Below, piece after piece: positions 1-41,427 of a stretch of 41,427 nucleotides of DNA. Every line of letters starts with the position of its first letter. Position 1 is the stretch's first letter. The DNA is from Candidatus Nomurabacteria bacterium RIFCSPLOWO2_01_FULL_46_18. GTDB lineage: Bacteria; Patescibacteriota; Minisyncoccia; Phycocordibacterales; UBA9973. Position numbers and translations under genes: made by a program. The notes beneath the pieces are model-generated. The model was not told where the DNA came from. It ran no database searches and saw only the letters and a program-made list of their open reading frames with translations. Location of the stretch: the NCBI GenBank assembly GCA_001786015.1, contig MFVH01000001.1:1-41427 (forward strand), read 5' to 3'.

Positions 1-268
1 AAATAAAATAATTTTCCGACTCGCCCATTCTGTCCAGTTTAGACAAAATAAATTCCCGCGCCTCGGCGTTTTCCAAAATGCCGGAGAAAATGACCGCGCA
101 AGTTTTAAAAAATAAGCCGGGACCGGAATAAAAGCTCTCAATCTGGAGCGGGTTAAAATCGTTCTTTCCGATCGAAAAAATCTCCGCGACCTTCGGTATT
201 GTTTTCATAAACTTTTCGTGGGCCAGACGCTTCCTCTCCGCGTCCTCGCCGGAGAATAAATAAAGCAT
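1..268 (-). CDS. Partial CDS (3' end runs off the window), DNA polymerase III delta subunit (HolA)-like N-terminus
   Basis: The reverse strand reads ATG (266-268) MLYLFSGEDAERKRLAHEKFMKTIPKVAEIFSIGKNDFNPLQIESFYSGPGLFFKTCAVIFSG... and stays open to the window edge. The 'LYLF.GED' start and the 'lF..k.vi' segment resemble HolA N-termini. It is absent from the ORF track because no stop lies in the window. Confidence 0.4.
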   Translation of the reverse strand, partial: MLYLFSGEDAERKRLAHEKFMKTIPKVAEIFSIGKNDFNPLQIESFYSGPGLFFKTCAVIFSGILENAEAREFILSKLDRMGESENYFI

Positions 269-272
269 AAAT

Positions 273-746
273 TTAAAATCTTACTTCCCTTTCATACTGG
301 CGATATGAATCGCCGTATTTTTCTTCCAATGTTTCTTCATACTTTTTAAGAAAGACAGTTTTACTGAGGAGAAACGACAAGATCGTAGAGACAACCACGA
401 AAAAGGCGTTGGCGACAATTCCGAAGCCCAGGGTTAGAAGGAAAAGCCCCCAATGGGTGGGCGTGCGAGTATAGCAGTAGGGGCCCCTGCAGAAATCTTC
501 CTTGGTCGGACTCTCTCTGGCGTGTAGATTCCGCGTCGTGCGCTGGGCCCAAAAAATAAGCGCCGAGGCCAGAATCAGCAGAACAAAGCCGAGCGAGATA
601 ACGACGGTATCTTTTAAAATTCGGAGAGGAAAAAGAACATCCAAGACCACCCCCGCGATCAAAAAAATAAAATAACTGAAATAGGAATGGGCTAAAATAG
701 AGTGAATTTTATTGGTTAAATCCAGAGTTTTTACTTCGCCTACCAT
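273..746 (-). CDS. Isoprenylcysteine carboxyl methyltransferase (ICMT)/phospholipid methyltransferase-family membrane protein
   Basis: 157 aa and multi-pass hydrophobic. The C-terminal 'GPYCYTRTPTHWGLFLLTLG...EE..LEEKYGDSYRQYEREV' matches the ICMT/PEMT signature (GPY.y.RHP.Y.g). Confidence 0.6.
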   Translation of the reverse strand: MVGEVKTLDLTNKIHSILAHSYFSYFIFLIAGVVLDVLFPLRILKDTVVISLGFVLLILASALIFWAQRTTRNLHARESPTKEDFCRGPYCYTRTPTHWGLFLLTLGFGIVANAFFVVVSTILSFLLSKTVFLKKYEETLEEKYGDSYRQYEREVRF

Positions 747-765
747 TCAACTATTATAACATAAA

Positions 766-3138
766 TCACTTCACTTCGCCCAGATTGCCTCCGGCTCCGA
801 CATGGACAGAAAGTGGCACGTCGGTTTTGAAGTAGATATATGACCGCTCCAGCACATTCTCCATCGCTCTTTTAATTAACTTTTCCGCCCCTTCGAGCGC
901 GCTCTCTTCAATTTCATAAACGAGCTCGTCGTGGATAACCAAAACTAGGCAGACACTATTCAGCATTTTCGTTTTTGCCAAATCTTCGTGAACATACCGA
1001 ATCGCGAGCTTGATAATGTCCGCGGCCGTGCCTTGGATCGGCGCGTTAATGGCGGTGCGCTCGGCCATATTTTTCAAAAATGGAACCCGAGAATTGATAT
1101 TCGGGAAATTCCGCCTCCGGCCGAAGAGAGTTTCGGTATAAGAATTTTTCACGGCTTGGGTTTTTACTCCTTCGAGATAATCTTTGAGCCCGGCAAATTG
1201 GCGGAAATAATTATCGTAAAATTTCTGCGCTTCTTCCCGTGTTCCGCCTAAATTCTTCTTCAGCGCGGAAACCCCCATCCCGTAGAGAATGCCGAAATTT
1301 ATCACCTTGGCCTGCCTTCTCATTTCCGCGGCCACTTTTTCAATCGGAACTCCAAAAACAAAAGAAGCGACACCGGCGTGAATGTCTTTTTTATTCCTGA
1401 AAATGCCGATCATCTTCAAGTCTTTCGAAAGCATTGCCGCCACTCGAAGCTCGATCTGACTGTAATCAAAAGCGACAAGCTTGTGCCCGGGGCGGGCGAC
1501 AAAACCTCCGCGGATTCTTTTTCCCAAATCGGATTTGATCGGTAAATTCTGCAGGTTCGGGTCTTGTGAAGAAAAGCGCCCGGTCACCGTTCCGTTTTGC
1601 AAGAACTTCGCATGCAGGCGGCCGTCGGGACCGACCATTTTGGGAATCACGTCAATATAAGTTGAGAGCAATTTCTGGAGTTCGCGGTAGCTCATGATTT
1701 CTCTTACAATCAAATTTTCTTCGGCTAATTCTTCCAGGACTTCTATCTTGGTAGAATATGCGCCGCTTGCTCCCTTTCTTCCTCTCTTCAGACCAAGCTT
1801 CTCGAATAAAACTTGGGCTAGTTGTTTCGGGGAGTTAATATTAAATTCCCCTCCTGCCATCCGGTAGATTTTTTTGACTAAAATATCCAATTCCCGGTGG
1901 TACTCGCGAGAGAGTTTTTCAAAATATCCTTTATCGATAAGGATACCCCGGTCTTCCATCTCTTTGATCAAGGGCATAATCGGGTGCTCAATCTCTTCAT
2001 AAATTTTCAGCAGCTTTTTTTCTTTTAATTTTTCAAAAATATACTCATGCGCCTCTTGGAAAGAGCTTGTCTTTCCGAAAATCAAAACGTCTTCAAGATT
2101 CGGGTTCACCGTATCCGAATTAATGAGCCAGAGAGCAATCGAGGCTTCGCGAAGCTTCTCAAGATCTACTTCTTCTTTCTTTCCTTCGGGGAGAGGGAGA
2201 GCCACCTCTCCTCCGTTTTCTCCGAAAAATCTTCGAACCCGCGCGAATAAGCTGCGAAATTCAAATTTGGCAAAAACTTCTTCAATCTTTTTTAAATCAG
2301 CGCTCTCCCAGAAAGTTTTCGCCGGGGTGTTGAATTTAATCGGCGCGTCGAGCCGGATCTTTCCGAGCGTTTTGGAGAAAAGCGCTTCTTCTTCGTTCTC
2401 TTTGATCAGTTTTATTATCCGTTCTGAAAAACCAGCTTCCTTAAATCGTAATTCGTAATCTTTAATTTTAAATTGCTTGTAGATTTCTTCAATCGTCCCG
2501 AACTTAAGAATGAGCTCGGTGGCCGTTTTCTCACCAACTCCCTTAATCCCGACAATGTTGTCCGAGGGATCGCCGCGCAAACCCTTATAGTCCGGAAGCA
2601 GCGCCGGCTTGAAACCGAAACGCGCGATTACCTTATCTTCGTCATATAAAATAGTGTCAGAGATTCCCTTCTTTAAGGTATAAACTTGCACTCTTTTATC
2701 ATCGACCAGCTGCATCGTATCCATGTCTCCAGAAGCAATAATTATTTTTACACCATCTTCCCTCTTTAACTTCTCTATAATAGTCCCTATCACGTCATCC
2801 GCTTCGAATCCCACGGCATCATAGATCGGAATACCGAAGGCTTCAAAAATCTCCCGAGAATTTTTTAACTGGACGATAAGCGCGTCATCGGCTTTGGCTC
2901 GGCCGGCCTTATAGCCGTCATACGCCTCGTGACGAAAAGTCTTGCCGGGCAGGTCGTAACAGGCGACAATATAATCCGGCTTGAGTTCGCCGATAATCCT
3001 CATGAGCATGGTGGCGAGACCATACAAGGCGCCCGTCGGCTCCCCAGAAGAGGAAAGAAACTCCGGAAGAGCATGATAAGCCCGATGAATTATCGCGTGA
3101 GCATCCAAAAGGACCAATAATTGAGGCTTTTTCGACAT
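766..3138 (-). CDS. polA: DNA polymerase I (5'-3' exonuclease plus family A polymerase)
   Basis: 790 aa. N-terminal FEN/5'-3' exonuclease domain (LLVLDAHAIIHRAYHA, GIKGVGEKTA). Polymerase motif A is DYSQIELRV, motif B is RRQAKVINFGILYGM, motif C is LVIHDELVYE. Confidence 0.95.
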   Translation of the reverse strand: MSKKPQLLVLLDAHAIIHRAYHALPEFLSSSGEPTGALYGLATMLMRIIGELKPDYIVACYDLPGKTFRHEAYDGYKAGRAKADDALIVQLKNSREIFEAFGIPIYDAVGFEADDVIGTIIEKLKREDGVKIIIASGDMDTMQLVDDKRVQVYTLKKGISDTILYDEDKVIARFGFKPALLPDYKGLRGDPSDNIVGIKGVGEKTATELILKFGTIEEIYKQFKIKDYELRFKEAGFSERIIKLIKENEEEALFSKTLGKIRLDAPIKFNTPAKTFWESADLKKIEEVFAKFEFRSLFARVRRFFGENGGEVALPLPEGKKEEVDLEKLREASIALWLINSDTVNPNLEDVLIFGKTSSFQEAHEYIFEKLKEKKLLKIYEEIEHPIMPLIKEMEDRGILIDKGYFEKLSREYHRELDILVKKIYRMAGGEFNINSPKQLAQVLFEKLGLKRGRKGASGAYSTKIEVLEELAEENLIVREIMSYRELQKLLSTYIDVIPKMVGPDGRLHAKFLQNGTVTGRFSSQDPNLQNLPIKSDLGKRIRGGFVARPGHKLVAFDYSQIELRVAAMLSKDLKMIGIFRNKKDIHAGVASFVFGVPIEKVAAEMRRQAKVINFGILYGMGVSALKKNLGGTREEAQKFYDNYFRQFAGLKDYLEGVKTQAVKNSYTETLFGRRRNFPNINSRVPFLKNMAERTAINAPIQGTAADIIKLAIRYVHEDLAKTKMLNSVCLVLVIHDELVYEIEESALEGAEKLIKRAMENVLERSYIYFKTDVPLSVHVGAGGNLGEVK

Positions 3139-3160
3139 TATCTAGATTATAGCGTATAAT
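3132..3160 (+). promoter_or_regulatory. Candidate sigma70-type promoter for the pilB-like gene (TCGACA-17-TATAAT); ATG lies 8 nt after the -10 box
   Basis: TCGACA at 3132-3137, a 17-nt spacer, TATAAT at 3155-3160, and the start codon at 3169. This geometry predicts a leaderless or near-leaderless transcript. Confidence 0.4.
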
Positions 3161-3168
3161 TTTACTTA

Positions 3169-4872
3169 ATGGCGGATTTTGATGATGAAAAACAAAAGAA
3201 GCGGCTGGATGATTTACACCGCCTGGAGGAGGAACAGCTGATTTCAACGCTTGCGGAATCGAAGTACGGCATACCTTATATTGACCTCTATCACCACATC
3301 GTCGACAATGAAGCGCTCCGGGCGATTCCGGAAGAAGAAGCGCGCGAACTCAAAGTGGCTCCCTTCGGTCTCTCCGGAAAAAATGTCTTGATTGCTCTTC
3401 GTTCTCCGCAACCAGAGATCCTCTCCAGACTAAGGGGCGAAATGGAGACCAAGGGCCTAGTCGCGAATTTTTATATGGCCTCGGGGGCCAGTCTGGAGAA
3501 AGTTTGGGAGAGATACAAGGAGCTCTCGATGGCGAAGAGTTCGCAGATCGGCGGAATTGAAATCTCGGCTGAAGTCTTAAGAAACACGGCGAAAAATATC
3601 TCAAAAATGCAGGACATCGCCGGAGTAATCGGAGAGGCGCTTCAGGGCAACTCTGTCCATCGGGTCTCACGAATCCTGGAAATAATTTTGGCCGGAGCGA
3701 TCGCGATCGGGGCGTCCGACGTGCATATCGAACCGGAAAAAGACCGCGCCCGGTTGCGCCTGCGTCTTGATGGCGTGCTCCAGGATGTCGCCTTTTTCGG
3801 CTCTGATATTTACCATCTCTTAAATTCGCGGATTAAGCTTCTCTCCGGGATGAAGCTCACTTCCCAAATAAGTCAGGATGGCCGCTTCGGCATTACCGAA
3901 GGAGACGAAGAAATAAATATCAGGGGCTCGCTTATCCCCGGTTCTTACGGCGAGTCGATCGTGCTTCGCATTCTTGATCCAAAATCAATCCAGGTAAAGT
4001 TCGAAGAATTGGGCATCGAGCCGTATTTGCTTTCAATCATCGAGGGGGAAATTGCCAAACCCAACGGCATGATTTTGGTCACCGGCCCGACCGGCAGCGG
4101 GAAAACTACCACTCTTTACGCATTCTTAAGAAAAATTTATTCGCCGGAGATAAACGTCGTCACTATCGAAGATCCGGTCGAGTATCACATCATCGGAATC
4201 ACTCAAACTCAAATCTCCGACAAAGGCAAGGGTTATACTTTCCTGGAAGGGCTGCGTTCGGCCCTGCGCCAAGATCCGGACGTAATCATGGTCGGCGAAA
4301 TCCGCGACTCGGAGACCGCCAGAACGGCGGTGCAATCGGCCTTGACCGGCCACCTGGTTCTCTCCACCCTGCACACCAACAACGCGGCCGGGGTTATCCC
4401 GCGCCTGGTTGATCTGGGAGTAAATCCCAAAATTATGGTTTCTGCCTTGTCGCTTTCGATGGCCCAGCGCCTGGTCCGCCGGCTCTGCCGGTTTTGCAAG
4501 GTTGAAAAACCCGCCCCGGAGGACATGGCGCAGGTGATAAAATCGATAGTGGAAGGGATGAAAAAAGAAGGGAAAGATTTAAAGAAATATAATCTGAAAA
4601 ACATCGATAGTCCACTGAAGCTCTTCTTTCCGGCCGGCTGCGACAAGTGCAACGCCACGGGATACTCCGGCCGAATCGGGATTTTTGAAGCGATCAAAAC
4701 CGACGAGGCGATCGAGAAAATCATTCCGGAGAATCCGAGCGAGCACGAAATAAAAAAAGTGGCGAGTAGGCAAGGAATCCTCTCTTTGCGGCAGGATGGG
4801 GTGGTAAAAATGCTCGCCGGCATCGCTTCCTTTGAAGAAGTACAAAGTGTGGTAGATTTAAACGAGGAATAA
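3169..4872 (+). CDS. pilB: Type II/IV secretion / type IV pilus assembly ATPase (GspE/PilB family)
   Basis: 567 aa. Walker A GPTGSGKTTT, Asp/Walker B region DPDVIMVGEIRD, His box LVLSTLHTNNA, and C-terminal tetracysteine CRFCK...CDKCN. Confidence 0.9.
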   Translation: MADFDDEKQKKRLDDLHRLEEEQLISTLAESKYGIPYIDLYHHIVDNEALRAIPEEEARELKVAPFGLSGKNVLIALRSPQPEILSRLRGEMETKGLVANFYMASGASLEKVWERYKELSMAKSSQIGGIEISAEVLRNTAKNISKMQDIAGVIGEALQGNSVHRVSRILEIILAGAIAIGASDVHIEPEKDRARLRLRLDGVLQDVAFFGSDIYHLLNSRIKLLSGMKLTSQISQDGRFGITEGDEEINIRGSLIPGSYGESIVLRILDPKSIQVKFEELGIEPYLLSIIEGEIAKPNGMILVTGPTGSGKTTTLYAFLRKIYSPEINVVTIEDPVEYHIIGITQTQISDKGKGYTFLEGLRSALRQDPDVIMVGEIRDSETARTAVQSALTGHLVLSTLHTNNAAGVIPRLVDLGVNPKIMVSALSLSMAQRLVRRLCRFCKVEKPAPEDMAQVIKSIVEGMKKEGKDLKKYNLKNIDSPLKLFFPAGCDKCNATGYSGRIGIFEAIKTDEAIEKIIPENPSEHEIKKVASRQGILSLRQDGVVKMLAGIASFEEVQSVVDLNEE

Positions 4873-4874
4873 AA

Positions 4875-5528
4875 ATGAAAAGTAAATTCCAAATTTTTGA
4901 AAAAAAAGACCGGAAGCATTTTAAGGTAATTATCTTCGGGAGCTCCCGGGTCAAAATGTATGATAACACCTACAAGAAAGTGTGGCGTTTGGCGGAGCTC
5001 TTGGGTGAGCGCGGGGTGGACGTAGTGACCGGCGGGGGGCCCGGACTGATGCAAGCGGCCAACGAGGGTCATCGTGAGGGAAGCAAGCTCGGGCGCCACC
5101 GGACTCATTCAATCGGCATCGGGGTGAAACTGCTTTGGAAACAGAAATTCAATAAGTCGGTGCAATATAAAGAAGAATTCAATAAATTCTCCAGAAGGCT
5201 CGACGAATTTATGCTTCTCTCCAACGCCGTTGTCGTCGCCCCCGGAGGATTAGGCACGATGCTGGAATTATTTTACAGTTGGCAACTAGTTCAAGTACAC
5301 AATATCTGCAACATACCGATTATTTTAATGGGAAAAAGGTGGAGAGGGCTCCTAAGGTGGATAAAAAAGGAGGCACTCCGAAAAAAATACTTAAACAAAG
5401 ACGATTATGAACTGGTTTTCTGCGTCGATACTCCCAAGCAAGCGATAAAAATAATCGAGGAGAGTTTCAATTCTTTCAAGAAGGGCGGGAAAAATTTCTG
5501 TCTAAATTACAAAAAATATAAAGTCTAA
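4875..5528 (+). CDS. LOG-family / TIGR00730-type Rossmann-fold nucleotide-binding protein
   Basis: 217 aa with GGGPGLM and PGGLGTMLE motifs. It starts 2 nt after the pilB stop. Confidence 0.7.
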   Translation: MKSKFQIFEKKDRKHFKVIIFGSSRVKMYDNTYKKVWRLAELLGERGVDVVTGGGPGLMQAANEGHREGSKLGRHRTHSIGIGVKLLWKQKFNKSVQYKEEFNKFSRRLDEFMLLSNAVVVAPGGLGTMLELFYSWQLVQVHNICNIPIILMGKRWRGLLRWIKKEALRKKYLNKDDYELVFCVDTPKQAIKIIEESFNSFKKGGKNFCLNYKKYKV

Positions 5529-5800
5529 ACAAAAAGATACTAATCCCTAAACAATCCTTTTGGGCACAAAACCTAAAAGTAACAAATTCTTGAAGGATAG
5601 CCCCAGCGCACCAGAGGTGGCCAAAGCGTCCTACGCAAATTCGTATAACCAGGGGTTGATTGCTTAGAGATCAGTATCTTCTTATAAAAGAACTCCCAAA
5701 TTATATCCTATCTCCCGAGAGCGTCTATCTGCTATAATGTGGATGACCTGTTAATACCTGTTGATAAATTCTGAGGAGAGTATAGCATATTTTAATATCA

Positions 5801-6817
5801 ATGTCAAGTTCAAAAAACAAAGAAAATAAGGATCTTTTGGGAGATTCCCACCTGGACCAGACCTTGCGGCCAAGAACTTTTCTCGAATATGTCGGCCAAA
5901 AGCACATCAAGGATAATATCAAAATCCTGCTTAAGGCGGCAGCGGAAAGAGGTCACACCCCGGAGCATATCCTTTTTTATGGTCCACCGGGGCTGGGAAA
6001 AACTACGCTAGCTCATTTGATCGCCAGAGAAACCGGAAAGCAGATGAAAATCACTTCCGGCCCGGCGATCGAGAAAGTCGGGGACTTGGCTTCGATCCTG
6101 ACCAATCTCTCACCGGGCGACATTCTTTTCATCGACGAAATTCATCGGCTGAATAAAATGGTGGAAGAAATACTTTATCCGGCGTTGGAGTCCGGCGTCC
6201 TCGACATCATCCTCGGCAAGGGACCTTCGGCCCGGACGATACAGCTTGATCTTCCCCCTTTTACGCTAATTGCCGCCACTACTCGGGTCGCGCTTATCTC
6301 GGCGCCGCTCCGCTCTCGTTTCTCCGGCGGAGTTTTCCGACTGGAGTTTTATTCCAATAAAGAAATTGAAGAAATTATCCGACGTTCGAGCAAATTGCTC
6401 CAGGCGGAACTGGTCCCCGAGGCAACGGAAGAAATTGCCAAACGCAGCCGCTTCACTCCCCGCACTGCCAATTATTTTTTGAAGCGTTGCCGGGATTTTG
6501 CCCAAGTGCATAAAAAAAAGCTGGATAAAAGCACAGTCGAAGAGGCGCTCCGGATGCTCTCGGTTGACGAGTCCGGCTTGAATATTTCCGACCGAAAGTT
6601 TCTGGAGGTTCTAATCAAAAAATTCTCCGGCGGGCCGGTCGGCCTGAAAACGATCGCGGCCGCTCTCTCCGAAGAAGAAGCGACCCTGGAAGAAGTAATC
6701 GAGCCGTATCTGATTCAGCTTGGATTTTTGGAGCGCACTCCTCGCGGGCGCCTCGCCACCTCAAAAGCCCACGAGCATTTGGGACTTGGAAAAGAAGGAC
6801 CCAATAAGCTTCTCTAA
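5801..6817 (+). CDS. ruvB: Holliday junction branch migration helicase RuvB
   Basis: 338 aa. Walker A GPPGLGKTTLA, Walker B LFIDEIHRL, and typical RuvB N- and C-terminal domains (RP..F.EY.GQ). Confidence 0.95.
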   Translation: MSSSKNKENKDLLGDSHLDQTLRPRTFLEYVGQKHIKDNIKILLKAAAERGHTPEHILFYGPPGLGKTTLAHLIARETGKQMKITSGPAIEKVGDLASILTNLSPGDILFIDEIHRLNKMVEEILYPALESGVLDIILGKGPSARTIQLDLPPFTLIAATTRVALISAPLRSRFSGGVFRLEFYSNKEIEEIIRRSSKLLQAELVPEATEEIAKRSRFTPRTANYFLKRCRDFAQVHKKKLDKSTVEEALRMLSVDESGLNISDRKFLEVLIKKFSGGPVGLKTIAAALSEEEATLEEVIEPYLIQLGFLERTPRGRLATSKAHEHLGLGKEGPNKLL

Positions 6818-6820
6818 ATT

Positions 6821-7345
6821 ATGGCCGGTCATAATAAATGGTCACAAATTAGGAGACAGAAAGAAGTAACCGACGCGAAAAAAAGCAAGGCTTTTTCAAA
6901 ATTGACGAGGATGATCGGTGTACAAGCGCGAATCTCCGCGGGAAAAGATACGGTAGAGCTTCGAGCGGCGGTTGAAAAAGCAAAAAAGGCAAATGTTCCG
7001 AAAGATATTATCGAAAGAGCTGTAAAGAAAGCGGGCGAATCCGCCAAAATGGAAACGGCAACCTATGAAACCTACGGTCCGGGCGGAGTCGGTGTAATAA
7101 TTGAAGCTTTAACTGACAATAAAAATAGAACAACTCAAGAGATAAAACATATTCTTTCCGAAAATAATTCAGCTCTCGGTTCGATCGGGTCGGTCGCTTG
7201 GGTTTTTTCCATCTCTCCCGAGAAAAAATGGATTCCAAAAAATACAACCTCTCTCTCCGGCGAAGACTTGAAACTTTTAGAAAAACTAGTGGACGAGCTT
7301 GAGGAGAACGATGATGTGCAGGAAGTTTACACTAACGCCGAATGA
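6821..7345 (+). CDS. yebC: YebC/PmpR-family protein, unusually short (174 aa)
   Basis: The N-terminus MAGHNKWSQIRRQKEVTDAKKSKAFSKLTRMI matches the canonical YebC start. The C-terminal DDVQEVYTNAE also matches the family. Confidence 0.8.
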   Translation: MAGHNKWSQIRRQKEVTDAKKSKAFSKLTRMIGVQARISAGKDTVELRAAVEKAKKANVPKDIIERAVKKAGESAKMETATYETYGPGGVGVIIEALTDNKNRTTQEIKHILSENNSALGSIGSVAWVFSISPEKKWIPKNTTSLSGEDLKLLEKLVDELEENDDVQEVYTNAE

Positions 7346-7354
7346 GGCTAGAAA

Positions 7355-7363
7355 TGATAGAAT
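7355..7363 (+). promoter_or_regulatory. Candidate extended -10 element (TGaTAGAAT), 6 nt upstream of the ruvC ATG
   Basis: TGATAGAAT at 7355-7363, with the ATG at 7370. I saw no Shine-Dalgarno-like purine tract between them. Confidence 0.3.
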
Positions 7364-7369
7364 CTTAGT

Positions 7370-7855
7370 ATGAGAATACTGGGTATTGATCCGGGATATG
7401 AGCGGTTGGGCATAGCCGTTTTGGAAAAAAAGGGCGGGAAAGAACACGTTTTGTTTTCCGCCTGTTTTAAAACTTCACCGAAGTTAGAATTTCCGGAAAG
7501 ATTAAATTTAATTAGCGAAGAAATTGGAGGAATGGTGAAAAAATACAAGCCGGAAGTGCTGGCGATTGAAACTCTTTTTTTAAACACCAACCAAAAAACG
7601 GCGATGCGGGTGGCCGAAGTTCGGGGGGTCGCTTTAAATGAGGCGGTCAAGGGAGGTCTCCGCGTTTTTGAGGCTTCTCCGCCCCAAATCAAAACAGCTA
7701 CGACCGGCTACGGCCGGGCGAACAAAGAACAAATGAAAAAAATGGTGAAAATGCTTGTAAATATTGAGACGGGACGGGAATCGGACGATGAGCTTGATGC
7801 GATCGCGGTTGCTTTGACCGCCTTGGCGCACTTGGGGAACATAAGGCCGACGTAA
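7370..7855 (+). CDS. ruvC: Holliday junction resolvase RuvC
   Basis: 161 aa. MRILGIDPGYERLGIAVLE (catalytic Asp), AIETLF, and DELDAIAVAL at the C-terminus. Confidence 0.9.
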   Translation: MRILGIDPGYERLGIAVLEKKGGKEHVLFSACFKTSPKLEFPERLNLISEEIGGMVKKYKPEVLAIETLFLNTNQKTAMRVAEVRGVALNEAVKGGLRVFEASPPQIKTATTGYGRANKEQMKKMVKMLVNIETGRESDDELDAIAVALTALAHLGNIRPT

Positions 7856-7863
7856 AAATCGGC

Positions 7864-7890
7864 CTCCGACCTCTAAGGGGAGCGTCGGAG
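7864..7890 (+). terminator. Hairpin downstream of ruvC (CTCCGAC-13 nt-GTCGGAG) with no U-tract
   Basis: A 7-bp perfect stem, 7864-7870 pairing with 7884-7890. It directly abuts a perfect TTATCCACA at 7891-7899. Confidence 0.25.
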
Positions 7891-7982
7891 TTATCCACAG
7901 TAAATAGAAATCTCCCTTGCCAAACAATTTTCTTTTTGCAAAAATAAAAAAATCAAAGTCGAATTTTTAAAAATAAAACTAT

Positions 7983-8114
7983 ATGTTTTACGACGACGAA
8001 TTAGCTAGCGAAAGAAATTTTGGTACTGATGAAGAAGAGGAGACGCCTGAATCGGAGGAGGGGGCAGTGAGTGGTTTAGAGGAAGAGGAAGAAGACCCCT
8101 ACCAGGAAAATTAG
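7983..8114 (+). CDS. Possible 43-aa highly acidic small ORF
   Basis: ATG at 7983, translating to MFYDDELASERNFGTDEEEETPESEEGAVSGLEEEEEDPYQEN, with TAG at 8112-8114. Its stop overlaps the tyrS stop on the other strand. I recognise no homology and there is no clear RBS. Confidence 0.2.
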   Translation: MFYDDELASERNFGTDEEEETPESEEGAVSGLEEEEEDPYQEN

Positions 8115-9316
8115 AAAATTTTTATAAATCTCCTTTTACCTATTTTAAACTTCATTCCGCTTCCCGGGATAAAACTAGGGTCGGTTATCTTTTCACCGGT
8201 TCCCAGATTTATCACCGCCCCTTCTTGCACCAGTCTTCTAAAATCACTCTTCGAAGATACAACTCTCGCTTTAACTAAAACATCCATCAGTGTTTCTCCC
8301 TCTTTCATCTCAACTTCAGTCATTTCTTCCGGGATCTTTCCTTTTTGAAAAGTATTTACGAAACTATTTTCCGCTTTTTGGGCGTATTTTTCGCTATGAT
8401 ACATTTTAACAATTTCTTTACCCAATTTTAATTTTACCTCTTTTGGGTTTAAAGATTTATTTCTTAGACCCTCTTCGATCTTTTCTGTTTCAGAAAAAGG
8501 AATGTTGGTGCAAAGCTTCATATATTTAGTGATAAGACTATCTGGTATCGACATTATCTTTCCAAACATTTCGTTTGGTTTTTCATCCAAGGCAATATAA
8601 TTGCCAAAGCTCTTGCTCATTTTTCTAACGCCGTCAATTCCTTCAAGAAGTGGTAGGGTTAAAATGTCTTGTTCTGGTATTTTAAAATAACGCTGAACTC
8701 TGCGACCCATAAGAAGATTAAACTTTTGATCCGTGCCACCAAGCTCAACGTCTGCTTTTATTGCGACAGAATCATACCCTTGGAGTAGCGGATAAAGGAC
8801 TTCCAAAATAGTTATGTCTTGGTTGTTATCAATCCTCTTTTTAAAATCGGAACGATGTAATACTTGTTGTATTGTTCCTGCCCTGGAAAGTTCCAGAATG
8901 GTGGTCATTTTATTATCCAGCCATTCGCTGTTGTGGCGAACCTCAACTTCCTTAAGTTTTAAAACTTTCCCGGCCTGCCTTAGATAACTTTTCATGTTTC
9001 TTTTGACTTCGGACTGGCTAAGAATTTTTCGGGTTTCAGATCTGCCCGATGGATCACCTATCATGGCGGTAGAATCTCCAATTATCAAAACCGCCTTATG
9101 CCCTAAATCTTGGAATTGGCGAAGTTTGCGCAGGGGAACAGTGTGCCCGATGTGAAGATCGGGTGTTGTTGGGTCAATCCCAAATTTTACTCGCAGTTGT
9201 TTGCCAGACTTTAGTCTTAAGGCGAGGTGCTCTCTTTCTATAATTTCTTCCACCCCAGCGCTTAAAATTTCTTCGATTTTCGCCTGATCGGTGATTATTT
9301 TCATTATTCGAATCAT
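8111..9316 (-). CDS. tyrS: Tyrosyl-tRNA synthetase
   Basis: 401 aa. HIGH motif (PDLHIGHTVPL), KMSKS motif (RKMSKSFGNYI), and a C-terminal S4-like RNA-binding domain (SKSDFRRLVQEGAV). Confidence 0.88.
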   Translation of the reverse strand: MIRIMKIITDQAKIEEILSAGVEEIIEREHLALRLKSGKQLRVKFGIDPTTPDLHIGHTVPLRKLRQFQDLGHKAVLIIGDSTAMIGDPSGRSETRKILSQSEVKRNMKSYLRQAGKVLKLKEVEVRHNSEWLDNKMTTILELSRAGTIQQVLHRSDFKKRIDNNQDITILEVLYPLLQGYDSVAIKADVELGGTDQKFNLLMGRRVQRYFKIPEQDILTLPLLEGIDGVRKMSKSFGNYIALDEKPNEMFGKIMSIPDSLITKYMKLCTNIPFSETEKIEEGLRNKSLNPKEVKLKLGKEIVKMYHSEKYAQKAENSFVNTFQKGKIPEEMTEVEMKEGETLMDVLVKARVVSSKSDFRRLVQEGAVINLGTGEKITDPSFIPGSGMKFKIGKRRFIKIF

Positions 9317-9343
9317 AACACTTTTTCTGCTATAATTGAAGCC

Positions 9344-11863
9344 GTGTTTAAGAAAGTATTTAAAAAAATTAAAAAAACCGAAACAAACTTAATTTTATTT
9401 TTGGCCGGGTTAGTCATCTTTTTCGGCGGAGTTGGAGTTATTTGGGTTTTCTCTTTTAAAATTCCGGACTTGAATTCCTTTGAAGATAGAAAAATCGTGA
9501 ACTCGACCAAAATCTACGACCGGACCGGCGAATTTTTGCTCTACGATATCCACCGTGACATTCGTCGAACGAATATCCCCTTCGACCAGATGGGCGCCAA
9601 TATTAAAAACGCCACCGTGGCGGTGGAAGATTCCGATTTTTACAACCACAAGGGAATCCGAATCTCTTCGATTATCCGGGCCAGCCTAACCAACCTCCTG
9701 GGTACCGGCAAAACTCAAGGCGGCTCAACTATTACCCAGCAACTGGTTAAAAACACCCTGCTGAACCCGAAAAAAACTTTCGGCCGAAAAATAAAGGAGT
9801 GGGTCTTGGCGCTCAAAATCGAACGGGCCTTGCCGAAAGAAAAAATCCTTGAATTATATTTAAATGAGGTTCCTTACGGCGGAACGGTTTACGGCGTGGA
9901 GGAAGCCGCCCGCACCTATTTCGACAAAAACGCCAGCGATTTGACTCTGGCCGAGGCGGCATACCTGGCTTCCATTCCGCAATCGCCGACTTATCTTTCA
10001 CCCTACGGAAAAAATAAGGAGAAGCTGGAAGAAAGAAAAAACTTTGTACTTTTTAGAATGCGTGAACTTGGTTTTGTCGGCGACCAAGATTATGAAGCGG
10101 CTAAGAGCGAAGTGGTCGCCTTTTTGCCTCAAACCAGCGGAAGCATCAAAGCGCCGCACTTCGTATTTTTCCTTAAAGACTATTTGGAACAAAAATATGG
10201 AACGGATGTGGTGGAGAACGGCGGGCTCAAAATCGTAAGCACCCTCGACTATGAATTGGAGAAAAAAGCGGAAGAGATTGTTAAAGAGGGGGCGCTTCAA
10301 AATGAAAAAAACTGGAACGGTAAGAACGCCGGCCTGGTTGCCATCGACCCCAAAACCGGACAAATTTTGGCGATGGTCGGCTCCCGCGATTATTTTGACA
10401 AAAACATCGACGGTAATTACAACGTGGCAACCGCGCGAAGGCAGCCCGGGTCATCTTTCAAGCCGTTTATTTACGCAACCGCCTTCAACGAAGGGTTTAC
10501 CGAGGCCACGGTGCTCTTCGACCTGCCGACGGAATTTCAGACAACTTGCGACCCTTATGGCAAAGCCCGGCCCGGATACAACCAAGACGATTGCTACATG
10601 CCCCAGAATTACGACGGTTTGCATCGGGGGCCAATGAAGCTTCGGGACGCTCTGGCCCAATCGATTAACATCCCGGCGGTGAAACTTTTTTATCTGGTGG
10701 GTTTGAAAAACGCGCTCAATCTTGCCCAAGAAATGGGGATCAGTACCTTGACTGACATCAGCCGCTACGGGCTTACATTGGTTATCGGCGGCGGCGAGGT
10801 TACTTTACTCGACATGACTTCCGCTTTTGGAGTTTTTGCCAACGATGGCGTCCGTAATTCTTATACCGGAATTTTAAAAGTTGAAGACGCGAACGGAAAT
10901 ATCCTGGAAGAATTTTCCCCGAACGGAAAAGAGGTGTTGCCAAAGAATACCGCCTTGACTCTTTCCGATATTTTGTCGGACAACCTGGCTCGCGTCCCGA
11001 CCTTTGGCGTCGCTTCCCCGCTTTTGATACCAGGCAGAGAGGTTGCGGTTAAAACCGGAACGACTAACAGCAATAGAGACGCTTGGACGGTCGGCTATAC
11101 TCCCTCAATCGCCGTCGGGGTTTGGGTCGGGAACAACGATAACCAGCCAATGAAAAAGGGCGGGGCGGCCATGGCCGGCCCGATTTGGAATAAATTCATA
11201 ACGGAAGCCTTAAAAAAACTGCCGAATGAAAATTTCGAAAAGCCGAACCTGGCGATTGATCCGGCCCTAAAACCGGTCTTGCGCGGCTACTGGCAAGGGA
11301 ATGAAAGCTTTGTAATCGATAAAATCTCCGGCAAATTGGCAACCGAAAATACCCCGCCGGAAACCCGGGAAGAAAAAATCATAACCAACGTTCATTCGAT
11401 TCTTTACTGGGTGGACAAAAATAATATTTTGGGGCCGCCGCCGGAGAACCCAGCTTCCGATCCGCAATTCAGCCGCTGGGAAACCGCGGTGCAAAATTGG
11501 TGGGCGCAAAACAGCGGGAGTTTTGCGAGAGTAACCGCCGGGGAAAAACCAACCTTGACCGACGATGTCCATCGCGGAGAGCTTGGGCCAAAAATTTCAA
11601 TCCTGGAACCGAACGAAAATATTTCTTACCGCGCGGGCCAAAGAATAAATTTGAAGATTTCCAATCCCGGATCTTTCCCGATCCAGAAAATAGACGTTTT
11701 CGTGAACGATGTTTATTTGGGAAGCGCCGAGGGGCCGCTTGCCTTTTCTTTTATTCCCGAAGAATTGGATAATTTAAAAGAAAAAAACACAATAAGAGTA
11801 ATTTCCTATGATTCCGTCTTCAACCGCTCGGAGGGCGTTTCAACTTTTAAGGTAGAACAATAG
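9344..11863 (+). CDS. Class A penicillin-binding protein (glycosyltransferase GT51 plus transpeptidase), GTG start
   Basis: 839 aa with an N-terminal TM segment. GT51 motifs are EDSDFYNHKGI and GGSTITQQL. Transpeptidase motifs are SSFKP (SxxK), SIN (SxN) and KTGTT. Confidence 0.9.
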   Translation: MFKKVFKKIKKTETNLILFLAGLVIFFGGVGVIWVFSFKIPDLNSFEDRKIVNSTKIYDRTGEFLLYDIHRDIRRTNIPFDQMGANIKNATVAVEDSDFYNHKGIRISSIIRASLTNLLGTGKTQGGSTITQQLVKNTLLNPKKTFGRKIKEWVLALKIERALPKEKILELYLNEVPYGGTVYGVEEAARTYFDKNASDLTLAEAAYLASIPQSPTYLSPYGKNKEKLEERKNFVLFRMRELGFVGDQDYEAAKSEVVAFLPQTSGSIKAPHFVFFLKDYLEQKYGTDVVENGGLKIVSTLDYELEKKAEEIVKEGALQNEKNWNGKNAGLVAIDPKTGQILAMVGSRDYFDKNIDGNYNVATARRQPGSSFKPFIYATAFNEGFTEATVLFDLPTEFQTTCDPYGKARPGYNQDDCYMPQNYDGLHRGPMKLRDALAQSINIPAVKLFYLVGLKNALNLAQEMGISTLTDISRYGLTLVIGGGEVTLLDMTSAFGVFANDGVRNSYTGILKVEDANGNILEEFSPNGKEVLPKNTALTLSDILSDNLARVPTFGVASPLLIPGREVAVKTGTTNSNRDAWTVGYTPSIAVGVWVGNNDNQPMKKGGAAMAGPIWNKFITEALKKLPNENFEKPNLAIDPALKPVLRGYWQGNESFVIDKISGKLATENTPPETREEKIITNVHSILYWVDKNNILGPPPENPASDPQFSRWETAVQNWWAQNSGSFARVTAGEKPTLTDDVHRGELGPKISILEPNENISYRAGQRINLKISNPGSFPIQKIDVFVNDVYLGSAEGPLAFSFIPEELDNLKEKNTIRVISYDSVFNRSEGVSTFKVEQ

Positions 11864-11867
11864 AGAG

Positions 11868-12962
11868 CTAACGGTTCATCGGCATAATTAAATAAGTGAA
11901 AGACGGGTCGGAAAGCGGGGCGACCACGATCGGGCGAGCGGCACCCAAGAGCTTGATCGAGAGGCTATCGGTCGGAATTGACTGAAAGCAGTCCAGGAAA
12001 TATTTAAAGTTAAAACTAAGCTCTACCGCCTCGCCGGAGAGCGCCGCGTCCAAGTGCGTTTTATTTTCCCCCACGTCATTGTTGGCTGAAGAAAGCTCAA
12101 AAATTTTTTCTTTTGGCGCGATTCGGAGATTCACTTGATTGAATTTATCGGAAAAAATATTCGAGAGCTTGAGCGCGCCCAGGAGCTCTTGCTTCAAAAC
12201 CACCGCCTCGGTTTTCGACTCTTTTGGGATAATTTGGCGATAGTCGGGAAAAATTCCATTCACCACCCGTGAGGTTAGGTAAGTGTTCTCCGCGGAAAAA
12301 GAAACTTGATTCTTATTAAAACATATTTTTACTTCGCCCTGGAGTTCGCCGAAAACCCGCAATATTTCCGGGATGTTTTTAAAAGGAATAAGGACACTCA
12401 TCGCTTCGGCTCCCCTCACCTTGATTTTCTTCTCCGCTAGACGGAAGGAGTCGGTGGCAACAAAAATCAGATTATCCTCATTCGAATAAATATAAACACT
12501 GGAAATTTCTGGCTTTACATCTGAGACGGCGGAGCTGTAATAAACAGATTTTATGCCGTCAATCACTTTTTGGGCTTCAATTTTAAACTCGGTGCCGGAA
12601 ACCGTCGGGATGGTCGGAAAGTCATCCCAGGGTTGACCTTTTACTTTTACTTTATTTCTTTTTGTTTTAACCATTAGGTTTCCGTCAACGCTTTCCAGAG
12701 AAACGCTTTCGGTGTCTAAAATATTTGAAAAAACGTCCGCCAAAACCCCTCCGGGGATCGCTAGGGTACCTTCTTTTTCAATCTTAGCCGGGATTTCAAT
12801 CTCAATTCCCAGGCTTAGGTTGGTGGCGCGAAGTTTCAGCGATTTACCGGAAGCAATTAAAAGAATTGAATTTAAAACCGGCAGGGTTAAATTTTTACCA
12901 GTAACTCTTTCGGCCTGGAAAATCCCATTTTTAATTTTTTCAACACCGCAATCTATTTTCAT
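11868..12962 (-). CDS. dnaN: DNA polymerase III beta sliding clamp
   Basis: 364 aa located immediately downstream of dnaA. It has typical three-domain clamp length and sequence features (LPVLNSILL, FNFKYFLD, MPM near the C-terminus). Confidence 0.9.
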   Translation of the reverse strand: MKIDCGVEKIKNGIFQAERVTGKNLTLPVLNSILLIASGKSLKLRATNLSLGIEIEIPAKIEKEGTLAIPGGVLADVFSNILDTESVSLESVDGNLMVKTKRNKVKVKGQPWDDFPTIPTVSGTEFKIEAQKVIDGIKSVYYSSAVSDVKPEISSVYIYSNEDNLIFVATDSFRLAEKKIKVRGAEAMSVLIPFKNIPEILRVFGELQGEVKICFNKNQVSFSAENTYLTSRVVNGIFPDYRQIIPKESKTEAVVLKQELLGALKLSNIFSDKFNQVNLRIAPKEKIFELSSANNDVGENKTHLDAALSGEAVELSFNFKYFLDCFQSIPTDSLSIKLLGAARPIVVAPLSDPSFTYLIMPMNR

Positions 12963-13046
12963 TTTGTTAATATCTTTATATATTTAATTTATTAATACTA
13001 TTAGCTCTGTTAATAAGTGGATAAGTAAAAAATCTTTTATAATTAA
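12963..13046. promoter_or_regulatory. Very AT-rich dnaA-dnaN spacer with one DnaA-box-like 9-mer; candidate origin/unwinding segment
   Basis: 84 nt, almost entirely A/T. AGTGGATAA at 13016-13024 is TTATCCACT on the other strand, an 8/9 match to TTATCCACA. Confidence 0.3.
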
Positions 13047-14390
13047 TCACTTAAATAGAATTCTAATTTGTTCAACCTCCTGTAAAAGCTGTGGATCGTT
13101 TTTCAGGTCACCTTTTATTTTTAAATAGGAGTGGATCACGGTAGTATGGTCCTTACCGCCGAGCTTTTGCCCGATCAAGGGGTAAGAAACACTGAAATCT
13201 TCGCGCAAGAGGTACATTACTACCTGCCTGGCCTTGACGATTTCTTTTCTTCTGGTTTTTTCATAGATAGTGGTCTCTTCCAAATTATAATAGTCGCTGA
13301 CTGTTTTCACCACGTCTTTGATCGCCACGTTTTTCTTTGGCCGAAGGTTGTTTTTCAAGAGACTTTTGGCTTCGGAAAGCGAAACCGGCTTATTTTTTAA
13401 GCGATATTGGCAAACAATGATGTTTAAACTTCCTTCCAGCTCCCGAATATTCCCCTGAATCGCGCTCGCGACGTATTCAACCACCTCTTGATCCAAATCA
13501 ACATTCATTTCCCGAAGCTTTACTTTCAAGATCGCTAGGCGCGATTCATATTCCGGCTCGGTGATATCAACGATCATGCCGGCGGCAAAACGGGATTTCA
13601 ACCGATCGGCCAGCTCCGGGATGTGGTTGGGGTGCTTATCCGAAGAAAAAATGATCTGCTTGCTGTTTTCATGGAAGGTGTTGAAGGTATGGAAAAGTTC
13701 TTCTTGGATTTTCTCCATTTTGCCGATGAATTGGATGTCGTCGATGATCAGAAGATCATATTTGCGATATTTTTCCTTAAAAGAGTTCGCCTTGTTGTTT
13801 TGGAGCGAATTGACGAAATCGGTCGCGAATTTCTCCAGCGTCAGGTAATGCACTTTTTTGCCTGGAAATTTTTCTTTGATCGAATTGCCAACGGCCTGAA
13901 TGAGGTGAGTTTTACCCAGACCGGTCGCCCCGTAGACGAAGAACGGATTGTACTTCGTTCCCGGGCTCTCAATGATCGCCTGCGCCGCGGCATAAGCTAG
14001 CTCGTTAAAAGATCCAACGATAAAAGAATCAAATCGATAGCGGGAATTTAGATTGTCATCCGGATTTATATACAAATCCTTAAGCGGCAATTCCCTGTTG
14101 ATATAGTTGTTTTCGGTCCGGGGAATTTCTTGCCTGCCGGCCTCGGCCTTGGTAATCGTATATTCCACCGCGCGCATGTTTTCGTAGGCCCCGGCAATGG
14201 TTTTGGTTATGAGTTTGTGATATTTGTTCTTCAGCCAGTCGCGAACAAACTCATTCGGGACACCGACATAAATAACCCCCATTTCTTCCTTTAAAATAGA
14301 TGTATTTTTGAACCAAGTGCTGAAATTGGCCTTAGAGACGTCAGCCTCGATTCCACTCAAACAGTTTTTCCAAAGCTCTTTCGTGTCCAT
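13047..14390 (-). CDS. dnaA: Chromosomal replication initiator DnaA
   Basis: 447 aa. Walker A GATGLGKTHL, Walker B LLIIDDIQF, sensor GNIRELEG, and the C-terminal DNA-binding helix LIGQKLGGKDHTTVIHS. Confidence 0.97.
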   Translation of the reverse strand: MDTKELWKNCLSGIEADVSKANFSTWFKNTSILKEEMGVIYVGVPNEFVRDWLKNKYHKLITKTIAGAYENMRAVEYTITKAEAGRQEIPRTENNYINRELPLKDLYINPDDNLNSRYRFDSFIVGSFNELAYAAAQAIIESPGTKYNPFFVYGATGLGKTHLIQAVGNSIKEKFPGKKVHYLTLEKFATDFVNSLQNNKANSFKEKYRKYDLLIIDDIQFIGKMEKIQEELFHTFNTFHENSKQIIFSSDKHPNHIPELADRLKSRFAAGMIVDITEPEYESRLAILKVKLREMNVDLDQEVVEYVASAIQGNIRELEGSLNIIVCQYRLKNKPVSLSEAKSLLKNNLRPKKNVAIKDVVKTVSDYYNLEETTIYEKTRRKEIVKARQVVMYLLREDFSVSYPLIGQKLGGKDHTTVIHSYLKIKGDLKNDPQLLQEVEQIRILFK

Positions 14391-14398
14391 CGGCTTGC

Positions 14399-14404
14399 AT
14401 TATA
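14399..14404 (-). promoter_or_regulatory. Candidate -10 box (TATAAT) 8 nt upstream of the dnaA ATG
   Basis: The minus strand reads ...GATAGTATAATGCAAGCCG-ATG. I found no convincing -35 element. Confidence 0.3.
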
Positions 14405-14450
14405 CTATCAGTTTTTAAATTAAGAAACTCTCAACTTCTTATTAACTATG

Positions 14451-14479
14451 TTGATAAACTGTTGATAATCTAATATACT
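14451..14479 (+). promoter_or_regulatory. Candidate promoter of the rpmH operon (TTGATA-17-TATACT); ATG lies 6 nt after the -10
   Basis: TTGATA at 14451-14456, a 17-nt spacer, TATACT at 14474-14479, and the rpmH ATG at 14486. Confidence 0.45.
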
Positions 14480-14485
14480 ACCCAG

Positions 14486-14620
14486 ATGTCGCAAACATAT
14501 CAACCCAAAAAACGAAAAAGGAAAAAAACGCATGGGTTTTTGGTAAGGTCTAGAAAAAATACCGGCCAAAAAGTGCTACGAAGGCGAAGAAGGAAAGGAA
14601 GGGCCAGAATTTCAGTCTAG
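14486..14620 (+). CDS. rpmH: 50S ribosomal protein L34
   Basis: 44 aa, [44 protein letters not shown]. It is below the ORF-track size cutoff. It sits in the classic position divergent from dnaA and upstream of rnpA. Confidence 0.9.
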
Positions 14621-14621
14621 C

Positions 14622-14936
14622 ATGCTTCCTAAAAAGAATAGAATCGACAGAAAAACAGTGGCAAAGATTTTTAAAATCGGAAGATTTGTCGGTTCTCAGA
14701 ATTTAACCCTGAAGTTTATAAAGGAGAGCGGCGGACAGTCAAGAATTTCTTTCGTTGTTCCCAAAAATGTTGCCAGGGCTTCAAGCAAACGAAATTATCT
14801 ACGTCGACGGGGTTACATAATAATAGAGAAATATCTAAACCGTTTTCCTCTCGGATTTTACGGAGTTTTTATTTTTAAAACAATAAACATCGATATAGAA
14901 AATGAAATCAAAACAATTCTTACTAAGTTGCATTAA
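14622..14936 (+). CDS. rnpA: RNase P protein component
   Basis: 104 aa and basic. It starts 1 nt after the rpmH stop, in the conserved rpmH-rnpA-yidD-yidC order. Confidence 0.8.
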   Translation: MLPKKNRIDRKTVAKIFKIGRFVGSQNLTLKFIKESGGQSRISFVVPKNVARASSKRNYLRRRGYIIIEKYLNRFPLGFYGVFIFKTINIDIENEIKTILTKLH

Positions 14937-15117
14937 CTTTTATCAAAAAAGATTGAGCCCCATCAAAAAACCAAGCTGTGTTTTTTTTCCAACTTGTTCG
15001 AATTATGCGAAAGAAGCGATTTTAAAATACGGAGCCAAAAAGGGCACGAAACTTGCCCTACTTCGAATCCTTCGTTGCCACCCTTGGCAGAAAAATCATT
15101 TTGATCCGCTTAAATAA
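14902..15117 (+). CDS. yidD: Membrane protein insertion efficiency factor YidD
   Basis: 71 aa with FYQKRLSP and CVFFPTCSNYAKEAI motifs. It overlaps the rnpA 3' end. Confidence 0.85.
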   Translation: MKSKQFLLSCINFYQKRLSPIKKPSCVFFPTCSNYAKEAILKYGAKKGTKLALLRILRCHPWQKNHFDPLK

Positions 15118-15134
15118 TCTGATAGAATGAGTGA

Positions 15135-15839
15135 ATGTTGGGAGATATTTGGAACTTTCTTTTATATCAGCCGCTCCTCAATATTTTGGCGTTCCTCGTT
15201 TCAATCGTTCCCGGCGGCGATGTGGGGCTCGCCATTATAATTCTCACGCTTTTGGTAAAAATTGTTCTCTATCCCCTTTCCCAGCGCTCGATCGAAAGCC
15301 AGGCCAAGATGAATCTCTTGGCTCCGGAGCTTAAAAAAATCAAAGAAAACGGCAAAAGCAAAGAAGAACAGGCGCGACTCACCTTCGAACTCTACAAAAC
15401 AAACAAGGCTAATCCGTTTTCCGGATGCCTTTTGGTCTTGATTCAAATACCCATAATTTTTGCTCTTTACTGGGTTTTTTACAAGGGAATAAGTTTCGAC
15501 GGCGGACTTCTTTATTCTTTTGTCCAAGCTCCGGAGAAAGTTAACATGTTCTTCCTTGGAGCTTTGGACATTGGCCAGAAAAGCTTAATCCTCGCGGTTC
15601 TGGCCGGCATCTCTCAATATCTGCAGGCGCACTTTATGCCGAAGCCCCCCTCCACGGGAGAAGCGGGATCGTTCTCGCACAGCTTTTCGAAGAGCATGCA
15701 TTTCCAGATGAAATATTTTTTCCCGTTCCTGGTCGCTTTCATCGCTTATACGATTTCCGGGGCAGTTGCATTATATTGGATTACCAGTAATATCTTCTCT
15801 GTGGGGCAGCAAATTTATGCAAAAAGACGACACAATTAA
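15135..15839 (+). CDS. yidC: Membrane protein insertase YidC (short form)
   Basis: 234 aa. LTLLVKIVLYPLS, MNLLAPELKKIKE, NPFSGCLLVLIQIPIIFALY, and a C-terminal basic tail. Confidence 0.85.
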   Translation: MLGDIWNFLLYQPLLNILAFLVSIVPGGDVGLAIIILTLLVKIVLYPLSQRSIESQAKMNLLAPELKKIKENGKSKEEQARLTFELYKTNKANPFSGCLLVLIQIPIIFALYWVFYKGISFDGGLLYSFVQAPEKVNMFFLGALDIGQKSLILAVLAGISQYLQAHFMPKPPSTGEAGSFSHSFSKSMHFQMKYFFPFLVAFIAYTISGAVALYWITSNIFSVGQQIYAKRRHN

Positions 15840-16290
15840 TTTAATCAAAGAATTAATCGAAAAAACCACCGTATCGGCTGGCGAGATTCAAGTGACCGAA
15901 GAAACCGGAGAGAGGGGGAAAAAGACAGTTTGGTTTTCCGTTGAAGTCTCCGACCCCTATCATTTCTCGGCCAGAGGCGGGGAAGGTCTTTTCGCCTTGA
16001 ATCATCTCGTGAGAAGAATAATTGAAACCCGGTCTCCGGACTTGGTCGAGGAAATTTTGGTTGACATCAACGGCTTTCAGAAAAAAAGAGTTGAAAACGT
16101 TCGCGCCGTTGCCCACATGATGGCCGAGCGAGCCCGCTACTTCAAATCAAACATTGAAGTCGATCCGATGTCCGCCTTCGAGCGGAGAATCGTGCACGAA
16201 TTCCTCTCCGATGCCGCCGATTTGAGAACCGAATCGGAGGGGACTGGTCCCGGCCGACGCGTGGTGATCAAATATATCGGCTCTTTATAA
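15817..16290 (+). CDS. jag: Jag/KhpB-type KH plus R3H RNA-binding protein
   Basis: I start it at the internal ATG at 15817 (MQKDDTINLIKE), which overlaps the yidC end by 23 nt. It carries the R3H motif region ERRIVHEFLS. Confidence 0.75.
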   Translation: MQKDDTINLIKELIEKTTVSAGEIQVTEETGERGKKTVWFSVEVSDPYHFSARGGEGLFALNHLVRRIIETRSPDLVEEILVDINGFQKKRVENVRAVAHMMAERARYFKSNIEVDPMSAFERRIVHEFLSDAADLRTESEGTGPGRRVVIKYIGSL

Positions 16291-17595
16291 TTTGATTTCC
16301 CAGAGGTAAGAGTCACTCTTGTTCACGAAGAACAAGTAACTCTCGTTTTCGTCAAGCGAAGGCTTTATGCCATCCACCACCACCCCGCCGGGCGCTCTTG
16401 TTGGCTCAAGAATTATCGCCCCGCTCCCGGTCTCCACATCTATTTTCCAAATGTCGTCATTGAAAGATACCTCTCCGCGGTACCAGCTGTCGGGATAGAA
16501 TGCCCCCGGCGCGGACTTCGGGACGGCGCAATAAATCGCGGTACTTCCCTTATTCCAAACACATTTCTCCGGCAGAGTTCGAGCGCCGAGCGCCAATGAG
16601 CTTCTTGTTTCGAGGTCGTAAATATTAAGCGATAGGCTACTGTCGCCATAGAGAATCAATTTCCCGCTCGGACTTCCAATTGCGGTAAGTCCGTTTATCC
16701 CGCCTAGAATTTTCGCTAAAGATTTGGTATCGGGATTAAGCGCGTAGAGATAGCCCGGGATGTTTCCGGAGGGCTTGGTGGTGAGAACGATCATTTTTGC
16801 GGAGGGCCACGAAGTGAGCCATTCGCTAAAGGGCGAGTCGAAGACCTGTACCTTTTTATCGCCCAAGACTCCAGATGTTGTGCCGATTACGCTTTCCCCT
16901 TGATTGTAGAGATAAAATATCTTCGAGCCGTCCGATGAAACGCTCATGTCTGTAATGTTGTCCGGTAGAAATGTCCCACCCACTTCATTGTTTTCACTTG
17001 TATCTCCCCCCAGTAATTCTTTAGGCAGAGCGCCGGCGAAAGTTTCGATCGTTCGTTCATCCACCTTCAGACGGCGCATAATCACCGCTTCCCCCTTGTT
17101 GCCGAAATACGCTTCATAGACTTTTGGGACGAGAGTACCGGTGAACTTCCGCTCGTCAATAATATCGACAAAAGTCTGGTAAATATTTCCAGTCGCCCGC
17201 GCCACATAACGTAAGGTCGGTGCGAATTCGGTTTCGGGAGGGGCCACCGCCTTCGGCGGGGTCCCGCCTTCGGCGGTGATTAGGGGTGGGGGTACTTCCA
17301 CATACCTCTCTTTTTGATACACCGTGTATCCCGCAACCGGCATGTTGGAAACTCTTCTTAGTCGAAGTTCTTGGTCCTCTCCCGCAGTCGGAATGTCAGT
17401 TGTATCTCCCGGTTCTGCCGGTGCTCCGGGCGTGGGCGTGCTCGGCTTGAAAGGATTGAATTGCGACCAGAAATTTGTGCTGGGTGTTTCGCCGGGGGCC
17501 AGCGTTCCGGGCTTTTCGCGAGTGAACCAAAAGAAAGCCAGTATCGCCAGAGCGATGAGAAGGATGATTAATAAGTTTTTGTTTCGTTTAGACAT
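16285..17595 (-). CDS. Membrane-anchored extracytoplasmic protein with a Pro/Thr-rich linker and TolB/PD40-like beta-propeller-type repeats (last gene of the T4SS-like cluster)
   Basis: 436 aa. N-terminal TM segment LLIILLIALAILAFFWF, a linker PSTPTPGAPAEPGDTTDIP, and repeated motifs (DGSKIFYL, SGKLILYGD, ESYLFFVNKSDSYLWEI). The product name is tentative. Confidence 0.5.
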   Translation of the reverse strand: MSKRNKNLLIILLIALAILAFFWFTREKPGTLAPGETPSTNFWSQFNPFKPSTPTPGAPAEPGDTTDIPTAGEDQELRLRRVSNMPVAGYTVYQKERYVEVPPPLITAEGGTPPKAVAPPETEFAPTLRYVARATGNIYQTFVDIIDERKFTGTLVPKVYEAYFGNKGEAVIMRRLKVDERTIETFAGALPKELLGGDTSENNEVGGTFLPDNITDMSVSSDGSKIFYLYNQGESVIGTTSGVLGDKKVQVFDSPFSEWLTSWPSAKMIVLTTKPSGNIPGYLYALNPDTKSLAKILGGINGLTAIGSPSGKLILYGDSSLSLNIYDLETRSSLALGARTLPEKCVWNKGSTAIYCAVPKSAPGAFYPDSWYRGEVSFNDDIWKIDVETGSGAIILEPTRAPGGVVVDGIKPSLDENESYLFFVNKSDSYLWEIKL

Positions 17596-17598
17596 GAA

Positions 17599-18648
17599 TT
17601 ATGATTTTAAACCGTCACACGTACCGGTTGTATACTGTGCTTCGTTAATTAATTTACTAAAATGCATAGCGTCTTTTTTGGTTATCCAATATCCCCCCCA
17701 GCCAAAACCTCTTTTTGTGAACAACTGCACAAAGGCTGCTGGCATGTCGGTCACACATGGAGAAGGGGCATCTCTGTACGGATTAGAACTTGGATTAATG
17801 TCCACAGATAACCCAAAAGCGTGCGCCGAAGCAATGGGTGGATTAGAATTAGTTGCGCTTCTTGGATTATACCCTCCGACCGACGTTACTGCATAGTTTT
17901 TTACTTTCGGGTTTGTGCTATTTGCCCACTCCCCATTTATTCCTTGAATTTCTCCCTGTATTGCCTTGTTTACTCGCACAGAGTAACCAAAAAGCATTAC
18001 AGTTACTAACTGGCTTTCGTCGCAGGATGTAAGTGTTTGCCCTTTCACCACTGTTGTTTGTCCACAAATTACTCCCTCTCCCACAGTAATTTCTGGACCC
18101 TCGACAAATTGTATTGTTGTTGTATCTATTTTTAACTCCGTTTTCAACAAATCCGGATTGATGGTAAATAAAATCAGCCACGCTCCAAGCGCGACCAGGA
18201 GGCCGAGCACGGCGTTGGTGATCCTACGTTTGCCGTCTTCCTTGCCGGAGACAAGCTCGGTGGTCATGTATTGAATCCCGCCCATTACAATCATCACCAC
18301 CGCCAGCACCGCCGCCAGGCCGATTGCCAGTTTGATTATTATATTTAAATATTGCCCGAGAGCGTTATCGCCACTTACGTCAATGTTTGATAGCTCTCCT
18401 CCTTCTGGATTAGGCAGAGGGGCGAGAAGATTGTATCCTGAGGAATTCGTAGAATTTGGGAATGGAGTGGATGACCATACTCCGCTACAGTCGTCTTTAG
18501 TTGTGGGGAGAAATGTTGGAGTGGATGGAGAGCCTGGAGTTATAAAAACAGTACAGGTTCCTAATTCTTGCGCGTGCAATTGAAATGCGTAACTAAAAAG
18601 TCCCACCAGCACAATAATTATTAAAATGGAGTGAATAAGTTTTCGCAT
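17599..18648 (-). CDS. Fusion protein: T4SS-pilin-like (VirB2/TrbC-type) TM hairpin plus C-terminal M15-family peptidoglycan peptidase
   Basis: 349 aa with a signal peptide. The hairpin is LNIIIKLAIGLAAVLAVVMIVMGGIQYMT...KRRITNAVLGLLVALGAWLILFTINP. The C-terminus has LAS/M15_4-like motifs SAHAFGLSVDINP and GFGWGGYWITKKDAMHF. Confidence 0.65.
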   Translation of the reverse strand: MRKLIHSILIIIVLVGLFSYAFQLHAQELGTCTVFITPGSPSTPTFLPTTKDDCSGVWSSTPFPNSTNSSGYNLLAPLPNPEGGELSNIDVSGDNALGQYLNIIIKLAIGLAAVLAVVMIVMGGIQYMTTELVSGKEDGKRRITNAVLGLLVALGAWLILFTINPDLLKTELKIDTTTIQFVEGPEITVGEGVICGQTTVVKGQTLTSCDESQLVTVMLFGYSVRVNKAIQGEIQGINGEWANSTNPKVKNYAVTSVGGYNPRSATNSNPPIASAHAFGLSVDINPSSNPYRDAPSPCVTDMPAAFVQLFTKRGFGWGGYWITKKDAMHFSKLINEAQYTTGTCDGLKS

Positions 18649-18649
18649 T

Positions 18650-19621
18650 TTAAAATTCTATATTTATTTCCTTACTGGCTGATTCGAAAATTTTATCGGT
18701 GTTTTCGATCTCCAGTCTCAATTTCGACACCCCGCTTACTCCTCCCTCCACTCTTAGTGGTATCACGTTTTTCTCTACAATTTTCGGCGGAAGCATCAGA
18801 TTATTAATAAACCACCGGAAGGCCAGCTCCGGCCGGCGGATATCCGCGGGGGAAATAAAATAAGGAACCGCGACGATTATCTCTTCGCCTGTAATTCTGT
18901 ATGGATTCGGGAGCGCCTTCTCCCAGAGCGTGCCAAGCTCGCCATCTTTTTTGTAAAAAGCGATTTGAGGCTGGTACGACCCGATATTTATATTCCCGCC
19001 CGAGGAATATTTTCCGTCAATCGTCGAGGCGACCACGCTGATATTACTTGCCTCGTCGAGATAGTCGTTCGAATAAACCAAGAAACTTCTTCCGTAACCG
19101 GAATCCCCCGGCGAATTCTCATAATCTTTCTTCCACTCGTAGGTAAGAGTTTTCGGGCTGGCCAGGCTGCCCCCGATTTTTATCTCCGGCAAGGCCACTA
19201 CTTTTATCTCACTGCCTTCGGTCGGGAGCGCTTTCCCTTTGTAAAATGGCGGCAGGTACGAGTCGGTCGCTTCGAAGAGGAGAACCAATTCGGCCGGCCG
19301 AATGATTATGTTTTTGTCTATTTCTCCATCCGGCAGGAATATTTTGGCGATAATCCTTGTCTCTGTTCCTGAGGCTCCGGCCGTCACCTGGAAAGAACTC
19401 TTCCCGATTCCGGAGAGAACGCTTTTACCGTTTACTATCCACGAGATATTCACCGTACCCAAGTTCGCGGCATAACTCGAAAGCGAAATTGTCACATTCT
19501 CATATGAAGCGGGGTTTTGAGGATTTATACTGACCGAGATCGCCGAAGGCGAAACAGCCAAAGCCCTTCCCGCCATGATTGCCCCAAGTATTGAAATCAG
19601 AAGTAAAAATTTAATTCTCAT
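18650..19621 (-). CDS. Secreted hypothetical protein, probably Ig-like/beta-rich (T4SS-like cluster)
   Basis: 323 aa with signal peptide MRIKFLLLISILGAIMAGRALA. It starts 1 nt before the next gene. I recognise no catalytic motif. Confidence 0.5.
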   Translation of the reverse strand: MRIKFLLLISILGAIMAGRALAVSPSAISVSINPQNPASYENVTISLSSYAANLGTVNISWIVNGKSVLSGIGKSSFQVTAGASGTETRIIAKIFLPDGEIDKNIIIRPAELVLLFEATDSYLPPFYKGKALPTEGSEIKVVALPEIKIGGSLASPKTLTYEWKKDYENSPGDSGYGRSFLVYSNDYLDEASNISVVASTIDGKYSSGGNINIGSYQPQIAFYKKDGELGTLWEKALPNPYRITGEEIIVAVPYFISPADIRRPELAFRWFINNLMLPPKIVEKNVIPLRVEGGVSGVSKLRLEIENTDKIFESASKEINIEF

Positions 19622-19646
19622 ATTTTAATTGTATCATTTACTTAAA

Positions 19647-21476
19647 CTACCCCCCGGCCGCTTCCAATTCCATTTTCGCCTGCCGAATGGATAATATCTG
19701 CGACGGGTCGGAGGTGATAATCTGATCTTCGGTGTAAGAAGCGATCACTTTAATCGCCACATGTTTTAATCCGGCGAAGAAAATTCCTTCCCCAACATCG
19801 GATTCGAGCAGTAAATTTTTCTCCTCGTCGGTCAGATTGAAAGTTTTCTGCAAAATATCGATGGTGGCGGCGGATTGTTTCAGAAGCAGTTGTAAAGATG
19901 AGTTGGTGACGATCGGGACGCCGTAAGGGGAATTCAGAAAGTCGGCCGCGTCCTGGGTGATAGTGGAGAGCCCCAGATAATATTTTCTGCCGCGCTTGGC
20001 CATCGAGTAAAGAAAAGAAGCGGTGTCTTCGGACTTCATCATCCACCACGCTTCATCGACGACCAGCAGGCGTTTTTTCAGATTTTTGCGGATGGCGGTC
20101 CAGATATAATGCATCACAATATACATCGCCACCGGCTTCAATTCGTCTTCCATGTCGCGAACGGAGAAAACAATGAATCTTTTATTGATGTCCACATTCG
20201 AAGGCTGGTTCAAGAAAGTTGCCCAAGTTCCTTTGGTGTACTTGACCAAGCGCTGGATGACCGAGTCGCTCCCCTCCATTCCGGCGAGTACCATCTCAAA
20301 GTCCGAAAGAAGCGGCGGCTCGATGTTTGCAAAATCTGAATTGGGGGTGATGTCTTTGATCGCGTAAGTCTCGGTGATTGCCCGATCCACCATTGAATCT
20401 TCTTCCGGCGTGAGCCCCCCGAGCATCAGGCGGAAAAGCCCGACCAAGTTGATGGTATTGGAACGAAGAACATCCTCCGAAGTTTCATCTTCGCGCGGAA
20501 TCGGTAGGTCAAAGGGATTGATGTGGTGTTCGGAGGAAAGGGAAATGTTGAAATATCGCCCGCCGACCGCCTCGGCCAGGTATTCGTATTCCTTCTCTGG
20601 GTCGATGACGATAACGTCGGTGTCGAACATCAGCGAACGCAGAATTTCCAGTTTAGTTGCGTAGCTTTTGCCGCTTCCGGCCTTGGCGAAGGTCACCGAA
20701 TTGTAATTCTCCAGCGAAAAACGGTCGAAGATGACCAAGCTCGAATTGTGCCGGTTCACTCCGTAGAGTATTCCCCGGTCGGAAGTGAGATCGAAGGAAA
20801 TGAAAGGAAAAACGCTGGAGAGCGGCTCGGAATTCAGTTTTTGGTGGATTCCCAGAAGATCGGTGCCGATCGGGATCACGCTTTTGAAACCCTCCTCCTG
20901 CTGGAAGAGCGCCGGTTTTAAGTAAATGAGCTTCGATTCGAGAATTGATTTGATCTCGTTTTCAACCTTGAAAAGTTCCAGCTCGTTGTCGGCATAAATA
21001 GTAATGTAAATTCCGACATCGAACATTTTTTCCTGCGCCTGGATCAAGTTGTCGCGCAAGCCCTCCAGGTCCTGGTGGGCGGTATCGAGCATCGGGTCCC
21101 GGACCATGCCCTTTCCTTCTCGCACCGAGATCTGGCTTTGCACTTCCGCGACTTTTTTCTGGAATTGGCGCAGGATAAGCGAAGTGTCGATTGGGTGAAT
21201 GAAAATTGAAACATCGAAGATCTTATCCAGATTGATGACCGGAGAGAACCAATTATCCGAAAGATACCGAGGATAGGAGATAACGAAGAAAGTCCGCGCG
21301 ACCTTGGTGCCAAGGTTTATCGCCTTCGATTCGATCTTCAAGGCCGATGGAGCGATTACATCCTGGAGCTCCAGGTTGGCCGATTCGTAGATCTGCTCCG
21401 GCAAGACCGAAAGAACATGGGTATCACCCTTGCCAAGTATTTTATTTCTCCCCAACAATTTATCTAAAATTCCCAT
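19647..21476 (-). CDS. virB4: VirB4/TrbE/PrgJ-like type IV secretion ATPase
   Basis: 609 aa. Walker A FAKAGSGKSYATK, Walker B RLLVVDEAWWMM, and a C-terminal motif LSTITQDAADF. Confidence 0.85.
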   Translation of the reverse strand: MGILDKLLGRNKILGKGDTHVLSVLPEQIYESANLELQDVIAPSALKIESKAINLGTKVARTFFVISYPRYLSDNWFSPVINLDKIFDVSIFIHPIDTSLILRQFQKKVAEVQSQISVREGKGMVRDPMLDTAHQDLEGLRDNLIQAQEKMFDVGIYITIYADNELELFKVENEIKSILESKLIYLKPALFQQEEGFKSVIPIGTDLLGIHQKLNSEPLSSVFPFISFDLTSDRGILYGVNRHNSSLVIFDRFSLENYNSVTFAKAGSGKSYATKLEILRSLMFDTDVIVIDPEKEYEYLAEAVGGRYFNISLSSEHHINPFDLPIPREDETSEDVLRSNTINLVGLFRLMLGGLTPEEDSMVDRAITETYAIKDITPNSDFANIEPPLLSDFEMVLAGMEGSDSVIQRLVKYTKGTWATFLNQPSNVDINKRFIVFSVRDMEDELKPVAMYIVMHYIWTAIRKNLKKRLLVVDEAWWMMKSEDTASFLYSMAKRGRKYYLGLSTITQDAADFLNSPYGVPIVTNSSLQLLLKQSAATIDILQKTFNLTDEEKNLLLESDVGEGIFFAGLKHVAIKVIASYTEDQIITSDPSQILSIRQAKMELEAAGG

Positions 21477-21491
21477 TTTACTTTATAACTT

Positions 21492-22130
21492 TTAACTTAT
21501 TTGTATTTTTCCTTCCATTTCTCCCGGATTGAAAACTTTATAAAATACCTCGACCACCTCTTCGGTGCCAAGCGGCGCCGATTTGATGCCGCAACGGGCG
21601 AGCCCCTCCTGCACTACCGAAACCCTCTGCTCCAACTGGGATCTCTTCTCTTCAAAATCAAGCTGGAGAGCCCTCTCCATTTCTCGAGTATTTTTTCGCC
21701 CGAAGATTTTTCCAAGAATTCCGGTATCCGTCCTTATCGTAATCTGGGTAAAAGGAACGACGACGAAGAAGCTCTTGGTCATGATGGCGACCTGTTCGGT
21801 GAAGTTCCGGATAAATTCGATGTACTCTCGGGTTTGCAGTTTTAGCAGGGGCTCGCTCTGCAGATTTATCCTCTCCTCCAGAACCAGGAGGTACGGACGG
21901 ATATCCAGCCGGCGGGATTGCACGGATATCTGCGTCGGGAAATCAAGAGTGTTCAAGAAACTCTGAAATTGATAGATTGTTGCCCGCTGTTCGTCGGAAG
22001 ACTTCAAAAATAAGTTGGTCGAAGTCGCCAACACGACCTGCCGAAGCGAGCCGTCCTTTAAAACGATTACTCCGTCGCGGACTTCTTTGATCGGGACGAA
22101 TTCTTGAGTTGATTTTGCGCTGATTGCCAT
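21492..22130 (-). CDS. Hypothetical protein resembling a stand-alone VirB4 N-terminal domain, with no ATPase motifs
   Basis: I start it at the ATG at 22128-22130 (MAISAKSTQEFVPIKEVRDGVIVLKDGSLRQVV...), directly after the PrgI-like stop. The track's longer form would overlap the upstream gene by 29 nt. The domain assignment rests on my pattern recognition only. Confidence 0.45.
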   Translation of the reverse strand: MAISAKSTQEFVPIKEVRDGVIVLKDGSLRQVVLATSTNLFLKSSDEQRATIYQFQSFLNTLDFPTQISVQSRRLDIRPYLLVLEERINLQSEPLLKLQTREYIEFIRNFTEQVAIMTKSFFVVVPFTQITIRTDTGILGKIFGRKNTREMERALQLDFEEKRSQLEQRVSVVQEGLARCGIKSAPLGTEEVVEVFYKVFNPGEMEGKIQIS

Positions 22131-22131
22131 A

Positions 22132-22548
22132 TTATTGTTTTTTAAGGTCCAAAACGTCAAGGCTCCACGCGAGATCTCGCAATTTGCTTCCGGAGAGTCG
22201 GGCTTCGCGCGCTATCGGGGCAATCTCGGCTTCCGCCTTTTTCTTTTCCAGCATTTCTCGGGTCATACCTCTCTCCTTCTTCCAAATATAAAGCTTGTCC
22301 TGAAAAAAATATTTGAATCCGGCTTCGACCATGAAGATGAAGGGCTTGCTATTCGGCCGGTAGAAAGCGAGGAGGAGGGCGAAACCACCGACCACCAAGA
22401 TTGGTATGGCCCCCAAAGCAAAGCCGAGGGTGCGGTAGAGCACGAAGCAAATACCGGCTCCGCCGGCCAGGTAGACGAACTGCTTGAAGGTAAAAGGCCC
22501 GAAAATTTTGTCTTCAATCTCCAGAAATTGTGGAACTTTGAATTGCAT
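22132..22548 (-). CDS. PrgI/VirB3-like small membrane protein
   Basis: 138 aa. MQFKVPQFLEIEDKIFGPFTFKQFVYLAGGAGICFVLY followed by a second TM segment. This is the typical PrgI-family N-terminus and topology, positioned upstream of the VirB4-like gene. Confidence 0.7.
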   Translation of the reverse strand: MQFKVPQFLEIEDKIFGPFTFKQFVYLAGGAGICFVLYRTLGFALGAIPILVVGGFALLLAFYRPNSKPFIFMVEAGFKYFFQDKLYIWKKERGMTREMLEKKKAEAEIAPIAREARLSGSKLRDLAWSLDVLDLKKQ

Positions 22549-22552
22549 TGAA

Positions 22553-23149
22553 TTACTCCGGTATTTCCCGATAAGGATCGACCGTTGGTTTTTGGGGAAC
22601 TGGTTTTTCTTCGTCTTTGGTTACATTCGGAACTGAATATTCTGTTTTTGTCGAAGGAATTTGAAAAGAGCCGGAGAGCTTCTGCGCGAGCATTGAAGGA
22701 GCGGGCTTTGTCTCGCCGAAGCCTTTGACGGAGGCGGGAGGGTTTAATTCTGGGGTTGCCAGGTTGGGCTGATTGGATGATGCTGGGATTTCCGGCCCCG
22801 GTTCGAGTGATGGTTCCGCCCCGAGCGGGGTGTTCATTAGTTTCAGCAAGTCCCTTATCTTTAAGAAGATTTTTTCGTTTATATCATTAACGATTAGATG
22901 CCCCTTTTCTTTTTCAAAGCCAAGTTCTTTGGTTAGCTCCATTTCGAAATTATTGGGGTTAATCAGTCCCATCATCACCATCGTCGTTTCTCGCTCCAGA
23001 ATTCCCATCTGCTCGACGTTCAAGTTATATTTTTTGCTTATCTCTATCAGGTCTTCCTGATAATGCGAAGACAAAATTATCTCCTGGATACTCTCCGGCA
23101 GAGCCTCGAATCTTTCTTTTATTAACTCTAATGTTGTATTTTCGTCCAT
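22553..23149 (-). CDS. Hypothetical soluble protein with a Pro-rich C-terminal half (T4SS-like cluster)
   Basis: 198 aa with no TM segment or signal peptide and an acidic helical N-terminal domain. I recognise no family. Confidence 0.45.
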   Translation of the reverse strand: MDENTTLELIKERFEALPESIQEIILSSHYQEDLIEISKKYNLNVEQMGILERETTMVMMGLINPNNFEMELTKELGFEKEKGHLIVNDINEKIFLKIRDLLKLMNTPLGAEPSLEPGPEIPASSNQPNLATPELNPPASVKGFGETKPAPSMLAQKLSGSFQIPSTKTEYSVPNVTKDEEKPVPQKPTVDPYREIPE

Positions 23150-23171
23150 ATTTTAATTATTTTCTAATAAT

Positions 23172-25580
23172 TCATTTATGTTCTTCACCTCCTCCTTTTT
23201 CTCCACTGCCGCCTTTGCCCAAGTCTCCCATTTTACGACTTATATCTGATAATTTTTCTTCACTAACTTTTTCTCCACCGGCTATTTTCCTTAAATAATC
23301 TTTTATTTCCTTGTCGGCCGGCGGAGGCTTTCTGACTGCGGCGGCTACCTCTAGCGTTGACCTGTCAAGCCGGTTAAAGCCGTCCTTAAGTGCCTGCAAA
23401 ATTCCTCCTCCAATTACCAGAGTCCCGGCTCCCACTGCCCCAACTGCTGTTCCGCCTGCAATAGCTCCAGCAGCCGCTACTCCAGCTCCCGCCGGGATCA
23501 TTTTCCCCATCCCACCCAAGAGACCACGCATTGCCTGCTTCAGCGTCCCTCCTTCAACCAAGCTTGCTGCATAGGCGCGCCTTCGGTCGTCGTTAATGTC
23601 TACTACACTTTTTAGACTTCCGCTCTCAACTTTTTTATTTAACCCGTATCCGGATAAATCTCCTCCCCTTTCGTACGTACCCTTGAAAGTTTCCATGAAT
23701 TTTTTCTTGTCATCTTCTGTGAATGTCTGAAAGCGATCTTTTCGTTTCTCTGCCTCTGCACCAAGAGCGCGTACTAGATCTTTTTGATACTGATCGATCC
23801 TTTCTTCTTGCCTGGCTTCTCCCGCCTTAGTTAATAAAATAGTTTTTACTTTTTCTTGTTCTTTGTCTATCCTGCGTTCTATTTGCCCTGCTCTTCCTTT
23901 TTCGAAAGATTTGGTTCCGAGTGGCCCTAACCCCTTGTCAGCAAGTTTAATACCTACCTTGCCTGCTGCCGCTTTTGCTAAGCCAACTTGTCGGACATCG
24001 TAACTTCTCTTGCCAAGGAAATTTCCTGCTCCCAGCGCCATCTTTGCCCTCACTTGTTGCCATTTAGAATATTTTCCTTCTTCATTTGCAGCCATTTCCC
24101 GTCGCTTATCACTGCTAGCAACTCCCGTTCCTATTCTTCCAAAGGTTTGCGTTCCCAAAAGCGCCGCTCCCCCAATTGCTCCTCCCAATGCCGCTCCCCC
24201 CAACATCTTCGCTCCGCCGATGATTTTTTCGGTAAGCTCGCCAGAAGCGGATCTCGCGTACTTGGCTCCTTTTAACAGGGCCATGACGATGAGTGCTGCC
24301 GGTATGAAGATCAGGAGCATCGCCGTAGTCGCTGGTTGACTGTTGGTGACAGCGTCGTCGAATATCTTTGCCGCAAGGATTTCGGAGACAACATAAAGAA
24401 TGAACATGAAAATAGCGGCCACAAATGAAACCGTAAACAGCTGTTTTATCCAACTGTCGAAGCCAATGGTATTAATGCCCTTGAATTTCGGGACGGCGAA
24501 GGTAACAAAGGCAAAAGGGGAAATGATCATGAGCATAATTAGGGTGATAAGCCTTCCGAGAAAACTCAATCCCACAACCAAGAACGCGTAAACAAGCGCG
24601 AAAGCCATGATCCCATATGCAATCATTATTGATATCAAGGCAAACGCGCTTATCCCTTCAATTTTTTCTTTTATTGAGTTTACGGTATCTTGGCTGCACA
24701 CGTAGGAAGCGCCGGTTTGTTTACAACTCTCATCCCTTATTCTTATTGCCTCCTCAAGATTCTCCTCCTTGATTTTCTCCATAATACTTCCGTCGAAGAA
24801 CGCATTGATATCGAATCTTGAAATTAACGCGGCCGCCAGCGGTCTTTCACTGCCTATATTTTGATCTTGAGGAACGTCTTTCGTGTCAATTCGATTGTAG
24901 AAAATAAGCGCGACAATATTAGACGCGTCAATCACAATTTTTGTGAAAAATAGACTAAAATTTACCACCAGCGCTATTAATATCACCGCGGCGATGATTT
25001 TTTTACCTCCTCCATGTCCCAAGTCGAGCATTATCTGAAATGCGGCGTAGAGAAGAATGAGGATGAAGAAAATATTGGCGAAATCGCGGACCACCCGCCA
25101 AATTTTCTCAATAAATTCTTTGCCATACATCGCGCTCGAAAGCGTCAACTGCGCCATCAAGTCAAAAACCTTAGCAGCCATTTTCATGAGAAATGACGGA
25201 ACAGAAACGAAGATAATATATGAAAGCTGTACGGCACATCCCGGTACAATAGAACTTCCTGGTAAAATTCCGCAATTGTAATCACCCAGTTGGTCTTTGA
25301 GGGTTGAACCCGAAGTTGCGGGGGCCGTTTGGATTGGTTGATCCGTAGGCAAAGGATCTCGCCAAACATTTGTCAGGTTACCTCCCCGAGTTGGATCTTT
25401 GCAATTCGCTTCACCCAGGGCCCATAACGGATAGCCGTCGGCTGCATAACAATTTTCAGCTTCAGCCTTCTTTACCGGCACCGCGAACATGCTCAAGCTG
25501 ATTGCCAGGATGATGAGCCCGCCGATAACTCGTCGGGGCCAGTTGAAAGTCAAAAGTTTAAAGTTAAAAGATGGACTCAT
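23172..25580 (-). CDS. VirB6/TrbL-like polytopic membrane protein with a long Gly/Ala-rich and charged C-terminal extension
   Basis: 802 aa. Signal/TM segment, a Cys-containing ectodomain, at least six hydrophobic helices, then a coiled/charged tail. Its ATG overlaps the stop of the upstream gene (ATGA at 25577-25580). Confidence 0.6.
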   Translation of the reverse strand: MSPSFNFKLLTFNWPRRVIGGLIILAISLSMFAVPVKKAEAENCYAADGYPLWALGEANCKDPTRGGNLTNVWRDPLPTDQPIQTAPATSGSTLKDQLGDYNCGILPGSSIVPGCAVQLSYIIFVSVPSFLMKMAAKVFDLMAQLTLSSAMYGKEFIEKIWRVVRDFANIFFILILLYAAFQIMLDLGHGGGKKIIAAVILIALVVNFSLFFTKIVIDASNIVALIFYNRIDTKDVPQDQNIGSERPLAAALISRFDINAFFDGSIMEKIKEENLEEAIRIRDESCKQTGASYVCSQDTVNSIKEKIEGISAFALISIMIAYGIMAFALVYAFLVVGLSFLGRLITLIMLMIISPFAFVTFAVPKFKGINTIGFDSWIKQLFTVSFVAAIFMFILYVVSEILAAKIFDDAVTNSQPATTAMLLIFIPAALIVMALLKGAKYARSASGELTEKIIGGAKMLGGAALGGAIGGAALLGTQTFGRIGTGVASSDKRREMAANEEGKYSKWQQVRAKMALGAGNFLGKRSYDVRQVGLAKAAAGKVGIKLADKGLGPLGTKSFEKGRAGQIERRIDKEQEKVKTILLTKAGEARQEERIDQYQKDLVRALGAEAEKRKDRFQTFTEDDKKKFMETFKGTYERGGDLSGYGLNKKVESGSLKSVVDINDDRRRAYAASLVEGGTLKQAMRGLLGGMGKMIPAGAGVAAAGAIAGGTAVGAVGAGTLVIGGGILQALKDGFNRLDRSTLEVAAAVRKPPPADKEIKDYLRKIAGGEKVSEEKLSDISRKMGDLGKGGSGEKGGGEEHK
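25546..25570. repeat. Left arm of a 25-nt imperfect inverted repeat flanking the four-helix-bundle gene
   Basis: AAAGTCAAAAGTTTAAAGTTAAAAG. Its reverse complement matches 25943-25967 at 22 of 25 positions. It lies within codons 4-12 of the VirB6-like gene. Confidence 0.6.
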
Positions 25581-25927
25581 GTTTTTATCTTTTTAATCAA
25601 GCCCCCTAGCATCCTTGAAATTTCTATTGATGAAGAGCTAATTTTTTCGAATTCATTTTTCGAAATGTAATTTAGGTCCAAGGCAAGATAAAGCATTGAT
25701 CTAACTTCTCCGCATGAACCCTTCGAAATGAACAAGAATTTTCTGAATTCCTTATTACCCATTCTTTCAAATCCCTCGGCTACGTTGTTCATCACTGATA
25801 CGGCCGCTCTCTGTATTTGGTCTCTAAACCCGAAGTCCCTGCTTTGGCCAAAAATTTTATAGCACAACAAGCTTAGTTCTCGCGCCCTTTGCCATATTTG
25901 TATATCCTCGAACTTCTCTATCTTCAT
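25577..25927 (-). CDS. Four-helix-bundle protein of the 23S rRNA intervening-sequence protein / Avd family (TIGR02436-like)
   Basis: 116 aa. FEDIQIWQRARELSLLCYKI, RDQIQRAAVSVMNNVAEGFERMGNKEFRKFLFISKGSCGEVRSMLYLALDLNYI. These are hallmark motifs of this family. Confidence 0.8.
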   Translation of the reverse strand: MKIEKFEDIQIWQRARELSLLCYKIFGQSRDFGFRDQIQRAAVSVMNNVAEGFERMGNKEFRKFLFISKGSCGEVRSMLYLALDLNYISKNEFEKISSSSIEISRMLGGLIKKIKT

Positions 25928-25942
25928 ACTTTTAACTTTTCC

Positions 25943-25967
25943 CTTTTAACTTTTAACCTTTAACTTT
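25943..25967. repeat. Right arm of the inverted repeat flanking the four-helix-bundle gene, within a TTTTAAC-rich tract at 25928-25970
   Basis: CTTTTAACTTTTAACCTTTAACTTT. It is intergenic, between the 775-aa gene stop and the four-helix-bundle gene start. Confidence 0.6.
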
Positions 25968-25968
25968 T

Positions 25969-28296
25969 TTATAAGCATGCTCCCGCCCCACAACCATCAC
26001 CCGGCGGCGGCTCTTCTCCCGTCAAATCATCTCCCGTGTCATTCGGCGGCGGCGGCGGTTCAATGATTTTTATTTCTCCCGGAATGTTTCCTTTGTAATC
26101 TATTGTGTAAGAACGGAAGATAGTATTGCAGCTTAACTTAATGTCAAAGTTGAGATCTCTTGTACCGCTTAACCTAACCTTTACTTTTGTATTCAGGAGC
26201 GGTATCTCCGGATAAGTGGGACTTTTGTTGATAAACATCTCATGTGTATACCCCCCGGCAATTGGTAGAATGCAAAACTGTTCTGCTTCCGAGCCGGTGG
26301 TGCCGATGCGGAAGCTTGACCTCCCGTCCGGATCACTCCACTCGCCCGCCGGAATATTCCAGCCATTGCTTACCCTCTCGGTCGCGCAGCGATTCACCAT
26401 TTTATTCAAGCTTGCCAATTTGTCTTTGAGCGCGTCGAGTTGCGCCTTGCTTTCCTCAAGAGTGTCCGGATTGGAAATCTGGTAGAGGATTAAGTTGTAT
26501 TGTTTTTTAATTTTAATCAGATCTTTTTCCGCTGGTGTGTCGGACGTTGGTTGAGTGGTAAAAGCGCTTAAGGCGCCAGCAATAGCCTCGAGTCGAGCGA
26601 GTGCTTGAGCCTTGAACCTTTTACTGTCGGTAATTTCTATTATCTGCTGATCAAACATTTCTGTCTCGTCAATTGCATCCAAGAACAATATCGAGCTTGG
26701 GAGCGTTTGCATAATCTTTGTTCTTACCCAGTCCTTAAAGAAGCTCGCCGCGAACTGGAGTTCTTTTAATATCAGAGTTGCCGCGGCGGATTTTTTTGAA
26801 TTTTCGTCCCCTACTTTCTCTTGGATTTTTACGCTGGCTCTACTCATTTCATCATTTAATCTCCCTTCCCATCCGTAGTTGGGGCCCGGTAGGCATAGAT
26901 CAAGTTGTCTTACCCTCGGCCAAATTGCGGAGAGCATTTGAATCGCGCCGTAGTTTGTCGAATTTGGGTTATCGAGCAGAGCAAGCTCAGCTTTGGTGTC
27001 GGTAATTCCCCTTTGCACATCATCCTTGAATTCTTGAAGTATAATTTCCTGATCCGGACCAGAGAAAATATCTCTATTTGGATTGTCGTCGGGACTCCCC
27101 AGGGTGTTGCCCAGATAGTCCCAGTTATCCTCATTTTCCGGCAGAGCGTTTCTTTTACTTGCAAGGGCATTGAGGCCACCACCTGGATTCACAAGTTTAT
27201 TTAAGAGTGCATCGAAAATCGCCGAAAGGCTTCCGCCGAGTGCGGCACCCAGTTCGGTTTGGGAAAAGTTTGAGCCCAGAGCGCGAGTAACTTGGCTCGC
27301 TGCTACATAACCTGGAGTTGTGTTTGCCCACCCACCCGTGCAGGTATTTTGATTTGTCCAGGCAACTTGGGCAATTCCTTTTCGTGAATTATATGCCGAT
27401 TGATCCAGAAAGTATTTCGGGTCAACAGTAGTTTCCTGAACATACAAACCGCTCGCGGGATCTTTTCGTGAAACTGTTGTTTTGTAGTTGTCAGCGATCG
27501 GAGGGTCTTCATCAAATTCGAAAGTAGGCGGATTGTATGGATTTTGGACTAAGCTAGGATTTGAACGGCAGACTTGCGGGGAGAGAAAACCCTGGCCTTG
27601 CTGTAATAGGTCCTGCACTTTGCCTATCTCATTATTGGGAGTTGGGCCGGCATCAATTCTTCTTGCTAGCTCCTCGTTCGCGAGCATCTGGAATCCGATG
27701 GCGTTGTTTTGCGGATACTGGGTATGCAAAAATAATCCATTCCATCCGCCGATGTTGAAATTGTTGCGGTAGTTTGAAAGATACGCTTCATCTCGTATCA
27801 CGTTGCTCAAGCTGTAAGCGGCATTGACATCAAGCTGGCGCTTATATGCGTCAATAAAATTTAGAGAGACTTGCCGGCCGTAAGGGAACCGAAGCGGGTC
27901 GCGGCCGAAAATGTCAACCAAATTTCTGATTTCAAATTTGGTAATGTCTCGGAAGAAGGAATCAGGATTTTCCAGGAAGAGCGGTTTACCGTGAAAACCG
28001 CTATTAATCCAGTTTACCGTTCCCTTAGTCAGTTCAGTCAAGGCTTTTCTTGCCACCGATTTTGCAATCTGGTTTAGCACAAACCTCAATTCGTTTTTAA
28101 CCGTAATCTTTTTTTCGTAGAGATCTACCGCTGCGGATATAGCCGTCTTAATTTCAGTAATAATATCAACGACTATATCGCCAAATCCCAAAAAGGCATG
28201 AGCTTTTTTGGGGGCAATGAATAAAGGTGAAGCTATTATGGCAATTAGAACCAATGTTGTAATAACTTTTTGAATTTTTTGGTTTTTAAAAAACAT
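25969..28296 (-). CDS. Large secreted or membrane-anchored hypothetical protein (T4SS-like cluster)
   Basis: 775 aa with N-terminal TM/signal VITTLVLIAIIASPLFIAPKKAHA. The C-terminus is Pro-rich and ends in PPPPPNDTGDDLTGEEPPPGDGCGAGACL. I recognise no family. Confidence 0.5.
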   Translation of the reverse strand: MFFKNQKIQKVITTLVLIAIIASPLFIAPKKAHAFLGFGDIVVDIITEIKTAISAAVDLYEKKITVKNELRFVLNQIAKSVARKALTELTKGTVNWINSGFHGKPLFLENPDSFFRDITKFEIRNLVDIFGRDPLRFPYGRQVSLNFIDAYKRQLDVNAAYSLSNVIRDEAYLSNYRNNFNIGGWNGLFLHTQYPQNNAIGFQMLANEELARRIDAGPTPNNEIGKVQDLLQQGQGFLSPQVCRSNPSLVQNPYNPPTFEFDEDPPIADNYKTTVSRKDPASGLYVQETTVDPKYFLDQSAYNSRKGIAQVAWTNQNTCTGGWANTTPGYVAASQVTRALGSNFSQTELGAALGGSLSAIFDALLNKLVNPGGGLNALASKRNALPENEDNWDYLGNTLGSPDDNPNRDIFSGPDQEIILQEFKDDVQRGITDTKAELALLDNPNSTNYGAIQMLSAIWPRVRQLDLCLPGPNYGWEGRLNDEMSRASVKIQEKVGDENSKKSAAATLILKELQFAASFFKDWVRTKIMQTLPSSILFLDAIDETEMFDQQIIEITDSKRFKAQALARLEAIAGALSAFTTQPTSDTPAEKDLIKIKKQYNLILYQISNPDTLEESKAQLDALKDKLASLNKMVNRCATERVSNGWNIPAGEWSDPDGRSSFRIGTTGSEAEQFCILPIAGGYTHEMFINKSPTYPEIPLLNTKVKVRLSGTRDLNFDIKLSCNTIFRSYTIDYKGNIPGEIKIIEPPPPPNDTGDDLTGEEPPPGDGCGAGACL

Positions 28297-28307
28297 TTCT
28301 GTTTAAA

Positions 28308-29219
28308 TTATTGAAACTTGTTCTCAATTTCCTTCAGTTCATTTATAATCGACACATCCAAAGCGTCCAGATTTTCAACATATTGATTTATCGCGCCAAT
28401 TGTCGTGATCGGGTCACTATCGAAAGCTCTTATATCGCTCAAGTTCTCCATTACTCTTTGTAGGGCGTTGGTGATATCCAAATGGAGTGTGGCGATACTC
28501 GACGGCACATTTATTTTTGTCATCCCCTCGACCATTTCTCCTAAATTTTTGATAACCGGATCAAGCTCTATCAAAATATTCGCATCCGGATCTTCTCCTT
28601 CGCTTATAAATTTTTGCAAAGTATTGGCAACCTCTTCATCGAATGGATATTTATTTTGAAAAATAATGTCTGTGTCGTCGCTGTATTTTTTATATGTCGC
28701 CAGGCTGTTGTCGTTCGTTACTTTCAGATCTGTCATTGTAAAAACTTTCCTCTGCACCGGGTTTTGGATCTGTAAAGTGAGAGAGTCGGTGATTTGTTGC
28801 ACCGTATTGTCGTCAATTTCGCCGGCTTGGTTTAGCGCCACGACAGTGGAGAAAAGTTCCCGGGCGAATTTGTCCGTCTGCGTCAAGTTTTCATCGTCGG
28901 TATAAGATATTTCCTCGCCGGATTCCGCATTTGCCATTCGCTCGGCTTTTAATTTCGCGATTTCTTCGCGGTCGGAGACGCCGTCGTCATTAGTGTCTCT
29001 TTTGGTCGGGTCGGTGCCCCACAAACCTTCCTCCCAATCTAAAATTCCATCCTTGTCCGTGTCTCGACTTAGAATATCGCTCAAAATTTCATTCCCGGAG
29101 ACGAGTCCGGCACTGGCCGTCTCCTCATTCGTCCACTGTGATTTCGTTTTTATGAAAAAAATGGAAACAAGAAAAACAACCGCAAGAGCGACTAGGATGA
29201 CTCTTTTGTTTTTTAACAA
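28308..29219 (-). CDS. Membrane-anchored protein with thrombospondin type 3-like Ca-binding repeats (first gene of the cluster, TTG start)
   Basis: 303 aa. TM segment VILVALAVVFLVSIFFI, then DTDKDGILDWEEGLWGTDPTKRDTNDDGVSDREE. Confidence 0.55.
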   Translation of the reverse strand: MLKNKRVILVALAVVFLVSIFFIKTKSQWTNEETASAGLVSGNEILSDILSRDTDKDGILDWEEGLWGTDPTKRDTNDDGVSDREEIAKLKAERMANAESGEEISYTDDENLTQTDKFARELFSTVVALNQAGEIDDNTVQQITDSLTLQIQNPVQRKVFTMTDLKVTNDNSLATYKKYSDDTDIIFQNKYPFDEEVANTLQKFISEGEDPDANILIELDPVIKNLGEMVEGMTKINVPSSIATLHLDITNALQRVMENLSDIRAFDSDPITTIGAINQYVENLDALDVSIINELKEIENKFQ

Positions 29220-29254
29220 AAATTCTTTAATTGTATGTTTATTATACCCTAGAA

Positions 29255-29278
29255 TAGGTTCTAGGTGCTAGGTTTTAG
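29255..29278. repeat. Heptamer tandem array TAGGTTC-TAGGTGC-TAGGTTT-TAG, spanning the rsmA stop codon
   Basis: Read directly from the sequence. It lies 8 nt upstream (on the minus strand) of a TATAAT (plus-strand ATTATA at 29241-29246) that precedes the first T4SS-cluster gene. Confidence 0.6.
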
Positions 29279-30063
29279 TTGCTAACCAGCCCAATCCAGT
29301 CATCGAGGGTCAGATCTTCGGCTCTTTTGTCGGAATATTTCGCCAAAACCGCATCCGGAATGACATTTTTTAAGTTGCCAGCAAGTTTTTTACGCTTATG
29401 AGCAAAGCCTTTTTTGACAATCTGCCAGAATTTTTCCTCATTTATATCATTTCTATTAAAAAACTCGCGAGAAATGTTCTTAATCGCGATAATTGCGCTG
29501 TCTACTTTCGGCTCTGGGGAAAAATATCGTCTTGGCACCCTATCGATCACCTTTGGCTCACCGTAAGCCTTGACCGAAATTGAGAGAATGCTTTCTTTAT
29601 TTACCCCGACCTTGCGTCGGGGCCCATAACCCATTATCCTTTCTGCCACTTCTTTCTGAACCAAGAGTACCATTCTCTCGGGCTGTACACTGCTAGACAA
29701 AAACTTTTTCAAAATCGCGCCAGTGATGTTGTATGGAATGTTTGAGATTAGCTTATAGGTTCTAGGTTCTAGGTTGTAGGTTTTAAAGTCAAAATTTAAG
29801 ATATCATCTTCAATTAATTTTAATTTTCCACTTTTTATTTCATTTTGAAATTTTTCTTGCAAGTACTGAACTAATTCTTTATCTTTTTCTACAGCTAAAA
29901 CCTGACAGCCAAAAGCTAAAAGCTGTTTAGTTAGCGCTCCTCTCCCCGGCCCGATCTCCAAAATAACGTCATCACTCGAAACTTGTCCCGCTTGAATTAT
30001 TTTTCGAAGCGCGTCTTTGGATTTGAGAAAATGTTGACCTAAAGATTTTCTTGGTTTCATCAT
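29275..30063 (-). CDS. rsmA: 16S rRNA (adenine1518/1519-N6)-dimethyltransferase RsmA/KsgA
   Basis: 262 aa. LGQHFL, SAM-binding VILEIGPGRGALT, and SNIPYNIT. Confidence 0.9.
   Translation of the reverse strand: MMKPRKSLGQHFLKSKDALRKIIQAGQVSSDDVILEIGPGRGALTKQLLAFGCQVLAVEKDKELVQYLQEKFQNEIKSGKLKLIEDDILNFDFKTYNLEPRTYKLISNIPYNITGAILKKFLSSSVQPERMVLLVQKEVAERIMGYGPRRKVGVNKESILSISVKAYGEPKVIDRVPRRYFSPEPKVDSAIIAIKNISREFFNRNDINEEKFWQIVKKGFAHKRKKLAGNLKNVIPDAVLAKYSDKRAEDLTLDDWIGLVSN
29756..29788. repeat. Second copy of the heptamer array (TAGGTTC TAGGTTC TAGGTTG TAGGTTT TAAAG), inside the rsmA coding sequence
   Basis: Same orientation as 29255-29278. On the minus strand it encodes FKTYNLEPRTYKL. Confidence 0.6.
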
Positions 30064-32126
30064 ATTTCAATCATTTTTATTTTTTCTCCATTTTCCATTT
30101 CCAATAAATTTTCCGGGATGTCCGAAATAAATTGAGATGGGATATTTATTCCCCGCGAACCGAAGATCGTGCGCGAATTCGCGTAGGATAAAAATAATTT
30201 TTCCTTGGCGCGAGTGAGGGCCACGTAGAAAAGCCGCCGCTCTTCTTCCTTCGGGTCGCCGAAGCTTCCAGCGTAGGCGCCTTCTCCACTTCTTGCATGT
30301 GGAAATAATCCTTCCTCCAGCCCAACCACGAAAATATATTTAAACTCGAGCCCCTTCGCCGCGTGCACTGTCATTAATTTCACCCCGTTCTTTTTCTCTT
30401 TTTTATTTTCAGTGATCATGAGAGAATCTTGATCTGATGCCAGTGCCGCGTCTTCCAGCAATTTCTCAACCCCCAAGGAGTCTCCTTGGGGGTCGTATTT
30501 GAGCGCCAAAGTCGCCAATTCCTTAATGTTTTCAAGCCTTTCTTGGTCTTCCTCATCTCCTTCCAGAAGCTCGTTTTCAATGCCGGATTTTTTAACCGTA
30601 AACTTTATTACCTCCGAAACTTTTTCTGTTTCTATTTTTTTTCTTATTTCCGCGAGCAATTTGTAAAAATTTTCAATTTTTATTTTTACGTTTGTCGACA
30701 AGGTTTCTGGTATCCTTGCCCCGCCCGTTTCAGGGCGTGGTGAAGCAAAAATTTTAATCAATGTCGCCTTGCCAATCCCCCGCCTCGGGAAATTGATAAT
30801 TCTTTTTATATCGGAGAGGCTTTCCGGATTGAGCGCGGCGCGGAGATAGGCGAGCGTGTCTTTAATTTCTTTTCTTTCGAAAAATTTTGTTCCGAGAACC
30901 TGATATGGAATATTGTATCGGAGCATCGCCTCCTCCAACGCGCGCGACTGAAAGTTCGCGCGATATAGTACTGCTATATCAGAGAAGATATTCTCTCGAA
31001 AGGCACAGATATTTTTCTGCTGAAAAATTCCTCGTGCTCGCGCCGTCGCGCTCCCAAGGCTTTTCTCAAGAACATCTTCTCTTTTCTCGGGAGGACTAAG
31101 GAGAGATAAAATTTTCGTCGCCACGAAATCCGCTTCGTCGGTTTCATCGAGTGCGCCATAGAGCGCGATCTTCTCCCCCGCCTCTTTTCTGGTGAATAAA
31201 TTTTTCTCCGGCCGGAATTTATTTTTTTTGATCACCACATTGGCGGCGTCCAGAATATTCCCGCTCGAGCGGTAATTCTCTTCGAGCAAAATTATTTTCG
31301 CCTCCGGATAATCTTTCTCGAAGCTCAAAATATTTTTCAGGTTCGCTCCACGCCAGGAATAAATGTTCTGGTCAGCGTCGCCAACCACGCAAATATTCTT
31401 CCCCTCTCCGGTGAGGAGTCGCGACATTAAATATTGCACTTCGTTGGTGTCCTGATATTCGTCAATGTGGACGTAGTGCCATTTCTCCCTGTAAAAATTT
31501 CTGATTCTTTCTTTTTCCTTGAGAAGTTTTACCGATTTTAGAAGTAAGTCGTCGAAATCCAGTGAATTTTCTCGAGCTTTTTTCCTCTCATAAATGGGCC
31601 AGACTTGGGCCACGATTCTCGCAATCTGGCCCCCTCCATAAGTGTTTAATCGCTCTCGATAGCCCTCCGCGTCGGTAAATTTCCCCTTTTCCCAGCTGAT
31701 TATATTTCTTACCTTCCTTGGATCGGTTTCAATGTCCAGTTCTTTTAGGATTTCTTTTATAAAAGAGGAAGAATCGTTCTCATCCAGGATCGCAAAATGC
31801 CGGTTGAGGCCCAGGGCCCCCGCGTTTTCTTTGATAATGTGTACCCCGAGCGAATGAAAAGTGCTGACAAACGGAATAGTATTTTGTCCTTGGGCGTTTT
31901 TCCCAATTTCCGCGACAATCCGGTCGCGCATTTCCTTGGCCGCTTTATTGGTGAAAGTAACAGCCAAAATTTTATCCGGCTCTACTCCTTCTTTGATCAA
32001 ATTCACTATCCGGTGGGTTATCGTTTTGGTCTTCCCCGCCCCCGCCCCGGCGATAATAAGAAGCGGCCCCTCCTTATGAACCGCCGCCTCTTTTTGCTTA
32101 TCATTTAAGTCTTCTAAATGTTTCAC
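30060..32126 (-). CDS. pcrA: UvrD/PcrA-family ATP-dependent DNA helicase
   Basis: 688 aa. Motif I AGAGAGKTKT, motif II VHIDEYQDTN, TVHAAKGLEF, and YVALTRAKEKL. It overlaps the rsmA start by 4 nt. Confidence 0.9.
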   Translation of the reverse strand: MKHLEDLNDKQKEAAVHKEGPLLIIAGAGAGKTKTITHRIVNLIKEGVEPDKILAVTFTNKAAKEMRDRIVAEIGKNAQGQNTIPFVSTFHSLGVHIIKENAGALGLNRHFAILDENDSSSFIKEILKELDIETDPRKVRNIISWEKGKFTDAEGYRERLNTYGGGQIARIVAQVWPIYERKKARENSLDFDDLLLKSVKLLKEKERIRNFYREKWHYVHIDEYQDTNEVQYLMSRLLTGEGKNICVVGDADQNIYSWRGANLKNILSFEKDYPEAKIILLEENYRSSGNILDAANVVIKKNKFRPEKNLFTRKEAGEKIALYGALDETDEADFVATKILSLLSPPEKREDVLEKSLGSATARARGIFQQKNICAFRENIFSDIAVLYRANFQSRALEEAMLRYNIPYQVLGTKFFERKEIKDTLAYLRAALNPESLSDIKRIINFPRRGIGKATLIKIFASPRPETGGARIPETLSTNVKIKIENFYKLLAEIRKKIETEKVSEVIKFTVKKSGIENELLEGDEEDQERLENIKELATLALKYDPQGDSLGVEKLLEDAALASDQDSLMITENKKEKKNGVKLMTVHAAKGLEFKYIFVVGLEEGLFPHARSGEGAYAGSFGDPKEEERRLFYVALTRAKEKLFLSYANSRTIFGSRGINIPSQFISDIPENLLEMENGEKIKMIEI

Positions 32127-32470
32127 TCAGCCACTATAACACAATATATTTAGTAATAACCTCGTTAATTCCCCACTAAATTCTTTTCCACACCCCGATT
32201 GACTTAAGGACGGTTTTGGGCTACCCTGGGAGGAATACTGGATAGGAGTACGGAATGAAATGACTGAGCGACAGAATGATTGTAACCATCGTGAGAGCCT
32301 TATATTTACAGTACAATTTGGTCGTCCTGTAATTCTAAGCCCCCGCCAGAGGCGGGTAAATAAAAAGGGCTTAATGGGAACTCTCGTGATACCGTTTTTG
32401 TCTTATAAAACCTCCAAGTAAAATAAGCAAAATACTCTCTTTCTTTCTGGCTTTTTCCCTTTCTTTTGGG

Positions 32471-33481
32471 GTGGCTATGCCCGTTTTTGCCGGTATTCTT
32501 TCTTTTCTTGGCAATCAGGTTGCGGCGAACAATCCGGAGACCATTTATGGAGTCATGGAGGACACCAATTCCCAAACAATGGCCTTACTGGAGGCCGGTT
32601 TTTCTGCCGATTCAGTCTTTGGGGGCGGAAAAAGTGAAAAAAATGAGGCCAAAATCGATGAAAATGTGGACGCGCATATCTCTGGGAACGCTCTTCTGCC
32701 GCAAACGACTTCAACGGCGAGCACCGGAAGCGCCGTCGGAGGAGCCCTATCCTTTGATGATGTGAGTGTTTATGTAGTTCGTGCCGGGGACACCGTAGGA
32801 CAAATTGCGGAGATGTTTGATGTTTCCACGGATACAATTCTCTCTGCCAATGACCTCCCGAAGGGAGCCAAGCTCAAGGTGGGAGACATCCTCCTGGTTC
32901 TTCCCTTCTCCGGAGTGGAACATACGGTAAAAAATGGAGAGACGCTTCAAGGTATTGCTAATTTGTACAAAGTGGGTATCGACGACATCCTTCTTTCAAA
33001 CGACATTGAGTCGGGCGCCAAACTCACAATCGGAGAGAAACTTATGATCCCGGGCGCAAATATTCCGAATGCCCCAAAAAAGGTGAGTACGGGCGTTGCC
33101 TGGGGGGGAACTTCACAAACAGCCCTCAAAGACGCAAGCGGGTATTTTATCAACCCTCTTCCCGGGGCAAGAAGAATGCGCGGGATTACCGCTACGCATC
33201 GCGGGGTTGACCTTGCCAAGCCCACCGGCACTCCGATCTATGCCGCCGCGGCTGGGGTGGTAACGTTCGCAAGGGGTGGCTGGAATGGCGGATATGGAGT
33301 TCTTACCATCGTCTCGCATTCTAATGGAACTCAAACTTTGTACGCGCATCAATCGAGGTTGAGTACCTCGGTCGGCGCGCAAGTCTCTCAGGGCGAAACT
33401 ATTGGCTATGTCGGTTCCACTGGCCGCTCGACTGGGCCGCATCTACACTTTGAAGTTAAAGGAGCCAAAAATCCTTTCTAG
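32471..33481 (+). CDS. LysM-domain M23 family peptidoglycan endopeptidase (GTG start)
   Basis: 336 aa. Two LysM repeats (YVVRAGDTVGQIAEMF..., HTVKNGETLQGIANLY...). M23 motifs are HRGVDLA and GSTGRSTGPHLHFEV. Confidence 0.9.
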   Translation: MAMPVFAGILSFLGNQVAANNPETIYGVMEDTNSQTMALLEAGFSADSVFGGGKSEKNEAKIDENVDAHISGNALLPQTTSTASTGSAVGGALSFDDVSVYVVRAGDTVGQIAEMFDVSTDTILSANDLPKGAKLKVGDILLVLPFSGVEHTVKNGETLQGIANLYKVGIDDILLSNDIESGAKLTIGEKLMIPGANIPNAPKKVSTGVAWGGTSQTALKDASGYFINPLPGARRMRGITATHRGVDLAKPTGTPIYAAAAGVVTFARGGWNGGYGVLTIVSHSNGTQTLYAHQSRLSTSVGAQVSQGETIGYVGSTGRSTGPHLHFEVKGAKNPF

Positions 33482-34222
33482 TTACTCAAGGAGAGTAAGC
33501 GCAAGCATCGCTAAAATTCCCGCCATCACCGCGACTAGTTGCAGGATGGAATATTTCACTTCCTTGGTTTTGTGAAGCTCTGGAATTAAATCGCTTGTGG
33601 CAATATAGATGAAACCCCCGGCGGCAACTGGCAAAACCCAGGAGGTGAATTCCCCGCCTCTCTCGCCGAGAAGAAAAGCGAAGAGGGTTCCCAAGATTGC
33701 GGCCAGGGCGGAAAGGAAGTTTAAGTAAAGGGCGCGTTTTTTTGTGTAGCCGGCATGGAGGAGCACCGCGAAGTCCCCTATTTCCTGTGGAATTTCGTGG
33801 AGAATTACAGCGAGCGTTGTGGCAAAGCCGAGAGGCACGCTCGCCATATAGCTTACCCCGATGATTACTCCGTCGATGAAGTTGTGTACCCCATCGGAAA
33901 ATAAAACCAGTTTTCCAACCGGATGAATATGATGTTCTTCTATGTCATCAGTATGGTGGTGCCAGTGCAGAAATTTTTCTAAGATAAAAAAAATAAGAAT
34001 GCCCAAGATTACAAATAATCCCGCAAAAGGTATCCCCTCTTCGAACGCTTCCGGGATTAAGTGAATGAAAACGTCGCCCAAGAGCGCTCCGACCGCCAAG
34101 CTCACGAAAATAAAAATATATTTGCGAATCCGCTCCTCTCTCAAAGAGAGAGAAAAAACCCCAACCAAAGAAATTAAACTTACCAGAATTACACTTAAGA
34201 ATGCATAAAAATAAATTGTCAT
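33482..34222 (-). CDS. ZIP-family divalent metal transporter (ZupT-like)
   Basis: 246 aa and polytopic, with HNFIDGV and HEIPQEIGDF motifs. Confidence 0.85.
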   Translation of the reverse strand: MTIYFYAFLSVILVSLISLVGVFSLSLREERIRKYIFIFVSLAVGALLGDVFIHLIPEAFEEGIPFAGLFVILGILIFFILEKFLHWHHHTDDIEEHHIHPVGKLVLFSDGVHNFIDGVIIGVSYMASVPLGFATTLAVILHEIPQEIGDFAVLLHAGYTKKRALYLNFLSALAAILGTLFAFLLGERGGEFTSWVLPVAAGGFIYIATSDLIPELHKTKEVKYSILQLVAVMAGILAMLALTLLE

Positions 34223-34223
34223 G

Positions 34224-34294
34224 TGCGGGATAGGCGAATCGAACGCCTGCCAAGAGATTGGAAATCTCTTGTTCTGCCACTAAACTAATCCCGC
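34224..34294 (-). tRNA. tRNA-Gly (anticodon UCC), no encoded CCA
   Basis: Minus strand: GCGGGAT-TA-GTTT-AGTGGCA-GAAC-A-AGAGA-TTTCCAA-TCTCT-TGGC-AGGCG-TTCGATT-CGCCT-ATCCCGC-A. All four stems pair. Confidence 0.9.
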
Positions 34295-34389
34295 AGCGCC
34301 CTTCGTAGCTTTACTGTGTCCTTCCGTAGCCTTTGACGTAGGAGGAGCGAAGAAGGGCCTTCGTCAGATTTATATCTCAAATTCGAGAA

Positions 34390-34893
34390 TTACTCAACAA
34401 CAACTTTCCCAAACAAAGTCGGGTGCAAGTGATCGTGGTATCCCCAAGTGCCAGTTTTCTCGAAGACAAATGACCAAGATCCTCCTGGTGGAGCGCCGGC
34501 GCAAGCATCAAATGCCGTTCCAAGCGGATCCGGACAATGTTCGGAAAGCGATGTTCCACTGTAGAGCGTATGCGTCGGATGCATGCCGGAGGCGACCCAC
34601 ATATTTTCGGCGCTCCCATTTTTGAAAGTTACTGTTTCTCCGATGCTTATATTTAATTCTCCCGGAGAAAAGCCTGCGCTGGAGTAAGTAATTATCTTTT
34701 CGTTCACCACCACCATCTCCTCGACGCCTTCTTCTCCGATAACAGGCATTTCCGAAGAAACGGGCTCTGTCGCCTCTTCTTCAGGTATATTAATCCCATC
34801 CGTCGGCGCGGTGGCTTCCGGACCCTTCAGTAAAAAGTATCCTCCAATCACGATGATTCCCAGAATTATAATTATGATTGCTGTTTTATTCAT
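34390..34893 (-). CDS. Membrane-anchored cupredoxin-like domain protein, without the canonical Cys copper ligand in the C-terminal loop
   Basis: 167 aa. TM segment, then a beta-rich domain ending GTWGYHDHLHPTLFGKVVVE. One Cys pair (EHCPDP...DACAG). Confidence 0.5.
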   Translation of the reverse strand: MNKTAIIIIILGIIVIGGYFLLKGPEATAPTDGINIPEEEATEPVSSEMPVIGEEGVEEMVVVNEKIITYSSAGFSPGELNISIGETVTFKNGSAENMWVASGMHPTHTLYSGTSLSEHCPDPLGTAFDACAGAPPGGSWSFVFEKTGTWGYHDHLHPTLFGKVVVE

Positions 34894-35269
34894 ATTTTTT
34901 TTTGCTTAAATCTAATAATAAATTTTTCGGCCATCTTTCAAGCAAGAGCGCGACAGCTCCGGAAAAAATGGCAATGTCTCGGACGGTGATGTCGGTAATT
35001 CCGCTCACCGCCAGGACCGTAATCAAATGAAGCGCTCCCACCAAAGCCGCAAGCCACACTAAAGTATCGATAAGCAAGAGAAAGCCGATAATGATATCAA
35101 GCACCGCCGTTCCCTGCATCGCTTCGACCGGGGAAATCGGCAGAAGATTGGTCGCCCAGGGCGCGATATACCCCGCCCAGGCCTCCGGCTGCTTTATAAT
35201 CAGGATTCCGATCCAGAGAAAAGTTATCGCCAGGCCGACTCTTAGAATATGGAAAGAAGCTTTACTCAT
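34886..35269 (-). CDS. DoxX-like small integral membrane protein
   Basis: 127 aa with four hydrophobic helices. The family assignment is tentative. Confidence 0.4.
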   Translation of the reverse strand: MSKASFHILRVGLAITFLWIGILIIKQPEAWAGYIAPWATNLLPISPVEAMQGTAVLDIIIGFLLLIDTLVWLAALVGALHLITVLAVSGITDITVRDIAIFSGAVALLLERWPKNLLLDLSKKKYE

Positions 35270-35680
35270 TTAAATTACTGCGCTTAAGATTATTATAAGC
35301 CCCATCAGCCAAATTGTAAACGCCGACATCAGGCACCAAAAACACCAGGCGCGGATTTCCCGCCACTGCAGGTAGGTGAAGAAAAGTGAAATGAGTGTTG
35401 CAATCCCGATTAAAATTTTAAGAAGCAAACTCCACAGGGAAATTGGCTCGACGCCGATAACCAAAAGTGCGGCAATGAAAGAAATAACCATATAAGCAAG
35501 CAACCCCAAAATATCATTTGGAATGATAAAAATTTTGCTGTATTTGCTGGTGAGTACCGTCGCGCATCCTTCCCCGATCGGGCAGACCGGCTGCTCTGCC
35601 GCAATTCGCGTGCGGATTAAGTACACCGTTTCACTTATTCCGATCGCCGAAAGCGTGAAAAGTAACGCAAAAGTTGTCAT
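35270..35680 (-). CDS. Vitamin K epoxide reductase (VKOR)-family membrane oxidoreductase
   Basis: 136 aa. Loop cysteines CPIGEGC, and the CxxC redox motif in a TM helix (AWCFWCLMS). Confidence 0.75.
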   Translation of the reverse strand: MTTFALLFTLSAIGISETVYLIRTRIAAEQPVCPIGEGCATVLTSKYSKIFIIPNDILGLLAYMVISFIAALLVIGVEPISLWSLLLKILIGIATLISLFFTYLQWREIRAWCFWCLMSAFTIWLMGLIIILSAVI

Positions 35681-35681
35681 G

Positions 35682-35752
35682 TCGGGGTACTCGGATTCGA
35701 ACCGAGGCTAAATCTTCCCAAAAGACTCGTGCTACCACTACACTATACCCCG
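35682..35752 (-). tRNA. tRNA-Pro (anticodon UGG), no encoded CCA
   Basis: Minus strand: CGGGGTA-TA-GTGT-AGTGGTA-GCAC-G-AGTCT-TTTGGGA-AGATT-TAGC-CTCGG-TTCGAAT-CCGAG-TACCCCG-A. C1:G72, A73 and G37 are typical of bacterial tRNA-Pro. Confidence 0.9.
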
Positions 35753-35783
35753 CCTACGTCAAGGCCTCGGCGGGCAAGCCCGC
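35749..35783. repeat. Degenerate copy of the GC-rich palindromic repeat, just 5' of tRNA-Pro
   Basis: CCCGCCTACGTCAAGGCCTCGGCGGGCAAGCCCGC. It shares CCCGCC..AC..CAAGGC...GGCGGGCAAGC with 37202-37235. Confidence 0.55.
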
Positions 35784-35801
35784 TCTAGCCGAAAAATTAT
35801 A

Positions 35802-36230
35802 TCATAAGACGATATCCTCGACCATTTTTACCCTTGCTTTCTTGTCTTTTAGGCTTAAAAAAACAGTCAGTAAATCAAATTGCCATTCCCTTTCGTCTAA
35901 TTTTTTAGATAAAATATAAGTTTGGATGGCGCGGGACAATCGCTTCAATTTCCACGGATGCATGTTATCTTCCGGACGATATTCGTCTAATGTTTCATGC
36001 TTGCCCGCCAAAGCCTTGGCGTCGGCGGGAGAAACACCCTCCCTGACGACAGATTTAACTTCAACGAAGTGTAGTAAGTTATCCTTTTCCGCTACGATAT
36101 CAATTTCGCCCCATTTTTTCGTGTAATTTCGATCTAGAATCGCAAAACCATGTTTCATGAGAAACTTTACGGCTACATTTTCGCCAATTTCACCGGTTTT
36201 TTGGCTGTCTGACGTAAAAACTTTTGGCAT
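35802..36230 (-). CDS. yraN: YraN-family (UPF0102) endonuclease-like protein carrying a repeat-derived insertion
   Basis: 142 aa. GEIGENVAVKFLMKHGFAILDRNY..WGEIDIVAEKDNLLHFVEVKS. Confidence 0.75.
   Translation of the reverse strand: MPKVFTSDSQKTGEIGENVAVKFLMKHGFAILDRNYTKKWGEIDIVAEKDNLLHFVEVKSVVREGVSPADAKALAGKHETLDEYRPEDNMHPWKLKRLSRAIQTYILSKKLDEREWQFDLLTVFLSLKDKKARVKMVEDIVL
35996..36029. repeat. 34-nt GC-rich palindromic repeat, copy within yraN (inverted relative to the 37202 copy)
   Basis: CATGCTTGCCCGCCAAAGCCTTGGCGTCGGCGGG. Its reverse complement is identical to 37202-37235 at 33 of 34 positions. Confidence 0.85.
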
Positions 36231-36437
36231 AAAGTTTAAGTTTCATGGGAAACAAGTTTCACGTGAAACTTTTGTCATAATTTCTTTGTCTTTTACAAAA
36301 TCCTCTTTATTTTCAATGTATTTTGATAAAAATCTTCCCTAAAAGACATTTTTATATCTGTCCTTTATAAACATTACCAACATAGTTATCCACAATTTCT
36401 TGTTTTTATTGAGTTTCCTAAAGGACAATTAAACTTG

Positions 36438-36508
36438 TGCGGCCAGGGAGAATCGAACTCCCATCAACTGATTGGCAACCAGTTGTTCTACCATTAAACC
36501 ATGGCCGC
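36438..36508 (-). tRNA. tRNA-Gly (anticodon GCC), no encoded CCA
   Basis: Minus strand: GCGGCCA-TG-GTTT-AATGGTA-GAAC-A-ACTGG-TTGCCAA-TCAGT-TGAT-GGGAG-TTCGATT-CTCCC-TGGCCGC-A. Confidence 0.9.
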
Positions 36509-36520
36509 AAAAACTTTGAA

Positions 36521-36549
36521 ATTATAATATTTTTTGCTTGCTTTTGCAA
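36521..36549 (-). promoter_or_regulatory. Candidate promoter for tRNA-Gly(GCC): TTGCAA-17-TATAAT on the minus strand
   Basis: -35 at 36544-36549 and -10 at 36521-36526. The tRNA 5' end is at 36508. Confidence 0.4.
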
Positions 36550-36580
36550 TTAAAAAGCAACCTTATTTTATAAGCACTAT

Positions 36581-36608
36581 TTGCCATTTTTTTAAAAAAG
36601 CATATAAT
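36581..36608 (+). promoter_or_regulatory. Candidate promoter for the tRNA-Arg/tRNA-Arg/cca transcription unit: TTGCCA-16-TATAAT
   Basis: TTGCCA at 36581-36586 and TATAAT at 36603-36608. The first tRNA starts at 36635. Confidence 0.45.
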
Positions 36609-36634
36609 AAACTGGGCTATTTTATAAATTCAAT

Positions 36635-36706
36635 GCACCCGTGGTGAAACGGATATCACAACAGTCTTCGGAACTGTCGTTGCAAGTTCGATTCTTGCCG
36701 GGTGCA
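36635..36706 (+). tRNA. tRNA-Arg (anticodon UCG), no encoded CCA
   Basis: Acceptor stem GCACCCG...CGGGTGC-A. Anticodon arm ACAGT-CTTCGGA-ACTGT. T arm TGCAA-GTTCGATT-CTTGC region. Confidence 0.88.
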
Positions 36707-36713
36707 CATATGG

Positions 36714-36785
36714 GCTCTCATCGTTCAACGGATAGGACGCAAGATTCCGGATCTTGTAATTGAGGTTCGAATCCTCATGGGAGCA
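36714..36785 (+). tRNA. tRNA-Arg (anticodon CCG), no encoded CCA
   Basis: Acceptor stem GCTCTCA...TGGGAGC-A (one G-U pair). Anticodon arm CAAGA-TTCCGGA-TCTTG. T arm TGAGG-TTCGAAT-CCTCA. Confidence 0.88.
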
Positions 36786-36793
36786 CAAAATAA

Positions 36794-38392
36794 ATGAAAA
36801 ACATGGTAAATATAAACGTAAAAATACCAAAAGAGGTTTCACATGTAACCGAAACCCTGGAAAAGGCCGGTTTTGAAGCTTATTTGGTAGGTGGCTGCGT
36901 GCGAGACCTAGTAATCGGGCTTGAACCTAAAGATTGGGATGTTACCACTAACGCCAAACCCGAGCAGATTATTGGCCTTTTTGAAAAGACCGTCTATGAA
37001 AATCAGTTCGGGACCGTTGCTGTTATTCAAGAAAACGTTTCCCATGAAACATTAAAGGTTATCGAAGTGACCCCCTATCGTATTGAAGCAAAATATAGTG
37101 ATTTTAGGCACCCGGATAGCGTAAAGTTTAGTGATAAGATCGAAGACGACCTTAAAAGGCGTGATTTTACGGTAAATGCTCTGGCTTTGGGTGGAAAAGG
37201 ACCCGCCGACACCAAGGCTTTGGCGGGCAAGCATGTCCTTGATCTATTTGGAGGCTTGAAAGACATAAAGGACAAAACCTTAAGGACAGTAGGGAAGCCG
37301 GATGACCGTTTCAATGAGGACGCGCTTCGGATGTTGCGGGCGGTGCGCCTATCTTTACAACTTGATTTTTCTATTGCAGAAGAATCCGCGGCTAGCATTA
37401 TCAAAAATGCGAATTTGATTGAGAAAATTTCCGAGGAAAGGATTAGAGAAGAACTTATAAAAATAATTTTGTCAAGTAGGCCGGCCGTCGGGGTTGCCCT
37501 GCTCCAAAAATTCGATTTACTCAAATATATTATTCCAGAATTAGAAGAGGGGATTGGTTGCGAGCAAGCGGGAGAGCACATTTATCCCGTTTGGGACCAT
37601 TTGCTTCTCGCGCTCCAACATGCGGCCGACAAAGAGTGGCCACTCGAAGTGCGCCTGGCCGCGCTTTTTCACGATATTGGAAAACCCCGCACTAGGCGCT
37701 CTGCACAAGACCCCCTCGCCAAAATAAATTTTGGCACTCCCCCTTCGCAGGGGGAGAGGATTCCTCCCCGCCTTGAGAAGGAGGGGACAAGGGGTGGTAA
37801 AAAAAAGTTTACTTTCTACGGGCATGAAGTTGTCGGCGCGAGGATGACGAAAAAAATTTTGGAGCGGCTTAAGTTCTCAAGGAACGACACCGAACTCGTT
37901 GAAAAACTTGTGCGGAATCACATGTTTTTCTCCGATCCGGAAAAAATCACGCTCTCTGCCGTGCGGAGAATAATAAAAAACGTCGGACCGGAAAATATTT
38001 GGACGCTGATGAAAGTTCGCGAGTGCGACCGAGTCGGTATGAAGAAAAAAGAAGCGCCCTACCGTCTGCGCAAGTATTTCGCGATGGTGGAAGAGGCGCT
38101 CCGCGATCCGATTTCCGTCTCGCAACTCAAAATTGACGGAAATTTTTTGCAAAGTGAATTGAAAATTGCTCCCGGGCCGAGGATGGGGTGGATTTTGCAC
38201 GCGCTCCTCGAAGAAGTGCTCGATGACCCAACCAAAAACACCGAAGCGCACCTCTCCGAACTCGCAAAATCACTCAACGGCCTGCCCGACGGCGCGCTCA
38301 AAGCGCTCGGCGAGCGGGGAAAAGGAAAAAAGGAAAACTTAGAAGAAAAAGAAATCGAAAAGTTGCACGAGAAGCATGGAGTTAGAAAATAA
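36794..38392 (+). CDS. cca: CCA-adding tRNA nucleotidyltransferase with an HD domain
   Basis: 532 aa. LVGGCVRDLVIG..PKDWDVTT, RRDFTVNAL, and HD motif LFHDIGKP. It contains two GC-rich in-frame insertions. Confidence 0.88.
   Translation: MKNMVNINVKIPKEVSHVTETLEKAGFEAYLVGGCVRDLVIGLEPKDWDVTTNAKPEQIIGLFEKTVYENQFGTVAVIQENVSHETLKVIEVTPYRIEAKYSDFRHPDSVKFSDKIEDDLKRRDFTVNALALGGKGPADTKALAGKHVLDLFGGLKDIKDKTLRTVGKPDDRFNEDALRMLRAVRLSLQLDFSIAEESAASIIKNANLIEKISEERIREELIKIILSSRPAVGVALLQKFDLLKYIIPELEEGIGCEQAGEHIYPVWDHLLLALQHAADKEWPLEVRLAALFHDIGKPRTRRSAQDPLAKINFGTPPSQGERIPPRLEKEGTRGGKKKFTFYGHEVVGARMTKKILERLKFSRNDTELVEKLVRNHMFFSDPEKITLSAVRRIIKNVGPENIWTLMKVRECDRVGMKKKEAPYRLRKYFAMVEEALRDPISVSQLKIDGNFLQSELKIAPGPRMGWILHALLEEVLDDPTKNTEAHLSELAKSLNGLPDGALKALGERGKGKKENLEEKEIEKLHEKHGVRK
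37202..37235. repeat. 34-nt GC-rich palindromic repeat, copy within cca
   Basis: CCCGCCGACACCAAGGCTTTGGCGGGCAAGCATG, encoding PADTKALAGKH. The yraN copy encodes PADAKALAGKH. Confidence 0.85.
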
Positions 38393-38395
38393 AAG

Positions 38396-40072
38396 CTAGG
38401 AAACCTCTTGTTGATAACAGGTCTCGCAGTAGACTGCCTCCGGGCGGTCGGGGGAATATGAGGTTTCAAATTCGTTCGGGCACGTACTCGCGTGCCCGTG
38501 CCTTTCAATCGTACACATACATTTGCTGGGCCATAATTTTCTGGGATTACGCTTTTTCATCCGGTCTTGATGCCGGCATTCGAAATCTTTACGCGGAAGC
38601 GGCAGGTTCATTCGCTTGTAAAAATCAAATTCTGCTTTGGTGACGCGGAAATTCTTTTTGCAATCACGGCAAACCAGAACTTCTTTCAAAATTCCCTCAT
38701 TCAATTCTTCCCCCGTTTCTGGCATTTCATTTTCTTTAATAGTTTCCTTGCCATATGTGCCCGTTTTCGCGCCCTGCCAATTAAATCCTTTCTCTTTTGC
38801 TTCCTTCTCATTCATCGGGAAATATTCTTTGGCCAGAGTTTCGTTGTAACCAAAAGGAGAGAGCTTCGGTGGAAAGAATTCTCCGTAGATTTCTTCCTTT
38901 TTCATTTGCTCTATAATTTCGTCGCGCAACTTTTCGTAGTCTTCTTTGGGGTATTCTTTGTTTAGGATGTGGTAATTTTTCTTGTTGAGCCCCGCGCAAC
39001 CGAAACAGCTTTCGCAGTTATGTACGTTGTCACAATAATGAGTCTCGTTGGAGTACATTGGGTAGGTACAGACTATAGAGTTCCTATTCGAGAGACTGCC
39101 CATCACGTTGTAGCATCGTTCCGGCTTGTAATAAATATTGTTGCAATCCCAGCAGTCGATCGGAGATTCGACATCGGCCACATAAGAAGAATTTTTTACG
39201 TCCGTGGCGTCAAAAATTCTCACGCCGTCATAGCAGTTGTAGATGTAATCCCCCGTCACATTGTTGCATTTAGTCGCAAAGGCATATTTTACTATTGCGC
39301 TACCGCGAACTTTTTCGTATTTTTTCTTAGCTTCTTCTATCGACGCATAGTCTTTCAAAATTTCCGCTTTTCTCTTCTCGAATTCTTCCCGTGTTACCTG
39401 TTTGTTCTCGATGCAGTAAGAAAGGTTGCGACCATTGGTACAAAGAATGCAATTTTGGCAATTGCGCATGTCGAAAGAGAAGAGCACATTGACGCTGTCC
39501 TGGATTCTTTCGCCGTAGAGGCACTTGAAAGACTTTCGTGTGTCCACGCATTCATAGCAGAGCTCCGAATCATAGAGCGAAACACAGTCCATGCAGTTCT
39601 TCGAGCGGTGAATCAGGCGCGAGTACAGGCAATCTTCGTTGAATTCAGCGGCGAAAATGAGATAGCAGTTTTTATTTTCGCCTGCGTTGTTGCAGTAGTC
39701 AGAGTTGTGACTGCGAAGAGAAAGAAGTGCAATTCTCGGCACTTTATTTTTCAGTTCGCCGAATTGCGCGAGGAATGGGCGTTTCGGATCATATTCTGTC
39801 CCAAAGGAGAGCGGGTCCCATTTGTCGCTCCACCAGCAATCGTTGTCATAAACCGGAAAGGGGGTGCCGGCCGGGTAAATTGAAATTGTTTCTTTTTTAC
39901 AGAGGTCGCAGGTTCTTTTATAAAGCGTTCGTTCGTTGCGAAAGGCAAGCCGCCGCTGCATTCGGCAGTCCGGGCAGTAATTCGGGGGCGGAACCTTTAT
40001 CTGCTCGTAGAAAATCAGGTCCTCGTCCCGAATTTTGAAATCCTTTTTGCAATTCTTACAGTTTTTGCTCAT
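38396..40072 (-). CDS. Cysteine-rich zinc-ribbon repeat protein of unknown function
   Basis: 558 aa with 37 Cys by my count. There are related CxxC zinc-ribbon modules at both termini and two internal blocks of periodic Cys motifs. Confidence 0.6.
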   Translation of the reverse strand: MSKNCKNCKKDFKIRDEDLIFYEQIKVPPPNYCPDCRMQRRLAFRNERTLYKRTCDLCKKETISIYPAGTPFPVYDNDCWWSDKWDPLSFGTEYDPKRPFLAQFGELKNKVPRIALLSLRSHNSDYCNNAGENKNCYLIFAAEFNEDCLYSRLIHRSKNCMDCVSLYDSELCYECVDTRKSFKCLYGERIQDSVNVLFSFDMRNCQNCILCTNGRNLSYCIENKQVTREEFEKRKAEILKDYASIEEAKKKYEKVRGSAIVKYAFATKCNNVTGDYIYNCYDGVRIFDATDVKNSSYVADVESPIDCWDCNNIYYKPERCYNVMGSLSNRNSIVCTYPMYSNETHYCDNVHNCESCFGCAGLNKKNYHILNKEYPKEDYEKLRDEIIEQMKKEEIYGEFFPPKLSPFGYNETLAKEYFPMNEKEAKEKGFNWQGAKTGTYGKETIKENEMPETGEELNEGILKEVLVCRDCKKNFRVTKAEFDFYKRMNLPLPRKDFECRHQDRMKKRNPRKLWPSKCMCTIERHGHASTCPNEFETSYSPDRPEAVYCETCYQQEVS

Positions 40073-40076
40073 GAAT

Positions 40077-40352
40077 CTAACATCCTACTAATACACGAAA
40101 TCCTCGATTCTCGGCGGCTTCCCATTTTATGAAAAAATTTTCGACCGTTCCGAACATATTACCCTTTTCTATTTTCCGCGCGAACTCTTGCAAAGCCGGC
40201 TCTTCTCCTTCTGCCGTAACTCTAATGCTTCCGTCCGGCCGTGTAAAGACTGCCCCTCTAATTTCTAGCTCGGTGGCAATTCGTTCAATCCAACTAAAAG
40301 AATCTTTATTCAAGGCTCTCCCCCCTATTCCAATTTCGATCCCTCTTCTCAT
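40077..40352 (-). CDS. Acylphosphatase-like domain protein with a divergent active-site loop
   Basis: 91 aa. ...IRGAVFTRPDGSIRVTAEGEEPALQEFARKIEKG... fits the acylphosphatase fold pattern, but the N-terminal V.G.VQGV.FR loop is not conserved (IGIGGRALNKDSF). Confidence 0.5.
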   Translation of the reverse strand: MRRGIEIGIGGRALNKDSFSWIERIATELEIRGAVFTRPDGSIRVTAEGEEPALQEFARKIEKGNMFGTVENFFIKWEAAENRGFRVLVGC

Positions 40353-40469
40353 ATTTATATGATAAACAAAGTTAAGTCATATTGTCCATAGATTTCGACA
40401 CTTATAACATTGTGGATACTAATATTAACAATATGTTTTTGTAAATTAGCATATTTTTGTCGGAAAAGA

Positions 40470-40497
40470 TTGACACAATTTATTTTCTTGCTATACT
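40470..40497 (+). promoter_or_regulatory. Near-consensus promoter TTGACA-16-TATACT; ATG of the trmB-like gene lies 6 nt after the -10
   Basis: TTGACA at 40470-40475, TATACT at 40492-40497, and the ATG at 40504. Confidence 0.5.
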
Positions 40498-40503
40498 TTA
40501 AGT

Positions 40504-41304
40504 ATGACAAAAGAAAATCGGGAGAATAATGAACTTAAAAATTTACTCATTGATGTCGGGCTCAAGGAGAAAGAGGCAGATGTCTATCTGGCAATTCTTG
40601 CCTTGGGTCAGGGCACGGCTTCGAAAATCGCTCGCCGAGCGCACATCGTCCGGACTACCGTTTACGATGTTTTGAGTTCTCTCTTCGACAAGGGCTTGGT
40701 GACCCTGACCGGCAAAGAGCCGAAGCAGGAATACGTGGCTGAATCGCCGGACAACCTAAAAATTTATCTTGAGAGTGAACTCGGGAAGAGAAAAACTGAT
40801 CTAGAAGACGCGAAACATGATCTGATTCCACAGCTCAAGTCAATTCACAACGTCGGCAACCGGCCGAAGGTGATGTTTTATGAGGGAGAAGAGGGAATGC
40901 GGAGGGTTTATGAAGATACACTCACATCGAGCGAACCGATTCGCGCCTATGCCGACATTGGGAACATGTATCGGGGGCTGCCGGGTTACTTTCCGGAGTA
41001 TTTCAAGCGGCGAGCGGAGGGGAATATAAAAATTCGCGCGATTATTCCCAATTCCAAAGAGGGGAGAGAACGCAAAAACTGCGACCAGGAAGAATTAAGA
41101 GAGAGCGCGCTCGTCCCGGAGAGCATGTTTCATTTCACGCCGGAGATAAACATCTATGACGACAAAGTAATGATCGCTTCTTGGCGCGAAAAATTGGGGA
41201 TTATCATCGTAAGCGAAGAAATCGCGGAGGCGATGAAAACTATTTTTGAGCTTTCTTGGGCGGAAGCGAGGCGGTTAGATCAAAAGGTTGAACAAAGAAC
41301 TTAA
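40504..41304 (+). CDS. TrmB-family winged-helix transcriptional regulator
   Basis: 266 aa. N-terminal HTH LGLKEKEADVYLAILALGQGTASKIARRAHIVRTTVYDVLSSLFDKGLV plus a TrmB-type C-terminal domain. Confidence 0.75.
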   Translation: MTKENRENNELKNLLIDVGLKEKEADVYLAILALGQGTASKIARRAHIVRTTVYDVLSSLFDKGLVTLTGKEPKQEYVAESPDNLKIYLESELGKRKTDLEDAKHDLIPQLKSIHNVGNRPKVMFYEGEEGMRRVYEDTLTSSEPIRAYADIGNMYRGLPGYFPEYFKRRAEGNIKIRAIIPNSKEGRERKNCDQEELRESALVPESMFHFTPEINIYDDKVMIASWREKLGIIIVSEEIAEAMKTIFELSWAEARRLDQKVEQRT

Positions 41305-41427
41305 GAGTTAGGATTGCCAAGAGAACTTGGCACGAAAAATTTTTCGAAAAATTTGGTGCTGTAGGGGGAGAGATTGAAAAGAACGGCCAGGGTGAAAAGA
41401 ATCAGAGAAAAGCCGGTGCTCAAAAAT
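41301..41427 (-). CDS. Possible 3' end of a membrane-protein gene entering from the right edge of the window
   Basis: The minus-strand frame is open from the window edge: FLSTGFSLILFTLAVLFNLSPYSTKFFEKFFVPSSLGNPNS-stop. A second frame is also open, so both the frame and the coding status are uncertain. Confidence 0.2.
   Translation of the reverse strand, partial: FLSTGFSLILFTLAVLFNLSPYSTKFFEKFFVPSSLGNPNS

Follow-up and report, generated by a model that had tools for sequence, protein, structure and literature searches.

A chromosomal T4SS beside dnaA in a Candidatus Nomurabacteria bacterium, with a VirB2-like hairpin fused to a cell-wall peptidase

[quoted passage not shown] It almost certainly derives from monoderm (MPF-FATA) conjugation machinery stripped of its DNA-processing parts. 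That the Patescibacteria possess a chromosomal, non-ICE, non-conjugative T4SS is already a published conclusion (PMC12102498; PMC10633639; PMC12857230), and the genome studied here, GCA_001786015.1, is listed as VirB4-positive and as Paceibacteria in the genome table of Quiñonero-Coronel et al. 2025 (PMC12102498). What our analysis seems to add is the fusion of a hairpin to a cell-wall hydrolase and the shuffling of the hydrolase heads, neither of which we found described in the literature searched.

Results

Layout of the locus

The window, i.e., the whole stretch of DNA analyzed, is one contig of 41,427 nucleotides (41 kb) from a source genome of 454 kb (Table 1). Positions 16285-29219 hold 11 minus-strand ORFs (g1 to g11), separated by gaps of 1-41 nt or overlapping by 4 nt, in agreement with the tight, co-directional packing described in an earlier, sequence-only reading of this DNA. 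That reading had also placed the block between jag and rsmA-pcrA, about 2 kb from dnaA; the measured distance from the block end to the dnaA start is 1,895 nt. On this side the flank comprises jag, yidC, yidD, rnpA, rpmH, dnaA, and dnaN, with jag and g1 convergent and their stop codons overlapping. On the other side, g11 is followed after 55 nt by rsmA, which overlaps pcrA by 4 nt; these two genes occur in the same order at related loci and, lying on the strand of the block, are possibly co-transcribed with it. DnaA-box-like sites are present at 14449-14468 (two) and 13016-13024 (one). The origin markers dnaA, dnaN, rnpA, rpmH, and ksgA thus stand beside the block, as in Paceibacteria, and are kept at related loci.

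Table 1. Coordinates of the genes and repeats discussed in the text
Feature	Position	Strand	Remarks
dnaN	11868-12962	-	
dnaA	13047-14390	-	
rpmH	14486-14620	+	
rnpA	14622-14936	+	
yidD	14902-15117	+	
yidC	15135-15839	+	
jag	15817-16290	+	
g1	16285-17595	-	Membrane-anchored protein, 436 aa; one TM segment; last gene of block
g2	17599-18648	-	Signal peptide, VirB2-like hairpin, M15 peptidase; T4SS_pilin + Peptidase_M15_4
g3	18650-19621	-	Secreted/anchored all-beta protein, 323 aa; signal-like N-terminus
g4	19647-21476	-	VirB4 ATPase, 609 aa; profile and PDB matches; motor of the system
g5	21492-22130	-	Separate VirB4 N-terminal domain (TrsD/TraC-like), 212 aa from ATG at 22130
g6	22132-22548	-	PrgI/VirB3-like small membrane protein, 138 aa; Pfam PrgI; directly upstream of g5
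g7	22553-23149	-	Cytoplasmic protein, 198 aa; no TM segment
g8	23172-25580	-	Extended VirB6-like polytopic membrane protein (putative), 802 aa
Inverted repeats bracketing g9	25542-25957		Arms 25542-25570 and 25929-25957
g9	25577-25927	-	Four-helix-bundle protein, 116 aa; 23S_rRNA_IVP family
g10	25969-28296	-	N-terminally anchored protein, 775 aa
g11	28308-29219	-	Bitopic membrane protein, 303 aa; first block gene after rsmA
rsmA (ksgA)	29275-30063	-	RrnaAD match; core gene directly upstream of block
pcrA	30060-32126	-	UvrD-helicase match; core gene upstream of block

Conservation of the block

The comparison set comprised 554 relatives, of which the best 80 species-level genomes were used for VirB4, synteny, and locus counts. 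VirB4 is 75-90% identical in these 80, and its best relatives all come from Nomurabacteria, Paceibacterota, or Minisyncoccia MAGs. The median identity of VirB4 (80%) is higher than those of DnaA (66%) and DnaN (57%). The order pcrA-rsmA-g11...g1-jag-yidC-dnaA-dnaN is the same in 15 of the 15 long related loci tabulated, save that two local swaps occur and a few genes went undetected, and the other, mostly shorter loci agree with it over the length they cover. Across the 80 species-level genomes, the block occupies the same insertion site in the same order as far as the contigs reach.

Pfam and NCBIfam searches of the sizeable ORFs of the contig returned no relaxase, T4CP, VirB11, or integrase. 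Neither a transposase or recombinase domain in the window nor att-like direct repeats bracketing the block were found, and the GC content of the block is not distinct from that of its flanks. The claim that the window lacks ICE hallmarks therefore stands. Conserved gene order and a VirB4 more conserved than DnaA together identify the block as a core machine passed on vertically and not as an ICE. Thus, the synteny comparison proposed earlier as a check, the constraint on VirB4, and the lack of relaxase, T4CP, and integrase in the window all favor the original suggestion of a domesticated, non-conjugative T4SS.

The membrane platform

The ATPase g4 matches NCBIfam conju_CD1110 with 370 bits (cutoff 325), the solved VirB4 structure PDB 4AG5 (E 2.4e-39), P-loop_TraG (E 5.9e-25), and TrwK (E 1e-6), and its Walker motifs, GSGKS and VVDEAW, are intact. 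The adjacent g5 matches NCBIfam VirB4_plasma positions 87-233 (E 2e-9) and TrsD (E 6.6e-5) and carries a precomputed PF26593 TraC-like match; in 79 of 80 loci this N-domain has an ORF of its own. Since VirB4 is split into g5 and g4, five genes of the block have T4SS roles. The sequence-only reading had counted four (VirB4, PrgI, VirB6, and pilin-peptidase) and left seven others without a role; the four roles are retained, but the count is not, as g5 has to be moved out of the seven. The small protein g6 exceeds the cutoff of Pfam PrgI (PF12666; 33.1 bits against 27), so that VirB4 and PrgI were both recovered by profile searches, and it is present in 76 of 80 loci with a median identity of 52%.

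The assignment of g8 is weaker and rests on its orthologues. The protein has about eight hydrophobic segments and a hydrophilic C-terminal part (about 365 aa), and the window copy matches CD3337/EF1877 directly at only E 4e-4, with no match to the Pfam TrbL profile. However, its 58 orthologues gave 21 family matches, all to monoderm conjugation membrane-protein families: MMCAP2_0566 (10), Mbov_0396 (6), CD3337/EF1877 (4), and pLS20_p028 (1). TrbL was matched by one orthologue. These families suggest that g8 is VirB6-like, and the VirB6 profile check thus succeeded for the orthologue families, whereas the window protein gave little. g8 lies upstream of PrgI-VirB4, which is also the placement of prgH in pCF10. 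No VirB8-like component was found in the cluster.

A hairpin fused to a wall hydrolase

The earlier description of a pilin-hairpin protein fused to a cell-wall peptidase was confirmed for g2, which scored 29.2 bits against T4SS_pilin (PF18895; cutoff 26.6) and 55 bits against Peptidase_M15_4. The two-helix membrane hairpin spans residues ~66-170 and the C-terminal M15 peptidoglycan peptidase residues ~258-331; both zinc motifs (SAHAFGLSVD, DAMHF) are preserved, and the peptidase weakly matches the phage endolysin L-Ala-D-Glu peptidase 2VO9. g2 is the sole hairpin gene in the window and hence the only VirB2-like protein of the cluster.

Among 66 orthologues of g2, the PF18895 hairpin is found in 56 and TrbC in 3, and the C-terminal module varies. 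The heads of close relatives include M15 (M15_4), VanY, NlpC/P60, YkuD, SLT-type, and LAS-like (H..D/HxH) enzymes. Where two hairpins are 60-70% identical, their heads belong to one class just 14% of the time, a figure equal to the background rate; judged from these sequences, head exchange does not follow the relatedness of the hairpins. Furthermore, of the 150 representatives nearest to the hairpin among 1.84 billion proteins, 117 extend at the C-terminus by 120 aa or more.

Lineage-specific partners

Five other products are conserved in position, four of them extracytoplasmic (g11, g10, g3, and g1) and one cytoplasmic (g7). Sec-type N-termini occur on 6 of the 11 block products. In g1, a Pro-rich linker precedes a TolB-like arrangement (beta-propeller). 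Its orthologue profile matches TolB of several species (E 0.012-0.27), and among 61 orthologues PD40 was detected in 3 and PG_binding_1 (peptidoglycan-binding) in 6; K344, C345, P368, W371, G374, D380, and W432 are invariant. The product of g3, present in 73 loci, probably consists of tandem Ig-like domains, as suggested by weak Ig-type matches (Hoc, decoration proteins) and by Ig_3 in 5 and BiPBP_C in 3 of its 71 orthologues.

The N-terminal region of g10 is conserved (WINSGFxGxPLF, GGW, and PQNN motifs) and there are invariant cysteines. Its AF2 model (pLDDT 74; C-terminal half >90) places a confidently modelled elongated helical bundle with a small beta domain at residues ~420-750. A profile search returned coiled-coil-type matches only, and a fold search against PDB and viral folds gave no significant match. 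All of its 302 homologues are unnamed, and those with a source belong to Nomurabacteria, Paceibacterota, or Minisyncoccia. It is a candidate wall-spanning or stalk component. g11 carries one TM-like segment as N-terminal anchor (residues 7-25) and thrombospondin-type-3-like Ca-binding repeats (DTDKDG...DTNDDG; PF18884 in two homologues). Its AF2 model (pLDDT 76.6) is all-helical, an extracellular helical bundle; no PDB fold matched at E<=0.001, and 36-37 related loci have the gene at this position.

In the cytoplasmic g7 (53-58 loci), a linker rich in Pro and Glu joins a helical N-domain to a C-terminal D-P-Y motif in which D191 and Y193 are invariant and P192 nearly so. It had no match in Pfam, NCBIfam, or PDB and could be an adaptor docking on the ATPase. 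With no fold match for g10 and g11 and no match of any kind for g7, their structural roles are guesses from position and topology.

An accessory cassette

g9 is an accessory cassette outside the machine core. About 10 of the 80 loci have it, and they use four operon positions besides that of the window, five in all. It had been described as Avd-like, an assignment we do not uphold: it matches Pfam 23S_rRNA_IVP (E 1.7e-34) and TIGR02436 (E 4.5e-33), while the models for Avd of a diversity-generating retroelement scored poorly (DivGenRetAVD 20.8 bits, cutoff 80; bAvd E 0.024), and domain scans found no reverse transcriptase for such an element in the window. The bracketing repeat arms (29 nt, 83% complementary) are made of short tandem units, and the left one sits in the first codons of g8. 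They are paired in both the MFE and the centroid structure predicted for the RNA. The same kind of bracketing, with unrelated arm sequences, recurs at 6 of the 8 related loci that were inspected.

Discussion

Among known systems, the MPF-FATA group (pCF10 Prg/Pcf, pGO1 Trs, C. difficile CTn2 CD1110, and Mycoplasma ICE Mbov_0395-0397) provides the best profile matches for VirB4, its N-domain (TrsD), PrgI, the hairpin (Mbov_0395), and, through the families listed above, the polytopic g8. A membrane-anchored cell-wall hydrolase also belongs to that gene set. In contrast to MPF-FATA systems, the cluster lacks relaxase, T4CP, oriT-processing genes, the PrgB adhesin, and a recognizable VirB8-like PrgL, and it lies not on a mobile element but at a conserved core locus at the origin.

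The cluster agrees with the Patescibacteria-clade T4SS in its MPF-FATA-type VirB4, separate TrsD-like ORF, PrgI/VirB3, VirB6-like protein, and VirB2-like pilin domain (PF18895/PF04956; PMC12102498), as well as in having no relaxase or T4CP within about 20 CDS of virB4 and in lying beside dnaA/dnaN/rnpA/rpmH/ksgA (PMC12102498; PMC10633639). In the VirB4 tree of the 2025 survey, 2,425 of 2,474 patescibacterial sequences belonged to a monophyletic Patescibacteria clade (PMC12102498). The accessory set g1, g3, g7, g10, and g11 is not named in PMC12102498 or PMC10633639. The Saccharimonadia T4SS (Ca. Southlakia epibionticum SEML1_0006-0019) differs in having 2-11 free-standing pilin genes in arrays, and its peptidase and lysozyme are encoded by genes of their own downstream of virB4, where this Nomurabacteria form has one hairpin gene fused to a wall enzyme. 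S. epibionticum needs its T4SS genes for epibiotic growth, whereas comEC is dispensable (PMC10633639; PMC12857230); this essentiality is known from Saccharimonadia only (PMC10633639).

We propose that, at the site of contact with the host, VirB4 would drive the building of a short pilus or of a conduit across the envelope, where the hairpin-anchored enzyme would open the peptidoglycan and g10, g11, g3, and g1 would form or stabilize the wall-spanning part. Such a machine would serve an obligate host-dependent lifestyle. Identity and mechanism taken together are, in our judgment, quite probably the best explanation of the locus. Since it would run with no relaxase and probably with no coupling protein of its own, such a machine would not conjugate DNA. 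As to cargo, we tentatively prefer uptake of host macromolecules, e.g., nucleic acids, while regarding this as short of probable. The H. pylori ComB and archaeal Ced (CedB) systems, which likewise combine a VirB4-family ATPase with VirB2/3/6-type partners and have no relaxase or coupling protein, are a precedent for inward transport. However, ComB has a diderm VirB7-10 core, comEC-type competence is separate in S. epibionticum, and by sequence the cluster belongs to neither system (CedB 31 bits, cutoff 700; CedD 17.6 bits, cutoff 600). A cultured Minisyncoccota strain has been described with host-penetrating T4SS-pilus-like tubes and host-RNA uptake (bioRxiv 10.64898/2026.06.21.733656).

That the apparatus exports proteins or effectors, injecting them into the host cell or releasing them onto it, is possible but doubtful, both as an answer on cargo and as a rival account of the system. 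Export would proceed through a VirD4-like protein encoded elsewhere or in two steps that start from the extracytoplasmic space, as in Bordetella Ptl, and the variable g2 heads could be among the cargo. Protein export is one option suggested by Wang et al. 2023 (PMC10633639), exporters without T4CP exist (Ptl, Brucella VirB), and VirD4-like genes occur in most Patescibacteria genomes away from virB4 (PMC12102498). The Sec-type N-termini agree with export, and the shuffled hydrolase modules resemble effector diversification. Against it, the window holds no T4CP, neither the block nor its immediate surroundings contain candidate effector genes with recognizable toxin domains, and the t4cp homologue of S. 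epibionticum is not essential while its T4SS genes are. The absence of a coupling protein holds for this 41-kb contig only; a VirD4-like gene may lie elsewhere in the genome, which would reopen the export route.

A mainly pilus or attachment role is unlikely, and a stricter version, in which VirB4 builds a VirB2-type anchor or filament that serves adhesion and own-wall remodelling with no substrate passage, is less likely still. VirB4 is the pilus-biogenesis ATPase of canonical systems, a VirB2-like protein is present, and accessory proteins are Ig-like and TolB/PG-binding-like; any hydrolase class is apparently tolerated at g2, as expected if cutting the own wall suffices. However, type IV pili already serve adhesion and motility in Patescibacteria, and an extended VirB6 channel protein is kept and conserved. 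A sole pilin-like gene with a bulky enzyme also argues against a long homopolymeric filament, as a hairpin bearing a 180-aa enzyme may be unable to polymerize into a pilus.

Two further accounts are already contradicted. An ordinary ICE or ICE remnant with relaxase, coupling protein, and integrase beyond the window is extremely improbable: although the closest characterized families are monoderm ICE/plasmid conjugation proteins (CD1110, Mbov_0395-0397, TrsD, PrgI), the synteny between the same core genes in the 80 genomes as far as each locus reaches, the VirB4 conservation, the flank-like GC, the lack of integrase, relaxase, and direct repeats in the window, and the occurrence of relaxases in only 103 of 3,035 genomes of the 2025 survey (PMC12102498) all speak against it. 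Nor is a decaying, non-functional relic credible, despite the missing VirB8, VirD4, and relaxase and the VirB4 in two ORFs, because every ORF is intact with Walker and M15 zinc motifs preserved, amino-acid conservation is very high, the split VirB4 is itself a conserved state resembling the TrsD arrangement known in pGO1, and a homologous system is essential in Saccharibacteria.

Returning to the preferred conduit at the host contact site, g2 resembles the VirB1-type hydrolases PrgK, TraG (pIP501), and TcpG, which are membrane-anchored peptidoglycan hydrolases within T4SS operons. Unlike these, with their single TM helix, g2 is anchored by a VirB2-like hairpin, and its catalytic module is swapped among close relatives over at least six enzyme classes. 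A speculative and, on balance, rather unlikely extension is that in Nomurabacteria-type systems the conserved hairpin is the handle by which an interchangeable head is docked or extruded, and VirB4 would present this head at the contact site so that it cuts the wall of the host and not its own. If this were true, the head class would be a host-range determinant that follows the cell-wall chemistry of the host.

Results

The cluster, which the sequence-only reading took for a domesticated type IV secretion system (T4SS) and not an integrative and conjugative element (ICE), comprises 11 minus-strand ORFs in the ORF listing of the window (16285-29219), numbered g1 on the jag side to g11 on the rsmA side. 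Neighbouring ORFs overlap by 4 nt or lie 1 to 41 nt apart. As that reading had also stated, the block lies between core genes. On one side are dnaN, dnaA, rpmH, rnpA, yidD, yidC and jag, on the other rsmA and pcrA, with 1,895 nt between the block end and the start of dnaA. The GC content of the block is similar to that of its flanks. Pfam/NCBIfam profile scans of the sizeable ORFs of the 41-kb contig detected no relaxase, coupling-protein, VirB11 or recombinase domain, no DNA-processing module was found within the 41-kb window, and a repeat search of the window found no direct repeats bracketing the block. Promoter and terminator scans gave counts that barely exceeded those of shuffled sequence and were set aside; an Rfam search of the window returned five tRNAs and nothing else. 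A PilB/GspE-type ATPase of 567 aa (T2SSE E 2.4e-109) is encoded at a distance of 11 kb from the block. Although it shares a Pfam family with VirB11, its size and MshEN N-domain mark it as an assembly ATPase of a type IV pilus or T2SS, and it was not counted as VirB11.

Features of the window and of related loci (L-numbers denote loci among the 80 related genomes)
Feature	Position	Strand	Assignment
g1	16285-17595	-	
g2	17599-18648	-	T4SS_pilin hairpin, residues 95-160, 29.2 bits (cutoff 26.6); Peptidase_M15_4, residues 273-331, 55 bits
g4	19647-21476	-	VirB4 ATPase: conju_CD1110, 370 bits (cutoff 325); P-loop_TraG, E 5.9e-25
g5	21492-22130	-	Detached VirB4 N-terminal domain: VirB4_plasma positions 87-233, E 2e-9; TrsD, E 6.6e-5; PF26593 TraC-like
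g6	22132-22548	-	PrgI/VirB3, 33.1 bits (cutoff 27)
g8	23172-25580	-	~8 hydrophobic segments, hydrophilic tail of ~365 aa
g9	25577-25927	-	23S_rRNA_IVP four-helix-bundle protein, E 1.7e-34; weakly Avd-like
g11	28308-29219	-	
IVP gene with inverted repeats, window	25542-25957		
Same, relatives	L016:8488-8903; L055:8487-8896; L064:8739-9164; L059:9535-9993; L071:9542-9989; L008:6317-6707		
Second IVP copy	L064:7809-8180		
Relatives with two hairpin-fusion genes	L012:12871-14619 and 16024-17871; L059:13882-16146; L060:12768-15666		
PilB/GspE-type ATPase	3169-4872	+	
dnaA-rpmH region	13047-14620		
DnaA-box-like sites (two)	14449-14468		
rpmH	14486-14620		
pcrA-rsmA-T4SS unit	16285-32126		
7-nt-periodic repeat, g11-rsmA spacer	29254-29285		ATAGGTTCTAGGTGCTAGGTT...
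Second repeat copy, inside rsmA	29755-29786		84% identity
Wall hydrolase gene	32471-33481	+	LysM-LysM-Peptidase_M23
VKOR homologue and DoxX-like protein	34886-35680	-	VKOR E 9e-24

Nine metagenome contigs carry an identical VirB4 in unchanged gene order, and scanning one genome for each GTDB species yielded 554 relatives. In the best 80 of these, all Nomurabacteria, Paceibacterota or Minisyncoccia MAGs with a VirB4 75 to 90% identical, the order pcrA-rsmA-g11-g10-g8-g7-g6-g5-g4-g3-g2-g1, convergent jag-yidC, dnaA-dnaN-PBP1A is conserved as far as the contigs reach. Median amino-acid identities to the window across the 80 loci were 80% for VirB4 (g4), 66% for DnaA, 60% for g5, 58% for YidC, 57% for DnaN, 52% for g6, 50% for RsmA, 44% for g2, 39% for g1, 35% for g3, 32% for g7, 29% for g8 and ~28% for g10 and g11. 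Thus, the VirB4 motor is more tightly constrained than the replication initiator DnaA. Neither an ICE nor a remnant in decay, the block represents an ancestral core locus; the ICE reading is rejected on the lack of relaxase, coupling protein, recombinase and flanking direct repeats in the window and on the conservation of the locus across relatives. Besides, two DnaA-box-like sites lie in the dnaA-rpmH region. If the origin is there, the 16-kb pcrA-rsmA-T4SS unit, whose orientation is the same in all related loci, would be read toward it, head-on to the fork. GC and AT skew both track transcription direction, so skew does not locate the origin.

The membrane platform is encoded by g4, g5, g6 and g8. 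VirB4 (g4) carries both GSGKS and VVDEAW, and its structure-profile matches include the solved VirB4 4AG5 (E 2.4e-39) and R388 TrwK (E 1e-6). The top match of g8 itself is weak (CD3337/EF1877, E 4e-4), and Pfam TrbL does not match the window protein. Its 58 orthologues match MMCAP2_0566 (10), Mbov_0396 (6), CD3337/EF1877 (4) and pLS20_p028 (1), with TrbL matched by one. Since every family matched consists of polytopic proteins from monoderm conjugation systems, the VirB6-like call for g8 is kept through its orthologues. Against PDB profiles, the g8 orthologue alignment returned low-complexity coiled-coil matches only.

The g2 protein joins a VirB2-like membrane hairpin to a C-terminal peptidoglycan-cleaving head. 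In the window protein the zinc motifs of the head are intact (SAHAFGLSVD at residue 274, DAMHF at residue 326), with a weak likeness to the phage endolysin L-Ala-D-Glu peptidase 2VO9. No other hairpin gene occurs in the window, and most related loci likewise have just one; three relatives have two hairpin-fusion genes. Across 66 g2 orthologues the hairpin (window residues ~66-170) is kept, and 56 of them match PF18895, while their C-terminal 160 to 290 residues fall into 25 BLAST-level clusters. A Pfam summary of these orthologues, in which one member may match more than one family, counts NlpC/P60 (11), VanY (7), YkuD (4), Amidase_5 (4), M15_4 (2), SLT_2 (2), and SLT, SLT_4 and Extensin-like_C (1 each). 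Wherever an enzyme domain was recognisable among the 20 cluster representatives inspected with coordinates, it lay C-terminal to the hairpin. One 10-member head cluster (unk-A) has no Pfam or PDB match; its conserved H..D and HWH motifs are typical of LAS metallopeptidases and suggest LAS-type heads.

Relatives whose VirB4 is 84 to 90% identical to that of the window carry SLT_2, YkuD, VanY, NlpC/P60 or LAS-like heads. Furthermore, the head cluster was shared in 14% of pairs at 60-70% hairpin identity, against 9-13% of more distant pairs. Head class is uncoupled from relatedness, and heads are swapped between close relatives. When 1.84 billion cluster representatives were searched exhaustively, 15,969 relatives of the hairpin emerged at E<=0.001; this superseded a hairpin-only homologue search whose 20 short proteins were uninformative on fusions. 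Among the best 150 of the 15,969, 117 have a C-terminal extension of at least 120 aa, and 105 of the 117 belong to head classes already seen in the g2 orthologues. One protein from this search (P0290) has four hairpin stretches. Next to pcrA, at the unit's upstream edge, lies a divergent LysM-LysM-Peptidase_M23 gene; M23 and LysM domains are mentioned for VirB1-like proteins (PMC12102498).

For g9, the four-helix bundle of the sequence-only reading stands and its Avd likeness proves weak; the family is 23S_rRNA_IVP, and a DGR reading is rejected. Inverted repeats of 25 to 33 nt, built of short tandem units and ~360-400 nt apart, flank the IVP gene in the window and in six relatives, with arm sequences unrelated from genome to genome. 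In the window, g8 takes its first codons from the left arm, and the two arms are predicted to pair in the RNA. As in a 23S rRNA intervening sequence, the stem would enclose an ORF; unlike it, the cassette sits in a protein-coding operon. The window and the 80 loci (each ~20 kb) hold 12 IVP genes, every one of them within the core of the T4SS operon and none in the housekeeping flanks. They occupy five positions: g10/g8, g8/g6, g7/g6 (L007, L008, L016, L032, L055 and probably L037, whose contig begins just upstream), g6/g5 (L064, L027) and g5/g4 (L059, L071). This distribution suggests either repeated independent insertion into the operon or a functional link with it. The 7-nt-periodic repeat in the g11-rsmA spacer, whose copy inside rsmA encodes KTYNLEPRTYKL, is similar to the tandem-unit arms around IVP cassettes of relatives, e.g., TAGGCTCTAGGC in L016.

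Five accessory proteins (g1, g3, g7, g10 and g11) are position-conserved and have no known counterpart. In g1, an N-terminal anchor and a proline-rich linker precede a TolB-like arrangement; the profile of its 61 orthologues matches TolB beta-propellers of several species (E 0.012-0.27), with PD40 in 3 orthologues and PG_binding_1 in 6. The N-terminus of g3 is signal-like, and the protein is weakly similar to Ig-type domains. An anchor, a helical bundle and thrombospondin-type-3-like calcium-binding repeats make up g11 (PF18884 in two homologues); its orthologue alignment had no match under E 0.4 against PDB profiles, and its AlphaFold2 model (pLDDT 76.6) gave nothing at E<=0.001 with Foldseek against PDB. 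The g10 protein has an N-terminal anchor, and its N-terminal half is conserved, with motifs and cysteines that are invariant, but is modelled poorly; the confident part of the model (overall pLDDT 74) is an elongated bundle of helices plus a small beta domain. Foldseek found nothing for the g10 model at E<=0.001 in PDB and BFVD. The heptad-repeat matches of g10 to viral fusion proteins, its only ones in the PDB profile search, were regarded as compositional, and its likeness to an R388 stalk chain (rank 48, E 0.73) was discounted. The sole soluble cytoplasmic protein among the uncharacterised genes, g7, has a helical N-domain followed by a disordered linker, and its C-terminal D-P-Y motif is invariant; it had no match, including in the PDB profile search with its orthologue alignment. 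AlphaFold2 with Foldseek against PDB and BFVD found no VirB8 (NTF2-like) or VirB5-like fold. Elsewhere in the window, a VKOR homologue and a DoxX-like protein amid tRNA genes point to extracytoplasmic disulfide formation, consistent with the invariant cysteines of g10 and with C345 (invariant) and C356 (nearly invariant) of g1.

Discussion

Patescibacteria, which live attached to host cells, account for a large part of the diversity of bacteria. The cluster is real, and its reading as a domesticated non-ICE T4SS is correct and agrees with published work on Patescibacteria. It belongs to a known class: VirB4 was found in 2,417 of 3,035 Patescibacteria genomes, nearly all in one clade nested within the monoderm MPF-FATA class, with separate TrsD-like proteins, PrgI/VirB3, VirB6 and VirB2-like pilins near virB4 (Quiñonero-Coronel et al. 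2025, PMC12102498). In that survey, relaxases occurred in just 103 of the 3,035 genomes, VirD4 homologues were mostly distant from virB4, and virB4 lay near dnaA, dnaN, rnpA, rpmH and ksgA, above all in Paceibacteria (PMC12102498). Its genome table already lists GCA_001786015.1 (Paceibacteria, 453,640 bp, VirB4-positive). The window adds no new kind of system and provides a clean, complete Paceibacteria example. Tn-seq showed the homologous cluster (SEML1_0006-0019) to be essential in Ca. Southlakia epibionticum, and the authors noted that no coupling protein or relaxase was recognisable (Wang et al. 2023, PMC10633639). A 2025 review calls such systems the first T4SS essential to their own carrier bacterium and raises, as speculation, a pilus conduit that would serve uptake (PMC12857230), and a 2024 perspective describes the role of the Patescibacteria T4SS as "completely unknown" (PMC11665869).

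The VirB4/VirB3/VirB6 membrane platform encoded here is intact and under constraint, and it is accompanied by a peptidoglycan enzyme on a hairpin anchor and by conserved extracytoplasmic partners. From topology and position, g10, g11, g3 and g1 would form or stabilise the wall-spanning part, with g7 as a candidate cytoplasmic adaptor. We infer a VirB4-powered conduit or short pilus that would act at the host contact site and would not conjugate DNA. As for cargo and direction, we tentatively favour uptake of host macromolecules, because the composition lacks a coupling protein and relaxase, as does ComB, because comEC is dispensable in S. epibionticum, and because a 2026 preprint on a cultured Minisyncoccota strain (the OT8 system) describes host-RNA uptake (bioRxiv 10.64898/2026.06.21.733656). 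Protein export is a possible second reading. A role mainly as a pilus or in attachment is rather unlikely. The 2026 preprint also describes host-penetrating tubes, possibly T4SS pili.

In the literature searched, we found no mention of a hairpin-hydrolase fusion or of head shuffling. The 2025 survey handled VirB1-like and VirB2-like matches separately and reported VirB1 homologues accompanying virB4 chiefly in Paceibacteria (PMC12102498). Head replacement could be neutral, any hydrolase sufficing to open the cell's own wall. The head could instead act on the host wall, its class following host wall chemistry. Head shuffling and the conserved uncharacterised partners are the parts that merit follow-up. 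A correlation of head class with the type of host wall would provide a genome-readable clue to host range in uncultured lineages, and would place the machine's point of action at the breaching of the wall at the contact site.
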